From the IMG/VR virus record IMGVR_UViG_3300036830_000184, positions 7,877-71,876 of that record: a stretch of DNA of 64,000 nt; one strand, 5' to 3'. The notes under the pieces were generated by a model, which saw nothing but the letters and a program-made list of their open reading frames with translations, did not search any database and had not been told where the DNA came from. Shown in pieces: positions 1-64,000 of the stretch. The position numbers and the translations under genes were made by a program. Every line of letters starts with the position of its first letter. Within the stretch, counting starts at the first letter, position 1. Origin of the DNA: a virus.

Positions 1-288
1 GGTGATCTGGCGGTAGCCGCCGCCATCCACCCGATCAATCGAGAGGGAGATGACCTGCGGCGAGCCGTCCGCGTAAGTAATATGCAACGTAATCAACTGC
101 CGTATTTGTTGCAGCCGCCACGACTCTGCCGCCTGCCGGTTGTCCCATTCGAGGGCCGAATAGAGTGCGGATGCCTTATGCGCCCGTGCCCATTCGAGCG
201 CTTCCCTTGGATACAAAATCTTGTCAGGCGACTGAGTTTGTAGCGCCAATAACTCTTCGCGGATCGTGTGTTGAAGCCTCGACGCCAC
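1..288 (-). CDS. Hypothetical protein downstream of the RAMP gene and array A1 (partial, runs off the window)
   Basis: Not in the ORF track because it has no stop inside the window. GTG at 288 follows AAGGGGAACAAA. My translation is VASRLQHTIREELLALQTQSPDKILYPREALEWARAHKASALYSALEWDNRQAAESWRLQQIRQLITLHITYADGSPQVISLSIDRVDGGGYRQIT, open for 96 codons. Confidence 0.75.
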   Translation of the reverse strand, partial: MASRLQHTIREELLALQTQSPDKILYPREALEWARAHKASALYSALEWDNRQAAESWRLQQIRQLITLHITYADGSPQVISLSIDRVDGGGYRQIT

Positions 289-303
289 TTTGTTCCCCTT
301 TGT

Positions 304-612
304 TGCCTGCCACGCCCCACCGAACCAGGTGATGCCCTGCCTACGTCACCCAACCTGCCATGCCATGCCGATCCGGGCCGGAAGCTGATTAGCCGCGCCA
401 AAGAAAGCGCCACCTGCCCAGCCCCCCTTACGGAGCGTAGCCGTGATGAACCATGGTTCGCCCGCGCCGCCTCGATATGCCAGGACAGTCCTCGCCTACG
501 TTGCCGTTGGGTGCCTGCCATGCCGCTCCAGGTTAGACGTTGCGACACCACGCCTGGCGTTGCCCGCCATGCCAGTATTTGCGGAGCGAGGAGACACCTC
601 GCCACGCCTGCC
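304..612 (-). repeat. Pentamer (GGY/CGY-NN) array A1, candidate guide-RNA array
   Basis: The minus strand parses as GGCA GGCGT GGCGA GGTGT CTCCT CGCTC CGCAA ATACT GGCAT | GGCG GGCAA CGCCA GGCGT GGTGT CGCAA CGTCT AACCT GGAGC GGCAT | GGCA GGCAC ... GGCCC GGATC GGCAT GGCAT | GGCA GGTTG GGTGA ... GGTTC GGTGG GGCGT | GGCA GGCAA. It starts 7 nt after the RAMP stop codon. Confidence 0.85.
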
Positions 613-619
613 AAAAGCC

Positions 620-1558
620 TCAGTATTTGAGCACCTTGAACTCGCCCCAGCCGCAGCCGGCGCTCATCTTGCTATCGGGCCGGCCCTCGCCGACGCCAAC
701 CTGCTGGCCCGCTCGTGCCAATAAGTTAACGACATCGTTCGCCGAGAACTGGTCGCCGTCCCACTTCAGGATCAGTTGCGCTTGCCAGCCATCGGCGAAC
801 ATCGGCCGGGCGCGCAGGTCAATGCCGCCGTTGGCGTTGCGGCCGGGGCGGATGTCGCAGCGCGGTTCGCCCTTGGTGATCCGGACCAGACCGGTGCCCT
901 GTTCATCGAAGCCATCGGCCATGACGAACAGCGACATTTTGGCGATTGTCATTTTGAAACCCACCGTGCGGCAAGCCGAAATCAGTGCGTTTCTGAAAGC
1001 AGACGCGGGAATGCCGTCCCAGCCTTCTATCGCTCGGTGTCTGGCGTTCTCATAGTTCTCGTCAAAGTCGCGGGCCTGGCGCGTCTTGCCCTTGCGGCTT
1101 TGGCTGCCGGCTTCCTGGGTTGCGCGGATGGTGTTCTGCACCTTCTGGCTGAACTTATGCAGCACCAAGGGGGTGGTTCCCTCGATCGTGACGCGGGCGA
1201 GCTCGAACTTCGGCGGTGAGATAGAGACGCGCGCTTGTGGCTTCGTTTTGTCGTCGGGATCGGTCAACCCAAGGTCGCGGAGATCGGACCGGATCTCGAC
1301 CGGGGGCCGGCGCTGGCCGGGGATCGGCGCTTTGACCCGCGCGATGATCTCTTGTTCATCCGGGGTAACCCGCCTCGCCGCCGGGCTACCGCGCCGCTTC
1401 GGCGGTAGATAGTCGGTATCGGGCTGCAAGGTCTCATCGACGGTGACGGCAACTACCTTCCGGGGCCGGCCGCGCTTCTTCGGCTGTTGGACCAATAGCG
1501 CGCCTTCGTCTGGGTGCTCGCCGCTTGAGTAAGAATTCCCACGTGATTTCACAGCCAT
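620..1558 (-). CDS. Stand-alone Cas7/RAMP-like protein with a disordered AT-hook N-terminal extension
   Basis: ATG at 1558 with SD AAGGGGAG (track ORF 620-1720). The C-terminal ~195 aa carry RAMP signatures: first strand ARVTIEGTTPLVLH, GIPASAFRNALISA (cf. IPGSSLKGALR), and terminal Gly-rich loop VGVGEGRP...GCGWGEFKV. The N-terminal part has KKRGRPRK. Confidence 0.8.
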   Translation of the reverse strand: MAVKSRGNSYSSGEHPDEGALLVQQPKKRGRPRKVVAVTVDETLQPDTDYLPPKRRGSPAARRVTPDEQEIIARVKAPIPGQRRPPVEIRSDLRDLGLTDPDDKTKPQARVSISPPKFELARVTIEGTTPLVLHKFSQKVQNTIRATQEAGSQSRKGKTRQARDFDENYENARHRAIEGWDGIPASAFRNALISACRTVGFKMTIAKMSLFVMADGFDEQGTGLVRITKGEPRCDIRPGRNANGGIDLRARPMFADGWQAQLILKWDGDQFSANDVVNLLARAGQQVGVGEGRPDSKMSAGCGWGEFKVLKY

Positions 1559-1672
1559 GGCCAGGTGCTCCCCTTGTTGCCATTTTTCGGTGCCAATCAA
1601 ACCAATTTTGGTTGACGAAAAATAGCAAACCATGCTCACGTTTGGGCGGTCAAGCGAATATAGAAAATAGTC

Positions 1673-1870
1673 ATGCAAATACGCAAAAGTGAGAATGTTG
1701 TTATTCGGCTGCACAAACACGAGTTGGATGTCGTTGTTTTGGCGGCGGCGAGTAAATTCCTATCGCCAACAGCGTGGGTGCGGCATCTGGTTTTGTCGGA
1801 GAGTTTCAAAGTGAAGGAGGAGCTAACGGAAAAGGCAAAACGGACTGACGGTGTCCCTTTGGCATCGTGA
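1673..1870 (+). CDS. Small ribbon-helix-helix-like DNA-binding protein
   Basis: 65 aa with RKSENVVIRL (beta strand) then two helices (ELDVVVLAAA, SPTAWVRHLVL). Divergent from the RAMP gene across an AT-rich spacer. Confidence 0.6.
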   Translation: MQIRKSENVVIRLHKHELDVVVLAAASKFLSPTAWVRHLVLSESFKVKEELTEKAKRTDGVPLAS

Positions 1871-1882
1871 AGGCCCTCCATC

Positions 1883-2558
1883 GGCATGGCAGGTAGGGAC
1901 CGGCACCGTTCGCAACGAGTGATCGGCATGGCAGGCTCGGTTCCGATTTCAACTCACGGCAGGGTTTGAGTGGGCACCGCAGGTCGGGCGCCGGAGGTTT
2001 GGCGCCGGAGGAAAGGTTCGGCGGGCTTGGGTGTCGAGGTCTGGCTTCGACGGCGCGATAGGCTTGGCGGGCTAGGCATGGCCAGGGCGACGAGGCGCGG
2101 TGACTTAGGTTTGGCGGGCGAGGCAATTCGTGGCCTGGGTCGGTCGTGCATCGATAGGTGAGGTGAGGCAGGTGAGGGCGGCGTCCAAGGTAGGGCGTGC
2201 GCGGTGAAGCAACGCAGGCGAGGGGCACCAAGGCATCGCTCGATGACGATGGCCCCCTATGGCATGGCAGGCGAGGCATGGTCACGGCGACGAGGTGCGG
2301 TGACTCGGGTCTGGCAGGCGAGGCGCACTTGGCAGCGATGGTCCGACATGACGGGGCCGGCGGGGCACAGTGGGGATCGACGGGGCAACGCACCGAGAGG
2401 CGCGGCAGGCGAGGCGGAACAAGGTCGATACTGGCTTCTATCGGCTTGACTCGGCAGGCTCCCAAGAACGCGGCGGTCGGAGACAACCGGCCCGTCATGG
2501 CAGGCTAGGATTGGCACGGCCCGGCAACGCCAAACTTGGCGAGGCGTCGGGCTTACGG
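1883..2558 (+). repeat. Pentamer (GGY-NN) array A2
   Basis: Recurrent GGCATGGCAGG / GGCAGGC / GGCGGGC anchors every ~40-60 nt with 5-nt-phased GGY-NN units between them, e.g. GGTGA GGTGA GGCA GGTGA. Overlapping ORFs are Arg/Gly/Ala-rich shadows. Confidence 0.85.
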
Positions 2559-2559
2559 T

Positions 2560-2590
2560 GGCGGGGGATCTTCGGGTCTCTCGCCTTTCC
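2560..2590 (+). terminator. Hairpin/terminator closing array A2
   Basis: GGCGGGGGATC-TTCG-GGTCTCTCGCC followed by TTTCC: an 11-bp stem including G-U pairs and a C(UUCG)G tetraloop. Confidence 0.75.
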
Positions 2591-2658
2591 TTTGTCCCCG
2601 ATGGTAATGTTGAGCCGCCGGCCAGCAGCCCGGTCCCCCAACCATCCGGGACTCTGCC

Positions 2659-3570
2659 ATGTCGATCGGCCAGCGTTACTACACACCCAACCCATTCGAG
2701 ATCGACGCCAACGGCGTGCCACTCGCGTTTGCGCAGTTGTTCTTCTATGCAACCGGGACGAACACGCCGCAGGACACCTTCTCTGATGTCGGGTTGACGG
2801 TCGCCAACGCAAACCCGGTGCGTGCGGACGCCAACGGCCGGTTTGGCTCGATCTTTCTGGCCACAACCAACGGTTACGCGGTCTCATTGTGGACGGCGCC
2901 GACCACCGACAACCCCGGTGGGGTCCAGGTCTGGACGGAAGACCCGGTTGGCCCGGCGGCGGGTGGGGCGGTCAGCAATGTCGTCGGGATCATCGGCGAG
3001 ATCCGCCAGTTCGCCGGCATCGCGGCCTCGATCCCGAGCGGCTGGTATCAGTGCTATGGCCAGGCGGTCAGCCGCACAACCTACGCGGCAGCCTTCGCGG
3101 CGCTCGGCACAACCTGGGGCGCTGGCGATAGCTCGACCACGTTCAACCTGCCCGATCTACGCGGCCGGGTGACCGCTGGCCTCGACAACATGGGCGGTTC
3201 GGCGGCCGATCGGATCACCGCTGGGGTGTCGGGGATCGCCGGCACCACGCTTGGCGGGTCCGGTGGCGATCAGGCGCAGCAAGAGCACACCCACACCATC
3301 AATGATGGTGGGCACACCCATGCGCTTACCGATCCGGGGCACGTTCATACCGTCAATGTTGCCACCGCGGTGACGGGCGGATCGGCCGCGGGCCTATCGG
3401 CGACCGATGCGGCACCGGCCGTGGTGCCGTTCGGGGTCAACACCGCGACGACCGGGATCACTATCGCCTCGGCGACGACCGGGATCACGAACAGCAACAC
3501 CGGGGCCGGCGCGAGCCAGAACGTGCAGCCGACATCGATGGTCTACAGCATTATTTATCTAGGAGCGTAA
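2659..3570 (+). CDS. Tail fiber protein with tail-collar domain
   Basis: N-terminal DANGVPLA..LFFYATGTNTP..NPVRADANGR virion-attachment-type region, collar motif GEIRQFAG..PSGWYQCYGQAVSRTTYAA..FNLPDLRGR, and HTH/HVH repeats. Confidence 0.85.
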   Translation: MSIGQRYYTPNPFEIDANGVPLAFAQLFFYATGTNTPQDTFSDVGLTVANANPVRADANGRFGSIFLATTNGYAVSLWTAPTTDNPGGVQVWTEDPVGPAAGGAVSNVVGIIGEIRQFAGIAASIPSGWYQCYGQAVSRTTYAAAFAALGTTWGAGDSSTTFNLPDLRGRVTAGLDNMGGSAADRITAGVSGIAGTTLGGSGGDQAQQEHTHTINDGGHTHALTDPGHVHTVNVATAVTGGSAAGLSATDAAPAVVPFGVNTATTGITIASATTGITNSNTGAGASQNVQPTSMVYSIIYLGA

Positions 3571-4343
3571 TGACAGCGCCGGTTGCTCCGTTCGGCGGAT
3601 CTTCAAACCAGAAAGCCAACAGAGTGCCGGACCCTAACAATGCTTCTCGGTTCAGTTTGGCTGACCCGATGCGGATTTCGATGTGGACTGTCATCGGGTC
3701 GGTGTTCGCCTCGGTGCTGACCGCCGGCATCCTCGGTGGGGCCAGCGGCATCCTCCAGGTCCCGAACCTGATCAATCAGGTGGCGCTTTTGACCGCGTCG
3801 CGCGAGCTTGAGAACCACTCCCTGTCCGCGCTATCGGAGCGCACCCGCAGCGCCGAACTGACGTTGGAAGGATTACAGCGGCAGGTGAACGATATCGCCG
3901 CGCGGCAAAATCAGTTCACCGTCCGGCTGGAAAAGATGGACAGCGAGGAGCGCACCCTCGATGTGGCCACCCAACGCGAGATTTCTGAGTTGGAAGGCCG
4001 CAGCAAGGACCGGAGCACCCAGGCGATCGGGCTGGCCACCAACGCCTCGACGGCGATCAGTGATCTAAATGAACGCCTGAAATCCACGGCCGATGGTCTA
4101 AATACCCTGCGCGCCGTCGTTTATGACCTGTCCATGCGATCAGGTATGCGACAAAACCAATCCCAGCAAGGCTCTCAACAGCAATCAGCACCCAGGTCAT
4201 TTGGCTCCCCTTATGATCGCCAGCACGACGGCGGTCCCTTCAGCAAGAAGCGCCTAGAGGAAGATGCAGCCGGCCCCGGCGTTGCGACAGCCGCAAGGGC
4301 TTCACTTAAAAGCGAGAAGCACGTTATGGTTGTTTCCCAATGA
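3570..4343 (+). CDS. Membrane-anchored coiled-coil protein (possibly lysis-associated)
   Basis: One hydrophobic segment (WTVIGSVFASVLTAGILGG) followed by a long heptad-rich region. Coupled to its neighbours. Confidence 0.55.
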   Translation: MTAPVAPFGGSSNQKANRVPDPNNASRFSLADPMRISMWTVIGSVFASVLTAGILGGASGILQVPNLINQVALLTASRELENHSLSALSERTRSAELTLEGLQRQVNDIAARQNQFTVRLEKMDSEERTLDVATQREISELEGRSKDRSTQAIGLATNASTAISDLNERLKSTADGLNTLRAVVYDLSMRSGMRQNQSQQGSQQQSAPRSFGSPYDRQHDGGPFSKKRLEEDAAGPGVATAARASLKSEKHVMVVSQ

Positions 4344-4768
4344 TGGAATTTCTTCAAGCGGTTGTCCCGACCGTGCTGACAATCGCCGGTGCGGTGGCCA
4401 GCGGCACGATCGCGGTGTTTGTGCCCAAGCTGGTGGGCGCGCTCGCGGCCCACACGGGCATCACCCTGACCGAAAATCAGCGGCAGACGGTGTTGGATGC
4501 GGTGCAGACGGCGGCCGGCGTGTTGGAAACCCACCTCGATAACAGCATGATCCGGCGCGAGCACATCAATGCGACCGGTGCGGTTGTGCGCGAGCAAGCC
4601 GGCGCGGTGCTGGCGGCGGTGCCCGACTCGGCAAAGGCTTTCGGCCTGAATGTGCCGGACATCGCGCGAATGATCGTCGGCAAGGTCGACACGGCCAATC
4701 ACCCGCCGCTGCTTGCGCCCTCGGTGGTGACGCCGATCCCCCCTTCATTGCCGAAGGTGCCCACATGA
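4340..4768 (+). CDS. Putative holin-like membrane protein
   Basis: Dual Met start, N-terminal TM segment, then an amphipathic region (LTENQRQTVLDAVQTAAG). Confidence 0.45.
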   Translation: MMEFLQAVVPTVLTIAGAVASGTIAVFVPKLVGALAAHTGITLTENQRQTVLDAVQTAAGVLETHLDNSMIRREHINATGAVVREQAGAVLAAVPDSAKAFGLNVPDIARMIVGKVDTANHPPLLAPSVVTPIPPSLPKVPT

Positions 4769-4941
4769 GGCTGATTATTCTGGTCATCCTGTTGGTGATC
4801 GTCTTCGGCGGGGTCGGGGGTTACTACGGTCCGGGGTGGTTCGGGGGTGGCCCCGGCTGGCGGCCGGTCTATGGCGGCGGCGGCCTCGGATTGCTCGTCC
4901 TGATCCTGCTGATCCTGTGGCTGGCCGGGGTGCTGCGCTAG
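4765..4941 (+). CDS. Small Gly-rich two-TM membrane protein
   Basis: Below the track cutoff. ATGA overlap with the upstream stop. Translation MRLIILVILLVIVFGGVGGYYGPGWFGGGPGWRPVYGGGGLGLLVLILLILWLAGVLR. Confidence 0.65.
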   Translation: MRLIILVILLVIVFGGVGGYYGPGWFGGGPGWRPVYGGGGLGLLVLILLILWLAGVLR

Positions 4942-5115
4942 GGCTTATTGAGACGCGGCCAGGGCCGGCTCAATACCTTTTCCATGGCTTCCCGTTCGAG
5001 CGGACATTGCTGGTCGTAGACGCGCCACGCTTGGATGTTCCGCTCGCCGATCGCCCGGATCTTGCGTTGTTTCCGGGCGACCATCCGCTCTAGGGCCTCA
5101 CCGCCCCAAGCGTCC

Positions 5116-6999
5116 TCATCCGCCATCGGCCGGGGGCTGCGCGGGTGGGGCCGTGTCGAGGGTCTTGAACCGAGCGCGCGCCGCCTTCTGCACCGCCTCG
5201 CAGAGTTCCGGCGCGGCGATCTTCAGGGTCGCCAAGTGGCGCACGACCGATTGGTTCTTCTCCAGGGCCGCCAGGGCAACGGCCGTTTTGCAGGCGGCGA
5301 TGTCACGCATCAGCCCGTCGTGGATTTCTTGCGGTGTTGGCATGGGCTTTTTGGTCAGGGCCTGTTGCTTGGCCTCCAGCAAAGTCTTGGCGGCGAGACG
5401 GTATTTCGGCGGGAAGTCGCGATAGATCGGCTCGTTGAGTTCGATCAGCCGGTTGAACTCATCCGGCGTGGCCACGGTGACCAGCACCTGACCGAAGCGT
5501 TCGTTCCAAGCGTCCCATCCGGCCTTGTTCGTGGTGGCCGGCGGAGCGAGTTGCAGCGGATCGGCCTCGGCGGCATCCGGTTGCGACTCGGGTTCGGGCT
5601 CGGGCTCGGGCGGCAGCCGTTCGTCAGTCGGTGGTTCCTGGATCGGCGGCCGCGGCGCCATGATCAGCATCGCCTCATGGCTGATACGGCCGGCAGCTTG
5701 GGCGTCCTCAATGTTAGCCTGGCGGATCAGTTCCACGTCGCCGGGGAAGCAGCTTGAGAGCGCCCGCATGAAGGCCCGCGCGTATTCGACGGGGTCGGTG
5801 TAACGCTCGCCGGTAAAGCCATCGCCCTCGATCGGTGAGCCGTCTGGGTCCACCAACCATGCCGAGAAAGCCGGAGGCTGACCGATCTGCACCTCGGGTT
5901 GGCTCGGCTCCGGGGGCTCGGGCGGCGGTGGTGACGCGGCAGCCGGCGGCGGCACGTCGGTTTTCGGCTTAGTGACGGCGGCGCGCGGCGGTTTCACGAC
6001 AACCGGCTCCGGTTTCACCTCTTCTCCCGGCGGCGTCTCCGGGTCGTTGGCCACCGAGCGCAGCCCGAAGGTCGCCGTCGTGTCGGTCTCGTCCTCGACC
6101 AGCGGGCCGTTCTCTTGGTAGCCGCCATCGGCAATGGAGGCGTCGCCGTCGATCACCGAACCGAAATCGATGGTGCCGCGATCCTGCGACTCATCGAGCG
6201 CCAGCACGCCGGCCAGTTCGACCGACTTCGGCAGCCACGCCGCCAAGGAACGGAACACGGTTTTGCCGCCCATCTTGCGTTCGTATTTGACCCACGGCGC
6301 CTCGGTCCAGGTCCCTGGCAACTTCCACCCGTTCTTCTCGGCCGCCTCTTTGGCCGCGAGCGCCGAGCGGAAGCCCTGACTGCCGTTGCGGATCTTGAGC
6401 ACGTCAGCCCACGGCATGACATGGAACGCCTGACCGGACCTTAGCGACGCGTGGGCATAAGCGAACATCGGCATTTCTTCGTCCGGCCGTGCCCGCTCGG
6501 GCCGATGGCTCAACACCGCGTTGGTGCCGTATTCAAACTTGAAGCGGCCGTTGTCGTATTCGTCTCTGTAGGCCACGTCGGCGTGGACGCTGGTCACCTG
6601 GCCCGAGCGATAGCTGAGATCGAGCAAGCCCGGATACCCGAAGATCAACTGCACCTCGTAGCCGATCAACTCCCGCTCGCGCTTCTGCTTGTTCCATTTG
6701 TATTTGCCGAAGGGGATCAGGAACGCGTGCTGCAATGGGGTGTTCGGTTCGAGGCCCACCTCGGAACAGGTGAGCATGGCACCGAGCACCGAGCGCATTG
6801 AGCATTGCAGCAGAAGCGGGGCTTTGGAGGTTGCCTGCACAAAAGTGCGGAGCATCCGCTGCGGCTTCACGTGGCTCGGGGCCGATGCCTTGATCCGCTC
6901 CATCAACTCGGCGGACTGGAAAGCCTCACCCAGGTTGCGGCAATCCTTCAGGGTCTTGAATTCCGCCCGGCTCGGTGCGGTTAGCTGTTGGCCGCTCAT
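5116..6999 (-). CDS. recT: RecT-family ssDNA annealing protein with long C-terminal extension
   Basis: LLQCSMRSVLGAMLTCSEVGLEPN..HAFLIPF..VQLIFGYPGLLDLSYRSGQV..MGGKTVFRSLAAWLPKSVE. Pro-rich linker and extra domains follow aa ~290. Confidence 0.85.
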   Translation of the reverse strand: MSGQQLTAPSRAEFKTLKDCRNLGEAFQSAELMERIKASAPSHVKPQRMLRTFVQATSKAPLLLQCSMRSVLGAMLTCSEVGLEPNTPLQHAFLIPFGKYKWNKQKRERELIGYEVQLIFGYPGLLDLSYRSGQVTSVHADVAYRDEYDNGRFKFEYGTNAVLSHRPERARPDEEMPMFAYAHASLRSGQAFHVMPWADVLKIRNGSQGFRSALAAKEAAEKNGWKLPGTWTEAPWVKYERKMGGKTVFRSLAAWLPKSVELAGVLALDESQDRGTIDFGSVIDGDASIADGGYQENGPLVEDETDTTATFGLRSVANDPETPPGEEVKPEPVVVKPPRAAVTKPKTDVPPPAAASPPPPEPPEPSQPEVQIGQPPAFSAWLVDPDGSPIEGDGFTGERYTDPVEYARAFMRALSSCFPGDVELIRQANIEDAQAAGRISHEAMLIMAPRPPIQEPPTDERLPPEPEPEPESQPDAAEADPLQLAPPATTNKAGWDAWNERFGQVLVTVATPDEFNRLIELNEPIYRDFPPKYRLAAKTLLEAKQQALTKKPMPTPQEIHDGLMRDIAACKTAVALAALEKNQSVVRHLATLKIAAPELCEAVQKAARARFKTLDTAPPAQPPADGG

Positions 7000-7609
7000 T
7001 CGGCGTGTGTCCTTTTGTCAAATCCTGAATGTGCCAATGCAGACGCAAGGTCATCTCCAGGTCGGTGGTGGCGTTGTGGGCATCGGTTACGCGCTCTCCA
7101 AGAAGGGTGCGCACAGCCTGCGTCAGGGTCGGTGACTTGAAGGTGTTGTTGCCGGCAGCCATCATCGCGCTGCTCGGGGGTAGTTTGCAGCGCGGGGTCG
7201 CGGCCTGCATCACATCGACAATGGGCTTCCGTTCCAAGGCTTCGATCTGGCGCCGGCTCGCGCCGTCACGCAGTAGGGCAATCCGCATAATACGCTGATC
7301 GAATAACGGCACATAGCCTAGGATGACCGATGCACGTGCCCAAGCGTCCATATAAGTCCTGGTGACGATTGACTCTTTCACGCCCAGCCGCACCGCTTCC
7401 TCTTGGGTGATGCCGTGGATCGCTATCGCGGCGGGGGGAATGATCCAGCCATCCGGGCGGACCACGAGGTCCCAGGCTGCAATTGCTTGGCGGGTGTTGG
7501 GATCAACGAGCTTGGCCGCGAACTGCACGATATGCGGTTGGCCCGGATCGTCACTCGGGGTTTTCCATAGGACTAAGCCGGTTGTCTCCAAGTCCATTGC
7601 CAGGATCAT
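6926..7609 (-). CDS. DEDDh 3'-5' exonuclease (DnaQ-like)
   Basis: MILAMDLETTGL (ExoI), HGIT, FDQRIM (ExoII), AHNATTD (ExoIII). The start at 7609 overlaps the upstream stop (ATGA). Confidence 0.85.
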   Translation of the reverse strand: MILAMDLETTGLVLWKTPSDDPGQPHIVQFAAKLVDPNTRQAIAAWDLVVRPDGWIIPPAAIAIHGITQEEAVRLGVKESIVTRTYMDAWARASVILGYVPLFDQRIMRIALLRDGASRRQIEALERKPIVDVMQAATPRCKLPPSSAMMAAGNNTFKSPTLTQAVRTLLGERVTDAHNATTDLEMTLRLHWHIQDLTKGHTPNERPTANRTEPGGIQDPEGLPQPG

Positions 7610-8409
7610 TTGCGCACCGTCAGATCGTCTACGTCGCGGATGGTCACGCCGTCGATGATGGGGATTGCATCGCCCGGCTTGCCGATGGCGGCCCGGATCA
7701 GCGCGTCCGAGGGCACGCAATAGGCGCGCGGCACCAAGGCCGGTTGGGTGATCTCAAAGAGCCGCCGCTGATTGAGGCTGGATGTTCCGAAGTCGCTCCC
7801 GTGGGCGCGGGTGCGCGTGGCCGGTTTGGCGTCGGCGACGGCGCGCGCCTTCTCCGCTTCCTCGGCTGCGGCTGTGGCGTCCTTATAAGAGACGGTTCCC
7901 GATCCTTGGTCGGCGAGGTGTTCGGCTTGGCGCGCGAGTTCCGCCAGACGGGCGGCCTCGGCTTCGTCGGCCTGTTGCTTGGCGAGGTTCTTCGCGGCCT
8001 TGTAGGTCACCACGGCCTGAAGGATTTGTTCCGCCAGCGTGAACGGGGGTTTCCGGTCGCGCAGAGATCGGATCGTCAGATCGGGGCCGATGGTCCCATA
8101 GGTGGCATCGATCGCGCGCCCGGCGGCCAGCACCGGCGCCTTGAGCGACACGCGGGACGTTTCGACGCTGCCGTTGGTCGAAAGGAACCTTTGCAGGACA
8201 GCCAGGATCTCCGCCGCGGTGCCGTCCTGTTCATCGGTGGTGATGGTCGGATGGGCTTGCAGGAAGCGCAGGCAACTCGCGGTCAGCACCGCCGCGCGAG
8301 CCCTCAGCGGCTCGGCCGCTACGTCGAGGATGGCTTGGACCGTTTCAAGCGACAGCAGGTCACTCAGCGTCGGGAGATTATGGCCACGGGACGGAGGATC
8401 ACTCATCAA
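7606..8409 (-). CDS. Hypothetical helical protein in the recombination module
   Basis: 267 aa. RVSLKAPVLAAGRAIDA and C-terminal LVPRAYC..IDGVTI; coupled to the exonuclease gene. Confidence 0.65.
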   Translation of the reverse strand: MMSDPPSRGHNLPTLSDLLSLETVQAILDVAAEPLRARAAVLTASCLRFLQAHPTITTDEQDGTAAEILAVLQRFLSTNGSVETSRVSLKAPVLAAGRAIDATYGTIGPDLTIRSLRDRKPPFTLAEQILQAVVTYKAAKNLAKQQADEAEAARLAELARQAEHLADQGSGTVSYKDATAAAEEAEKARAVADAKPATRTRAHGSDFGTSSLNQRRLFEITQPALVPRAYCVPSDALIRAAIGKPGDAIPIIDGVTIRDVDDLTVRK

Positions 8410-8621
8410 TTATTCCCATAGGGATAGATCGCGTTCGCCACCAACTTGGCCGCCTGGCGGGTGCGAAGCGGCATGTGGCAGCAGGCGCACTCGATCGTTC
8501 GAGCGCCATCTGGTGCGACGATGGTCCAGCCGCCCTCGCGCCATACGACGCGCAGACCATCGGTGCGCTCGCTACTGTTGTTCCAGCCGGCGATGTCGGC
8601 GAACAGGGACTGGCCGGTCAT
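8406..8621 (-). CDS. Small hypothetical protein (CxCC)
   Basis: ATG at 8621 overlaps the stop of the upstream ORF (TGATG). Confidence 0.5.
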   Translation of the reverse strand: MTGQSLFADIAGWNNSSERTDGLRVVWREGGWTIVAPDGARTIECACCHMPLRTRQAAKLVANAIYPYGNN

Positions 8622-9097
8622 CACGGCAGGTCTGGATGATAGCCGCCCGCTTGGCCTTCGAGGTTTCTCAGCAAATCGCCCCATGTCGCCAACACCTTTT
8701 GGGTGCCATCGCCGGAATAGAAGGTCACCGCCGGCTCGGCGTGGCGGCGACGGACCCAGTCCAAACCTTCCTCAACCGTCAACCAAATGATCTCCGCCGC
8801 TAACTCCGCCACTCCGCGGCGCGGCGGCAGAGTTCCGAGGATCGCATTTGGATCGTTGTTGTCCCGCCCGGTCACGATCCCGTCGCTGAAGAACGGCTGG
8901 CGGTCCGGCTCACTCTTCAGCCGGAAGGCGCGGTCGGCTTTGCGCAGCATCCCGTCGTCGCTGAGATAGAGCGCATCGCCATCGGGATAGATCTTCCCGA
9001 GCGTCATGCTGCCGCCGAGCTTCTTGCCCATGTCGGAATATTCATAGGTCCATGGGGTGATGGTGCGACGCATCGCGTCGATGAAGAAACCCTTCAT
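8621..9097 (-). CDS. Hypothetical protein
   Basis: 158 aa ORF with normal composition, coupled within the leftward operon. Confidence 0.6.
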   Translation of the reverse strand: MKGFFIDAMRRTITPWTYEYSDMGKKLGGSMTLGKIYPDGDALYLSDDGMLRKADRAFRLKSEPDRQPFFSDGIVTGRDNNDPNAILGTLPPRRGVAELAAEIIWLTVEEGLDWVRRRHAEPAVTFYSGDGTQKVLATWGDLLRNLEGQAGGYHPDLP

Positions 9098-9224
9098 GTC
9101 AGCGCTCGGGGACGGCCCGAAGAACCGCCCCCTTGTCGCTGTTCATGCGATGCGGCGCCGATGGCACCCTGCCATGCAGCGCCTAACCACGCCATCAATA
9201 CCCTATCGCTCATGGGACCAAACC

Positions 9225-9578
9225 TCAAAATGGAATATGATTATCCAGATCCAACGCCCGCCTGGGATTGGCCGCCGCATGGTTGGGGCTGTAGATCATC
9301 GCCCACCGCCGCTGCCCCACCCGGAACTTGACTTCGCTCTCTGTGGCAAACCGACCGTAGTGATGCAGGGTCGTCAACTTCTCCAAGATCCACGGATTGG
9401 CCGAGGGACCGTCCCAGTCGCCGTCGATCATCGCCGACCATTGACCTTCAGCAAATCGGATCTCGCCGCCGACATAAGGTCCGCCCTTGACCAGCCGCAG
9501 CACATAAAATCCTGGCACGGGCTCATCGCTTCGCCTTGTTGCAAAAGGCTTGGGAAAATGCGAAATCAACGTGTTCAT
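9225..9578 (-). CDS. Hypothetical protein
   Basis: Likely start MNTLISH after GAGGGG. EPVPGFYVLRLVKGGPYVGGEI motif. Confidence 0.6.
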   Translation of the reverse strand: MNTLISHFPKPFATRRSDEPVPGFYVLRLVKGGPYVGGEIRFAEGQWSAMIDGDWDGPSANPWILEKLTTLHHYGRFATESEVKFRVGQRRWAMIYSPNHAAANPRRALDLDNHIPF

Positions 9579-9643
9579 TTTGTTTTCCCCTCTCCGAAAT
9601 TCATATAGGTCAGTCGTCACGTCAACAGGGAAAACACGGTTTA

Positions 9644-9907
9644 ATGGCCACTGGAATTGAAAAGGCCGTGGCAATCGCGGGGTCTCAATCGGCGCTCGCC
9701 CGGCTTCTGCTGGTCGCCCAAGCGCGTGTCAGCGATTGGGTCACCCTAGGATATGTCCCGGCCTCACGTGGACGTGCCGAGATGGTCGCGCAGGCCACCG
9801 GCGTTTCTCTCAAAAGTCTCCTGCGCAAAACCAAGAGAAGAAAGCGCCGTCGCTATGTTGGAAGAAAACGGGAGTGCCGAGATGTCGGGATCGAATGTGG
9901 TCTCTGA
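9644..9907 (+). CDS. Cro/YdaS-like HTH regulator
   Basis: IEKAVAIAGSQSALARLLLVAQARVSDW..VP..AEMVAQATGVS. Confidence 0.8.
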   Translation: MATGIEKAVAIAGSQSALARLLLVAQARVSDWVTLGYVPASRGRAEMVAQATGVSLKSLLRKTKRRKRRRYVGRKRECRDVGIECGL

Positions 9908-10508
9908 AATTATTGCTGAAGCCTTAGTGGCTTACACCGCTGACAAGGGCGCGCACGATCGCACCGGGATGCAGATCGCGCGGAACCAAGCCAAGTATGG
10001 CCGGCTTGGTGTGTCGGCCGAGATGATCCGCCTGCTGCACAAAGAGAGTCGGCTGACCGAGGAAGAGCGGCAACAGAAGTATGCCAACGAACTGCGTTAC
10101 CGCAAAGCGGTCTCGCTCTGGGATGCCGAGTCCGAGGATGACTTTGCGATGGCGATGGAGGCGGCCTCGCAGACCCAGGCGGCCCACGGGCACGTGACCG
10201 ACTTGCTGGCAGCGGCCCGCTCCTACAATGACGGGTTTAACTCCGCGGCCCATGGCCGGGCGGACGAAGCGGCCAACCCCCATACCGCCGGCACGTTGCA
10301 GCACGCGCAGTGGGCCAAGGGCTGCAAGGATGGGATCAAGCACCTGAAGGAATTCGGTGAGGAACCGACCGCCGAGGGCGAGAAGCGGGGTCGCGGTCGC
10401 CCGCGCAAGGTTGTCGTGACCGAGCCCACACCCGAGCAAGAGGAAGAGGCTCAAGCTGGGGCCGAACCGGCCGGCGGAGGATTTGGCTTCCCGAGCATCC
10501 CGCACTGA
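9855..10508 (+). CDS. Hypothetical protein with RMF-like motif and AT-hook
   Basis: YNDGFNSAAHG..NPHTAGTLQHAQWAKGCKDG and KRGRGRPRK. Start uncertain (track ORF from 9753). Confidence 0.6.
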   Translation: MLEENGSAEMSGSNVVSEIIAEALVAYTADKGAHDRTGMQIARNQAKYGRLGVSAEMIRLLHKESRLTEEERQQKYANELRYRKAVSLWDAESEDDFAMAMEAASQTQAAHGHVTDLLAAARSYNDGFNSAAHGRADEAANPHTAGTLQHAQWAKGCKDGIKHLKEFGEEPTAEGEKRGRGRPRKVVVTEPTPEQEEEAQAGAEPAGGGFGFPSIPH

Positions 10509-11038
10509 TGGCGTGGATTGCGGGCGAGGTGATCCGGATTGAAATCCCCGGATCACCCAAGGCGGTCCCGCGACAGCGGCATAGGATCGTCACGCCCAAA
10601 AATAAGCCCGCGTTCGTCCACAACTATCAGGTCTCGGACTCACGGAACGAGGCTGCCGTGATCAGAGACTTTGCGCAGCAGGCGATGAACAAGCAGCCGC
10701 CGATCGAGGGGCCGGTGGAACTGCGCTTTGTCTGCTACATGCCGGTGCCACCGGGGTGGTCGATGAAGAAGCAGCGGGCTGCGCTCGCGGATCAGATCCG
10801 GCCGCACGGGCGCCCTGACGTGGACAACCTGTTGCGCCGGGTGGACTCATTCAAAAAGGTGATTTGGCGGGATGACTCGCAGATCACGGATGCTGCGGTG
10901 TGGAAGCGCTACAGCGACCGGCCGCGGGTGGTGGTCGAAATCAGGCCGCTGGTATTTCAGCAGGCGCAACCGGCGGCAAAGTCCAGGGTCGCCAATAGAG
11001 GTAACGCTCATCCCCCATCCACGGCTCTAGCTTCCTAG
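10508..11038 (+). CDS. rusA: RusA-family Holliday junction resolvase
   Basis: IPGSPKAVPRQR..IEGPVEL..RPDVDNL..VIWRDDSQI..KRYSDRPRVVVEI. Confidence 0.88.
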   Translation: MAWIAGEVIRIEIPGSPKAVPRQRHRIVTPKNKPAFVHNYQVSDSRNEAAVIRDFAQQAMNKQPPIEGPVELRFVCYMPVPPGWSMKKQRAALADQIRPHGRPDVDNLLRRVDSFKKVIWRDDSQITDAAVWKRYSDRPRVVVEIRPLVFQQAQPAAKSRVANRGNAHPPSTALAS

Positions 11039-11402
11039 GGTCCAGCACGATCGAGACCAACCACTCGTCGGCCATCACCTGGACGCGGTCATAGTGATAG
11101 GGCGACGGGGCGGTTGGATTGGCTTCCTCCATTGGATACCACGGGAGCCATCCGTCTGGTGCGGCGGTGATGTCGTTGGCGATCCACCAAGCGCCGCACC
11201 GTTGAGCCAGACGGACGAAGATCATCGTCATAACGACAGGCACCGACGCGCAATCTCGGCGTTGATCCGGGCCAGCTTGATCCGCAAGGCGGCTTGCTGG
11301 TCGGGCAGGAGAAAGTCGAGATCAAGGTCGATGGTGATCCACTTTCGCCGATCGCGCAGCACCAGCATGATAATCGCCATATCTTCGGTCATGTGGGCAT
11401 CG

Positions 11403-11717
11403 TCACACCGGCCAGCCGTTGCGATCGGTCGGCGGCTTGTAGGGCGGAGCGGTCGCGCGCTCGGCGCGGGCCAGGGCAATCTCACGATCCAACTCAGCGC
11501 GGGCGCGGGCTCGGGCGCGGTCCCATGCGTCCGCCGCCATGGCTGGTCCTACGGTCCGGGCGCGCTCGGCTTTGGCCATGCGGGGAAATGAAATCTTCTG
11601 TTGGGTGGCGTGGTAATCGAGGATGTGCAGCTTCACGCCCAGTCGGTCGGCGGTCGCCTTGCGCGAGAAGCCACGGTTGGCGAAGTCCCGCATCCGCTCA
11701 ACATCCTCGGGTGTCAT
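11403..11717 (-). CDS. Small HTH-like protein
   Basis: GFSRKATADRLGVK helix-turn-helix pattern, coupled to the GcrA-like gene. Confidence 0.5.
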   Translation of the reverse strand: MTPEDVERMRDFANRGFSRKATADRLGVKLHILDYHATQQKISFPRMAKAERARTVGPAMAADAWDRARARARAELDREIALARAERATAPPYKPPTDRNGWPV

Positions 11718-12376
11718 GCGGCCACTCGCCGACCGGCCTTCATGTGTTCCTCGCAGTAGGGCTCGCCGGGCTGGGTGGCGTGGTCACAATAATGGAAACT
11801 CGGGGTGCGCGGGGTGCCGCATGGCCAACAGCATTCCGTCACGCGGCCTCGGTGGGTGGGGATCGGTGTCGATTTGGGGGGCGCTGGCGCGACGATCTTG
11901 GGTTTGGGCGCGCGTTTGATCACGACGCGAGGCAATGGCGGAAGGGGCGCCTCGGGTTTGACCGCCTTCGGGCGTGGTGTCACGGCGCGGACGCGTTTGG
12001 GGGCACCTTCAGGGTCGGGGTAAAGCGGACTAGGGCGGCGATCAAGGTCCAGGCGCGATGCCTTGCCGACGATGGCATTCTTTGAAAGATGGAGTTCCCG
12101 GCCGATCGCGGCCGTGGATTTGCCGGCGGCCCAACCGCTGCGCAGGATCGCGATCGTCTCCTCGTTCCAGGGGCTCGCTGGTTTCCTACGGCCAAGGCGC
12201 GGAAGGCCATAGCGGTGGCGGATGCGGTAGATGACCCGTTGGTCGCAGTCTAGGGCGATGCAGATCTGATCAACCGTTTTGCCCTCGGCAATAAGGGCCA
12301 GCATGTCGTCATCCGAGAAGCCGCGTTTCGCCGCGCAGATCGCCCGCAGTTTTGCTATCCCAGTTTCGGTATTCAT
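11714..12376 (-). CDS. gcrA: GcrA-like cell-cycle regulator with extra N-terminal HTH
   Basis: WNEETIAILRSGWAAGKSTAAIGRELHLSKNAIVGKASRLDL..RPSP and C-terminal CCWPCG..FHYC..GEPYCEEH. Confidence 0.85.
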   Translation of the reverse strand: MNTETGIAKLRAICAAKRGFSDDDMLALIAEGKTVDQICIALDCDQRVIYRIRHRYGLPRLGRRKPASPWNEETIAILRSGWAAGKSTAAIGRELHLSKNAIVGKASRLDLDRRPSPLYPDPEGAPKRVRAVTPRPKAVKPEAPLPPLPRVVIKRAPKPKIVAPAPPKSTPIPTHRGRVTECCWPCGTPRTPSFHYCDHATQPGEPYCEEHMKAGRRVAA

Positions 12377-13043
12377 CGGTCTCTCCCTCTGCGCCCTCGG
12401 GGATTAAAGACAGGTTGTGGGGCGCGAATTTCGTGATCAGGCCACGGAGGGTGCGTAGCGCGGCGATGATCTGTTGCGGTGTGGGGTGGGCCTGGGTGCC
12501 GTCATTGTAGGAGCCGTAACAGGATCGGATGGCCCGGCGCACCGTCTCCGGGTCGGACCATTCGGCGGCGCGGTCGCTAGAGTCGGAGGCCCAACCGAGG
12601 CGCACCGCCATTTCAGCGGCGCGAATGTCCGTCTTGAGCAAGTGGGCAAAGGCCGCGGGGTGATAGCGCCGAACCAGCGTCAAGGTGGCCGCGGCCCCTC
12701 GATCGGTGGGCTCAACGCGCAGCCAGCGGGCGATCCAGTTGCGGCCGTCGATATCCACCGGCGCGGTGGCGGCGGCCTCGGGCAGTGCATCGGACTCGGG
12801 GAGGTGCTGTTGACGCCAGCGGTTGAGGCGTTGGCGGATGTCGGCTTCCCGGAACCACTCCAGGTCGATCAGAACGTAGTTCGCGCTCTCTTCGTTGAAG
12901 GCGGCGAGCGGATAGGATTGGGAGAGGCTTGGCGCCATGATCTGCGTCTTGGCGTCGGCCTCGTCGGCGGAGTCATTGTTCGGCAGCCGGGACATGATCC
13001 ATAGCAGCCAGGTCCGAACCTCTTTGGGGGTTGCGCGTCTCAC
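12309..13043 (-). CDS. Hypothetical protein (replication module)
   Basis: 244 aa ORF directly downstream of the replication-like gene. Confidence 0.55.
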   Translation of the reverse strand: MRRATPKEVRTWLLWIMSRLPNNDSADEADAKTQIMAPSLSQSYPLAAFNEESANYVLIDLEWFREADIRQRLNRWRQQHLPESDALPEAAATAPVDIDGRNWIARWLRVEPTDRGAAATLTLVRRYHPAAFAHLLKTDIRAAEMAVRLGWASDSSDRAAEWSDPETVRRAIRSCYGSYNDGTQAHPTPQQIIAALRTLRGLITKFAPHNLSLIPEGAEGETDEYRNWDSKTAGDLRGETRLLG

Positions 13044-13058
13044 GTTGGCCGGTCCAGA

Positions 13059-13568
13059 TCAGTCGTCACCACCACCGACATAACCGAGGAGCGGTAAGCC
13101 TGGGTCCCGTGAAGCCACCACGCCGTCCAAGATGATCGGTCCCCGGCCGGCTTCTTCGGCTTCGCGCATGAGGAGTTCGAGCGCACCATTTCTAAATGTC
13201 TCCCGTGGTTTCTGGCGGTCGGCATAAGTGCCTTCCAGCAGGCGCACGAAAGATTTGGGTTGAAGCAGAAAATCGAAATCCGCCCGCCATCCCCGTGCGC
13301 CGCAGCAGAATGACGAATTACCCACAGCCGCGACGGCTTCCAAGACGCCATCCAGGCCCACTTCGCGGATACGGGTGGCCAAGTGGGCGCTCCTGGCGAT
13401 GGTCATCATCCGGATGCTCGGAAGACCGGCCTGTTTGGCCATGGTGTTCCAGGCGTCGGCGATTTGCCGCTCGACGGCATTCATCCGAATGTGATTAAAT
13501 AATTTTGTGACACGGTTCATTTCTCCAAGTACGTCAATATTTGGAGAAACACACTTGTCATCAGCCAT
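13059..13568 (-). CDS. Phage replication-initiator-like C-terminal domain protein
   Basis: AWN..LPSIRMMTIARSAHLATRIRE..SSFCCG..GWRADFDFLLQPKSFVRLLEGTY. Confidence 0.65.
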   Translation of the reverse strand: MADDKCVSPNIDVLGEMNRVTKLFNHIRMNAVERQIADAWNTMAKQAGLPSIRMMTIARSAHLATRIREVGLDGVLEAVAAVGNSSFCCGARGWRADFDFLLQPKSFVRLLEGTYADRQKPRETFRNGALELLMREAEEAGRGPIILDGVVASRDPGLPLLGYVGGGDD

Positions 13569-13708
13569 TTAGGCGGGATATGCACGCCTAAGCGGACGCT
13601 AAATGCGGTCTCCTGGGTCGCGGTTAGTAAGCCCGTGAACAGCCAACAACTTGTTACCGAGGAGATGGCCTTGCACGCCCCTCCTCGGTCCTCTTCTTTA
13701 CAGCGAGG

Positions 13709-13981
13709 TTACTCCCCACCCAAGAGGCTAATCGTCAGCCGTGGGATCGGGAGATCGAATGCCTGGAAGTAGGCCAAGGTCATCGGGTCATAGAAGGCCG
13801 CACGCTCACGCAGCTTCTTCTCACCGCCTTGGGTCTCGATCATCACCGCGGTATCACGGCGTCCGAGTCGGGCTTTGTAGACGATGACCGAAATGTCCCG
13901 GACCCGCTCTTGATCGATCGGGGGGAACAGGTCGGCCGCCTTCGTTCCCCTGACAGGGCCTCGCGATTTTGCTTTTGCCAT
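13709..13981 (-). CDS. Hypothetical protein
   Basis: 90 aa ORF starting next to an AT-rich divergent region. Confidence 0.5.
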   Translation of the reverse strand: MAKAKSRGPVRGTKAADLFPPIDQERVRDISVIVYKARLGRRDTAVMIETQGGEKKLRERAAFYDPMTLAYFQAFDLPIPRLTISLLGGE

Positions 13982-14145
13982 AAGCAGGACTCGTAAATCC
14001 AGGGACCGAAACCGTCAATGGAAAATCCGATACTTTTATTGTGATTTGTTGGCCTCGTTGGCGGCGTTGATGATTGCCAAAGGCTCACTCTTGGGTCGCG
14101 ACGCGCGGTAACGCTGGGCCAGTCAGGCAGGCGGGGGCACTCATT

Positions 14146-14358
14146 ATGGCTGATCTATTTGCCGGCGAGCCGGTGCCGCTTGGTGAGCAAATCCGCGAAA
14201 TCGAACGTGAGCTTGAGACCCGCCGGGCGGTCTATCCGCGTTGGGTCCAGGCCGGGCGGCTATCCTTTGATGTGGCCAAACGGCGGGTGCTGATCATGGA
14301 GGCGGTTCTGGCCGAGTTGAAGGGCAGGCAGGGCGGGGCGGATCACGGGGCGGTTTGA
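14146..14358 (+). CDS. Small phage hypothetical protein embedded in array A3
   Basis: EQIREIERELETRRAVYPRWVQAGRL..RRVLIMEAVLAEL; ATG at 14146. Confidence 0.7.
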   Translation: MADLFAGEPVPLGEQIREIERELETRRAVYPRWVQAGRLSFDVAKRRVLIMEAVLAELKGRQGGADHGAV

Positions 14359-15705
14359 TCCCGGCACGGCTGCGCAGGCAGTCCAACATCCAGGCGGGAA
14401 TACCCGCCGTCACGGCTGGTTTGAGGTGGATGGCGACCCGCGGCAACGCAAGGCCAGGGGTGGCGCTGCCGGTGTGGTCTATCTGTTAGTGGCTAGGCGC
14501 GATGGGCATGGCAGGTCACGCAGGGCAGGTGTGTTCCGGATTGGTCTTCGCTTTGCAACGCCAGGCTGATCGGGGCAACGCAGGCTGCCCGAGGCGAGGT
14601 TGAGCGAGGCACCGAGCGCCAGGCAGGTAAGGTGGGCGAGGCACCGCGCTGCGCATCGAGGTAAATCCTTGCGTGGCAGGCTATTCGAGGCACGTGCGGC
14701 TACGCCATCCGAGGCGTCGCTAGGTTAAGCGAGGCGGGTTTGGTTGGTGGGGCGGGGCTTCTCTGGGTTCGCTCGGCGGGTGCGGCGAGGATATCAGGGC
14801 TGCGTTGGGTTCGCTTGGCGGGTTTGGTGAGGATGACGGGGCTGCGTTGGCGGGGTAGCGATGGCCGGCATTGCTCGGAAAGTCATCGCACCGCTTATCT
14901 GGGCGTCGCAGGCTGGGTCGCTTTAGGCGCGAAGAGCTAGGGACGGCTAGGCACGGCAGGCGTGGATAGGCGTGATTGGCTTGGCAACGGAGGCAAGGCA
15001 GGCGTGGAACGGTTGGCTCTTCGTGGTTCCGGACGTGAGGTGTTTCATTTCGCGGTGAGGCAGGCTGATCGGACCGGGGCATCGTAGGCGTGGCGGGTGA
15101 CGTTGACCGTCGCGAGTTTGGGCGACGCATGGTGAGGCCGGGCAGGTCGGGTGTCGCGACCTTGCGATGGAAAGGACTGGTTTGGCAGGTCCGGCAACGT
15201 TGGCAACGCCTCGTAGGCTAGGCAGGTTCGGTTGGTGGCGTGGGCAACGCAGCGACCGTAGGTTATGGCGGGCGAGGCAGGGTGTCGCTTCTCCTGTCCA
15301 GGCCGGAAAGGCAGGCTAGGCATGGCCGAATTTGGCCGGGCTTCACTGGGTTTGGCTGGGCCGGCAACGTTGGCGTCTCAACGCTGGGTCAGGCATGGCT
15401 CGCAGGCTAATCGGCACTTCGGTGCCCAATACCCACGAGGGATCAACCCTCGGTCACGGCAGGCACGGCCACGCGACTCCGCTTCTGGCCAGTCAAGGTG
15501 AGGCAGGCGTGGTTTGGATGGCAGCGCCACGCTCCGCAAGGAACGGCAGGCAGGGCATCGCAACGCGCTTCGGGGTAAGGATCTGGCCAGGCAGGCAATC
15601 GGCACTTCGGTGCCCAACACCCATGAGGGGATCAACCCTCAGTCACGGCAGGCAAGGCGTGGCAGGGGCGGCGACGCGTTTCGCGGCCTGAACTGGCCCG
15701 GCTAG
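14323..15705 (+). repeat. Pentamer (GGY-NN) array A3, the largest (~1.4 kb)
   Basis: More than 20 GGCAGG/GGCGGG/CGCAGG anchors at ~40-60 nt spacing with 5-nt-phased units, e.g. GGCTA GGCAC GGCA GGCGT GGATA GGCGT. No credible CDS. One more unit lies upstream at 14082-14134. Confidence 0.85.
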
Positions 15706-15714
15706 GGGCTGACA

Positions 15715-15748
15715 GGGGAGAGTCCGGGGTCCAACTCGGACCCTCCCC
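15715..15748. terminator. Hairpin between array A3 and the convergent GH5 gene
   Basis: GGGGAGAGTCCGGG-GTCCAA-CTCGGACCCTCCCC inverted repeat. Confidence 0.6.
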
Positions 15749-15802
15749 ATCCCGCCTATAATTTTGTGCGGCCTTCACCGCAGTTAACGATTGCGGCTCG
15801 GC

Positions 15803-18043
15803 TCACGGCAACAATGCGGTGTCGGCTCTGACCTTCGCCAAGGCCGTCACGGCGCCCGTCAGCACGCCATTGATAGCATCGATCTCGGCCTGAACCGAAG
15901 CCACGGTCACGCCGGTCGGGGGTGGCGGAGGCGGCGGAGGTGGCGTGACGCCGATCGGGTTGGCCGCAGCGGTGGCCGAGATCAGCCCGGCAATCAGTTG
16001 GCCGTAGGGTGTGATCTGGCCGGCATCGGTGACCATCTGGTCGCCTTGCTCGTCCGGATTGAAGGCCCACGCGCAATAGGACATGCCGGAGGCGCCCACC
16101 ACCTGGCAAACTTGCGTCCCGTTGGCATCGACCGCACCGCCGGTTGTGGAGTTGCCGAACTCGCCGATCACCACGGGCACCAGACCATCCAGCGAGGTGA
16201 TCGATTGCGCGCCGGCCACACCGGAGGCACCGCCGACCGAGCCTTGCAGGCCAGCCTTGATCGTCGGGATATCGGTGGAGAAGTTGGTTACCCACCCATA
16301 GTAGTGAAGGTCCCAACAAATGTTATACATGGTTGCATAGAGCGCGGGCGTCATCGGCCCTTTGCCGTCGTAACCCGTCGCCTGGCTGCCCACGAGGCCC
16401 GGATTGCCGCCGGAGGGTTCCTCCATGAACACCAGCGCAAAGCTGCCGGCGCCCCGGATGGCGTCATAGATCGCCTTTTCCTGCGTCGCGATGCCGGCCA
16501 GATTGTTGCCGTTGCCGGGCTCGTTGAAGGTGCCGAAGGCCACGTAGGGGTTGGCCTTGTAGGCCGCCGCCATGGCCGCATACCACTTGACCTCGGCGGC
16601 AAGCTGGCTCCCGGTGAGCGGCGGCGCGCTGATCCCGGTGTGATCCTCGAAGATCATCAGGGTCTGTTGCGCGGTCGCCCATTGGATGAAGGCGGCGTAG
16701 GTCGACGGGTCAGAATAGGCCCGATTGGCAATCCGCAGGATGCGTGTGCCGGGGAACATCGTGCCGGTCTTGGCGCTGACCGTGTCCATCTGGTCTTGGT
16801 TGAGGTTGAAGCCGCCGGCCGCGAGGACCGACCCATCCGGGCGCAGGATCTTGGCACCGGAGACCTTGAAGAAGCCGGCTGGCGTCGGGTTGGTGCCGGG
16901 TGGGGGCGGGGGCGGCGTCACGCCACCGGGGAGTGGGCTCGTCGTGGTGGCACCGGACCAGCTTGACCCGAGCCACGAATACCAACTCCCGGCCGTGTTC
17001 TGTTGCCAGATGACGCCCTTCTCCAGGGCCATGAGGGTGACGTTTTTGGTCGTCGTGTCGTTGACGTTGTTGCGCGCGATGGTGCCGGCCGGGGTGATCG
17101 TCCAGACATTGCCGGTGGCGTCGGTGATCGAGCCGGTGCCGGGGGTGATGCGGGTGTCGTCGGGCGAGGGTGTGATGGTCACGGGTGGGGTGACTCCTGT
17201 TCCAGATGCGGTCTGCGCCGCCGCCCAATCCCAGATCGGCTTGCCGGCGGGGAGCGGGCAGTAACTGTCCCAGACATCATGGCCCTTGTTCGGATCGAAC
17301 AGTAGCCGGAAGGCGGAGGTGCCCGCCTGCGCACCGGCTGGCCCGCTGACCGTGGGGGCGCCGTTGGCGAAGTGCGCCCACACGGCCAGGTCCCAATTCG
17401 GCGGACTGGTGGTGTCACCGGCGCCATGCACGGCAAAGATCGGCACGCCGGTGATGGTCTCGAACTGCGCCGCGGTCGGCCCCACGCCGTAGCCGTTGCG
17501 CTCGATCACGCCGGCCATGGGAATGAAGGCGCAGAAGGTCCGGCTGCGGGTGCCGTTTTTGGTGTTGTGATCCAGCGCCTGCGCCCATGAGCCGATGCCG
17601 CCGAGCGAGGCCCCGCCGACCACGAGGGCATCCGGGTCGGCCCCGAGATTGGTCACGGCATACTGCGCACAGAGCGCGACCGAGTCCTCGTTGGCGTCGT
17701 CGTTGGGCGGGGTCCAGCCGCCGAAGTTCTGCTCCACGTCGCTGCCGGTGGTCTGATCGCAGGCCGGAACCAAGATCAACCAGGGGTAGGCGCCCATGAA
17801 GGCGGAGTTGTTGAACCACGCATCGGCCTGGCAGGCTTGGGGTAGCGCGTCATCACCATTATACGCCCGGTTGCCTTCTTCGTCCTCATGCTCCCAGACG
17901 AGGCAGCGATACTTGCCACCTGCAACCCATCCCGGAGGAGCCAGCACGTAGAAGATCATCTTCTGCCCGGACGGCAGGGTGGGACCCGTCGGGAGTTGGA
18001 AGCGGGTCCACTTGCCCGGAACGAGTGAGGTGGGATTGGTCAT
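15803..18043 (-). CDS. Alpha/beta-hydrolase (esterase) plus GH5 glycoside hydrolase fusion
   Basis: N-domain GASLGG nucleophile elbow, HGAGD and GHDVW (Ser-Asp-His triad). Pro/Thr linkers. C-domain FNEP, DLHYY, VVIGEFG and CAWAF, matching GH5 motifs. Confidence 0.82.
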   Translation of the reverse strand: MTNPTSLVPGKWTRFQLPTGPTLPSGQKMIFYVLAPPGWVAGGKYRCLVWEHEDEEGNRAYNGDDALPQACQADAWFNNSAFMGAYPWLILVPACDQTTGSDVEQNFGGWTPPNDDANEDSVALCAQYAVTNLGADPDALVVGGASLGGIGSWAQALDHNTKNGTRSRTFCAFIPMAGVIERNGYGVGPTAAQFETITGVPIFAVHGAGDTTSPPNWDLAVWAHFANGAPTVSGPAGAQAGTSAFRLLFDPNKGHDVWDSYCPLPAGKPIWDWAAAQTASGTGVTPPVTITPSPDDTRITPGTGSITDATGNVWTITPAGTIARNNVNDTTTKNVTLMALEKGVIWQQNTAGSWYSWLGSSWSGATTTSPLPGGVTPPPPPPGTNPTPAGFFKVSGAKILRPDGSVLAAGGFNLNQDQMDTVSAKTGTMFPGTRILRIANRAYSDPSTYAAFIQWATAQQTLMIFEDHTGISAPPLTGSQLAAEVKWYAAMAAAYKANPYVAFGTFNEPGNGNNLAGIATQEKAIYDAIRGAGSFALVFMEEPSGGNPGLVGSQATGYDGKGPMTPALYATMYNICWDLHYYGWVTNFSTDIPTIKAGLQGSVGGASGVAGAQSITSLDGLVPVVIGEFGNSTTGGAVDANGTQVCQVVGASGMSYCAWAFNPDEQGDQMVTDAGQITPYGQLIAGLISATAAANPIGVTPPPPPPPPPTGVTVASVQAEIDAINGVLTGAVTALAKVRADTALLP

Positions 18044-18343
18044 AAAGCGCACGCTCCCCGAAAAGTGAGGCGCATAGCGCAAAGCCAGGACAACCGCCAG
18101 TGAAAGGGTGGGAAAGTTACGCTACCGCCGCCGAAGAGGCCAAATTCACTCAGGCATGGGAGAGGACTCGGCCTTGCCTTCGGCGGCGACAGGTGCCCAC
18201 CATCAGGAGCGGGGTGATCGGACCGTGAAATCCGATAACCAAGCCATCGTTTCGACTGCACCGAAAGAGGCTTAATGGTTGACGAAAAACGTATAGACCA
18301 TTCTGAAGTCCCGCAAGTCCCCGCGAAGTCACGGGTGGTTTAG

Positions 18344-18826
18344 ATGACGCGGATGAACTGGAAAGCGTCCGGCGAACGCCTCGCGGCACGACGAGCCGCC
18401 GTCACCGAAGCATCCAAGAACCGGGTTGAGTCAATCGTCCGCGCCGCTGAACGTAAGTTGGCACCGGAATTGGGCGACCTGACACAACCGAAGAAGGTGC
18501 GGAAGCCGAGGAAGCCGAGGAAGCCGACGAAGCCTCGCGTGCCACAGAAACAGCGGGAAGTCAGGAAGTATGAGGCGTGGGTGCAAAGCCTTCGGGATAG
18601 GGATGCACGTTCTAAAAACCCGATAGTCAATATCGCCACAGCCAGCATTTCGGTGCCAGAGGCGACGCCGGCGAACGAAGCTGGGCGAGCCTATGCGCAA
18701 TATCGAGCCGAGATGGAGCGTCAAGGACGCGAGCCGGTGCCATCCGGCGCCTGGATTTGCAAATGGTGGCAGAGACAAGAACGTCGGAAGCAAAGAAAAC
18801 AATCAGCCATGGAGGGCCAAAAATAG
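18344..18826 (+). CDS. Basic hypothetical protein
   Basis: 160 aa, Lys/Arg-rich with tandem RKP repeats. Confidence 0.55.
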   Translation: MTRMNWKASGERLAARRAAVTEASKNRVESIVRAAERKLAPELGDLTQPKKVRKPRKPRKPTKPRVPQKQREVRKYEAWVQSLRDRDARSKNPIVNIATASISVPEATPANEAGRAYAQYRAEMERQGREPVPSGAWICKWWQRQERRKQRKQSAMEGQK

Positions 18827-19929
18827 GCTGCCCTTCGTCGCGCCATCAGACATTGGTCTGAGATGCCCCCAAGATTGCCGCACCCGCGGAACACAGGACC
18901 GCACCGGCACCGGAGTAGCGACTTAGAGGAAACAGTGCCGCCCCCCGCGTAGCAGGGTAGCGCCCGGCTTGATCGGGCTCCCTCGCTCTTACGTCAAGCG
19001 CCACTGACCACCCGGATCACCATCCTGCCCCTCGCGCGGGTGCCTAAGACGGCCACTGCAATTCGAGGAAGGGACCTAGACCGGGCGGAGCTATGTCTCC
19101 ATGGAGGCTACCATCGAGCAACCTCTCACTCTCATAAGCAAATCATCCTATAAAGAGTCCCGCGTAGCGGTCCGTATCGCGGGTGCAGCGGAGCGCAGCG
19201 ATCAGGTTGGGAGCGGTTAGCGGCCCCCGCTGATAGGACTGTGGCACCGGGGATCTTGATATCCCCGGATCGGAAGCGGGACGTGCTTACCTCTCAAGGG
19301 CACCAGTTCGCTACGCGAGCCTGGAGCCCGAGCACTCACATGGTTTGTGAAGCTAATATGATCACAAGGAAAAAACCGCATGGAGACCGGGCACCGACCG
19401 ATCAGGTGAGAGTCTACGCGCACGTGAGTCTTATCTTAACAAGAGATAACGCGACTCGTCGTTGGGAAATCGAATTGCATTAAACGTATCTGATTTTGGA
19501 GTTTGCAAAATGGCGCAGCGCCTTCAATGCAGGTCGCTGACCGGCTGGGTTTATTACCTCGCGGTGGGCGCGATCATCGCCATCGAGCCGGCGCTCTGGC
19601 CCAAGCATCATTGTTATGTCAGCCTCAGCCTGCCCCGGAGCGCGGTATCGCGGGTTTTGGTCTGCGAGGGGACAGCGACGATCACCGCGCGCTATTACGA
19701 TCTGGTCCCGGTTTGCGACTTACCGAGGCGCCCATGGTGAGCATGTTTCTGTTGCGGCTGCTGCCGATCGAGTGGGCGCACACGCTGGCGATCTGGTCGA
19801 TCCGGACGGGGTTTTACCGCGTCGGCCTCTGGGTTGATTGGCTCGCCGTGCGGGTGGTGGTTGGTCTGCTGTTGGCCTACGCCAAGCCGGGGATGTGGCT
19901 GAAGGCAAAATGGCGGGGAGGGCGATAGG

Positions 19930-20202
19930 ATGGTGAACTTTCGGGATCGCGTGTTCTGCGCCTCGCCGGGGTGCCAGAACCGGTGCGGGCGGCAACTGAC
20001 GCCGGAGATACAGGCCGCGGCCGAGCGGTGGTGGGGCGGTCCGGGCGCACCGATCGCCTACGGCTACTTCTGCGGGCGTGAGCCGGCCCCGACGAGTTTC
20101 ACCTGCCCGCGATGTCAGCGTGTCTCGCACCATCCGAAGGATGTCGAACACCGCTTCTGCGTCATATGCGGGTTTGCCGACGATCCGAGCCCCTACCTAT
20201 GA
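19930..20202 (+). CDS. Cys-rich zinc-finger-like protein
   Basis: FCASPGCQNRC, CPRC and CVIC motifs. Confidence 0.55.
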   Translation: MVNFRDRVFCASPGCQNRCGRQLTPEIQAAAERWWGGPGAPIAYGYFCGREPAPTSFTCPRCQRVSHHPKDVEHRFCVICGFADDPSPYL

Positions 20203-20597
20203 CCCTCGAACGGCTTTACCAGAAGATCCCCACGTTCACGTGCCGGCCCGGCTGCGGCGATTGCTGCGGCATCGTGCCGTTTTCGCCCGAGGAGTTCGCC
20301 CGTGTGCGCGATCGGCTGCCGGTCGGCTCCGAGGTGCTAGAGGCCGATGGCAACTCCTACCCGGTCCGGTCCGGCTCGGCGACTTGCGCGTTCTTCGACC
20401 GCGGCTGCACGGTCTACGCGGATCGCCCGTTCATGTGCCGGCTGTTCGGGACGGCGCGGGATGCTCGGCTGAAATGCCCGCATGGTTGCCAGCCGCAAAA
20501 GATCCTGACCAAGGAGAAGGCGCGGGCGCTCACCGACAGCTACCGCCGGCAGACAGACGAGAAAGCGCCTATCAATTCTATTTTGAAAACCGTATAG
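20199..20597 (+). CDS. YkgJ/CxxCxxCC cysteine-cluster protein
   Basis: CRPGCGDCC..CAFF..CTVYADRPFMCRLFG. Confidence 0.75.
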   Translation: MTLERLYQKIPTFTCRPGCGDCCGIVPFSPEEFARVRDRLPVGSEVLEADGNSYPVRSGSATCAFFDRGCTVYADRPFMCRLFGTARDARLKCPHGCQPQKILTKEKARALTDSYRRQTDEKAPINSILKTV

Positions 20598-21105
20598 TCT
20601 TTATCTCGCTGGAAGGAGCAATCCACGTGAACTGTCCATGGTGCGACAACAATTTTCACTTCGCGCTCGGCGACGACGGCGGCCGGGTCAAGCTCAAGGC
20701 GGGCGATATCGTGATCTGCGCAGCCTGCACCCAGCTAGGCCAACTTTGCCTCACCCATGGCATCGTGCGGTTCAGCGACGCGGCCCTTCATACGCTGGAA
20801 CAACTCGACCCGGACTACGCGATGGACCTGATCGAGGCCCAGGCGGTGTTGCGCCAGATCGATCGCCGCCAGGCGGTGTGATGGGCTGGCTCGATTGGCT
20901 GCGGCGTCCGTTGACGCCAACGGAGATCGCCAAGCAGCGCATCCGCAAGGTCAACCGCGTGCTGGAACTGTCCGAAGACGGTCTGTTGAAGCCGGATCAG
21001 TTTGAGGCCCACATGACCGCGATCAACGCTTGGACCGAGCGCCAGCACGCGCGGATCAAAGCCGCCCCGCGTTCGTGACGGCCCTGCGTTAAAATTGAGG
21101 GGAAA

Positions 21106-21597
21106 ATGCAGAGAAAACGACCGAGCATCATCGCCACGCGTCCCGCTGGTCCCGACCACGCCGTCTTGGCAATCGAGGGTGGCATTGACCACCGCTACCG
21201 TCGCCAGCCGTGCGCGGATTGCCCCTGGCGCCGAGACCGCGTCGGTGAGTTTCCGGCCGAGGCGTTCCGCCAATCGGCGGTAACCGGCATCGACCCATCG
21301 TCTTTGCCATGGAAGAAAGATCCAGGTTTGGCGCAGCGGCTGTTGGCGGGGGCCGATCACACGTTCGCTTGTCACGAAAGCGGCCCCGTGCGGCCAGCGG
21401 TCTGCGCCGGCTACATCCTGCGCGGCGATCAGGCCCTGGCGTGGCGGGTGGCGTTCTCGCGCGGCCAGTTCGACCCCAAAGATGTCCATGACGGCGGTCT
21501 GGCGCTGTTTGAGAATTATCGCGCCATGGCTGAGGCCAACGGCGTCGCGCCGGACGATCCGGCCTTGGTGGGGTGCGCGCCGATGCCGACCCGTTGA
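21106..21597 (+). CDS. DUF6283-like Cys-rich protein
   Basis: PCADCPWRRD..FACHES..CAG. Confidence 0.6.
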   Translation: MQRKRPSIIATRPAGPDHAVLAIEGGIDHRYRRQPCADCPWRRDRVGEFPAEAFRQSAVTGIDPSSLPWKKDPGLAQRLLAGADHTFACHESGPVRPAVCAGYILRGDQALAWRVAFSRGQFDPKDVHDGGLALFENYRAMAEANGVAPDDPALVGCAPMPTR

Positions 21598-22604
21598 CGA
21601 TCCGGATCGTCCGCGGCGACTGCCGGGATGTGCTCAAACAATTGGAGGCCGGTTCGGTGCAGTGTTGTGTGACCTCGCCGCCGTATTTTGGCTTGCGTGA
21701 TTACGGAACCGGCACATGGAGCGGCGGCGATCCCGCGTGTGATCATCGACAGGGGCGACCGGGGGCTGGCCGCGCTGATGGTGTGGTCGATGATCGGGCA
21801 CAAAGAAACCGCGATGGTGTCGGAGCCATGGGCGGCGATTGCCGTAAGTGTGGTGCGGTCAGGATTGATCAACAGATCGGCCTCGAAGCCTCGCCGGACG
21901 CCTATGTCGCCGAGATGGTCGCGGTGTTCCGCGAGGTTTGGCGGGTGCTGCGCGACGATGGGACGGTTTGGCTGAACCTCGGGGATAGCTACGCCAACGA
22001 TACCAAGTGGGGCGGTAGCAGCGGCGGTAAGCACGTCGCTGCGCTACATGGCGATACCGGCGTGGGGCGGGGAAAACAGGCGACGGGGCTTAAGTCGAAG
22101 GATCTGATGATGATCCCCGCCCGCGTCGCCCTGGCACTCCAGGCAGACGGCTGGTATTTGCGGTCCGATGTGATCTGGCACAAACCCAACCCGATGCCCG
22201 AGCCGGTCACCGACCGGCCTACGTCCTCGCACGAACACATTTTCCTGCTAACCAAGCAGCCAGCCTATTTCTATGACGCTGATGCGGTCAAAGAGCCGGC
22301 CGATCCCTTCAACGGATCTCTGACCCGCAACCTCCGCAACGTGTGGACCATCGCGATTGCGCCTTATCCGGAAGCCCACTTCGCGACCTTCCCGCCGGAC
22401 CTCGCCGAACGCTGCATCAAGGCCGGGAGCAAGACGGGAGATACTATCCTCGACCCATTCTTTGGCGCTGGCACCACCGGGCTCGTCGCCGACCGCCTAG
22501 GCCGCCACGCCATCGGGATCGATCTCAATGGTCAGTATGTGGCCATGAGCGAAAACCGCATCCGCCGCGACAGTCCACTCTTTGCCGAGGTGATCTCAAC
22601 ATGA
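21573..22604 (+). CDS. DNA methyltransferase, beta class (N4-C/N6-A)
   Basis: Motif IV TSPPY precedes motif I LDPFFGAGTT; also WHKPNPMPE and HFATFP. Confidence 0.92.
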   Translation: MRADADPLTIRIVRGDCRDVLKQLEAGSVQCCVTSPPYFGLRDYGTGTWSGGDPACDHRQGRPGAGRADGVVDDRAQRNRDGVGAMGGDCRKCGAVRIDQQIGLEASPDAYVAEMVAVFREVWRVLRDDGTVWLNLGDSYANDTKWGGSSGGKHVAALHGDTGVGRGKQATGLKSKDLMMIPARVALALQADGWYLRSDVIWHKPNPMPEPVTDRPTSSHEHIFLLTKQPAYFYDADAVKEPADPFNGSLTRNLRNVWTIAIAPYPEAHFATFPPDLAERCIKAGSKTGDTILDPFFGAGTTGLVADRLGRHAIGIDLNGQYVAMSENRIRRDSPLFAEVIST

Positions 22605-23412
22605 CCGAGGAACACCGCGCCGTCGTGATCCGGGGAAACCTCACCGGCCCCGAGCTTATGGAACTGATCCGGCTGATCCGGACCATGCACGATCGCCGAC
22701 CGGCTGAGGCTGAATTCGAGGTGCTGGTCGTTGATGCTGACGCCACAATTCACGAGTCCGAAAAGCTGATGCGGGACGCGCTTCCCGGTATGGCCTTCCG
22801 CGTTTATCGGGATAAGCCCACCTCTACTCATTGAGCGGTCCATGTCCGATAAACTGTTCGGGGTTGCGGTGATCCTCGCGTCGCCGCTGATCTTGCTTTG
22901 TCTCGTCGTGGGGTTAGGCGTCACTCTCGCGTGCGGCTGGAAAAAACGGAGACACGACCTTGCACAAAAATGCCCGCTTCGCGCTCGACCATCCGGTCTA
23001 TGATCCGACAACGGAGATCCGACCCGGTCACTTCTGGGTCGCCGACCGTGATGTGAGCGCCGGGTTGACGGTCAACATCGGCCAAGAGTGAGCCGTCTAT
23101 GCCGGCGGCCGCCCGCTCTGGCACCTCTCGCTGAGTTTCCACAAGCGCGGTAAAGGCCCGGTATCGGTGCTCCGTTGGAGCCCCACGCGATGGCGCAAGA
23201 TGGAGGCGATCCGCGACCGGATCTTGTTCGGCCTCGGCAGTGCCGAGCCGGTGATCGCGGCAGAGGGTGAGGAGTTGGCGTTGCTCACGCGCTCGATGCA
23301 GTGGCGCAAACCGCTCTCGATCGCGGAGATCGGCCAGATGGGCATGACGGACGCCGTGCGCCAGCGGCCCGGCCGGCCGTGAGACTGACGCCCGAAGGCG
23401 CCAGTCCCGGTC

Positions 23413-24564
23413 TCAATTACAGGCTGATTTGACCACGCCACAGAGCGAGTTGAGCACTGCGACCATCGAGCTATTGAACTGGCTCGCGCCCAGGTAGCCG
23501 CTGGTGCCCGCCGGTCCGTAGGACGTGACCGCAACCACCGTCTCCGTCCCCAAGGTCCAGTTGTCCGGGCCGGTGTTCTTCGGCGCGGTGCCGAAGTCGA
23601 TCAGCCACGGCCCACCGGACGCCCCGCCGGATGCCGCCGAGCCATACTCATAGGTATTGTTTCCGCCATTCACCGAGTTACCGGCGTCGGTGCGGATCAT
23701 AACCGAGCAATTGTCGAGGTTGCACGGGTAGCCGAGCATGGTGATGTGCTGGCCCGCCAGCGCGTTGGTCCGCCAGCCATACCAGCCGATCACGTCGCCG
23801 ATCCGCCGGCCGCCTTGCTCGTTCATCGCGAACATGCCGACATCTTGGGCGTTGGGCACGGTGTCGTTGCCGTTCCACCATTCACCGGTCGTGTCGACCC
23901 AGCTAGGCGCCCATTTGCCGTAGGGGGCGCTGCCGTTGTTGGTCGCCGGCACGAACAGGAAATTGGTAAAATAGTGCGGCGGGGTGTTGCCCGCCTTCGG
24001 CGCCGCAACGCAGTGGCCCGCCACGATCACGATGCCGGGGCGGATCGTTGAGCCCGAGCACACGAAGTCGCCCGCGCCCTGCTCGGTGAAGAACAGTTGC
24101 CCGGCCGCCCGCTGCGGATAGGCCACCTGTTCGCCCACCGGCTGCACCTCGGACGTGGTGAACGGGAAGCCGAATTTGGAATTGGCGTCCGGGGATTGCG
24201 GCTCGCTGTCCTCGGGCGCCATGTCGTCGACCGCCGCCGCTGATAGGGCCGGATGGATGCGGACAGAAAAGTCAGCGGCCTCGCTGTCCGCGATAGTAGG
24301 GGGGCTGCCGGGCTGCCCTTCCTGTGACTGGCCGGTCTGTGGTGCAACCCGTGGCATCCCAGCGTTGGGCGTCACGGCCGAGCTATTGCGTTGGGGCATT
24401 GGGCGCGGCCGCGCTTTCATCATCCGTTGCGGCGTCCAGTAGTTGCCCGTTGTGCCGGCCTCGGTGCCGTTGATATGCCCCGGTGGAGCGGCCTCTTGGG
24501 CAAGCGCGGTGCCTGCCAGCAGCGCAAGCATGGCCGCCCCGGCGAACGTGGGTAAGGATCTCAT
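23413..24564 (-). CDS. Secreted trypsin-like serine protease
   Basis: Signal peptide (..LLAGTALA-Q), YWTPQRM propeptide, CSG, VAGHC (His), QDVG (Asp), GYP, GGASGGPW (Ser). Confidence 0.85.
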   Translation of the reverse strand: MRSLPTFAGAAMLALLAGTALAQEAAPPGHINGTEAGTTGNYWTPQRMMKARPRPMPQRNSSAVTPNAGMPRVAPQTGQSQEGQPGSPPTIADSEAADFSVRIHPALSAAAVDDMAPEDSEPQSPDANSKFGFPFTTSEVQPVGEQVAYPQRAAGQLFFTEQGAGDFVCSGSTIRPGIVIVAGHCVAAPKAGNTPPHYFTNFLFVPATNNGSAPYGKWAPSWVDTTGEWWNGNDTVPNAQDVGMFAMNEQGGRRIGDVIGWYGWRTNALAGQHITMLGYPCNLDNCSVMIRTDAGNSVNGGNNTYEYGSAASGGASGGPWLIDFGTAPKNTGPDNWTLGTETVVAVTSYGPAGTSGYLGASQFNSSMVAVLNSLCGVVKSACN

Positions 24565-24676
24565 GGCGTGGTGTTCCCCTTCGGTGTTTTATATGGAGTG
24601 TGAGGGTCGACGCGGCGGACCGCGCCGGAGGCACGCTGCCACAAACCGCCCCGAAGTGAAATATCGTTAATCACAT

Positions 24677-25117
24677 TTGGGAAATATTTTACGGAGGCTG
24701 ATAATGCAGGAGATGCCGAAGCCGCAGGCGATCGAACTCATCGCTGCGCAGGCCGCTGAGGCTGGCGCGGGGATCGGGATCTATCTGGTCTTGCCGCACG
24801 AAGCGCCCGAACTGAAGGCCGCCGCCGACAAGGGAGATCCGGGGAGCGTGGCGACATTGCAGATGGTAACCGATATGGTTGTGGCGATCACCTCCAAAGC
24901 CACAACGGCCGAGCCAGCCAAGTGCGCCGGCTGCGACGAGCCGATGCTCGATCGCGACTTCGCGGTCTGCGTCGTTCATGCGTCGGTGCCCCAACCGCAG
25001 GCCGTGCTCGTGTTCGGATTATGCGCGGAATGCACCGATGCCGACGATCAGCAAGAACGGCTTTTGCGGCACTTGCGGCACTATTGGCCAAATTTACACA
25101 ACCACACCATCCACTAG
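24677..25117 (+). CDS. Hypothetical protein with CxxC pairs
   Basis: CAGC..CAEC. Confidence 0.55.
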   Translation: MGNILRRLIMQEMPKPQAIELIAAQAAEAGAGIGIYLVLPHEAPELKAAADKGDPGSVATLQMVTDMVVAITSKATTAEPAKCAGCDEPMLDRDFAVCVVHASVPQPQAVLVFGLCAECTDADDQQERLLRHLRHYWPNLHNHTIH

Positions 25118-25724
25118 GACGCTTTGCCCACCCGGCACAAACTGCTAGGACGCTCGCCGCAATGGCAGCACCGATCCAGCCGTTCAATTGGCACCGCTTG
25201 CTTCCCCAGGCTTGCGACCCGCGCATCAGCCAATTGCTGGCCGGGCAGCAAGCAATCATCGCCCTGCTTCAGACGATTTTGAAGGAACTCCAAATGTCCC
25301 AGACCATCACACAACAGATGGACGCCGCGATCACCCAGTTAGAGGCCGACGTGACGGCACAAAAAGGCGTTGTGGCGAGCAATACCGCGCTCCTTGAAGG
25401 CTTCGCCGCCGCCCTCCAGACCGCAATCAATAACAGCCTCAACTCGGGCGCTACGGACGCCGAACTCGCCTCGGTGATCGCCCTGCACACCTCGGTTGCC
25501 GCCAACACGGATGGACTGGTCGCCGCCGCCGTCGCCAATCCGCTACCCCCGACCCCGTAGGTCGCGCCTTGCCGCAAAAGATGGGCGGCCCAGGACGCGG
25601 AGCCTATCCGCAGCGCGCGCCGCGTCGTCGTGGGGTCGCACCGGGCAATTCCCACGGTGCGCCGCCGTTTCTATCCCTGGCGCCGGTATTGAACGAAGCG
25701 CGGGACGCAACAGGAGATTGGCAA

Positions 25725-26216
25725 ATGGCTGATTGGCAATATCTCTCGCCCGAGCAAGTCGAGCACCTAGAGTCGCTGGTCAAGCGAAGCTGCTTCTCGT
25801 GGGTCTCCGTCTATGAGCGGTTCGGTTCCAGCATGGGCGAAATGAACGCCGTGCGGGCCGGCAAGCGCCCGTTCGCGTGGGGAACCTGGATACCGCACCT
25901 CGAAGCGCTGGTCGAAGCCGTGGAAGCCGTGCCGATCCCGCCCAGGCCCGCCTATGTGCCCGAAGGGGAGCCGAAGCCTATGCCGTCACCGGACTCGATG
26001 ATCAACGTCGAAGTGCTGGCCGCCACCATCGGCCGCTTGTTCTTGGAGTCGGAGAGCTTCAGCGCCGGGGAGCGCGAAATCACCCAGGACGCCTACGGCC
26101 GCCTTGCCGAAGCCCTCGGCATCGAAGCGAATGTCGCCAACGCGGCGCGATCGATGCGAACGACCGCACAAACAAGCCGGGCAATCGCCGCCACCCTGCA
26201 TAACGCCGAAGGCTAG
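25725..26216 (+). CDS. Hypothetical protein
   Basis: ATG at 25725 with SD AGGAG. Confidence 0.55.
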   Translation: MADWQYLSPEQVEHLESLVKRSCFSWVSVYERFGSSMGEMNAVRAGKRPFAWGTWIPHLEALVEAVEAVPIPPRPAYVPEGEPKPMPSPDSMINVEVLAATIGRLFLESESFSAGEREITQDAYGRLAEALGIEANVANAARSMRTTAQTSRAIAATLHNAEG

Positions 26217-26399
26217 CGGACCGACTCACGTCCCTCGGACTGCGGGAGCGCAACAACGGCAGCGTCCCACTTGTATGCGATCTCAGCCTCCGCCCGGCAC
26301 CAGCCGCACGGCTCCGGACAGGGGCTGCGGTGCATCTGCCGGCAGATCCCGAGCGCGACCGTGATCAGGTCAGTCATATTTCAAGCTCCTTTAGGAGTT

Positions 26400-26960
26400 C
26401 TATCCACTCGCAACCTCGTGCCAGACGCCATCGCTTGCCAGACAAGGCGCAAACAGCACCAGCGCGCGGACGGAGTCGAAGCGCACTAAGGCCGCTACCG
26501 CGTGCGCCTCAGCCATCCGGACAAGGTAGGCGCGCAAGGCCGGGTCCCGGTGTGCGTTCGGCCGGTGCGGGTCGACCCAGATCTGAATGACCGAAAGATG
26601 GGTTATCGCCCCGGTCGCGTTGTCCTTCATCGAGATCTCATCCGGGTTAGGATCGATCACATATCCACTCCGGTCCGGCCGCGATAGATCAGCGGTGTCC
26701 GGATCGATCAGCCACCGGCAAGAGAACAGCCGGCACACCTCCGGCCGGTTGGCGTAGATGGTGCAGCCACGGGCATAGGATTGATGCCGGCACTTCTGCC
26801 CCGCCTTCTTGTGCAGTTGCGGGACCGGCAGCACCCGGCAGCAGAGTTGGCACGAGCCGCACTTGCGCGAGCCCGCCCCGTCAAAGGTCACCTCGATCCC
26901 GCCAGCGATCTGCGTTAACCGCATTTTCGACGTGTCGGGGATCAGTTCGGACAGGTCCAT
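26400..26960 (-). CDS. CxxCxxCC cysteine-cluster protein
   Basis: RKCGSCQLCC..KCRH..GCTIYANRPEVCRLFSCRWL..RPDRSG. Confidence 0.72.
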   Translation of the reverse strand: MDLSELIPDTSKMRLTQIAGGIEVTFDGAGSRKCGSCQLCCRVLPVPQLHKKAGQKCRHQSYARGCTIYANRPEVCRLFSCRWLIDPDTADLSRPDRSGYVIDPNPDEISMKDNATGAITHLSVIQIWVDPHRPNAHRDPALRAYLVRMAEAHAVAALVRFDSVRALVLFAPCLASDGVWHEVASG

Positions 26961-27457
26961 TTGTCGATCTCTCTTCTTGGGCAACCGGGCGCCCCTTTCG
27001 CAAGGATTTTGGCGCAAACCGCCGCCATCGCCTGCGCCCTGGCGTTATGCTGCACATTCAGCCGGGCAAGCCACCAGATCGCAGCCGGCACAGACAGACA
27101 GAGCGTCGATTGCTTCCCGCCCTTGGTGGCCAGCACCAGATAGAGCGAGCCGCCGCGAATAAGGGGGTCGCGCTTGATCCGCGCGAGTTGCGGGCGAAGC
27201 GGGATCTGAAGCCGCTCGCAGGTCGCCTTGACGGGCAAATAAATAACCCCGTCCCGCTCGAAAAAGAAACCCGATGGATCGGGCGCGACCTCGCTCAATC
27301 CGGCATCCGCCCGATCTGGCGCAGCGAACAGATCACCAGCCACACGACCGCCAACTCCGCGACGCCCCCGACTCCGGCGATCGTCAGAGCGATGACCAGA
27401 CCCAAGGTCGCCATCAGGACATTCCGAAGATGTATTCGATGGACGAGTGTCGGACAT
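26942..27457 (-). CDS. P22 antirepressor N-terminal-like domain protein
   Basis: DGVIYLPVKATCERLQIPLRPQLARIKRDPLI..TKGGKQSTLCL..WWLARL. Start uncertain. Confidence 0.6.
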   Translation of the reverse strand: MSDTRPSNTSSECPDGDLGSGHRSDDRRSRGRRGVGGRVAGDLFAAPDRADAGLSEVAPDPSGFFFERDGVIYLPVKATCERLQIPLRPQLARIKRDPLIRGGSLYLVLATKGGKQSTLCLSVPAAIWWLARLNVQHNARAQAMAAVCAKILAKGAPGCPRREIDKWTCPN

Positions 27458-27704
27458 AATAAACCGGTTGCCCCAAATATCGGCCTTTGTGGTAGCTCAC
27501 ATGCCAATCACGCTTCATGGGCATATATCCAGGCCGCGACCGCTTGCCGTCCCAGTCATAGGACGGGAACGCCTCGGCAAGCGCCTTGAGCCCGATCTTG
27601 CGTCGCGCCGTGCGGTAGGAGATCGACCGCGAGTTATCGACCAGATCGCGGATCGGCTCGTAAGTAGAGTTTATGCAGGTCGTAATAAATTGCATGGCCA
27701 TGGC

Positions 27705-28292
27705 TCAATCTGCCGCCTCGGCGAGATCGTCATCGAGATCGTCATCGATGCCCCACGGCGGAGCGTCGCCCCGTAGCTTCGCGGCATAGGCCGCGCGCCC
27801 ATGCGCCCGGTGATAGTCAGCCGCCGACACGCGCGGATAGTCGGGATGCACCTCGATACCGTCCGGCAGCACGCCGCCCGGCCAATACCTTGCCGCCGGG
27901 AACCGGCCAAGCCGTGTGCCGCGAGCGCTTGGCAGGATGCGCGCGGGGAGCGTTACGATCAGGGTTTCACCGATCGGTGCAGCGCACGCCCAGCCTTGGC
28001 CATAGACAGCCATGATTGCCGCTTTGGCGAGCGCATGGGCTTCCCAGAACTCCGGTGCCGTCATCACGCGAGTCTTCGCCGCCTTGCGCGCAGGCCGCTT
28101 CGCCGACACCACCGCCGGCACCTGTCCGGCCGCCAGCGCGTCCCGGATCGCCGTCGTCATCGCCCGATAGCGCCCGGCTCGTTGGTGCGCGGTCACCACC
28201 GCGAACGCATCCGGCGCGGTCAGCACCCGACCGTCCGCATCGGCCGCCCAACTATCAAGCAGGATCAGAACTTTGGAAATCGTCATCGACAT
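27705..28292 (-). CDS. Hypothetical early protein
   Basis: Start follows the GGAGTTTGATCCA leader; acidic C-terminus. Confidence 0.6.
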   Translation of the reverse strand: MSMTISKVLILLDSWAADADGRVLTAPDAFAVVTAHQRAGRYRAMTTAIRDALAAGQVPAVVSAKRPARKAAKTRVMTAPEFWEAHALAKAAIMAVYGQGWACAAPIGETLIVTLPARILPSARGTRLGRFPAARYWPGGVLPDGIEVHPDYPRVSAADYHRAHGRAAYAAKLRGDAPPWGIDDDLDDDLAEAAD

Positions 28293-28638
28293 TGGATCAA
28301 ACTCCAAGGGGTTAAGGGTCTCAGACTTAGCGACCGCCGTTCACGTATAGCTTCAGCGTCAACAGCGCCTTGAGCACGTCGTTTGCCGCGGCGATCTGAT
28401 TGCGAATGTTGGCTTCATGCCATTTGTTGCACCGCCGCACTTCGATTTTCAGCCGTTCGATCTCACCGCCATAGTAGGCAAGATCCGCTTCGACGCGCGT
28501 ATCTGGGATTGGCGAAAAAGCCATCAGCCGGATTTCGTCTGCCACTTGTGGCGCTCCGTGGTATCCGGCGGATAATTCCGAACCGGCCGAAAAATAGTTG
28601 CACAAAAACTATTTATTGTATTGTCACAAAATCGCGCT

Positions 28639-28899
28639 CTAGCTCGCGATTTCCTCCGCCCGCATATCCTCGGTGCGCCATTTTTCCGGCAGTTGGTGGG
28701 CAGTGTGGAATTCCGCCAGTATCCGCAGCCACGCCCCCACATAGCGCGGCACCTCACGCACGCCAGACGCCCAGCGCGCCGACACGCGTGTGTCGATCCC
28801 CAACATCCAGGCGATATCGCTCACCCGCCAGCCAATCGCTTTGATGCACTCGCGGAACTCATCGGGGTGCATGATCGGGATCGCGTCGCGCTCGGTCAT
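28639..28899 (-). CDS. Small XRE-like HTH protein
   Basis: MHPDEFRECIKAIGWRVSDIAWMLGIDTRVSARWASGVREVP. Confidence 0.7.
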   Translation of the reverse strand: MTERDAIPIMHPDEFRECIKAIGWRVSDIAWMLGIDTRVSARWASGVREVPRYVGAWLRILAEFHTAHQLPEKWRTEDMRAEEIAS

Positions 28900-28925
28900 C
28901 TACCGGATCTCCTATTTAGGCCGCG

Positions 28926-29342
28926 TCACCACGGCGCCTTTTTGTAGGCTTCAAGCCCCTCGATGACCTCGAACGCTAACACGTGCAGCGCTTCGTCCAT
29001 CGCCACCGACAGCGGCAGGTCGCCGTTCTCGCCTTCGTCGCACTGGTAAGACAGAACGCGCAGCGCTTTCCAGCAGACTACTAGGTCGTCATGCGAGAGA
29101 GGCCGCCAGTCCGTGAAGTCGAACGCCAGCGACGCCGCCGATGCCGCCGGCTCGTTGGGGTAGCGGCTCGCGTAGGCCGCCGCGTTCAGTTTGAAGAGCG
29201 CGCGCCCGATGTCGCGCCCCGCGTAGGTCTCTTCGGTCCAGAACGGTCCAAACCGGGTGATCAGGTTTCGACCGCCCCGCTTGTAGAGGATCGCGCGAAT
29301 AGCCTTCGTCATGGTCTCAGTGTCAACGATCGAACAGGACAT
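28926..29342 (-). CDS. Hypothetical early protein
   Basis: LFKLNAAAYASRY..KALRVLSYQCDEG; good SD. Confidence 0.65.
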   Translation of the reverse strand: MSCSIVDTETMTKAIRAILYKRGGRNLITRFGPFWTEETYAGRDIGRALFKLNAAAYASRYPNEPAASAASLAFDFTDWRPLSHDDLVVCWKALRVLSYQCDEGENGDLPLSVAMDEALHVLAFEVIEGLEAYKKAPW

Positions 29343-29698
29343 GGATCTAGCTCCAGGGATTGGCCGGCTGGATCGCCGGAACCAAGGGTTAATTTGGCCT
29401 TATTCCCGAGAATATTCTAGGAACTCTTGCGCGATGGCCATTGACCATTCCGCAAATCCATCCGGTTTGCGCTCGCGCGGATTGGCCATCACGACATAGG
29501 CCGTGCAGGATTGTCCGGTCTCTTGCACCAGCCGGCGGATCGCCGTTTCCAGGTCCACAAACGACCGCGCCTCAACCTCGTGAACGCCATCCGGCACGTC
29601 CCGCACGATAACCGCGCGATGGCCGCCCCCAAACCGGCGGATGGCCGGCGTGAGGGTGACCAGATATCGCCGCACGGGCGGAAGCGTCGGAGCGCGCA

Positions 29699-30328
29699 TT
29701 AGGGCTCTTCGCCGGTCAGCGCATAGAGCGGCGCAAGCAGGCCAAGCAGGTAGTTATAGTCATCCCCATCGGGTGCCTTGGCGTCTTCGCCGCTGGTATC
29801 GCCGTGCGGATCATTCAGATTGCCGTTGTGCGCCCGAACGTCCGCCAGCACGCCGCGCAAGGTCGTCAGTAGCGCCCGGCTCTTGAGCAATTCGCCTACC
29901 ATCAGCCGAAGTTCGTCGGCCCAGACGGTCCAGTTGGCGAAGCCCTCGCGTCCTTCCAGACCAGCAATCAGGTTCTCTAGGCGGCCCTCAGAGACGATAG
30001 CCGAGACGCGTTCGGGCGGCACCTCAGCCTCTTTAATGATCGCCACAGGCGCAGCCAGATGATTGTCATAGACTTTGATCTGATCCACCCGGCAGTCGAA
30101 ATAGGCAATGGCATCATATCCCGGTCGCGCCGTGATCTGGCCATTCACCGCGCCGTCCGGGTCGATTGCGACCTCCAGCATCCACCCGGATGTGTCGGTG
30201 CCCGGCACAGAGTCCAGGAACAGACTCAAATCATAACCCGACTGGCCCGTCACCAGACTGAGACGAGCAACGCGCGAACCTCCGCCAGCCTTGGGCACGA
30301 ATGGCCCAATCTCCGATACTTCGTTCAT
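29699..30328 (-). CDS. Hypothetical early protein
   Basis: Start follows the GGAGTGTGATCCAA leader. Confidence 0.55.
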   Translation of the reverse strand: MNEVSEIGPFVPKAGGGSRVARLSLVTGQSGYDLSLFLDSVPGTDTSGWMLEVAIDPDGAVNGQITARPGYDAIAYFDCRVDQIKVYDNHLAAPVAIIKEAEVPPERVSAIVSEGRLENLIAGLEGREGFANWTVWADELRLMVGELLKSRALLTTLRGVLADVRAHNGNLNDPHGDTSGEDAKAPDGDDYNYLLGLLAPLYALTGEEP

Positions 30329-30376
30329 TTGGATCACACTCCAGGTTTGAGGCCGGCACGATCGCCGGCCCGCATG

Positions 30377-30853
30377 TCAGTGCAAGTCTGCCGCAAAGCC
30401 CAAGCGGGTTAATGCGGAAATTATGGGCTCGTTAAGCATCCCATCGATCCCGATGAAATATTCCCGCTCTCGGTGCCATTCCACACACGTCCGCAATGTG
30501 GCGATGAAATCAGCCTCATCCGCGCACTTCGTGTGGACGATATCACCCTCGCAGTAGGAGAATAGTTCTAAGGTTAACGGATTGACCCAGTTCCCATAGT
30601 AAGACGCGTCTTGCCGCGTATCGAGTTGCGCCCAGCCATCGGCCGGAAGGCATTTACGGAAATCGTATTTGTATCGATCGCTATAGGGCAGATCGCTGCC
30701 TCGGGTGATTGTCGCCATTGGATTAGACTCCAGGTAATCGCGGTAGCATGTCGCAGTCAGAGTAAACCCGTCGAGCTCCCCCTTGATCGACTCACCGTCG
30801 CACACGTAGGCGTCAAAAGCCTTGGTAAAGACCGGTTCAGACATCGGAACCAT
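30377..30853 (-). CDS. Hypothetical early protein
   Basis: DRYKYDF..GWAQLDTRQDASYYGNWVNP..SYCEGD motif. Confidence 0.65.
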   Translation of the reverse strand: MVPMSEPVFTKAFDAYVCDGESIKGELDGFTLTATCYRDYLESNPMATITRGSDLPYSDRYKYDFRKCLPADGWAQLDTRQDASYYGNWVNPLTLELFSYCEGDIVHTKCADEADFIATLRTCVEWHREREYFIGIDGMLNEPIISALTRLGFAADLH

Positions 30854-31101
30854 CCCGCTTGGATGTGACGCTAACCACCGTCTGGCCCATTAAGCGATTA
30901 TACGCTTGTGGCAGATCCCGCATGAGCGCGTAACGCGTCTCCACGGGCATGTTGTAGAGAAACCAAGTAAGCGTGACCTCTTTGTCCCACGTGGTTGCTG
31001 AGTGAAAATTAAACGACATCGGATCTATCCTCCGGGTTAATCGCCACCATGGCGATTGCTAGAGTCCCATGGTTCCGCGCGCCACGGGACTAGGGCAATC
31101 C

Positions 31102-31623
31102 TCAGGCGCTTGTCTGGTCCGTGATCGCCGCGACAGGCGCCGTCTCGCGACACAAGCGCCACCGAGATTGCGAGACGCAGCTATAAATCCCGAATTCGGC
31201 AATCTGTTTATCTTTCCGCCACGCGCGCAAATAGAGCACGTCATGGTGAAAGCCGGCGTCCTTCAAGTCGCCAGTGGTCCGGGCATCAGGACGGAATACA
31301 AACATGATCGTATCGTCCACCCGCAGTATCGAAAGCATAGACGCAACCTCGGTGCATTGCTCCCGGTAGGGATAGACGACCGCGCGGCACTCGTAAGTAA
31401 ATTCCCTCCGGTCATATTCCTTTTGGACCGTCACGGGTGCCGGCAAGGTCCGCCTCGCCTCGGTTGGGAAAGGATTGGACTCGCTCGCCTCGGGGGCTCG
31501 CTTAACAAGGTCGACTTGTCCGAATTCCGGCGTGTCTTGGGTTAGTCCGACCCACAAAAAGTCGCACGCTTTGAGCGCAGCAATGTCAATCTTGGTTAGA
31601 GCGTAAGGCACTGCGTAAGCCAT
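31102..31623 (-). CDS. Hypothetical early protein
   Basis: ATG at 31623 after GGAGTTGATCCA; the track ORF is longer. Confidence 0.55.
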   Translation of the reverse strand: MAYAVPYALTKIDIAALKACDFLWVGLTQDTPEFGQVDLVKRAPEASESNPFPTEARRTLPAPVTVQKEYDRREFTYECRAVVYPYREQCTEVASMLSILRVDDTIMFVFRPDARTTGDLKDAGFHHDVLYLRAWRKDKQIAEFGIYSCVSQSRWRLCRETAPVAAITDQTSA

Positions 31624-32193
31624 TGGATCAACTCCCAATTCTGTCCGGACTATTCCGATACCAGTTACTAAAACGCGACCGCGATATTGCTCACCATGAG
31701 CAGCGCAATCCAGAAACCAAACTGAAACCAGCAGTCGCGCATTTCTTCTGAACTCATCGCTGCGCGCTCCCCATTGGGCGCCACTTGCGCGCGTCAACCA
31801 AACTCCGCCGATAGGCTTGCTTGTTGTGGGCATACAAGCCGGCGTCCGCCTCGCGTTGACCAGCCAGGACATAGACCTCGCGAACAAACATCGCGTGCGC
31901 CAGATGCCCGGCGTAGATGCCTCGGTCGTACGCGCGCAAGTCGAATGGACCACCTAGGCTTTCCAGCGTTGCGCGCCGCGTCTCGCCTTGGCGGATGACT
32001 GCCGGCAAGCCCGTGACAGGATCAAGCCGGGCGCTATCCTCGACCATCCAAGCCAGCGCATCAAACCGCGTGTGGACAGGATAGAGCGCATAGCGTCGAC
32101 CCGGCCCAAAGCGTTCAACGCCCGCGGCAAGATCACCCGCACGCGTTGGATCATTCGCGAGCAAGTGGTCCGAAGGATTGAAGAAACAAGGTC

Positions 32194-32520
32194 TCATCGC
32201 CGCACGCCCAACAAGCGCGCGATCCGCACACGCGATCCACCCGATAGAGACGGAGGGAAATGGATCGAGCGGGACTCTTGATCACCCGTGCGGAATTCGC
32301 GCCCATTAGAGACGGTCACCCATCGCGCGGATGACAGACAAGAGTCGTTCGGCTCGATCGCTTGAACGCCATCGACTTCATACGTCCGGGTGCTACGAAC
32401 CTCTTTCACCGCATCGCGCAAGGTCACATCGCGACAGACAAAGCCGGTCTCTTCCGCCTCGCCATACGCGGCCGACTCATCGGTCACAATCTCATAGGTC
32501 ACTGCGAATAAAAGAGTCAT
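32194..32520 (-). CDS. Hypothetical early protein
   Basis: VTYEIVTDESAAYGEAEETGF; coupled to neighbours 31754-32197 and 32517-32807. Confidence 0.6.
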   Translation of the reverse strand: MTLLFAVTYEIVTDESAAYGEAEETGFVCRDVTLRDAVKEVRSTRTYEVDGVQAIEPNDSCLSSARWVTVSNGREFRTGDQESRSIHFPPSLSGGSRVRIARLLGVRR

Positions 32521-33002
32521 GACTCGATTACCGCGCGACCAGCCGGCGTCAGATGCCAGTGCGAGATATAATGGTGAACGGTATTGCCCCGCTGCGCTGT
32601 CATGTCGTGACTACCGCCGCACCGGGCTAGCAAGCCCATCACCGAGAGGCGCATACAGCGGCTGCGCTCTAGCGAGCCATGGGCGATGCGTCCACCGTCC
32701 GGACCACGCCCAGACATAACCTCGCAAGACTTGCGACCATGCCGCGCAGCAACGAGCATAATCTCGGTCTGCCAAGGCGTAAGATCACTCGCTCGTATCT
32801 GTTTCATATCGCGGGATAACTCCCCAATCGGTCCGGCCCAGCGCCGAGACCCATGGCAACCATATCAACACACAAGCCCAACGCATTAAATAAAAAAGTG
32901 ATATCGAAAATAATAATGTGATGATGCTATTTTCCAGCAATAAGACCATCTTGCTCATGCCGGATGGCGATCAAGCCAACGAGCAACAAGGAACCTATCC
33001 TA

Positions 33003-34088
33003 ATGGAACTTACGCAAGCGTCCCGCCAGTGGGCAAGCCGTCCGAATGATGAGCGTTTCGTCTCGCTAGACGACATGCTCTCGCATTTCCGCGCAGTGCG
33101 TGGCCAGTCACGTGAAGTCGTCGCACCGTCCAAGCGCCTGCAAGTTATCCCGCAGGATGACCATCGCGGTCTCATGCTCACCGGACCCAATGGTCACCCA
33201 TACGCCCCTACAAACTGGTCATTTGGCCAACTCGCCGCACTGGCGGAGGCACCCGCAGGATATCTCCGCAAACTGCCGGCGGAACTAGCGGCCGATTGTA
33301 TCAACGTCGGCTTGCAAGTTCTCCGCCAACAAGAGGATATCGGCTGTCTGCTCTATCGTGGCGATGGCACACCAGAGCTTCGCGCCGCGACCGGTCCAAA
33401 ATATGGGCGGATCTGGAATTCGGACGTGGTCAGCGGCTTAGTCGACCGTTTCGGCGATGGCATCCATGGTCAGTTCCGCGTGCCGGGCGAATTCGGCAAA
33501 GCTGTCACGGTCGACAAGAGCAACACGACCCTTTACGCGTCCGACCGGGATATGTTCGTATTTCTGGCGGACGAAGAGCGACGCATCAGCATACCAAACC
33601 GGCGCCATGGCGAGCCCGGAGAACTGGCGAGAGGCTTTTTCGTCTGGAACTCCGAAGTAGGGTCATCGACTTTCGGCATCGCGACATTTCTCTTCGACTA
33701 TGTCTGTATGAACCGGATTGTGTGGGGAGCAACAGACTTCCAAGAACTCAAGATCCGCCACACCGGAGGCGCACCGGACCGGTTTTTCCGTGAAGTCGCT
33801 CCCGCCCTACAGACCTATGCCAACTCATCAACAACAGGCGTCCAAGCGGCAATCGAGGATGCCCGCAAGGTTAACCTCGGTGATGACCTAGACGCCTTTC
33901 TCGCCACCCGGTTCAACAAGAGCCAGATCTCCAGCATGAAGGCCGCACACCTGCTAGAAGAGGAGCGGCCAATAGAGACACGCTGGGACGTGGTGGTCGC
34001 CGCGACCGCAGTAGCCAGAGGCATCGAACACCAAGACGCCCGCGTTGACCTTGAACGCGCAGCCGGCAAACTACTGACCATCGCCTAA
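33003..34088 (+). CDS. DUF932-family protein
   Basis: RQWASRPNDERFVSL..PTNWSFGQLA..LRAATGPKYGRIWN..YASDRDMFVFL..RGFFVWNSEVG..VCMNRIVWG..IRH. Confidence 0.75.
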   Translation: MELTQASRQWASRPNDERFVSLDDMLSHFRAVRGQSREVVAPSKRLQVIPQDDHRGLMLTGPNGHPYAPTNWSFGQLAALAEAPAGYLRKLPAELAADCINVGLQVLRQQEDIGCLLYRGDGTPELRAATGPKYGRIWNSDVVSGLVDRFGDGIHGQFRVPGEFGKAVTVDKSNTTLYASDRDMFVFLADEERRISIPNRRHGEPGELARGFFVWNSEVGSSTFGIATFLFDYVCMNRIVWGATDFQELKIRHTGGAPDRFFREVAPALQTYANSSTTGVQAAIEDARKVNLGDDLDAFLATRFNKSQISSMKAAHLLEEERPIETRWDVVVAATAVARGIEHQDARVDLERAAGKLLTIA

Positions 34089-34110
34089 ACATCCCTCTCC
34101 CAACTAACCA

Positions 34111-34148
34111 AGCCCGGATTAGCTCCCCCAAGAGCGTCCGGGCTTTTT
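34111..34148 (+). terminator. Rho-independent terminator
   Basis: AGCCCGGA...TCCGGGCT followed by TTTT, just after the DUF932 stop. Confidence 0.7.
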
Positions 34149-34181
34149 GCTGTCAACCGTTCCGTGATATGCGCCAAGACC

Positions 34182-34655
34182 ATGTCCGACGCCCAACTCA
34201 TCGTTAATTCCAACCTGCTCCGCCAACATAAATCCGCCGCGACCGAGGCAGATCCTGACCACGGTCTAACCAACCGACAGTGGAAATTCGTCCAACACTA
34301 CGTAAGCCTGCCAAATGGCACACAAGCCGCGATCGATGCAGGCTATTCCGTTAAATCGGCCGCAGAACAAGCATCGCTACTTCTGAGCAATGCTAAGATT
34401 AAAAGCGCAATTGATCGGCAATTGGCTGTAGCGGCCGAACGCTGTGCAGTGACGACCGACTCCGTCCTTCGCGGTCTCGTGCGAGAGTCCACCTATGCAG
34501 GTCCGGGTGCCAGCCATGCGGCGAGGGTTAGAGCGCTGGAACTATTGGGGAAAACCCTGTCAATGTTCACCGACCAGACCGCCATCATTGGCCCAGATGG
34601 GCGCCCGGTGGACCGCTTCGCACCCGTGTTTCTTCAGGTCATCCGCAATGGCTGA
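34182..34655 (+). CDS. terS: Terminase small subunit
   Basis: LTNRQWKFVQHYV..NGTQAAIDAGYSVKSAAEQASLLL..ALELLGKTLSMF. Confidence 0.88.
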   Translation: MSDAQLIVNSNLLRQHKSAATEADPDHGLTNRQWKFVQHYVSLPNGTQAAIDAGYSVKSAAEQASLLLSNAKIKSAIDRQLAVAAERCAVTTDSVLRGLVRESTYAGPGASHAARVRALELLGKTLSMFTDQTAIIGPDGRPVDRFAPVFLQVIRNG

Positions 34656-34992
34656 TAAATCTATCGGCCTCTCGATCAAATGAAGGTTTGACGATGCACT
34701 GCGCCAGTGTTGCCACCACGGACGCGTGTGTGATGCACCGTCGCCACACATAGCCGCGCTTTCTGCCCCCCCACCCCCCAAGTTTGTCCTGGGCGAGGAC
34801 TGGGACGGGTCCCCCCCTTCCCACACGACAATCTGAGATTTGGGAGACCGTCCTGTAGCCTCCCTTCCTCACAATTTTTTGAGGTTTGCAGAGGCTGCGC
34901 GTTTGCCCGAAAAAAATCTGAGTTGCTGGGCTGCCGGTTTTTTTTTGCGTTCGGTGTGAGAGATCGTCTCCCAGAAAATTTGGGAGTGAGGA

Positions 34993-35331
34993 TCAGCAGG
35001 CTTGTTGGGTTGGTTTGAAGAGTGCTGCTCGCTGTCGCTCGAACAGATAGGTGGCTTTGACGAGGTGGGTGAGTTCGGCGAGCGAGAAGTCTCGGTATGC
35101 TGGGGCTTTGGCGAGGGTATGGATGAGTTCGTGGTGAATTCGGCAGATGAGAGCGAGATCGGTTGGGAGTTCGTTCCCGAGGTTGGCGTAGGACAGATGA
35201 TGCAGATGCAAACCGGACATGGGCCATCTGGGTCGCCACCCGCAGACCCAGCAGATCGGTGAGATGGCGACGTAGTGGGCTTTTTTTTCTGCCCACGCAG
35301 GGCTGTTGAGGTAGGCATGATAGTCAAACAT
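34993..35331 (-). CDS. HNH endonuclease-like protein
   Basis: YLNSPAW..CWVCG..LHLHHLSYANLGNE..DLALICRIHHELIH. Confidence 0.75.
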   Translation of the reverse strand: MFDYHAYLNSPAWAEKKAHYVAISPICWVCGWRPRWPMSGLHLHHLSYANLGNELPTDLALICRIHHELIHTLAKAPAYRDFSLAELTHLVKATYLFERQRAALFKPTQQAC

Positions 35332-35791
35332 GGTTTGACCGGCTCGGTGGTTTTGGTCTAGGTGCGGACGGCGGTTCGGGGCACTCTACTTCTGTAGAGG
35401 ACAGAGTCTGTATCTCGCGTGCGCGCGTGCGGGGGAGCGTTTCCGCTGGTAAATCGCATAGGGTATCGGGTTTGTTGGGAGTGAGTGGTTGATGGCCCAT
35501 TGTGTGAGCCACCGACCTTCCAAGCGGGGCGTTGCCCACGCTTCCCAGCCCAGCCTTGATGAGCGTAGCCTGCCATGAGTGCCGTTCGTCCTCGCGACGG
35601 CCGGCGGGTTTGATCCTAAGATTAGGAACCTCCGGGTCAAGCAGGTGGGCCGATGATCACTTGCGGGAATATCACTCACGTGTGAGAGAGGAGTTCCCTA
35701 GACACTCGTCTAGGGCTTGGACGTTTCCTCCCCGACTTGGGCGTCGGCGCCCTTTGGTTCCGGCGCTCCTTCTTTTTTCTGGGCGTTGGCC

Positions 35792-36106
35792 ATGAACGAT
35801 ATAAATCTAGGCGGGCTGCGGGCAATTCAGATACCTGCGAGCGGTGGGCAGCGGACCGAGCGGTGCGACACCTGCTATTGGTCCGAGCGTGTCGGCAATG
35901 GGTTGGAGTGCCATGGCGAGCCGCCGACGTTGAACTTGATTGCGGAGTTAGCGCCGCCGCAGCCTGGGCAGGTGCTGCTTCCTGGGCAGAAGCAGAACCA
36001 AATTCTGCGGCCGATTTGTATTTGGCCGTTGGTTCCGCCGCACGGGTTTTGCCGTCATTGGGAATTGCGGGCTGAGGTGCCGATTGGTCCGGTGCCGGTG
36101 GGGTAG
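35792..36106 (+). CDS. Cys-containing hypothetical protein
   Basis: CDTCYW..ECHGEPP..WPLV..FCRHW. Confidence 0.55.
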   Translation: MNDINLGGLRAIQIPASGGQRTERCDTCYWSERVGNGLECHGEPPTLNLIAELAPPQPGQVLLPGQKQNQILRPICIWPLVPPHGFCRHWELRAEVPIGPVPVG

Positions 36107-36124
36107 CTGGCGAGGGGCGCGTCC

Positions 36125-36864
36125 TCGCCTAGCCAACCAAGAGCCGCCTGCGTTGCCGTTCCTGGCGAAGAGACACCAAACCAGTCCGTGCCTGCGTTGC
36201 AACGCCCGGCCTAGTTCCGCCACCCCGAGCCAGTCCACGCCTGCCAAGAGATACCTCGCCAGTCGACCCAACCTTAATCGGCCTGCCGAGCGACGCCCTG
36301 CCAATCTTACGTTGCCCTACCTGCCGAGCGGCGCCCCACCCCGCCGGGCCATTTCAACCTTGGTCTGCCTAGCCTGCCGCGCGAGCCGGACCTAGCCGAG
36401 AGTATCCGAGCCAACCTTGCCTGCCGAGCCCTAGTCAACCTAACGCGCCATCGACCCCGAACCTAACCTGCCGGGCCAAGATCCACCCATCACGCCGGGC
36501 CATCGTGGCCATCGTGGCCAAACCTGCCACCGCCGCCACTCCCCGCCACTCTCACGATACGAGTCGGGCCATCCAGGCGAAGCCTGCCCAATCATGCCGC
36601 ACCGACCCAAATGCGCGATGCTCTACGTCGCCACGCCTGCCGGGCCAGGATCTGCGGTGCCAAGCGGGTGTCACCTCACCATTCGACGCGACGCCTGCGG
36701 GACCGATCCGCGATCTGATTGGCCAGAACGATCCGCCCGCTCCCAGCCTGCCTCACCCTGATCGACGCGGCCTCGCGAAACCACCGAAACCGCCAATGCC
36801 AAACCTGCCGCGCGGTGGGCTGCGACGCCCCTGAAGCGTTGCTGATCCTGCCTTTCCATGACGC
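36125..36864 (-). repeat. Pentamer (GGY-NN) array A4
   Basis: CCTGC(C/G) anchors (GCAGG on minus) at 36147, 36191, 36240, 36282, 36320, 36373, 36420, 36467, 36523, 36583, 36636, 36694, 36747, 36804 and 36847, spaced 38-60 nt. Hairpin GGCGAGG..CCTCGCC at ~36109-36129. Confidence 0.85.
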
Positions 36865-36893
36865 CCGCCGTCTCGCGAGGGGAGGCGGTATCG

Positions 36894-36899
36894 AGTATA
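36894..36899 (-). promoter_or_regulatory. Candidate -10 box for array A4
   Basis: TATACT on the minus strand ~40 nt upstream of the first anchor; the -35 element is weak. Confidence 0.4.
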
Positions 36900-37450
36900 A
36901 GATGTCTTATGGCGGACCCAAATCACAGCCTACTGATCGTTGTTCGAGGCAGCCGCCGCGAGGTGGTCACCCGTCCCGGTCATCTCGACATTAAGACCGC
37001 GATGGGATTGGCGGCCCGAGCCGGCGGCACGCTGCATGTGCTGCGCCACCACCGCACGCTGCCGGAGGCCGGTCAGGTCGAGGTTGTCCGCATCCAGGCG
37101 ATTGAGACGGTATGAAGCAGCAGCCGAAGCCCAAGGTTCGTAAGACCATGGAGGCTTTGGCTGTTCTGGCGGATGCGCGGTTCGCCGGTCATGTGCAGAT
37201 CCGCAAGGGGCCGGATGGCTGGAACGTCTACTTTGCGGCACCGACCGCTTTGCAGAGTGATCGGGGCGACGCTCCGCTTGCGAGCTTCACGGCGGCGGCC
37301 AACCGGGCGATGGTCCGGGTGGGGCACGATCCGGTTGGGTCGGATGGGAAAAAGTAACCCGGCGATCGGGTTATAGCGTCCGGCTTGGTTTCTCAGTAGT
37401 CTGCCCCCAGGCCGGAGCGGTCAATTTTCCTTCTGCAAAAGAGGCGACCC

Positions 37451-37729
37451 ATGGAAAATTCTTCGCACGCGCCCGGCCATGAAATCGAGATGGGCAGCGA
37501 CGGCGTCCGCCAGCGCAAGATGATGGCTTCCGGCGATGGCCCGATGAGCGGCGGCAACTTCGGTGTTGGTTCGATCCCCGGCACCCGGACCGCCGGCCGC
37601 ATGGGCGGGACTTGGTCTAAGACCAGCGATGGTGAGATGTGCAGCGACAAAGAGCGCTGCCGGCCGATCAAGTCTGGCGGCATGATGATGCACGCGCAGG
37701 CACACCCAGACCACGGGTCCATGCGCTAA
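37451..37729 (+). CDS. Small Gly/Met-rich hypothetical protein
   Basis: SD GAGG; 92 aa. Confidence 0.55.
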   Translation: MENSSHAPGHEIEMGSDGVRQRKMMASGDGPMSGGNFGVGSIPGTRTAGRMGGTWSKTSDGEMCSDKERCRPIKSGGMMMHAQAHPDHGSMR

Positions 37730-37762
37730 CCGACTCCTTATACTCTATAGAGAGAGGCCCGC

Positions 37763-38188
37763 ATGGCCAAAGACACCGCCAAGGCCGCCGATCCGGCCCC
37801 GGAGGCCGCTCCCGTCATGCCAGATATCGGCGTGGTGATTAAAAACCAAGACGATGGCACTGCGACGCTTCACGGCATCGAACAGGACGGCTCGCAGCAT
37901 CAGATCGTCTTGCCGGCGAACCACGGCGCGTTGCTGTCCTTCAAGGCCATCCTCAAAGATTGGATGACGCGGCTGGGTGAGCGGGCGATCTCGTGGGACA
38001 AGATTGCGCCTGCGGACGCCGCGGCACCCGGACAGGTGGTCGAACCGGCAAACCCCGAACCGCCCGCGACGCTGACCCCGGCCCCGTTGCCCTCGCCGCC
38101 GACCGCCCCGATCGGTGACAGCCCGCAACCGGGCGATAGCGGCTCCCAGTCTGGACCGGCTGGCCGTGGCGGCAAAGGAGAAGCGTGA
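37763..38188 (+). CDS. Hypothetical protein with Pro-rich tail
   Basis: SD GAGAGG; 141 aa. Confidence 0.6.
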   Translation: MAKDTAKAADPAPEAAPVMPDIGVVIKNQDDGTATLHGIEQDGSQHQIVLPANHGALLSFKAILKDWMTRLGERAISWDKIAPADAAAPGQVVEPANPEPPATLTPAPLPSPPTAPIGDSPQPGDSGSQSGPAGRGGKGEA

Positions 38189-38792
38189 TGGCGTCTAAGC
38201 ACCCCGGCGATGACGGCGATTGGTGCCAGGGCTCGGCCTCGCGGCCGCGGATGACGATCAACGAGCGCATCTGCACCTTGGTGAACGTCGTCGGCCCAGC
38301 CACGATCGCGGCGATGCGGGCGGAAGACGAGTTCCTGGCCTCGGTGCCGAACACCCCACCCGACACCAAGCGCTACACCGACCGGCGGAAGATCCCCGGC
38401 CGCGAGCGGATGATGCCGTAGTATAAGAGGAGTGGTCTGATGGCTGACCAAGACGATCCGAGCACCTTCGCCTACGTCCCGCCAGGCGCCAGCCAAGCCT
38501 TCGGGCAGAAGCCGGTCCGCCGTCTATCCCCGATGTTCAGCCCGGATATGCGCGCGACCATCCGCGACAAGGCGCTGGAACAGGGCGGCGGCGCGATCGA
38601 CCCTATGGCCGGCAGCAAGCCAGGCTCCTGAATTGTGGCCGTGATCACCACCGGAAGCGTTCCGAAGGCTATTGGCGGAGTCGCAATGGCTAAAACGGGC
38701 AAAAAGCGGCCAAAAACGGGCAAAAAGGCTGCTAAGGCTGCAAAAAAGGAAGCTAAACCGGGTTTTCGGACGTAATCGGGGGTCGATAGGCC

Positions 38793-39026
38793 ATGGCACG
38801 GCTGACAATGGCGCAAAGAAAGGCCATTCCGAGTAAAGATTTCGCCCGACCAGGCAAAGGAAAGGGTCCGAGCGGCAAAGGTGCCGGCTCCTATCCGGTG
38901 GAAGACAAGAAGCACGCCCGGATCGCGCTCTCGCTGGTCTCCCAGCACGGCGATGCCGAGGAAAAGGCCGAGGTTCGGGCCAAGGTGCGGTCGAAGTTTC
39001 CAGGGATCGGCAAAAAGAAGAAGTGA
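38793..39026 (+). CDS. Small basic phage protein
   Basis: MARLTMAQRKAIPSKDFA..SYPVEDKKHARIALS. Confidence 0.65.
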   Translation: MARLTMAQRKAIPSKDFARPGKGKGPSGKGAGSYPVEDKKHARIALSLVSQHGDAEEKAEVRAKVRSKFPGIGKKKK

Positions 39027-39101
39027 GACCCCGCCGTTCGCCTCCCGGCGGTCGGCCCAGCCATGATAGCAACCCTCGGTATTTGCGTGTAGGGCTGACA
39101 C

Positions 39102-40589
39102 ATGGCGATGGTCTACAGTTGCAGCGGAATGCCGACAATCGAGGCGTTCTTTAACAGCGACGCATTTTTTCGCGGGTTGATGGGTCCGTTTGGCTCGGGC
39201 AAGTCGTCGGCCTGCTGCGTGGAGATCGGTCAGCGCGGTATCCAGCAGAAGCAATTAGTCGATGGCGTTCGCCGGACGCGATGGGCGGTGATCAGAAACA
39301 CCTATCAGCAGTTGTCCGACACCACGATCAGGACATTCCTTCAGTGGTTCCCGCCCTACCAGTTCGGCGATTGGACGCCTTCCAAGCACCTCTACACCAT
39401 CCGAGCGCTCCGGGCTGAGGGAGACACGTGCGGCGCGGAAATCGAGGTGCTATTTCGCGCGCTCGATCGGCCGGACCAGTTGGGCAACCTGTTGTCGCTG
39501 GACCTGACCGGCGCTTGGGTGAACGAGGGGCGCGAGATCGAGTGGACCATCTTCCAGGCGCTTGAAGGCCGTGTTGGCCGCTATCCCCGCCAGCAAGATG
39601 GCGGTCCTACATGGTCAGGAATTTTTACCGACACCAACGCGCCCGATGTGGACTCGGAATGGTTTAAGTTTTTCGAGGAGACCGATCACTCCGAGCGCGT
39701 GGCGCTTTTGGCCGAGGTGATCCCCGGCATGACGGTCGAAAACTACCGCCAGTTGTTCAAGCAGCCATCCGGCCGCTCGCCGCAGGCCGAGAACCTATCG
39801 AACCTGCCGCTTGGCTACTATCAGCGGCTGGCGATCGGGAAGGACCCAGAATGGGTCAAGGTTTATATCGATGGTGAATATGGCTTCGTCATCGAAGGTA
39901 AGCCGGTCTGGCCGGGCTACAACGACACCATCCATTGCCCCGCCGACAAGAAGATGTGGCCCCGGCCGATCGAGGGCTTACCGATCCTTCGCGGCTGGGA
40001 CTTTGGGCTGACCCCGGCGGTTACCTTCAGCCAGATCACCCCGCGTGGCCAATGGGCGATCTTTGACGAGATGGCGGCGACCTCGATGGGCGCGGACCGC
40101 TTTTCAGATGAGGTGCTGGATCACTCGGCCCGGCAGTATCCGCGGTTCGAGTTCGAGGATGTCGGCGATCCGGCCGGCGCGCAGCGGGCACAGAGCGACG
40201 AGAAGACCTGCTTTCAGATCCTGCACGCCAAGGGGATCGGTATCGAGCCCGCGTTGCAGACTTTGGAGATCCGTATCGAGAGCGTGGCGCGACCGCTGCG
40301 CACCTTGGTGGACGGAGGCTACCCGCAATTCACCCTGCACCCTCGCTGCAAGATGCTGCGCCGGGCGATGATGGGTGGCTATCACTTCCGGCGGATGCGG
40401 ATCTCCGGCGAGCGCTATAGCGAAAATCCCGAGAAGAACCACTATTCCCATATCGCCGATGCGCTCGGCTACTCGGGCACCCGGCTGTTCGGGTCAGGGC
40501 TGCGCACAGCGGTTGCCCCGCGCCGTGGTCGCTATGATGATGACGACGCTATCATGGACAGAAGCCGGAGCCGGGTGACCGGATACTGA
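39102..40589 (+). CDS. terL: Terminase large subunit
   Basis: Walker A GPFGSGKS, Walker B AWVNE, coupling motif DTN, RNase H-like GWDFG, GDPAG, SHIADAL. Confidence 0.93.
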   Translation: MAMVYSCSGMPTIEAFFNSDAFFRGLMGPFGSGKSSACCVEIGQRGIQQKQLVDGVRRTRWAVIRNTYQQLSDTTIRTFLQWFPPYQFGDWTPSKHLYTIRALRAEGDTCGAEIEVLFRALDRPDQLGNLLSLDLTGAWVNEGREIEWTIFQALEGRVGRYPRQQDGGPTWSGIFTDTNAPDVDSEWFKFFEETDHSERVALLAEVIPGMTVENYRQLFKQPSGRSPQAENLSNLPLGYYQRLAIGKDPEWVKVYIDGEYGFVIEGKPVWPGYNDTIHCPADKKMWPRPIEGLPILRGWDFGLTPAVTFSQITPRGQWAIFDEMAATSMGADRFSDEVLDHSARQYPRFEFEDVGDPAGAQRAQSDEKTCFQILHAKGIGIEPALQTLEIRIESVARPLRTLVDGGYPQFTLHPRCKMLRRAMMGGYHFRRMRISGERYSENPEKNHYSHIADALGYSGTRLFGSGLRTAVAPRRGRYDDDDAIMDRSRSRVTGY

Positions 40590-40599
40590 GGGTGAGCCC

Positions 40600-40977
40600 A
40601 TGGGGGTCGATCAACGCGCACTGAACAACGTCTATGCCGGAGCGATTTTCACCAGTTCCCGAGAGGCAGATCTGGACGCGTTCGACATGCTGCCGCCCGC
40701 CCTGCGTTGGGTGGTGAACGAGAACGCGACCAAACTGGCGGCCTATACCGTGCTCCGGCACGCGCACAATCTGGTCGCCGCGGGCATACCGCCGGCCAAC
40801 GCGATCTCGGCGACGATCCGAGAAATCCTAAAATTGGAAGCCGGCGAGATCAGCGTCTTTGCGGGTCGCTATAAGGGCCAGTTCGGCCAAGAGCTTCCCC
40901 ATGCTGCGGCGCGGGCCTCGGTGCAGCGCTATGGCGCTTCGCGGCGCGGGGGGAGTAGGTTGCCGCGCAGGTCGTAG
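40600..40977 (+). CDS. Hypothetical protein (DUF6525-like)
   Basis: DLDAFDMLPPALRWVV. Confidence 0.5.
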   Translation: MGVDQRALNNVYAGAIFTSSREADLDAFDMLPPALRWVVNENATKLAAYTVLRHAHNLVAAGIPPANAISATIREILKLEAGEISVFAGRYKGQFGQELPHAAARASVQRYGASRRGGSRLPRRS

Positions 40978-41008
40978 TGGCCACGGTTTTTCCTCAAAGG
41001 GAAGTGGC

Positions 41009-43270
41009 ATGAGCACGACTTTGAACGGTGCGGCGCCACCGCCGACCGCGCCCGGAACTCCGCTTGCCGCGCTTGCTGCGCTGGGGCCGCCCGCTGCTGG
41101 GTCTGACGACGATCGCGGTCCCATCGATGCGGACGAAACGGCCGCCAGCGTCGAGGAAAAGCCGGGTCTCAAGCATGAGAAGCAACTCACGAACTGGGCC
41201 AAGATGGCCAACATCGCCGACGATCTCGATAGCGGCGAGATCTCGACCTTGGCCGGCATCGTCAAGCGCGAATACGATATCGATGAGAACAGCCGACTCG
41301 ACTACCTCGAAAAATACAAAAAGTGGCTCGACTTCGCCATGCAGGTTGTCGAGGAGAAGACCTATCCGTGGCCACGGGCCTCGAATGTCGTCTATCCGCT
41401 CCTGACCTCGGCCGCGATCCAGTTCGCCGCCCGCGCCTATCCGTCTATCGTGCGTGATAGCGGCGTCGTCAAAGGCCAGGTCGTGGGCGACGACAAGGGC
41501 GAACCGACGCCAGATCCCTCGACCGGCGGCCAACTGATGATAGACGGTCAGCCCCAATGGGTCTCCGCGCCGGGGGCGAAGAAGCACCGCGCCGATCTGG
41601 TCGGCCGGCACATGAGTTGGCAACTCCTGACCGAGCAAGAGGAGTGGGAGCCGCAAACCGACCGAATGCTGGTGGTGCTGCCGATCGTTGGCAGCATGTT
41701 CCGCAAGTCGATGTTCGATCCCAACCTGCGGCGCAACGTCAGCGAGACCATCGACGCGACCCATCTCGTGGTCAACTATCACGCCCGCTCGTTCGAGACC
41801 GCGCCGCGCAAGACCGAGATCATCGAGCTCTACCCTTGGGAGATCGAGGAGCGCATCCGGTCGGAGATCTTTCTCGATGAGGACTACGGCACCGACCAAT
41901 TGCAGAAGGACCAGACCGACCTCGACAGCCCGGTCACCTTTCTCGAACAGCATCGCCGTTACGATCTAGACGGGGATGGTTACGCCGAGCCCTACATCGT
42001 CACCATCGCCAAAGACTCCGGACACCTGGCGCGCATCCGTGCCGGTTATGAGATGGCGGGCGTCGAGTGGACCGACGATGGCCGGGTGCGGCGGATCGAA
42101 CAGGTCGAATATTACACCAAGTATGGGTTTATTCCGTCGCCGGGCTCGAACGTTTACGATCTCGGCTTCGGGCACCTGCTGTATCCGATCAACGAAGCGA
42201 TCAATACCAGCCTCAATCAGATGTTCGACGCCGGCCACCTGCAAAATGTCGGCGGCGGCTTCATCGGCTCGGGGATCTCGCTCAACACCGGCGCGGTCCG
42301 CTTCCAGGTCGGCGAATACAAGCCGGTGAACACCATGGGCGGCACGCTGAAGGACAACATCTTTCCGCTGCCGTTCCCTGGCCCAAGTCAGGTGCTCTTC
42401 GCCTTGGTGCAATTCCTTGTCGAAGCCGGCAAGGAGATCGCCGCGGTCAAGGACATCATGGTCGGCGACATGCCGGGCGACAACACCTCGGGGATCACCA
42501 CGCTGGCGGTGATCGAGCAGGGGCTGAAAGTCTACTCGGCCATCCACAAGCGCATCCATCGGTCGCTCGGCTACGAATTCCGGAAATTGTTCCGGCTCAA
42601 CCGGCTCTATCTGCCGAAGGAAAGCGGCTGGCTCGACGGGGAACTCTGGCGGACCATCACGCGCCAAGACTACAGCATGGCCGGCGGGGTAACCCCGGTC
42701 AGTGATCCGCAGATGGTCACCGACATGCAGCGCATGGGCCGGGCGCAGTTCCTGCTTCAGTTCAAGGATGACCCATTATTCAACGGCAAAGAAATCCGGC
42801 TGCGGATGCTCGATGCCGCCAACATCCCGGACCCCGAACTGCTGTTGGCCACGCAGCCGCCGCAAGATCCGAAGGTGGCGCTGAAGGGGCGCGAACTCGA
42901 CATCCGCCAGGCGCGTGAGACCGCCGATCTGTTGCTGCGCCAGCATCACGACAAGGCGCTGATGGTCAAAGAGATCGCGCAAGCCGAACTGTTCCTTGCG
43001 CAGGCGCGGAAATTGGACAATGACGCGCAACTTGGGTGGGTCGAACAACACCTAGAACGATTGAAGTTGCAGGTAGATGCCGCATTCGGACAAGCCGACG
43101 CCATGGGTGGACAAGGAGACGCCGACCCCTCGACAACCGGAGGTGCCGGATCTGGTCCGGGAGCTAACCTCCCAGCAATTCCAGGCATGGCGGCACCACC
43201 CGGTAACCCTCATGCTGCTGCGGGACTATCTGCCAGCATGGCGCCGGGCCAGGGGCCAACAGGCGCTTAA
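41009..43270 (+). CDS. Portal protein
   Basis: KTYPWPRASNV.YPLLTSAAIQFAARAYP..GSMFRK..DLDGDGYAEPYIVT..YDLGFG; follows TerL. Confidence 0.9.
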   Translation: MSTTLNGAAPPPTAPGTPLAALAALGPPAAGSDDDRGPIDADETAASVEEKPGLKHEKQLTNWAKMANIADDLDSGEISTLAGIVKREYDIDENSRLDYLEKYKKWLDFAMQVVEEKTYPWPRASNVVYPLLTSAAIQFAARAYPSIVRDSGVVKGQVVGDDKGEPTPDPSTGGQLMIDGQPQWVSAPGAKKHRADLVGRHMSWQLLTEQEEWEPQTDRMLVVLPIVGSMFRKSMFDPNLRRNVSETIDATHLVVNYHARSFETAPRKTEIIELYPWEIEERIRSEIFLDEDYGTDQLQKDQTDLDSPVTFLEQHRRYDLDGDGYAEPYIVTIAKDSGHLARIRAGYEMAGVEWTDDGRVRRIEQVEYYTKYGFIPSPGSNVYDLGFGHLLYPINEAINTSLNQMFDAGHLQNVGGGFIGSGISLNTGAVRFQVGEYKPVNTMGGTLKDNIFPLPFPGPSQVLFALVQFLVEAGKEIAAVKDIMVGDMPGDNTSGITTLAVIEQGLKVYSAIHKRIHRSLGYEFRKLFRLNRLYLPKESGWLDGELWRTITRQDYSMAGGVTPVSDPQMVTDMQRMGRAQFLLQFKDDPLFNGKEIRLRMLDAANIPDPELLLATQPPQDPKVALKGRELDIRQARETADLLLRQHHDKALMVKEIAQAELFLAQARKLDNDAQLGWVEQHLERLKLQVDAAFGQADAMGGQGDADPSTTGGAGSGPGANLPAIPGMAAPPGNPHAAAGLSASMAPGQGPTGA

Positions 43271-43380
43271 TGCCTGGATCGACGGCGGCCTAACGCTCAC
43301 GCTCGAACAAGTCGTGCGTGGGCAAATCATGGGTTGCCTGTTCTTGGAGAACTTGAGCTTGGAAGAAATCCAGCAATTCT

Positions 43381-43845
43381 ATGGAGTTGAAACCTAGGAA
43401 GGAAAAAGCCATGGATCTCGCCGACGCGGTCGCAGCCTTTGAGGCCGACTATACCGTCCATGATGCCATGGGGTTTCCGGTGGGTGACTATGACGGGCCG
43501 ATGGACCTGGCGCGGGCTCCCACCGGCGAAAAATACATTTGCCTGACTTCGGGCGGAATAAAAAAGCCAGGGCAGCCCGTGGCTTCGTGGTTTGTTTTCG
43601 AGGAAGAAGCGGTTACGTGGTGGCTCGCCGAGGCGCGGCACTATCGGATCGAGGTGTCAGGCGCGCGGCATCTCTATTGGCGGCATCGGCCCTCTTTGGT
43701 GACAGCGAGTTTTGTCAACGTGCAGCAGGCGGCGGCGCTCCAGGATGATCGCTTGCGCGACAGCCTCTCAGTGGAATTGCGATATGTTTCGTCGTGGCTC
43801 GTATTGTCGGATAAAGACCCGGCCGGTAAGGAGACTGGCACATGA
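43381..43845 (+). CDS. Hypothetical protein
   Basis: 154 aa ORF within the head operon. Confidence 0.55.
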   Translation: MELKPRKEKAMDLADAVAAFEADYTVHDAMGFPVGDYDGPMDLARAPTGEKYICLTSGGIKKPGQPVASWFVFEEEAVTWWLAEARHYRIEVSGARHLYWRHRPSLVTASFVNVQQAAALQDDRLRDSLSVELRYVSSWLVLSDKDPAGKETGT

Positions 43846-44198
43846 GTATTGAAGAAACCGAACGGGCCAGCGTCACCGTCATCAAGCACCACGACCGCCG
43901 CGTCTCGCTCGCTTCGATTGAAACTAAAATTGTCCAACGCTGGGATCGCACGCTCGACTCCATGTTGGATAGCTACCCCGCCAGTGCGCCGGACCCACGT
44001 CTCGCGCATGTCTCGGTCTGCACGCTGCTTCTCGACAACGGCTTTGTCGTCATCGGCATGTCGGCGCCGGTGACAGCGGAAAACTTCGACGCGGGACTCG
44101 GAAAGAAATTCGCTTACGAGGACGCGATCCGCAAGCTCTGGCCCATGGCAGGCTACGCCATGCGTGAGCGCATCTCGGCGGCAATTGGAGAAAGATGA
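43842..44198 (+). CDS. Phage Gp49/66-family protein
   Basis: VCTLLLDNGFVVIGMSAPVTAENFDAGLGKKFAYEDAIRKLWPMAGY. Confidence 0.8.
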   Translation: MSIEETERASVTVIKHHDRRVSLASIETKIVQRWDRTLDSMLDSYPASAPDPRLAHVSVCTLLLDNGFVVIGMSAPVTAENFDAGLGKKFAYEDAIRKLWPMAGYAMRERISAAIGER

Positions 44199-44201
44199 CT
44201 G

Positions 44202-44645
44202 ATGGAAGATCGGACCTTTGTCACCCGTCGTGGCGTCTATGAGCGTGCGCCGTGGGATGGGATCAATCATTCCGGGCTGCGCCCACTCTGCGACATGGTG
44301 TTGGTCCAGGTGGATGGCGGCGCCGAACGCACCTCGGGCGGCATCATGGTCGCCGATCAGACCAAGGAGACCACCTCGCTCGGATCGACCACCGGGGTAT
44401 TGATCCAGTGCGGGCCACAAGCGTTCGCCTATGACGCCGATCGATTGGTGCGCTGGGAGGGCGACCGGCCCAAGCCCGGCGACCGGGTTTGGTTTCAGCG
44501 CTACGCCGGCCAAGAGCATTATGGCGTGGATGGCGAACTGTATCGCTTAATGCGGGACAGCGTCGTCGCCGCGGTAGAGGATCGTGAGATCGAGACCGCA
44601 AGCGAACCCACAACAAGGATCGTCCGGGCCGGAGGGAAAGCATAA
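44202..44645 (+). CDS. GroES-like co-chaperonin
   Basis: LRPLCDMVLV..ERTSGGIMV..GVLIQCGP..KPGDRVWFQRYAG..DGELYRLMRDSVVAA. Confidence 0.85.
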   Translation: MEDRTFVTRRGVYERAPWDGINHSGLRPLCDMVLVQVDGGAERTSGGIMVADQTKETTSLGSTTGVLIQCGPQAFAYDADRLVRWEGDRPKPGDRVWFQRYAGQEHYGVDGELYRLMRDSVVAAVEDREIETASEPTTRIVRAGGKA

Positions 44646-45608
44646 ATGTCGGGATCTGTCCTCGCTCGCCAAGAGGCCGAGCAAGAAACCGGGACCGAGA
44701 AGCCGGCCCCGCCCAGCCTGGACATGAACGATGATGAGGTGAGCGGACTCGCGCGGCGCCTTGGCTGGAAACCACAAAACGAATATCGCGGACCACCGGA
44801 TCGCTGGGTCGATGCCAGGGCGTTTGTCGAGACGGCGGACCGCAATCCAGCGGTCATGTGGTCGAACCTGCAAACCCTCGATAAGCGACACGCCACCCTT
44901 GAGCGCGAGGCCCGCGAGACCAAAACCAAACTCGAACAGGCGGTAACCCTGATCTCGGATTTGACCGAGCAAAGCCGCACGATCGGCCAGCGGGCCTACG
45001 ATCGCGCCCGCCGCGATCTGATCGCCGAGCGTGAAGCGGCAGTGGAAGCCGGCGACAAGGTTGCCTTCGCCAAGGTCGACGGCGAACTGGCCGATCTGGA
45101 AAAGAGCAAGCCGCAGCCGAAGGCTGCCGCGACCTCACCTCCGCAGAACAACCAACCGCCGCCGCCACCGCAGGAAGTGCAAGACTGGGGCAGGCAAAAT
45201 CCGTGGTTCTATTCCGACCTCGAATTGCAGGGCGAGGCCAACGCGCTGCACATGACGCTCCTCAACAGCCGGCCCGATCTCTCCGTGGCTGATAACCTGG
45301 CCACCGTCTCCCGCACGATCAAAGCGCTGCACCCTGAAAAATTCCCAAATCGAGCAGCCGCCACGCCACCGAAACAAGCGAACGGTCACGACGACGGCGA
45401 GGACCCGCCGGTCGGCGAGCGGCCCAGCGCGGTGTCACGCGCCACACCCGGCCGGCCCAAGCGCGATTTCAACTCGGTGCCACGCGAGAGCAAGGCGCAG
45501 TTCAATCGCTATAAAGAAATGATCGGGCGCAAGGACGGCGCAAAACCGTTGACAGAAGCTGAGTGGGCGGCGAATTATTGGGATCAGTTTCCTGAGGACG
45601 GCACTTAA
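44646..45608 (+). CDS. Probable capsid scaffolding protein
   Basis: ARRLGWKP..WVDARAFV, coiled coil, W..NPWF; lies between portal and capsid. Confidence 0.65.
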   Translation: MSGSVLARQEAEQETGTEKPAPPSLDMNDDEVSGLARRLGWKPQNEYRGPPDRWVDARAFVETADRNPAVMWSNLQTLDKRHATLEREARETKTKLEQAVTLISDLTEQSRTIGQRAYDRARRDLIAEREAAVEAGDKVAFAKVDGELADLEKSKPQPKAAATSPPQNNQPPPPPQEVQDWGRQNPWFYSDLELQGEANALHMTLLNSRPDLSVADNLATVSRTIKALHPEKFPNRAAATPPKQANGHDDGEDPPVGERPSAVSRATPGRPKRDFNSVPRESKAQFNRYKEMIGRKDGAKPLTEAEWAANYWDQFPEDGT

Positions 45609-46207
45609 TGTCTTTGCGCGAGATGCTTGCGGCCGAGAGCGCAGACGATAGGCGGTCCGCCATCGCGGCCAAAGAGGGTGCCTCGCTCACCGGCCTCAGT
45701 GGTCACCACGCCGGTATGGACGAACCGATCTTCGGCAAGCGGATCGATCCGACCGTCACGCGCGGTGCGGACCCTGCGGAAGATCCAGCGCCCGCCATCG
45801 CCAATGCGCGCTCGCGGGTTTCTGCCGCTTCCCGCCAGCGTATTCCGTTTGGCGCGGCTGAACTGCGGTTGGCCTATCCGGCGCGCGATGGCTTCCGGCG
45901 GTATTGGTTCAACGATGTGCCGGGCCGGCTGTTCCGCGCCAAGCAGGCCGGATATAGCCACGTCATCGATCCGGCCACCGGTGAAAATGTCCAGCTTGTG
46001 ACGGGACGCCAGGCAGGCGGCCAAGAACTCCGCTCCTACTTGCTGGAAATTCCAGAACAGTGGTATTACGAAGATATGGGCGTCCAGCAAGACGCTTTAG
46101 AGCAACGCCTGTCCGACATTCGGACCGGGCGTGGCGGGCCAGGGGCGGAAGACAACCGCTATGTCCCGCAGCGCGGTATCTACTTCGGGAAGCAGCGCAC
46201 AGCATAG
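45608..46207 (+). CDS. Head-region hypothetical protein
   Basis: GFRRYWFND..GR..AKQAGY..YLLEIPEQWYYED. Confidence 0.65.
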   Translation: MSLREMLAAESADDRRSAIAAKEGASLTGLSGHHAGMDEPIFGKRIDPTVTRGADPAEDPAPAIANARSRVSAASRQRIPFGAAELRLAYPARDGFRRYWFNDVPGRLFRAKQAGYSHVIDPATGENVQLVTGRQAGGQELRSYLLEIPEQWYYEDMGVQQDALEQRLSDIRTGRGGPGAEDNRYVPQRGIYFGKQRTA

Positions 46208-46352
46208 CGCGTCTCCCTCTCTCACCGGGCCTCCGCCAGTAGCCGGAACCCCGCGGGCAAGCAGCCCTTCCGATCAGCACATAGGCTATCTCCGTCGTGC
46301 GCCCATTCCGGTCGTGCGGCTGCAATGAACCTTGCCTCTGCTGGGGGTCTTG

Positions 46353-46949
46353 ATGGCCAACGCGAACACACCCTTCGGGCTTCAGCCTTACGCCTACTCG
46401 TGGGGTGCGCCCTATAACGGCGCCGTCCGGACCTATTATGTCCCCGTGGGCAATGGGACCGCGCTCTACCTCGGCGATCCGGTCGTCATCATCACGGCCA
46501 ATTCCGATGGTAATGGTGTCCAGACCTGCGAAATCGCGACCGCCGGAACGAGCAATGTCATCACCGGCGTCTTCATGGGCATCTCCAACAATGCCGGGCA
46601 GACGACGATCCCGCTGTTGCAGAGCCAGACGCCTTACCTGGCCGCCTCGCAGGCCGCCTACATCTACGTCGCCGACGACCCCAATCTTCTGTTTAAGATC
46701 CAGGAAGACTCGGTGGGCGGCGCGCTGGTCTCCGGCGCCTCCGGACGCAACGCCAGCTTGGTCGCGGGCTCCGGCTCGACGGTCACCGGCCTCTCGGGGT
46801 GGCAGCTTGATAGCTCGACCATCAACACCACCGCGCTTCAAATGCGCATCGTCCAGCTACTTCAGGAAGCGGACAACGCGGTCGGCGTGAACGCCAAATG
46901 GCTCGTCAAAGCCAACCTGAGTTCCTGGAACACGACGACCGGCATCTAA
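46353..46949 (+). CDS. Putative capsid decoration/structural protein
   Basis: MANANTPFGLQP..LYLGDPV..GVFMG..VADDPNLLFKIQ; upstream of the major capsid gene. Confidence 0.7.
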   Translation: MANANTPFGLQPYAYSWGAPYNGAVRTYYVPVGNGTALYLGDPVVIITANSDGNGVQTCEIATAGTSNVITGVFMGISNNAGQTTIPLLQSQTPYLAASQAAYIYVADDPNLLFKIQEDSVGGALVSGASGRNASLVAGSGSTVTGLSGWQLDSSTINTTALQMRIVQLLQEADNAVGVNAKWLVKANLSSWNTTTGI

Positions 46950-47830
46950 CGAGAACCAATATGCTCGCCGGCTCTCCTTGCGTCTTCGGTCTGCAACCAT
47001 TCAACCGGGTCCCGGTCGGACTTGGACTGGTTGCAGGGGCGGCACAGCAGTTGGATGTTCGTGATCCAATTCGTGCCATTCCGCGCCAACGGCATGATGT
47101 GGTCTTCGTGGTAGCCACCGCACAGCGAGGTGCCACACCACGGGGCCGCGCAGCCATGGTCTTGCTTGATCAGCAGATCGGCAACCTCGGCTGCCGTGTG
47201 CGAGCCTTCGGAGCCAGCCTCGCGGGCGCGGCGGTTGGCCTCGTGTTGGCGAAGGAGCGGGCGGTTCGCTTTGCTCCAAACCTTCATCTTCGCGGCGATG
47301 GTGACCTTGTTGGCGGCGCGATGCCGCCTCGTCCGAGCGCTAACCGCAGCCGCGTTCTCGGTCTGATAGGTCTTTACCTTGGCGATCACCTCGGTTTGGT
47401 GGCGCAGGTAGGACGCAGCCTTCTGGGCTTTGACCGCGCCACCTCGGGTTTGGCGGACGATCGCCCGCGCCTCCCGGTGGCAGGTGAGGCACTCCTTACC
47501 GTTGGTCCTACGTTTGGACAGGTGACCATTCACGCACCGGATGCCGGTGAAATAGTGGGGCAACCCGAGAGCCTTCGCATCTCGGCGCGAGACGATCTTG
47601 TCGGTCTCCTCGGGGATCGGCGCGTTGGCCAGGCGCTCAATGCGGGCTGGATCTCTGGCGCGATGGTTCGCCGTGTTTTCGCGGGCGCACGAGAGGCAAG
47701 CACCTCGGAGCGTCCATTTGGCGACGTGCCCACGTATGCACGGAATGCCCGTGAAGAAGTGCTTGAGGCCAGCGGCCTTAGCATCCACACGGGAAATGAT
47801 CGCCGGCATCTCGCTCGGTCTGGTCATCAC
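46946..47830 (-). CDS. HNH homing endonuclease with two zinc-ribbon repeats
   Basis: Two repeats ISR.DAKA.GL.H(F/Y)FTG..C..GH...CL.C, plus C-terminal HEDHIMPLARNGTNWITNIQLLCRPCNQSK. Confidence 0.88.
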   Translation of the reverse strand: MMTRPSEMPAIISRVDAKAAGLKHFFTGIPCIRGHVAKWTLRGACLSCARENTANHRARDPARIERLANAPIPEETDKIVSRRDAKALGLPHYFTGIRCVNGHLSKRRTNGKECLTCHREARAIVRQTRGGAVKAQKAASYLRHQTEVIAKVKTYQTENAAAVSARTRRHRAANKVTIAAKMKVWSKANRPLLRQHEANRRAREAGSEGSHTAAEVADLLIKQDHGCAAPWCGTSLCGGYHEDHIMPLARNGTNWITNIQLLCRPCNQSKSDRDPVEWLQTEDARRAGEHIGSR

Positions 47831-47965
47831 CTGAAGTCCTATCCGGTTCGATCACGCACAGTAACGCGGCCACCGAACGGTTCTCCAATCAGATTTTGTT
47901 CAACGATCAATGCCGGGCGGCCAGTGGCTTCGCCAAGTATTGCTTCACTATAGGAGAAGTATAAA

Positions 47966-48874
47966 ATGGCCGTTATTACCACGGGGTCACATCCTAAGGC
48001 ACTTTGGCCGGGTATTCGCGCGTGGTGGGGCAGAAGTTACGATGAACACGTGCCAGAATACCCGGATCTATTCGAGACGGATACTTCGGACAAGGCTTAC
48101 GAAGAGGAAGTCGAAATCACCGGGTTCGGCCTGGCGCCGGTCAAGCCGCAGGGGTCGCAGATTTTCTACGACACCGAAGTGCAAGGCCCGGTCAGCCGCT
48201 ACACGCACGTGGCGTATGCCCTCGGGTATATCGTTACCTACGAAGAATTAAGAGACGATCTCTATGAGGTGGTCTCCAAGCGACGTGCCCAGCAGTTGGC
48301 GTTCTCGATGCGCCAGACCAAGGAAAACGTCCTGGCGGCGATCTACAACCAGGGCTTCAATAGCTCCTTCCCCGGCGCCGATGGCGTGGCCCTGTTCTCG
48401 GCCTCGCATCCGACCCTCTCCGGCAACCAGTCGAACTTGCTGACCGTGGCTGCGGATTTGTCGGAAATCGCGGTCGAAGACCTCTGCATTCAAATAATGC
48501 AAACCACAAACAACCGTGGCATGAAGATCAGCGCGCTGCCACAGTCGCTTCATCTGCCGCCGCAGCAGTGGTTCGAGGGTAATCGCATCCTTCATTCTGT
48601 GTTGCAGAGTGATACCGCGAACAACAACATTAACGTGTTGCGCGCCACTGGTGCCTTCCCCAAGGGTATCAAAGTCAACCATTACTTCTCGTCAGGGACG
48701 GCGTGGTTCATTCGGACCAACATCCCGCGTTCGATCCAGTATTTCGAGCGCGATCGGATCAGTTTTGATCAGGATAACGACTTCGATACTAAGAACGCCA
48801 AGGCGGCTTGCTATGAGCGGTATTCCGCTTACTGGTCGGATTGGCGCGGAGCCTACGGGACGCCTGGGGTTTAA
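47966..48874 (+). CDS. Major capsid protein
   Basis: Strong SD AGGAG; 302 aa; SDKAYEEEVEITGFGLAP..YALGYIVT.E..DGVALFSASHP..DFDTKNAK..ERYS..DWRG.YG. Confidence 0.9.
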   Translation: MAVITTGSHPKALWPGIRAWWGRSYDEHVPEYPDLFETDTSDKAYEEEVEITGFGLAPVKPQGSQIFYDTEVQGPVSRYTHVAYALGYIVTYEELRDDLYEVVSKRRAQQLAFSMRQTKENVLAAIYNQGFNSSFPGADGVALFSASHPTLSGNQSNLLTVAADLSEIAVEDLCIQIMQTTNNRGMKISALPQSLHLPPQQWFEGNRILHSVLQSDTANNNINVLRATGAFPKGIKVNHYFSSGTAWFIRTNIPRSIQYFERDRISFDQDNDFDTKNAKAACYERYSAYWSDWRGAYGTPGV

Positions 48875-48888
48875 CTCCGGCTGTATTG

Positions 48889-48921
48889 AAAAAGGGGCGG
48901 TGGGAGTGATCCCAGCCGCCC
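48889..48921 (-). terminator. Rho-independent terminator (minus strand)
   Basis: Minus strand GGGCGGCTGGGA-TCAC-TCCCACCGCCCC then TTTTT, convergent with the capsid gene end. Confidence 0.75.
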
Positions 48922-48922
48922 T

Positions 48923-48977
48923 TCCCCTTGCGTCTCCCGGCCAGACCTCTCGTCGCCTAGCCGTGCCACGCCATGCC
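48923..48977 (-). repeat. Single pentamer unit A5 after the lysozyme gene
   Basis: GGCAT GGCGT GGCAC GGCTA GGCGA CGAGA GGTCT GGCCG GGAGA CGCAA GGGGA: 11 in-phase units followed by the terminator. Confidence 0.8.
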
Positions 48978-48990
48978 GCCAGCAGTCTGC

Positions 48991-49470
48991 TTAGGCTTCC
49001 TCGGTGGCGTCAACCGCCGGTGCCACGCCATACTGCATGATGTTCATGCACCGGCCGGCGCGGGCTGGGGTCTCCTTGAACCATAGCGAGGCCCGCCCGG
49101 CAGCCGCGGCGGCGATGTAGTCTTTGCGCTCGATGGCGGCGATCATGTCGTGGAAATCGAGCAGCCCCTGCAAACCGAGTTGGTGGCGCATGTTGACGAC
49201 AGCGCGCTGGCGGATGTCATCCAGGCCGACGAACCACGGTCGCGGCGATAGCTCGCGCTCGTAGCGGTTTAGGTCATTGTCAGCGAGCGCGTAGCTTTCC
49301 GCCGAGGACAGCCCGCCGGGCCAATCCAGCCGCCGGCCGATGCCGATGGTGGGGTAGCCGATCAGGGTTGAGCCTTTGGTGATCGGCTTGCCGGTCGCGT
49401 CGTCATAGACCTGCGGCTCTAGCTTCTCGTCCCGGACAAGCTCGCGCGTCATAGCTTCGCGGTCGAACAT
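48991..49470 (-). CDS. Lysozyme/endolysin (T4-like, GH24)
   Basis: LVRDEK..VYDDATG..GYPTIGIGR..RQRAVVNM..SLWFKETPARA. Confidence 0.85.
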   Translation of the reverse strand: MFDREAMTRELVRDEKLEPQVYDDATGKPITKGSTLIGYPTIGIGRRLDWPGGLSSAESYALADNDLNRYERELSPRPWFVGLDDIRQRAVVNMRHQLGLQGLLDFHDMIAAIERKDYIAAAAAGRASLWFKETPARAGRCMNIMQYGVAPAVDATEEA

Positions 49471-49499
49471 CTCGGCTCCTGCAAGGTGGCCGGATAATC

Positions 49500-49780
49500 C
49501 TGCGCCACCTTGCCGAGTCGCACCGAGCCAGTGACTCGGAGCCTAGAGATGCTACGCGTTGCCCGCCGAGCGATGCGGCTCGTTGAGGCACGAAGCACAC
49601 CTTGCCTAGCCTGCCCTGCCTTAGCCGGCCCTGCCGGACCCACCTGGAGCCGCCGGGATGTGCCTGCCCTACCAGTCGTACGGAGCCGTGAAGTGCTCCG
49701 ATGCGCGTTACCTGCCGCGCACAGCAGTGCCGAGTGATGCGAAGGTCCGCCGACGAAGCGATCCTTGCCTGCCATGCCAT
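49500..49780 (-). repeat. Pentamer array A6 upstream of the lysozyme gene
   Basis: Minus strand: hairpin GTCCC..GGGAC, then GGCAT GGCA GGCAA GGATC..., with ~5 segments delimited by GGCAGG/GGCGGG. Confidence 0.8.
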
Positions 49781-49842
49781 TGTCCCGCCGATAGGGACGG
49801 TCTAAAGCCTATGGCCGCCCACCAATCGGGGAAAATCAATTT

Positions 49843-50214
49843 ATGTATATTGTGCGCGTTATATTCCGAACCGGCACGGTATTGGACTTCAATTTCAGCG
49901 ACTTTGGCGTTGCCCAACGGACGATCGACGCGATCACCGAGCGGCGTTGCGAGGGCAGCGACGTGAAGATCATGGACGAAGGCGGACGCGACTATCGCTT
50001 CTCCGGCGCTGATCTTCTGTCCGAAGGCTTGATCGACATCGCCCGAGAGACCGCCGCCGTGGTGCGACTCGGTATCCTGATCAATCAGGCCGGCGCGGAG
50101 ACCAAGATGCGCGAGGGCGTTATGGACGAGCCGGCACTGCCACCCCCGAACGCACTCGGGTCACTGTTGCCCGACGAAGGCCGCACCAAGCGAGTGCCGC
50201 GCTTCTCCGCATAA
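49843..50214 (+). CDS. Hypothetical protein
   Basis: 123 aa ORF divergent from array A6. Confidence 0.55.
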   Translation: MYIVRVIFRTGTVLDFNFSDFGVAQRTIDAITERRCEGSDVKIMDEGGRDYRFSGADLLSEGLIDIARETAAVVRLGILINQAGAETKMREGVMDEPALPPPNALGSLLPDEGRTKRVPRFSA

Positions 50215-50303
50215 GCTGCGGTTGCACAACAGCCCCTGCCTGCATATTCTGCGCCCGACCGCGCGAGCAGCCGGCGTCTCCCATTCTATGGAGTGCCCTG
50301 CAT

Positions 50304-51221
50304 ATGGCCGCTGGTCAAATCGTTTACACGCCGCAGCATGTTATTCTGCCGCAAGGGGCGCCGGGCGATGCGCAGGGGCCGGACATCGCCCCCAACAGCG
50401 CGATCATGGGGTTTGCCGTTGCTGACCCACGGCCGCCGTATGCTCCCAATGACACCCACGGCGCGATCAAGGCGTGGTTTGCCAACACGTCCTGCAAGGT
50501 CGTCGGTCAGGCTCCGGCGACCGCAGCGACCGCCAACATGGCCGCACTCCAAGTTGCCGCCAGCGGCACACCGTTCACCTTGGTCAGTTCGACCGGAGCC
50601 GGGATCACCCTGCTGGCGACCGCGTTCCTGGCTTTGGGCAGCGGCAACACCATACCAGTCGGGTCGCTCGCGATCGATGGCAACCCGATTTACACCACGT
50701 TTGGCCAAGGCTTCCATAGCGGCTTCTACGCGCCGAGCGGTGGCCTGGCGCGGGCCGTGTCGGTCACCGCCGCATCCAGCGCGACGGGTGGCGTGGTCAC
50801 CATCCGAGGGGCGGACTATTACGGCTATCCGATGGCGGAAGAGATCACCGCCGTGGCCGCTTCAACGGTGAATGGCCTCAAAGCGTTCAAGTGGGTGTTC
50901 TCGGCGACGCCGGGCTTCACGGATGGCACCCACAACTATTCGATCGGCACTGCCGATGTTTATGGGCTCAACCTGCGGGCCGACAATTTCGCCGACATCG
51001 TCTCGTTCTTCGATGACGTGGTGCTGGCAAAGGCTGCTTTCACCGCCGCCGTATCCACCACCGCAACGGCCACCACGGGCGATGTGCGCGGCACCCTCAG
51101 CACCGGCGTAACCGCCAATGGCACCAAGGTGCTGGCGGCCTTTGTGCGGCCCACCCTGACGATGATGGCCAACGCCTCGCTTTCGGTCGGGATGTTCGGC
51201 GTCGCCCAGTTCAACGAGTAA
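50304..51221 (+). CDS. Virion structural protein
   Basis: Ala/Thr/Gly-rich; ARAVSV..G.DYYGYPMAEEI..GLKAFK..GTADVYG..TGDVRGT. Confidence 0.7.
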   Translation: MAAGQIVYTPQHVILPQGAPGDAQGPDIAPNSAIMGFAVADPRPPYAPNDTHGAIKAWFANTSCKVVGQAPATAATANMAALQVAASGTPFTLVSSTGAGITLLATAFLALGSGNTIPVGSLAIDGNPIYTTFGQGFHSGFYAPSGGLARAVSVTAASSATGGVVTIRGADYYGYPMAEEITAVAASTVNGLKAFKWVFSATPGFTDGTHNYSIGTADVYGLNLRADNFADIVSFFDDVVLAKAAFTAAVSTTATATTGDVRGTLSTGVTANGTKVLAAFVRPTLTMMANASLSVGMFGVAQFNE

Positions 51222-51230
51222 GGCGCACCC

Positions 51231-51695
51231 ATGGCCGGCGATGTCGTCACCAGCACGTTGCTCGAAAACGGTCCGAGTCGTTGGGCCTACTGCTTCACGG
51301 GCTATTCCGATGGCACCGGTGAGAGCGGGGTCGTAAAGGTCGACGCCTCATCGGACGGCGATCTTGGCGTGGTGGTCCAGGGCCAGACCTTCTATCCAGG
51401 GGTCCATCTGGTCGTGACGGGCTTGTGGTATTGCGTCTCGAACATGGTCTTGGAGATGCTTTGGCAAGCTGACTCCAGCACCGACTTTCTGGTGTTGCAG
51501 GGCTTCGGCCGAATGGACTTTCGCGACAGCAAGGGCGGCATCCAGGGGCTGATCAACCCCGCCGCGACGGGTGCGACCGGGTCGATCCTGTTTACGACCA
51601 CGTTCGCGGGTCCTGGGGCCGTGGGACCGCCGGTTACTCAGCCTGGCTCCTACTCGATCATCATGCAGGGCCTGAAGGGCATTCCCCAATCGTGA
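51231..51695 (+). CDS. Virion structural protein
   Basis: SDGTGESGVVKVD..GATGSILFTT..YSIIM. Confidence 0.65.
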   Translation: MAGDVVTSTLLENGPSRWAYCFTGYSDGTGESGVVKVDASSDGDLGVVVQGQTFYPGVHLVVTGLWYCVSNMVLEMLWQADSSTDFLVLQGFGRMDFRDSKGGIQGLINPAATGATGSILFTTTFAGPGAVGPPVTQPGSYSIIMQGLKGIPQS

Positions 51696-51704
51696 GGGAG
51701 CCCG

Positions 51705-52256
51705 ATGGCAGATGACCGGCACTACGTAGGCGGTCAGTGGTATTTCATTGACGATAGGTCGGGCTTTAAGGTTAGGTCATCCAAGGCCCGGCTGCGCTGG
51801 GATGGGGTAATGACCAGCGGGTCGCACTGGGACCCGCGCCAGCCGCAAGACATGGTTCAAGGTGTGCGCGACGAACAAGCGCCGCCATGGACCCGCGACC
51901 GCCAGCGCAATCAGTTCACCGTCGTGGCCTCTTACGTGACCGCCTTCTCAGGCGCCGGCAGTCTGTCCATGGAGATCCAGGACAGCCAGGGCTTCAGCCT
52001 CGGCGACATCTGCCAAGTGCCTTTGGACAATACCGGCAACATCTTCCAGTTCCGGATTTCCGCCATTTCCGGAAATGTCATTTCGTGGGCCTCTCCGGGA
52101 TTGCCGGGCACGGTCGGCGGCAGCTTCGGCGATCCCCTGGAAAACCAAGTGTTCGACATCACAGCCTCGCAGCCTGCCAATGTCAGCGATCTGGTCAATC
52201 AGGACGGCACAGTGATCACCGATAGCACCGGGACGCCGGTGTTGGTCCAGACCTGA
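51705..52256 (+). CDS. Structural-region protein
   Basis: DDRSGFK..WDG..WDPRQPQDMVQGVRDEQ plus a C-terminal beta module. Confidence 0.65.
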   Translation: MADDRHYVGGQWYFIDDRSGFKVRSSKARLRWDGVMTSGSHWDPRQPQDMVQGVRDEQAPPWTRDRQRNQFTVVASYVTAFSGAGSLSMEIQDSQGFSLGDICQVPLDNTGNIFQFRISAISGNVISWASPGLPGTVGGSFGDPLENQVFDITASQPANVSDLVNQDGTVITDSTGTPVLVQT

Positions 52257-53200
52257 TGGCCAGCACGTATATCACCGACTACCTCGAACGCGGCCTGGCG
52301 GCGGCTCGTCCGGCCACGCCACCGGTCGGGACCGCCTTGGCGCTGTATGAGGCAACCGACACCGGCGCGTTGTCGATGTGGGACGGCAGCCAGTGGCTCA
52401 ACGTGGTGGTGTCGATCACCGCCGGCACCGGATTGAGCGGCGGCACGATCAACTCTGAAGGGACCATCGCGCTCGCGGCCATCGCCTCGCATGACGTGTT
52501 GGCCAATACCACCTCGGGCAGCGCCGCACCGACCGCGACGACGGTGACTGCTTTGCTCGATGCCGCCTTGGGCTCGACGCAGGGCGATGTGCTGTATCGC
52601 TCCGCGTCTGCCTGGACCGTGTTGGCTCCGGGCACTTCGGGACAGGTGCTGCAATCAGGCGGCGCGGCGGCGAACCCATCCTGGCACACGCCGGCCACCG
52701 GCAGCGTCACCGAGGTCGATACCGGGACCGGCCTCTCGGGCGGCCCGATCACCAGCAGCGGCACGATCAATGCCGATTGGGATGGTGGGGTTGTCACCGC
52801 GCTCGGGTCCGGGCTCTCATTGAGCGGCGGCACGCTCGATATCGAAGCCTCGGAGAAGATCCGCACCATCCCGTTCCCGATCATCGGCGTTCCGTCCGAC
52901 GCGCAGCAGATGAACGTGACGCTCACCCAAGGCGGCACCCTGTTGGCCAATGGCGGCACGGCTCAAGCCTACGTCCCAACCAACCCGACAGCGACCGAAA
53001 CGCTCGAAATCAACACCGTCCATAATGGCACCATCACCACCCAAGGGACGATCAGCATCAACACCAGCGGTGTGGTCACCTTCCCGACCTTCACGGCCGT
53101 GACGATGGCGGCCGGCGACACCATCCAATTGCTCAACCAAGCCACGGCTGATGCCACCTTCGCGAACGCCTGTATCAGCCTGCAATATCAGGTGACGTGA
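52256..53200 (+). CDS. Tail fiber-like protein
   Basis: Thr/Gly-rich; shares GTGLSGG and QGDVLYR..W..LAPGT modules with 58718-60841. Confidence 0.7.
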   Translation: MASTYITDYLERGLAAARPATPPVGTALALYEATDTGALSMWDGSQWLNVVVSITAGTGLSGGTINSEGTIALAAIASHDVLANTTSGSAAPTATTVTALLDAALGSTQGDVLYRSASAWTVLAPGTSGQVLQSGGAAANPSWHTPATGSVTEVDTGTGLSGGPITSSGTINADWDGGVVTALGSGLSLSGGTLDIEASEKIRTIPFPIIGVPSDAQQMNVTLTQGGTLLANGGTAQAYVPTNPTATETLEINTVHNGTITTQGTISINTSGVVTFPTFTAVTMAAGDTIQLLNQATADATFANACISLQYQVT

Positions 53201-53201
53201 C

Positions 53202-54110
53202 TTGGCACACCGCTATTGGCGGGTGTGGATCACCCAAAGCCAGACCAACGGCATCGCCTCGATCGCCGAAATCACCATGGCCGCGTCCTATGGCGGACCC
53301 AATCAGATCGGCTCGGGCACAGCTTCCGCATCCGGCGTCTACTCATCCCCGGCCAACGATCCCGGCAAAGCCTGTGACGGCGACACCGCGACCTGTTGGG
53401 CGGTTGTCCAGAATTGGGCATCCTCCGCGCCGTCATGGTGGGAATACGACTTCGGCTCGGGGAACGATGTCGGGGTCCTGGAACTGAAGATCACCGCCCA
53501 AAGCGGCAGCGCCGACTTCGCGCCCTACACCCTCACCCAATTCCTGCTGCAATATTCCGACGACGACGCCACCTGGATCACCGAGGCCGGCTTTACCAGC
53601 CAAACCGCCTGGACGGCCGGATCGCAGCAGACCTTTCAGGTGCCGGTGGCAGCAGTGGGCTCGGCGCACCGCTACTGGCGCTACGATATGTATTCGAACG
53701 CCGCCACCAATACCGCGGCGATCTCCGAAACCACGATGGCATCCACCAAGGGCGGCAGCAGTCTGTTCGGTGGTGGCACGCCCTACGCTTCCAGCGCGGC
53801 CAATCCCGCCGGCAATGCCTGTGATGGCAATATCGCGACGTTCTGGGCAGCCAACAACGGCTTCTTCCCCGCGTGGTGGGCCTACGATTTCGGCTCCGGT
53901 GTGAAGGTGGTCGAAGCCACCATGGCTCTCAACACCGGCATCACCAACAACGGCCCGACGACCTTCTCGATCGACTACAGCGACGACAACGTTGCGTGGC
54001 TTCCGGCCGGCTCGTTCACCGCCTCGGCCTACGTCGGCACCGTCGTGCAGACCTTCGATCTATCGGTCCCGTCGACCGGGCAAAAATTCCTCTCCTGCGG
54101 GATGATCTGA
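53202..54110 (+). CDS. Tandem discoidin/F5-8-like carbohydrate-binding protein
   Basis: Two repeats of AHRYWR..E.TMA..ACDG..T.WA..WW.YDFGSG..YSDD..W. TTG start. Confidence 0.72.
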   Translation: MAHRYWRVWITQSQTNGIASIAEITMAASYGGPNQIGSGTASASGVYSSPANDPGKACDGDTATCWAVVQNWASSAPSWWEYDFGSGNDVGVLELKITAQSGSADFAPYTLTQFLLQYSDDDATWITEAGFTSQTAWTAGSQQTFQVPVAAVGSAHRYWRYDMYSNAATNTAAISETTMASTKGGSSLFGGGTPYASSAANPAGNACDGNIATFWAANNGFFPAWWAYDFGSGVKVVEATMALNTGITNNGPTTFSIDYSDDNVAWLPAGSFTASAYVGTVVQTFDLSVPSTGQKFLSCGMI

Positions 54111-55117
54111 TGGCAGTTTTAACTACCAGCGGTAGCTACACCTTCAGCCAAAGCGCCGTGGAGATCATCACCGCCGCGCTGCGGATTTGCCAGGTTGTGA
54201 ACGAGGAAGAAACCCCAACCGGGGCACAACTGACCAACGCGCTCGCCGCGCTCAATGCGATGACAAAGGGTTGGCAGGTCTCCGGCATCCACCTGTGGGC
54301 CGAGGAAGAGGCGATCCTGTTCCCGCAGCCGAACCAACCGCTCTATTATATCGGGAGCGGCAGCACCGACCACGCGACGCTTTATTCCTCGCTGGCGATG
54401 ACCACCTTGGCGAGCACCGCGCTGGCCGCCGCGACCACGCTGGTTTTGGAGTCAGCCAGCGGCTTCGTGGTCGGCAACACTATCGGGGTCCAACTCGACT
54501 CCGGCAGCAACTTTTGGACAACCATCACCACGGTGAGCGGAACCACGATCGGTCTTACCGCCCCCCTGCCCAGCCAGGCGACGGCGGGCACGACCCAGAT
54601 GATCTTCAGCTATGACGTGCCATTGGTCCGGCCGCTCCGCGTCTATACGGGCCGGCGGTTTATCTACAACAGCAGGATCGAGAACCCGATGATCATGCTG
54701 TCCCGGACCGATTACCAGAACCTGCCGAACAAATTCAATCAGGGGACGATAACCCAATTCTTCTTCGACCCTCAGACGGGAACAAGCCAGGGCGCCTACA
54801 CCGCCCCCCTCGCGCAGGCCAACCTCTGGCCCTCCCCGATCGACAACCAATCGGGCTTCCGGTTCACGGCCCAACGCCCGCTGCAAGACTTCGCAAACTT
54901 GGCCAACTTGCCGGACTTGCCGGTCGAATGGTCCGTCGCGTTGAAGTGGAACCTGGCCCAAGAGATCGGTCCGGAGCTATCGACGCCGATGGATCAGATG
55001 ACCTTGATCGGGAAAATGGCGGGAACTTGGTTCGAACGCATCCAGCAATGGGATCGGGAACCCGAGGCCGTGCTATTTGGGGTTGCACACGAGCCGGGCT
55101 ACCACACCGGCGTGTAG
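54110..55117 (+). CDS. Head-tail adaptor (P22 gp4-like) with inserted beta module
   Basis: EIITAALR..ALNAM..W..SRTDYQNLPNK..LWPSP..DLPVEW..ALKWNLA. Confidence 0.7.
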   Translation: MAVLTTSGSYTFSQSAVEIITAALRICQVVNEEETPTGAQLTNALAALNAMTKGWQVSGIHLWAEEEAILFPQPNQPLYYIGSGSTDHATLYSSLAMTTLASTALAAATTLVLESASGFVVGNTIGVQLDSGSNFWTTITTVSGTTIGLTAPLPSQATAGTTQMIFSYDVPLVRPLRVYTGRRFIYNSRIENPMIMLSRTDYQNLPNKFNQGTITQFFFDPQTGTSQGAYTAPLAQANLWPSPIDNQSGFRFTAQRPLQDFANLANLPDLPVEWSVALKWNLAQEIGPELSTPMDQMTLIGKMAGTWFERIQQWDREPEAVLFGVAHEPGYHTGV

Positions 55118-55135
55118 TCGGCCTATGGTTTGCTC

Positions 55136-55248
55136 GTCCTTTTAGGACATTGGCATGGTGTGGCAGGCTTGGCGGGGCGTCGCGCGGTTTCGCGAGGCCC
55201 GGTGGGGCTAGAACCACAAGGCGGCGGATCGGGCAACCCTTCCGCCGC
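55136..55248 (+). ncRNA. Putative single-unit pentamer small RNA A7
   Basis: 5' hairpin GTCCT-TTT-AGGAC; GGCAT GGTGT GGCA GGCTT GGCGG GGCGT CGCGC GGTTT CGCGA GGCCC GGTGG GGCTA; 3' hairpin GCGGCGGA..GG-GCAA-CC..TCCGCCGC. Confidence 0.65.
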
Positions 55249-55312
55249 ATTGCCAGCCTAAGCTATAGAGAGAGCAGGCCCAGCAGCGCCCACACCCCAG
55301 GATGGCGGCGCT

Positions 55313-56824
55313 ATGGCAGAACTTCAATTCGCTGGTCAGGCATATCAAGCTCGCTCGACCCAGCTTATCGCCCAGCAGTGCATCAACGCCTTCGTTGAGA
55401 CCTCGCCGAAAGAGGCGAAAAGCCAAGTTCCGATCTACGGCACGCCGGGCCTCTCGGTCTTTGCCAGGTGCGGCAAGGGTCCGGTCCAGGGCTTATGGAT
55501 CATGGGGAGCCTGCTTTACGTCCTTTCGGGCGGCGCGCTCTACTCGGTCACCCCCACCGGCACGGCCACCCTGATCGGGCAGACCAACTTGGGCGGCGTG
55601 TGCGTCCTCGCCGACAACGGCCAGCAACTCGTCATGGTCGATGGCTTCGCGGGCTGGGTGTATCAGCCCGGTGGCCTCAACCAAGTCACCACGCAAACGG
55701 TCGCACCGGTCAACCAAGTGCAGATGACCGTGGGCGGCACGATTACCAACGCCGACACCATCTCGATCACCGCGACCTCCGGGAGCATCAGCGGCAGCCC
55801 GCAGACCGTGACAGTCACCGTCACCGGGGCAGACGACACCACCACCCTTGCCGCAGCGCTCGCCGCCGCGATCAACGCCAACACCCACATCATCGGCGTC
55901 GGCGTGAAAGCCACCTCGGCTCTTGCGGTAGTCACCCTGCAATGGCCCACCACCATCGGGATCGCGTGGCTCCCGGCGGTCTCCTCCGGGGCAAGCGAGT
56001 CGTTGACGGCCGGCGCGACCGGCTTGGGCGGCGGGACCGTGATCCCGGCCAACATCACCGGCACGATCACCTCCGGCGACACGCTGCAAATCCCGCTCGA
56101 TAACGGGAGCACCTTCACCACCACGGCCGCCTCGACCGTCACCGCGGCGGACACGGCCATCATTCTGACGGACGGCGTGCCGTCCCAGGTTAGCGCCGGG
56201 GCCACGATCAAGGATAGCAGCACCACCCTGGCGCAGATCCTGGCGCCTGCGTTCAAGCCGCCTTGCTACGTCTGTTTCATGGATGGGTATTTCGTCTTTG
56301 CCGCGACCAACACCCGGCAATTCTTCCTATCGGCGATCAACGACGGCACCCAATACAGCGGCTTGGACTTCGCCACCGCGACCGCCAACACGGGCTTTGT
56401 CCTGGCTGTTCTCAACTTTCACGAGCAACTTCTGATTTTTACCAGCAAGCCTTGCACCGAGGTTTGGTATGACAGCGGGGCGTCGGCCTTCCCGTTCCAG
56501 CGCTACGATGGCGTGTATATCCAGCGCGGACTCTCTAATTCGTTGGCGGTCGCGAGCGAGGATAACACCTGTTTTTGGCTCGGCGACGACGGGATTTTTT
56601 ACCGGAACAACGGCTTCCTACCGGAAAGGATTAGCACTTTCGCGATGGAGCACGCTTGGGCGCAGTATCCGCAGAAGTATTTCGACTGCATCGCCTTCGT
56701 GCTTGACCAAGAGGGCCACAAGTTTTTGGTGTGCAACTTCATCTCGGGACAAGCGACCTGGGTTTTTGACCTGAGCACAAAATTGTGGCACCAGCGACAG
56801 TCCTACGGGAGCCCTTGGGTATGA
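55313..56824 (+). CDS. P22 gp10-like tail hub/DNA stabilization protein, N-terminal part
   Basis: YQARS..CIN..GTPGL..DNGQQL..FMDGYFVF..TEVWYDSG..FWLGDDG..ISTFAMEH..EGHKF..TWVFDLSTKLWHQR. Stops before the usual C-terminal region. Confidence 0.8.
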   Translation: MAELQFAGQAYQARSTQLIAQQCINAFVETSPKEAKSQVPIYGTPGLSVFARCGKGPVQGLWIMGSLLYVLSGGALYSVTPTGTATLIGQTNLGGVCVLADNGQQLVMVDGFAGWVYQPGGLNQVTTQTVAPVNQVQMTVGGTITNADTISITATSGSISGSPQTVTVTVTGADDTTTLAAALAAAINANTHIIGVGVKATSALAVVTLQWPTTIGIAWLPAVSSGASESLTAGATGLGGGTVIPANITGTITSGDTLQIPLDNGSTFTTTAASTVTAADTAIILTDGVPSQVSAGATIKDSSTTLAQILAPAFKPPCYVCFMDGYFVFAATNTRQFFLSAINDGTQYSGLDFATATANTGFVLAVLNFHEQLLIFTSKPCTEVWYDSGASAFPFQRYDGVYIQRGLSNSLAVASEDNTCFWLGDDGIFYRNNGFLPERISTFAMEHAWAQYPQKYFDCIAFVLDQEGHKFLVCNFISGQATWVFDLSTKLWHQRQSYGSPWV

Positions 56825-56929
56825 CCGTAGGATGGCGTGGTGTGGCAGGTAAGGCACCGTGGGCTTGGTTGAGCATCGCGGGGCGAGGCTGCCGCAAAGG
56901 ACGCGGATGGGGCGACCTGTCCGCTGTCC
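56801..56929 (+). ncRNA. Putative single-unit pentamer small RNA A8
   Basis: 5' stem TCCTACGG/CCGTAGGA; GGCGT GGTGT GGCA GGTAA GGCAC CGTG GGCTT GGTTG AGCAT CGCGG GGCGA GGCTG; 3' hairpin with GCGA loop. Confidence 0.6.
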
Positions 56930-56949
56930 GTTCGCGCTAAGGTAGCGCC

Positions 56950-58614
56950 ATGGCCGACCTAGCCGGGCAGATTGCCCAAGTAATTATTCCCAGCGACAGC
57001 ACCGGCAACCCGTCGATGGTGCTCGTTGACTGGCCGAACACCAACCTGTGGTTGCTCGGGAGCGGCGGGCAGCGGATCTACACCGTCGCGCTCGCGACCC
57101 AGAACCCGGTCCTCTCGGTGGTGGGCTCCCCGAACGTCGGCAACGCACCGCTCGCCGCCGGCTGCGACGCGGCGGGCAACTGTCTGTGGCAAGGTGGGTC
57201 GACCAACAGCCAGACGGTCTACCGGCTCGATCCGACAACCTTGGAGTCGACCGCAAGCCACGGCAGCAACAATTCCTCGCTCGGCAACTACCCCGTCGAT
57301 ATCGAGGGCAGCGAGTCGATCTGCTGCATCACCACGGGCGGTGTGGCCTACGCCCTGTGCAAGTCATCGATCAGCGCCAATTGCAACATCCTGCGCACCG
57401 ACGACATGACGGCGGCCGGGGCCTCAATCGTGGTCTCCGGCGCGTTTCGTGGCCACTCGTGGATGGTTCCCGGCTACACCGGGACCTCGATCGCGACGGC
57501 CTACTTCATCGATAAGACCCTCTCGGGCGCGCAAGCCTCGGTCGGCGTTTACACGATCGCCATCACCTCGGGAGCCAAAGACTACAACATCGCCACGTGG
57601 CCGACCCCCAACCCCGACATCAACGGCAGTCAGATCGGGAGCCTGTCCGCCGCCGGGATCGATGCCAGCCTCAGCACGATCACCACCAACGGCATCGGCT
57701 TTGACAGCCACGCCGGGATCATCGTCGCCGACGTGAACGGCAACACCGGCGTGCGCTATCTGGTCGGTCTCAGCCGAACCACGGCCGCGATCATCTGGCG
57801 CCTGGCGCTGCCGGATGTGAACTGGCCGATCGACCTCACGCAATGCCGGATCGCCTCCAGCAACCTGCCATACCTCAATTCCTCCATCACCATCGCGCCG
57901 ATCCTGGGGATACAGACCGCCAGCGGCGCGGACACCGCCAACACCGTCACCGGGGTCGGGGCCGGCGATCTCGGCTTCAACACCTATACCGACGATCAGT
58001 CGCAACTCATGGTTTGCGACGCCTTCTTCTCGGGCTCGGGGCAGGTCACTCCGGTCTCGGGCTCGGCTTCCAGCTTCGCCGGTCTGGCGATCCTCTCGGT
58101 CTGGCCACCCTTCCCACCAGCACCACCACCCACCCCGGTTATCGGACCCGGCACCATCAGCGGCCCGCTCGGCGGCTGGCGCGGGATCGTCGGCATCAAC
58201 TGGCAAGGATTGGCTCTTCTCGGCGATGCCTGGGCCGGGATCGTCGGGCTCTCGGACTTCGATGCCTTCACGGAATACGGCAACCCAATGGTCATGCTGG
58301 TGACCTCGCCGCCGATCCAGAATGACCGCAAGCGGATTTTCATCCGAAAGTTCGAACTCGACATCCAAGCCGCGACGGCGGACCTCGACACACCGGACCC
58401 GCAACTCAACCTGGATTATTCGCGCGATGGCGGAATGACCTGGAAGCCGCTGCTTATCCGCCGTTCGATGGGCCAAATCGGCCAATACACCAAACGGTTG
58501 CGGTGGCTGAACCTCGGCGAGTCACGCGCTTGGGTGTTGCGGATTACGATAAGTGATCCCGTTAGGCGAACGATCATCGGCGCCTATGTTGACCTGGCCG
58601 CAGGGATCGGCTGA
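56950..58614 (+). CDS. Beta-rich domain fused to a gp10-like C-terminal domain
   Basis: After a PPFPPAPPP linker: LLGD..FELDIQ..PQLNLDYSRDGGMTW..SMGQIGQYTKRLRWLNLG..ITISDPV. Confidence 0.75.
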   Translation: MADLAGQIAQVIIPSDSTGNPSMVLVDWPNTNLWLLGSGGQRIYTVALATQNPVLSVVGSPNVGNAPLAAGCDAAGNCLWQGGSTNSQTVYRLDPTTLESTASHGSNNSSLGNYPVDIEGSESICCITTGGVAYALCKSSISANCNILRTDDMTAAGASIVVSGAFRGHSWMVPGYTGTSIATAYFIDKTLSGAQASVGVYTIAITSGAKDYNIATWPTPNPDINGSQIGSLSAAGIDASLSTITTNGIGFDSHAGIIVADVNGNTGVRYLVGLSRTTAAIIWRLALPDVNWPIDLTQCRIASSNLPYLNSSITIAPILGIQTASGADTANTVTGVGAGDLGFNTYTDDQSQLMVCDAFFSGSGQVTPVSGSASSFAGLAILSVWPPFPPAPPPTPVIGPGTISGPLGGWRGIVGINWQGLALLGDAWAGIVGLSDFDAFTEYGNPMVMLVTSPPIQNDRKRIFIRKFELDIQAATADLDTPDPQLNLDYSRDGGMTWKPLLIRRSMGQIGQYTKRLRWLNLGESRAWVLRITISDPVRRTIIGAYVDLAAGIG

Positions 58615-58720
58615 TGATCCGATCGGCGTGGCGGTTCATGGTAACGCTGGGCTTTGCGGGGCAGCGTGCCCCCTGGCGTCGAAGAACCGATGAGCACGGG
58701 GCGGGGAGACTCGCTCCGTG
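58605..58720 (+). ncRNA. Putative single-unit pentamer small RNA A9
   Basis: 5' stem GATCGG/CCGATC; GGCGT GGCGG TTCAT GGTAA CGCTG GGCTT TGCGG GGCAG CGTGC CCCCT GGCGT CGAAG; 3' hairpin CACGGGGCGGG-GAGA-CTCGCTCCGTG. Confidence 0.6.
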
Positions 58721-60841
58721 AGCGGCAACGCACCGGCCCCCCAAAGGATTGTCCCGCCGCTCGGTGATCAACCGCTGATGGACGGGTCCGGGCGGCCGAC
58801 ACAACCTATGGTTCAATGGATGCAGCGGTTGTCGGCCTTCGTTGGCCCGGTCAACGCGGCCTCCGCAGGATCTGGCTCGGTCACCAACCTCAGCATCTCG
58901 GAACAACTGACCGAACTAGAGAACCAAATCGCGGTGCTGGTAGCGGCGACCAGCGCGGACTTCACGGCGCGCGGGCAGATCGCCGGGCTTGAGCAACAGA
59001 TCCTTGCGCTCAAGGGTTTGCTTGGCCAGCAGGCGCAGCAACCCGGCCCGGTCTTCGTTCCCGGCTTCACGGGCATCGTCTATCTGACCAACGGATGCCG
59101 CCTATTGGATGGTTATGGGGGTCCAAACAGCGCGATCTATGGCTCGATCGGCGACCTCTACACCCAACGCGACGGCAGTGCCGGCGGCACGCTCTGGGTC
59201 AAGACCTCGGGGGAGAACACCGATAGCGGTTGGTCGGTGGCTGACCTGCCTGGCACGGTCACGGAGGTGGACACCGGCACTGGGCTGACCGGTGGGCCAA
59301 TCACCAGTAGTGGGACGATCAGTCTCGCCGCGATTGCCAGCCATGACATTTTGGCCAACATCACCGGCGGCTCCGCTGCGCCCATCGCCAATACCCTTTC
59401 CGCCACCATCGACGCAGCCATAGGCAGCACCCAAGGCGACATCCTCTACCGCTCAAGCGCGGCATGGACGGTGCTCGCCCCTGGCACGGCGGGCAACTTT
59501 CTCGCCACCGGCGGCGCGAGCGCGGACCCATCATGGGCGGCGGGCAGCGGGGGCACCGTCACGAGCGTGGCGACCGGCACCGGACTGACGGGCGGCCCGA
59601 TCACCACGACGGGCACGGTCAGCTTTGCCGCCATCGCCAGCCTCGATTTGCTGGCCAATATTACCGGCGGTGCGGCAGCGCCGGTTCCGAACACGCTGAC
59701 CGCGGTGATCGACGCGGCGATTGGCGCGGTTCAAGGCGACATTCTTTACCGTGGGGCCTCGGCTTGGTCGGTGCTGGCGCCGGGCACGGCCGGGCAGTTC
59801 CTGCAAACCCAGGGGGCGAGCGCTAATCCGGCGTGGGACACGGTTGGGGACATTGGCCGCAACCTTCTGCACAATTCGGTATTCCGCATCCAGCAGCGCG
59901 GCACCGGACCGTTCACCGCCAGCAGCGCCTATACGGCTGATCGTTGGCTGATCCAAAACGTCCTCGACAGTCAAAGTGTTGCCATCGCCAATATTCTTGA
60001 TGCCGGGCGGGCGCAGATTGGCAATGAGCTTGCGCAATTCACGCTGCAAAACATTTTCACCGGCAATTCCGGGGCGACGGCATTCAATGTCCTAGGCCAA
60101 CGCATTGAGAACGTTTACCGCCTCTCCAACAAGACGGTAACGGTCTCGTTCTGGGCGGTTGCCGGTTCGGGCACTCCCCAACTTGGGGTCAGCATTAACC
60201 AGAATTTCGGCTCGGGCGGTTCGGCCAATGTCAATGGCACCGGCCAGGCGGTCACGCTATCCACGACTTGGACCCGCTACAGCCTCACATTCTCGATTGG
60301 CTCAACATCCGGCAAGACGGTCGGCGCCAATAATTTTACTGCGTTGAATTTTTGGTATTCGTCGGGCGCAAACAACAACACCTTTGCGGGCGGCATCGGC
60401 GTGCAGTCGGGCACCTTTAATATTTGGGGACCGCAACTTGAGTTCGGCAACCTGACCCCGTTCGAGATGGTGGATTTCCCGGTCGATTGGGAGAACTGCC
60501 AGCGGTTCTTTTTCTCGACCTTCGGCAATCAGGTCACGCCCGTGCAGAATGCCGGCGCGGATACCGGCAATATGATGTGGTCGGCGATTTTTGCCGGGGC
60601 AGGCGCCCAACGCAGCCCGCAATTCCTCTTCCCAACTGAGATGCGGGCGGCGCCAACGATCACCTTCTATAACACCCAGGCGACCAACGCGTTCATCCGC
60701 GACCAGACAACCGGCACAGACACCTCGACGGCCTCATACGCCTCATACGCCCACGGTTGTCGCCTTGTTGGCACCGGCCCGGCGGGCTGCGCGGTCGGCG
60801 ACTTCCTATCGGTCCACATCACAGCCTCGGCGGACCTATGA
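58718..60841 (+). CDS. Tail fiber/needle protein
   Basis: N-terminal coiled coil, GDLYTQRDGSAGGTLWVKTSG..GW, duplicated ~95-aa module, and C-terminal RNLLHNSVFRIQQRG..ADRW..CQRFF..MRAAPTIT. Confidence 0.82.
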   Translation: MSGNAPAPQRIVPPLGDQPLMDGSGRPTQPMVQWMQRLSAFVGPVNAASAGSGSVTNLSISEQLTELENQIAVLVAATSADFTARGQIAGLEQQILALKGLLGQQAQQPGPVFVPGFTGIVYLTNGCRLLDGYGGPNSAIYGSIGDLYTQRDGSAGGTLWVKTSGENTDSGWSVADLPGTVTEVDTGTGLTGGPITSSGTISLAAIASHDILANITGGSAAPIANTLSATIDAAIGSTQGDILYRSSAAWTVLAPGTAGNFLATGGASADPSWAAGSGGTVTSVATGTGLTGGPITTTGTVSFAAIASLDLLANITGGAAAPVPNTLTAVIDAAIGAVQGDILYRGASAWSVLAPGTAGQFLQTQGASANPAWDTVGDIGRNLLHNSVFRIQQRGTGPFTASSAYTADRWLIQNVLDSQSVAIANILDAGRAQIGNELAQFTLQNIFTGNSGATAFNVLGQRIENVYRLSNKTVTVSFWAVAGSGTPQLGVSINQNFGSGGSANVNGTGQAVTLSTTWTRYSLTFSIGSTSGKTVGANNFTALNFWYSSGANNNTFAGGIGVQSGTFNIWGPQLEFGNLTPFEMVDFPVDWENCQRFFFSTFGNQVTPVQNAGADTGNMMWSAIFAGAGAQRSPQFLFPTEMRAAPTITFYNTQATNAFIRDQTTGTDTSTASYASYAHGCRLVGTGPAGCAVGDFLSVHITASADL

Positions 60842-61122
60842 CCTTCACCTATTCGCTCACCGATATCCCAACCACGATCCAGCGCTCGGACGGCACGATG
60901 ATCCCGACCGATCCAGGCAATGTCGACTATGCCGCCTTCCTCGAATGGGTCGCCGAGGGCAACACGCCGACACCCTATAAGGCTCCTCCCCCACCCGTTG
61001 CGCCGGTGATCGCCGATAGTGCAGCCTCGCTTTTGCGCGCCCAAGCGACCCGCCTTGCCGCCAAGGGCCGCACCGCCGATGCGCTGGCCGCGACCCTCAA
61101 ATTGATAGGGAACCCCCCATGA
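60838..61122 (+). CDS. Small tail-fiber-associated protein
   Basis: IPTDPGNVDYAAFLEWVAEGNTP. Confidence 0.7.
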   Translation: MTFTYSLTDIPTTIQRSDGTMIPTDPGNVDYAAFLEWVAEGNTPTPYKAPPPPVAPVIADSAASLLRAQATRLAAKGRTADALAATLKLIGNPP

Positions 61123-61439
61123 CTTCCGTGATCATCTCCAACACGCCGCCGTTCGGGGCGCTGACCAATCAAGCCGTCGCCGATCTATTCACGGTCAATC
61201 AGGCGATCGTGCGCCTGCAAGCCGCGGTAGCTTCGGCCGCGAGCGGTTACGCCGGCACCGCCGGCACCGAGTATGAGGGCAATGGCACCAACTTTGGCGT
61301 CGTCGCGTCCAGCGATCCGGGCGCGCAAGGGGCGGCCTACTCCTTCGCCCTGCTCACCCTCGCCAATGCCTGGACAACCTTTTGGAATGCCGCTCTGGCC
61401 TCGATCGAGGAACTAGACAATGGCGTCATTTCGCCCTGA
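61119..61439 (+). CDS. Hypothetical protein
   Basis: 106 aa, ATGA-coupled to the upstream gene. Confidence 0.6.
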   Translation: MTSVIISNTPPFGALTNQAVADLFTVNQAIVRLQAAVASAASGYAGTAGTEYEGNGTNFGVVASSDPGAQGAAYSFALLTLANAWTTFWNAALASIEELDNGVISP

Positions 61440-61534
61440 CGAAATTCTGATTTTCCAGGAAGCATTTTACCACCGTAAGGTCTCTGCGGCGCGGCTGCTC
61501 TCGGTTGTCTCCGCGGTTCTGGGTGTCGAGAGAA

Positions 61535-61795
61535 CGGCACGGCTGATCTCGGCAGGCTTGGCTTCCCCACGCTTATCATGGTTTCGCGTCGCAGCGCGCA
61601 CAGCCCCACGGCTCGGCAGGCACGGCGGACAGGGGCGGGGAACGCACTGTGAGGCGCGGCTTGGCAGGCAGGGCATAGTAGGGCTCGGCTTCTCTAGGCT
61701 GGACTTGGCGGGCGAAAACGTCTTAGGATCGGTTTGTTCCAGTTGAGATGTTGAGGGCGGTTGGGCGGCGGTAGGGGAGACCTTGCCGCCGTTTT
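61535..61795 (+). repeat. Pentamer array A10 with terminator
   Basis: Anchors GGCAGG at 61551, 61615 and 61663 and GGCGGG at 61707; ends in CGGCGGTAGG-GGAGA-CCTTGCCGCCG-TTTT. Confidence 0.78.
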
Positions 61796-61887
61796 CAATG
61801 CAGCCGATTGCGCGAGAGGCGTCTGAGACGGTAGGTTGTGCCGGGGCCTAGCAGCGCTCCGCACCTCGCCGGAGACGCGCTGCATCA

Positions 61888-62229
61888 ATGACCACCTCTC
61901 CCAGTTTGCAAATCGTCAGTTCCCAGCAACTTACGAACGCGGCGGCCACGCTCTACACGTCGCCGGTCGCAACCTGGACGCGCATCGAAAAGGTGACCCT
62001 CTATAACAGCGATAGCGCGAGCCACACCTATTCGATCTATCTGGTGCCGGCCGGGAGCACTGCCGGGGTCACCAATCTGCTTGTGTCGGCGCAGCGGATC
62101 GCCGCCGGGGCCAGCCTCTCGGACTTCAACATCCCCGGCAACTACCTGAACCCTGGCGATTTTATCGCCGCGTTCGCCGACACCGGCGCCAAGGTCGTCA
62201 TTACGATCGGGGGCACCCAGTTTTCCTAA
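61888..62229 (+). CDS. Small virion structural protein
   Basis: TLYTSP..TRIEKVTLYN..LNPGDFIAAFAD. Confidence 0.65.
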   Translation: MTTSPSLQIVSSQQLTNAAATLYTSPVATWTRIEKVTLYNSDSASHTYSIYLVPAGSTAGVTNLLVSAQRIAAGASLSDFNIPGNYLNPGDFIAAFADTGAKVVITIGGTQFS

Positions 62230-62915
62230 TGAGCCAACATCTGGAAAAGCTGGCGGATGGCTTCGACGTAGAGCCCGTGCTGGCGCAACTCGCGAACCAT
62301 CCGGAACTCTGGAACGTCTACCACGAGCGCCGCATCGGACCGCACCGAGACGCCTCGGACATCTGGGTCCGCTACTTCGATCGGGACGTGCTCACCGGGC
62401 CGGAAGCCTACCGCGAGCGGCATCCGCTCGTGTTCTATCCCGCATGGTCGGCGCTGCCGGGGCTGAAGCCGATCGTCAAGCGGCTGATCGACATCGAGCA
62501 AGCGCACCAACTGGGTGGGATTTTGATCACCAAGATCCCGAGCGGCGGCGTGGTGGACTGGCATCACGATCGCGGATCGTGGCACGCCGAGTATTTCGAC
62601 CGGAAGTTGTATGTTCCTTTGAAGAGCAACAGCCGGTGCGTCAACTACGTCGGGACCGAGCGCTGCGTCATGCACGCCGGCAGCGCGTGGTATTTCAACA
62701 ACCTTGTTGACCATGCCGTTGAAAACAATGGGGATACCGATCGACTCACGCTGATTGTGTGCCTGCGCCGGATTGCCTCATTGGCGGACCTGGCAGATGA
62801 TTGGGAAGCGTCCCTTCGGGCTGAAGGCGCGCGTCATGGTAAGGCAGGCGGGGCACGGCACCGCGACGCAGAGCGCGGAGTCGCACCGCGCGGGTCTGAA
62901 AGGATCGGGCAGTGA
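62229..62915 (+). CDS. Aspartyl/asparaginyl beta-hydroxylase-like 2OG-Fe(II) oxygenase
   Basis: LGGILITKIPSGGVVDWHHD..WYFNNLVDHAVENNGDTDRLTLIV. The last ~50 aa are low complexity and overlap pentamer unit A11. Confidence 0.8.
   Translation: MSQHLEKLADGFDVEPVLAQLANHPELWNVYHERRIGPHRDASDIWVRYFDRDVLTGPEAYRERHPLVFYPAWSALPGLKPIVKRLIDIEQAHQLGGILITKIPSGGVVDWHHDRGSWHAEYFDRKLYVPLKSNSRCVNYVGTERCVMHAGSAWYFNNLVDHAVENNGDTDRLTLIVCLRRIASLADLADDWEASLRAEGARHGKAGGARHRDAERGVAPRGSERIGQ
62831..62911 (+). repeat. Single pentamer unit A11 inside the 3' end of the oxygenase ORF
   Basis: GGCA GGCGG GGCAC GGCAC CGCGA CGCAG AGCGC GGAGT CGCAC CGCGC GGGTC TGAAA GGATC GGGCA: G at position 2 in 13 consecutive pentamers. 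Confidence 0.7.
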
Positions 62916-63280
62916 CGGCACCGCTTTCCGTTGTGCCCGGTCCGTTCCGCCTGGCCGAACAACCGATTTCAGTTGAAATCAAAATCGTTCGCGGCCTGTT
63001 CGTGAAGTCGATGCTCGTCCGCGAGGCCGGCACTATCGTGCCGCAGCATTCGCACACGTTCGACCACCTGAGTATGTTAGCGCTCGGCAGGGTCCTCGTT
63101 TGGGCTGGCGACGTGTGTCTAGGTCCGCACGAAGCGCCATGCGGCATCCAGATCAGAGCCGGGGTCAAGCACACTTTCCGCACGCTGAGTGATCTCGTTC
63201 TGATCTACTGCATCCACCGGACCGACGAGAACGGCGAGATCCCGATCGAAGAAGAACACCATTTGTTCGGGGAGGGCTGA
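62912..63280 (+). CDS. Cupin-fold protein
   Basis: PQHSHTFDHLSMLALGRV..IRAGVKHTFRTL..YCIH. Confidence 0.78.
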   Translation: MTAPLSVVPGPFRLAEQPISVEIKIVRGLFVKSMLVREAGTIVPQHSHTFDHLSMLALGRVLVWAGDVCLGPHEAPCGIQIRAGVKHTFRTLSDLVLIYCIHRTDENGEIPIEEEHHLFGEG

Positions 63281-63282
63281 TC

Positions 63283-63999
63283 ATGCCATGGGGTGCGGCG
63301 GCGGCTGGCATATCGGCCGGTGGGAACATCCTCACCGGCATTCTCGGCGGCAACGCTTCGCAGAAGGCGGCGCAACAGCAGGCGCAGGCCGCGCAGCAGG
63401 CGCTTGCCTTCCAGCAGCAGGTTTACAATACCGGCCAGTCGAACCTTCAGCCGTTCGTCAACAGCGGGAATACCGCGCTTTCGAGCCTCATGGGCCTGCT
63501 TGGGCTCGGTGGCTCCGGCCAGAACGCCACCGCGCAGACCGCTTATCAGGGCTTCACCCAGACACCCACCTATCAGTTCCCGTTGCAGCAAGGGAACCTG
63601 GCGCTCAACCGGCAGCTTGCCTCGGCGGGGCTGACCGGATCGGGCGGCGCGTTGAAGGACGCGGTTGCCTACAACCAAGGGTATGCCAGCCAGGGGCTCA
63701 ACTCCTACCTGTCGCAACTCGCGGGGTTGGCTGGCGGTGGGCAAGGCGCGGCGACTTCGCTTTTGAGCGGCGGCAACACGGCGGCGCGGAATGTCGGCGG
63801 CTTGGACACTTACATCGGCAACGCGCTCGGGCAAGGCACCTTGGGTCAGGCGGAGGGGATCAACAAGGCGATCAGCGGTGGGATCGGGCCGCTGATCGGG
63901 CAGAACAACGGCGGCATCGGGGGTCCAAACAGTCCGATCGGGCAGTTGGGCGGGTGGCTATCGGGTCTACTCTCGGGCAGCGGCGGTTCGTCCTATACC
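63283..63999 (+). CDS. DNA ejection/transfer protein (P22 gp7-like), partial
   Basis: Not in the track (no stop in window). MPWGAAAAGISAGGNILTGILGGNASQKAAQQQAQAAQQALAFQQQVYNTGQSNLQPFVNSGNTAL..TPTYQFPLQQG..ASAGLTGSGGALK. Confidence 0.78.
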   Translation, partial: MPWGAAAAGISAGGNILTGILGGNASQKAAQQQAQAAQQALAFQQQVYNTGQSNLQPFVNSGNTALSSLMGLLGLGGSGQNATAQTAYQGFTQTPTYQFPLQQGNLALNRQLASAGLTGSGGALKDAVAYNQGYASQGLNSYLSQLAGLAGGGQGAATSLLSGGNTAARNVGGLDTYIGNALGQGTLGQAEGINKAISGGIGPLIGQNNGGIGGPNSPIGQLGGWLSGLLSGSGGSSYT

Positions 64000-64000
64000 C

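Follow-up and report, generated by a model that had tools for sequence, protein, structure and literature searches.

Three consecutive junctions between virion genes of the soil phage recorded as IMGVR_UViG_3300036830_000184 each hold a short element, here designated A7, A8, and A9, which raises the question of what these elements are and which sequences they read. An earlier note had proposed that they are single-guide genes serving the phage's RAMP protein. The analysis covered a window of 64,000 nucleotides (positions 7,877 to 71,876 of the 71,876-bp genome), and coordinates refer to this window unless given as genome coordinates.

The RAMP gene and its neighborhood match the VIPR system

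The gene at 620..1558 on the minus strand, vipr, was characterized as encoding a Cas7-like RAMP protein by AF2 modeling, Foldseek, VIA-align, and homologue alignment. The model (core pLDDT 86.4, pTM 0.83) retrieved 69 PDB chains in Foldseek at E<=1e-3, the best among those listed being 8do6_E (E 8e-6), and all 35 of the 69 that were listed are CRISPR effector-complex subunits (type III Csm/Cmr, type VII, and type III-D). By VIA-align, each of the best 30 chains is a CRISPR RAMP (6s6b_I, Z 11.3 with an rmsd of 3.7 over 149 residues; 9g9a_D, Z 10.9; 6ae2_B, Z 10.4), and the Vipr homologues (n = 32) share an invariant G..G.GWG loop. The RAMP fold of the product is confirmed at the level of the predicted structure.

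Beside vipr, tblastn identified a conserved, vap-like partner ORF (genome 7559..8164, minus strand), with matches in 51 of 80 Vipr-homologue loci and in none of 10 vipr-less tail-gene relatives. In nearly all cases the ORF immediately follows vipr, whereas L011 and L051 have it immediately upstream, and a Pfam search returned no match. The phage also carries many pentamer arrays punctuated by GGCAGG; of 80 other phage loci with a Vipr homologue, 75 have same-strand GGY tracts of period 5 no more than 2.5 kb from vipr, and the arrays of L012 and L014 are punctuated by GGCAGG as in this phage. The RAMP gene, partner ORF, and GGCAGG-punctuated arrays together match the VIPR system described in three 2026 bioRxiv preprints, so that a system without a name is ruled out. 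As the text of those preprints describes them, VIPR systems (10.64898/2026.04.26.720920; structures in 10.64898/2026.04.26.720927) likewise comprise a lone phage Cas7-like RAMP gene with a small conserved partner gene, GGY-NN pentamer RNAs with variable NN and a structured 3' end, and targets in competing phages read with a 1-nt skip, the skipped base being the wobble position. Vipr itself is characterized there as a minimal RAMP fold with RRM core, glycine-rich loop, and thumb, whose gene stands apart from CRISPR loci. The GGCA-punctuated arrays found here resemble the "staggered arrays" of the fig. S18 legend (10.64898/2026.04.26.720920).

Architecture of A7, A8, and A9

The spacers that hold the three elements (55118-55312, 56825-56949, and 58615-58717) are bordered on either side by plus-strand virion genes, and all features of the elements lie on the plus strand. 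Although 11-12 in-phase pentamers had been claimed for each, this holds strictly for A9 alone, whose tract (58625..58684) consists of 12 in-phase pentamers (6 GGY, 2 CGY, 4 other) without a GGCA anchor. In A7, the 4-nt GGCA unit interrupts the series: nine units (55166..55210; 7 GGY, 2 CGY) share one phase after it, and the leader units sit one nucleotide out of phase. The A8 tract (56848..56896) has ten units, of which one of 4 nt (56858-56861) breaks the phase by a 1-nt slip; units 1-8 match the target, and the last two match nothing. Counted over 10 in-phase units, A7 has 7 GGY or 9 SGY (7 or more GGY arose in 0 of 20 Markov-1 simulations), A9 a modest 5 GGY or 7 SGY, and A8 only 4 GGY or 6 SGY, its single phase not being above chance. 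A Fourier scan for period 5 passed over the three spacers, and none of the four strict runs of at least four GGYNN units in the window lies within them. By the vrRNA criterion in the text of the preprints, 9-16 GGY-NN (YNNGG) units stand in tandem, GGY staying constant and NN varying, but internal degeneracy is allowed, candidates are called from four units up, and degenerate units, including the CGY type, are described as common (10.64898/2026.04.26.720920).

Upstream of the guide tract, A7 has a leader (55152..55165), made up of a pair of GGY-NN units plus the GGCA anchor of 4 nt, in common with A8 (leader and anchor at 56834..56847). The shared leader had been noted before, and its 11-nt core has two copies in the whole genome, in A7 and A8 only. 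The 5' stems, which had been ascribed to all three elements, stand for A7 and A8 but not for A9. The A7 stem-loop (55136..55148; 5 bp with a 3-nt loop, 19 nt past the stop of gene 53873..55117) gives z -5.2 with 0 of 200 shuffles as good, yet merely -5.6 kcal/mol. In A8, the stem joins the last codons of gene 55313..56824 to the opening 8 nt of the insert (56801..56832; z -3.1, 1 of 200 shuffles as good). The A9 stem, which spans the stop codon of gene 56950..58614 (58605..58624), is not above chance (z -1.0, 30 of 200 as good).

The 3' hairpins are present in all three, with the GNRA loops previously assigned to them: GCAA in A7 (55220..55248; z -4.11, 1 of 200 shuffles as good), GCGA in A8 (56899..56929; z -4.47, 0 of 200), and GAGA in A9 (58695..58720; z -5.71, 0 of 200), the last overlapping the GTG start of gene 58718..60841. 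They begin 9-12 nt past the guide tract, forming a conserved structured 3' tail as expected of a vrRNA. The suggestion that stem sequences vary while the architecture is kept is borne out for these 3' hairpins, where an alignment of four copies, a small sample, shows compensatory changes in 5 of 12 pairs. A covariance model of the hairpin, proposed as a way to find more copies, recovered a further one behind the final unit of the array in L027 (E 0.005). Taken whole, the elements (55136-55248, 56801-56929, and 58605-58720) give z -3.74, -3.77, and -2.50, and the A9 spacer by itself (58615-58717) gives z -0.21.

Other RNA classes were also considered. Intrinsic terminators were rejected, as none of the three hairpins was listed in a terminator scan of 48500-62500 and no T-run follows them, and a CRISPR array was rejected, as a repeat search found no near-identical direct repeats and the units are degenerate 5-mers. 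Hammerhead ribozymes are reported between some vrRNAs in the text of the preprints; Rfam at the gathering score gave no matches in the 64 kb, hammerhead ribozymes included, and two weak matches within 54900-58900 (E 0.17 and 0.47) both fall outside the elements.

The putative guides match conserved motifs of neighboring virion genes

The guides were read by the published 1-nt skip rule, with NN dinucleotides compared against codon positions 1-2. Under this rule, A7 matches the orthologous gene (G001/L001:3833) of G001, the closest vipr-less relative, at 18/18, and this orthologue is the single match to the exact A7 pattern in viral_contigs (IMG/VR). The phage's own gene 53873..55117 scores 16/18 in codon phase at 55076..55101, a His codon occupying the position that the guide reads as TT, and the other nine relatives score 14-16/18. 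Unit-order permutations over 1.29 Mb reached at most 16, and 0 of 2000 reached 16/18 within the own gene. Against the target, the A7 leader units match at 0, 0, and 1 bases and are therefore outside the guide. Across the guides, matches start at the first unit past the anchor (flank units score 0), and all are in codon phase and coding-strand sense; the observed score against the adjacent own gene was reached by 0-1 of 2000 permutations. The A7 site without an insert is found in L007 and L008, which have 3-nt junctions there.

The reading of A8 depends on how its irregular unit is parsed. Its own near-target lies at 56564..56586 in gene 55313..56824 (motif NTCFWLGD; NTVFW[MI]G[DE] in orthologues). 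Under the GT parse, which fits the orthologues and demands two irregular spacings, A8 scores 16/16 in 17 orthologues, and 17 of its 43 exact IMG/VR matches lie inside orthologues. Under the simpler TG parse, it scores 15/16 to its own gene, better to self than to rivals (87.5%), and none of its 32 exact IMG/VR matches is in an orthologue. A8 may be impaired by the irregular unit. A single soil contig (251 nt, depth 2.5) has the A8 junction without the insert.

For A9, G001 scores 21/24 (87.5%), L002 scores 19/24, and the own gene 56950..58614 scores 18/24 (58189..58223), a value reached by 0 of 2000 permutations within that gene and equal to the maximum of unit-order permutations over 1.29 Mb; the full A9 pattern has no exact match in viral_contigs. 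A wobble-aligned non-self target at 80% or above with the 1-nt skip is thus found for A7 (100%) and A9 in G001 and for A8 in 17 orthologues (100%, GT parse) or at its lower TG score.

A probable fourth solo guide and the predicted escape of the carrier's own copies

Outside 55136-58720, a further solo guide of the same class, A5, lies on the minus strand at 48933..48977 and is followed by a terminator-like hairpin. At least 103 IMG/VR contigs match it exactly in the major capsid gene, and all 80 matches examined encode IVTYEELRD within capsid homologues. The phage's own major head gene (47966..48874) scores 16/18 (89%) at 48230..48255 on the plus strand; here, the target peptide is unchanged, and the site differs solely by a TTA and an AGA codon, which make up 1.6% of 631 Leu and 3.3% of 425 Arg codons. 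The own capsid copy is predicted to escape A5 through these two rare synonymous codons.

The vipr gene was found in 0 of 10 related records searched, and the target genes have 87%, 68%, 64%, and 68/61% amino-acid identity to their G001 orthologues. Judged from the sequences, each guide appears to spell the neighboring upstream gene in the version of rival phages and not in that of the carrier: self against best rival is 16 against 18 for A7 and 18 against 21 for A9, and for A8, self is lower under the GT parse and higher under the TG parse. The own near-targets lie 65-750 nt from their guides, and among 10 other complete Vipr-encoding phages, no adjacent near-self target was found, one doubtful case excepted.

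A7, A8, and A9 are probably solo vrRNA genes that belong to the VIPR system of this phage; their expression, processing, and binding by Vipr are what we infer from the sequence. The earlier proposal of single-guide genes for the RAMP protein is supported by the RAMP fold, by the GGCA-anchored code near homologues (75/80 loci), and by the codon-register matches.

Alternative explanations

The closeness of the own sites could also point to autoregulation, in which the solo vrRNAs would bind their own adjacent genes by partial complementarity and tune late genes in cis. The own-site scores (16/18 for A7 and for A5, 15/16 for A8 in its simplest parse, and 18/24 for A9) and their short distance from the guides are consistent with this, and three of the four lie above the 80% threshold at which the preprint text calls a VIPR target; the A7 and A5 self sites both stand at 89%. 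However, a relative beats self for A7, A9, and A5, the exact A5 target recurs in at least 103 other contigs, and the A5 self-mismatches, being two rare synonymous codons, are what would be expected if self-binding were selected against. Orphan guides whose self-match is below their non-self match are also reported in the text of 10.64898/2026.10.15.759431. We regard autoregulation as quite improbable. It is also unlikely that any of the units, mainly A8 and perhaps A9, are relics, that is, decayed guides left unloaded and kept as RNA structure in the spacer. In A8, the 4-nt unit that breaks the phase and the two terminal units without a match would fit such decay, as would the 6/12 GGY of A9 with neither anchor nor exact target, and the soil contig provides a natural variant without A8. 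Yet the conserved motifs are still matched at 16/16 (A8, GT parse) and 21/24 (A9), the hairpins at the 3' ends remain intact, a footprint of six units is reported functional in SUSP1 (text of 10.64898/2026.10.15.759431), and CGY-type and degenerate units are, as noted above, described as common in vrRNAs.

Ordinary intercistronic RNA structure (a processing site, stabilizer, or leaky terminator), with the pentamers as a G-rich by-product, would account for stable hairpins next to guide tracts that are weakly structured (z -2.0, -2.2, and -0.06) and that simple periodicity scans did not single out. It leaves unexplained, however, the codon-register matches from the anchor onward, the lone IMG/VR match being the orthologue, and the permutation results; moreover, the leader is common to vipr-adjacent arrays, such spacers are absent from vipr-less relatives, and no U-tract follows the hairpins. 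This reading is disfavored and very improbable.

Proposed mechanism and comparison with known systems

As solo vrRNA genes, the guides would be transcribed along with the late virion genes, yielding, as expected of vrRNAs, discrete species near 100 nt in length that would co-purify with Vipr, and by analogy with the published SUSP1 structures, a Vipr RAMP filament would coat each RNA with one protomer per GGY-NN unit. The GGCA anchor may mark the 5' boundary of the RNA, whose 3' end is probably capped or stabilized by the GNRA hairpin. Under the published rule, which the matches fit, NN would pair with positions 1 and 2 of successive codons on dsDNA, skipping the wobble base. The putative targets belong to related phages or prophages that lack vipr and are conserved motifs of their orthologous virion genes, where binding of Vipr and guide would silence or obstruct rival virion genes in a mixed infection; the carrier's own copies, directly upstream of the guides, appear altered at guide-read positions and so would score lower.

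The arrangement departs from published VIPR loci, which, compared from main text and legends, are compact with vrRNAs flanking vipr, whereas the three guides here lie 54-58 kb from vipr (window coordinates) in the late virion operon. Their tail forms a plain GNRA hairpin rather than the pseudoknot described for SUSP1, and self sites reach 89%, whereas 10.64898/2026.04.26.720920, taken apart from its supplementary tables and figures, reports none at or above 80%. The closest likeness is to the solo or orphan vrRNAs that the text of 10.64898/2026.10.15.759431 describes for F5 satellites and VIPR-null SUSP1-like phages, which are also single vrRNA genes away from vipr with wobble-aligned targets, a self-match below the rival match, and a setting of conflict between related mobile elements. 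Those guides, however, sit in vipr-less elements or at a vipr-vap1 deletion site, whereas the carrier here has vipr; their targets are vipr, other vrRNAs, satellites, and host REP decoys, in contrast to virion structural genes here; and placement of a guide immediately downstream of the carrier's resistant target copy is a feature of this phage, unlike the guides of that account (10.64898/2026.10.15.759431). Class 1 CRISPR-Cas crRNAs share the RAMP filament on a guide RNA and periodic base flipping but differ in that the elements here have no identical repeats or spacer array, pair with gaps, and use a 5-nt rather than a 6-nt unit.

The system itself is known; what is new is that solo guides occur inside the late operon of a phage that encodes VIPR, each of them having its own, predicted resistant allele in linkage. 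It is possible, and we suggest it tentatively, that guide and adjacent resistant allele make up a "weapon plus antidote" cassette whose parts are linked. On this reading, recombination with relatives could not easily yield a self-targeting hybrid, because the guide lies 65-750 nt from the sole escaping allele. What spreads may be the guide mini-gene itself, as the A8 presence/absence polymorphism hints. Among T-even phages, free-standing homing endonuclease genes (seg/mob) inserted between conserved genes act on the neighboring gene of insert-less relatives while the carrier copy is resistant, producing marker exclusion. The resemblance is by analogy only, since the agent here would be a guide RNA with a trans-encoded protein, and nuclease, cleavage, and gene conversion are no part of the likeness. 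If the cassette reading is true, inheritance in mixed infections would be biased toward the carrier's virion-gene alleles, giving an RNA-guided parallel to the marker exclusion that such endonucleases produce.

The synonymous-codon escape at A5, as read from the sequence, would be direct evidence of selection by a gapped code in nature, and the natural triplets of guide, target, and escape are ready for measuring mismatch tolerance. VIPR is a months-old discovery characterized mostly in one coliphage clade, and its deployment here differs, with guides scattered in the late operon and apparently directed against structural genes that belong to close relatives. Such an arrangement leads to a testable model in which a phage targets genes common to its competitors without harm to itself.

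VIPR system of the phage

The analysis of the minus-strand gene vipr (620..1558) reveals a Cas7-like RAMP protein that has 1686 homologues and falls in no Pfam family. Its core has a confident predicted fold (pLDDT 86.4), a Foldseek search with this model returned CRISPR effector-complex subunits (69 PDB chains at E ≤ 1e-3), and the best 30 chains in VIA-align were all CRISPR RAMPs (Z ≤ 11.3). VIPR, as described in a 2026 preprint, combines a phage-borne ancestral RAMP protein with guide RNAs (vrRNAs) in which 9-16 GGY-NN units are followed by a structured tail, and these recognise double-stranded DNA via NN pairing alone, with one target base skipped per unit (bioRxiv 10.64898/2026.04.26.720920). 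Two further preprints cover the filament structure of the system (bioRxiv 10.64898/2026.04.26.720927) and solo vrRNAs (bioRxiv 10.64898/2026.10.15.759431).

The phage, whose 71,876-bp IMG/VR record is complete by CheckV and includes the window as bases 7877-71876, has the system-level features of VIPR. GGCAGG-anchored pentamer arrays occupy several non-coding stretches of its genome, and in every case the G-rich strand is the one transcribed at that place. A related-locus search with the single Vipr protein as query returned no relative, and an alignment query yielded 80 IMG/VR loci encoding a Vipr homologue, in 75 of which same-strand GGY tracts adjoin the vipr homologue. The GGCAGG punctuation recurs in two of the closest loci. 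A partner ORF is kept beside vipr in 51 of the 80, just downstream in nearly all; the candidate for this accessory partner gene (vap) in our phage is a minus-strand 201-aa ORF downstream of vipr and its array (genome 7559-8164, i.e., window 1-288 plus upstream sequence), with a Pro/Gly-rich tail and no Pfam family. Within the largest array, a structured cassette occurs in two copies 94% identical and 188 nt apart (15409-15441 and 15597-15629), for which Rfam gave no match at E ≤ 1. In another Vipr locus (L027, 11280-11610), the array is punctuated by TGCAGG, not GGCAGG, and ends in a GUAA-loop hairpin.

Three small inserts among the virion genes

The non-coding inserts A7, A8, and A9 each lie on the plus strand directly 3′ of a virion gene. 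The A7 spacer (55118-55312) follows 53873..55117, a PHROG member of unknown function; the A8 spacer (56825-56949) follows 55313..56824 (phrog_578); and the A9 spacer (58615-58717) follows 56950..58614 (phrog_578, C-terminal part) and precedes a tail-fibre gene. The two phrog_578 products match consecutive parts of the one profile (positions 119-327 and 332-469); what some phages encode as a single protein is thus split here into two genes that flank A8. L007, one of the relatives, also has a different gene order. Elsewhere among the tail-protein genes, 70-nt direct repeats about 300 nt apart and 76% identical are common to 52441-53055 and 59252-59622, and these are probably repeated protein domains.

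An earlier note had described each element as a 5′ stem, in-phase pentamers, and a 3′ hairpin with a GNRA loop. The 3′ hairpins closing the A7, A8, and A9 spacers are indeed highly stable (z = −4.1, −4.5, and −5.7 against 200 shuffles), and the leader said to be common to A7 and A8 was confirmed, its 11-nt core being absent from the rest of the genome. The 5′ stem is significant in A7 and A8 but not in A9, where 30 of 200 shuffles equalled it. The phase claim held for A9, with 12 units in phase and GGY in six of them, but not throughout the other two: in A7 a 4-nt GGCA precedes nine pentamers in one phase, and in A8 the phase is broken by one 4-nt unit. Between the stems, RNA structure is only weak (z = −2.0, −2.2, and −0.06), as expected for protein-bound RNA.

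Periodicity by itself is clearly above chance for A7 only (7/10 GGY, reached in none of 20 Markov simulations). A period-5 Fourier scan flagged nothing at its first threshold and, at a lower one, flagged the arrays and not the three spacers; strict runs of at least four GGYNN units numbered four in the window and none in these spacers. Rfam (at the gathering score and at E ≤ 1) gave no match accounting for A7, A8, or A9, a tRNA search found no tRNA genes, and a promoter scan found two sites, below the 3.2 expected, one of which precedes A9 and is given no weight. The four GNRA hairpins (A7, A8, A9, and the array end at 61764-61791) can be aligned, with compensatory changes at 5 of 12 pairs, and the covariance model built from them, a search that the note had proposed for finding further copies, also matches the hairpin past the last unit of the L027 array.

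Guide readings of A7, A8, and A9

The guide tracts were converted by the published 1-nt skip rule and searched against the window and 90 fetched loci, each score giving the NN bases matched. For A7, a perfect 18/18 match was found in L001 (G001), the closest tail-gene relative, a complete 70.9-kb phage without vipr. The gene directly upstream of A7 has an orthologue there, close to whose end the match spells out FGVAFEPGY one codon at a time, and the exact pattern occurs once in the entire viral_contigs collection, at that orthologue. The corresponding site in the phage's own gene carries a His codon at the position that the guide reads as Phe/Leu, which lowers its score to 16/18.

For A9, the motif read in the orthologue of its upstream neighbour is VGINW.G.ALV., with scores of 21/24 in L001, 19/24 in a second relative (L002), and 18/24 in the phage's own gene, with permuted controls reaching at most 18; its full pattern has no exact match in IMG/VR, and A9 is degenerate. 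A8 reads NT.FW.GD in the gene upstream of it. With its irregular unit taken as GT, it scores 16/16 in 9 of 10 relatives and 13/16 in the own gene, and 17 of 43 exact IMG/VR matches lie within orthologues; taken as TG, the simpler indel, it scores 15/16 in the own gene and 14/16 in the relatives, and none of 32 exact matches lies within an orthologue. When A8 was scanned by brute force in every phase with no slip allowed, only noise resulted, and its 10-unit pattern reached 15/20 in the whole local database, below the permuted maximum of 17. A8 may be defective.

For all guides, the match begins exactly at the first unit past the anchor and lies in codon phase, in the same sense as the coding strand. 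Such an RNA would be unable to pair with the mRNA, which implies DNA targeting. The own-gene scores were reached by 0-1 of 2000 unit-order permutations. In view of the codon-register matches, several other candidate readings were set aside: a TRAP-like ring-protein binding site, sigma-54 promoters, G-quadruplex tracts, and a sponge of the CsrA type.

The ten relatives' records all lack vipr, and in two of them (L007 and L008), the junction at the A7 site is 3 nt. In a 251-nt soil-metagenome contig from run X1 (depth 2.5), 15 other letters bridge 56808 and 56940; by reading of the sequence, the C-terminal residues are thereby kept and the spacer shrinks to 9 nt. This contig is weak but apt evidence for a putative natural variant without A8 (56809-56939). 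The four soil DNA runs gave small shares of data, and their uncovered parts carry no meaning.

A fourth solo guide and the capsid gene

When all 97 nine-unit stretches of the genome that qualified as candidates were scanned against the phage, its closest vipr-less relative (G001, the L001 phage), and nine partial relatives, 12 matches were obtained versus one in the permuted control, and these came from A7, A9, A5, and one stray window. A5 is a single unit beside the lysozyme gene (48933-48977, minus strand) that reads IVTYEELRD of the adjoining major head gene (47966..48874), with its own site at 48230-48255 (+). At least 103 IMG/VR contigs contain the exact pattern, and in all 80 contigs examined it lies within a capsid homologue (50-91% identity). 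In the phage's own capsid gene the nine residues are unchanged, but TTA is used for Leu and AGA for Arg; in 21 genes of the phage, these codons account for 1.6% of all Leu and 3.3% of all Arg codons, respectively. These are the sole synonymous changes able to break the guide-read positions of the target, and the own capsid gene would appear to escape A5 through them. A5 strengthens the guide reading of the inserts.

Against genome_contigs, the A5 pattern gave 24 matches, only nine of them in capsid homologues. Eight Gluconacetobacter contigs (L311, L313, L314, L318, L326, L328, L331, and L333) carry the exact target in capsid genes 77-78% identical to that of this phage, which is at most a weak hint at the host group and at resident prophages that may be targeted.

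Similar arrangements were sought elsewhere. Among 1990 candidate windows in the 80 Vipr loci, self-locus matches were no more numerous than in the permuted control (two in each), and 10 other complete Vipr phages showed no adjacent near-self target except for one doubtful case. In that case (L067 9355 (−) and 9131 (+), equivalent to G019 66922 and 66698), a guide upstream of vipr matches an 18-codon ORF 224 nt away at 16/18, possibly a second adjacent near-self target or chance. In our phage, an array precedes the tail-collar gene (2659..3570), and its last unit (2503-2542, +) matches this gene's codons 7-14 (2677-2699, +) at 14/16 and in phase; no counterpart of this pair was found in G001.

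Interpretation

Taken on sequence evidence, A7, A8, and A9 are probably solo vrRNA genes of the VIPR system, and as such of a known kind. Autoregulation, in which the solo guides would act on the phage's own adjacent genes, draws on self sites of 89%, which lie above the 80% target threshold of the preprints; we consider it improbable. As solo vrRNA genes, the inserts would represent guides that a VIPR-positive phage deploys within its late operon and aims at the virion genes of its rivals, an arrangement that the available VIPR preprint text does not describe; the same text is likewise silent on the linkage of each solo guide to the carrier's own, putatively resistant allele.
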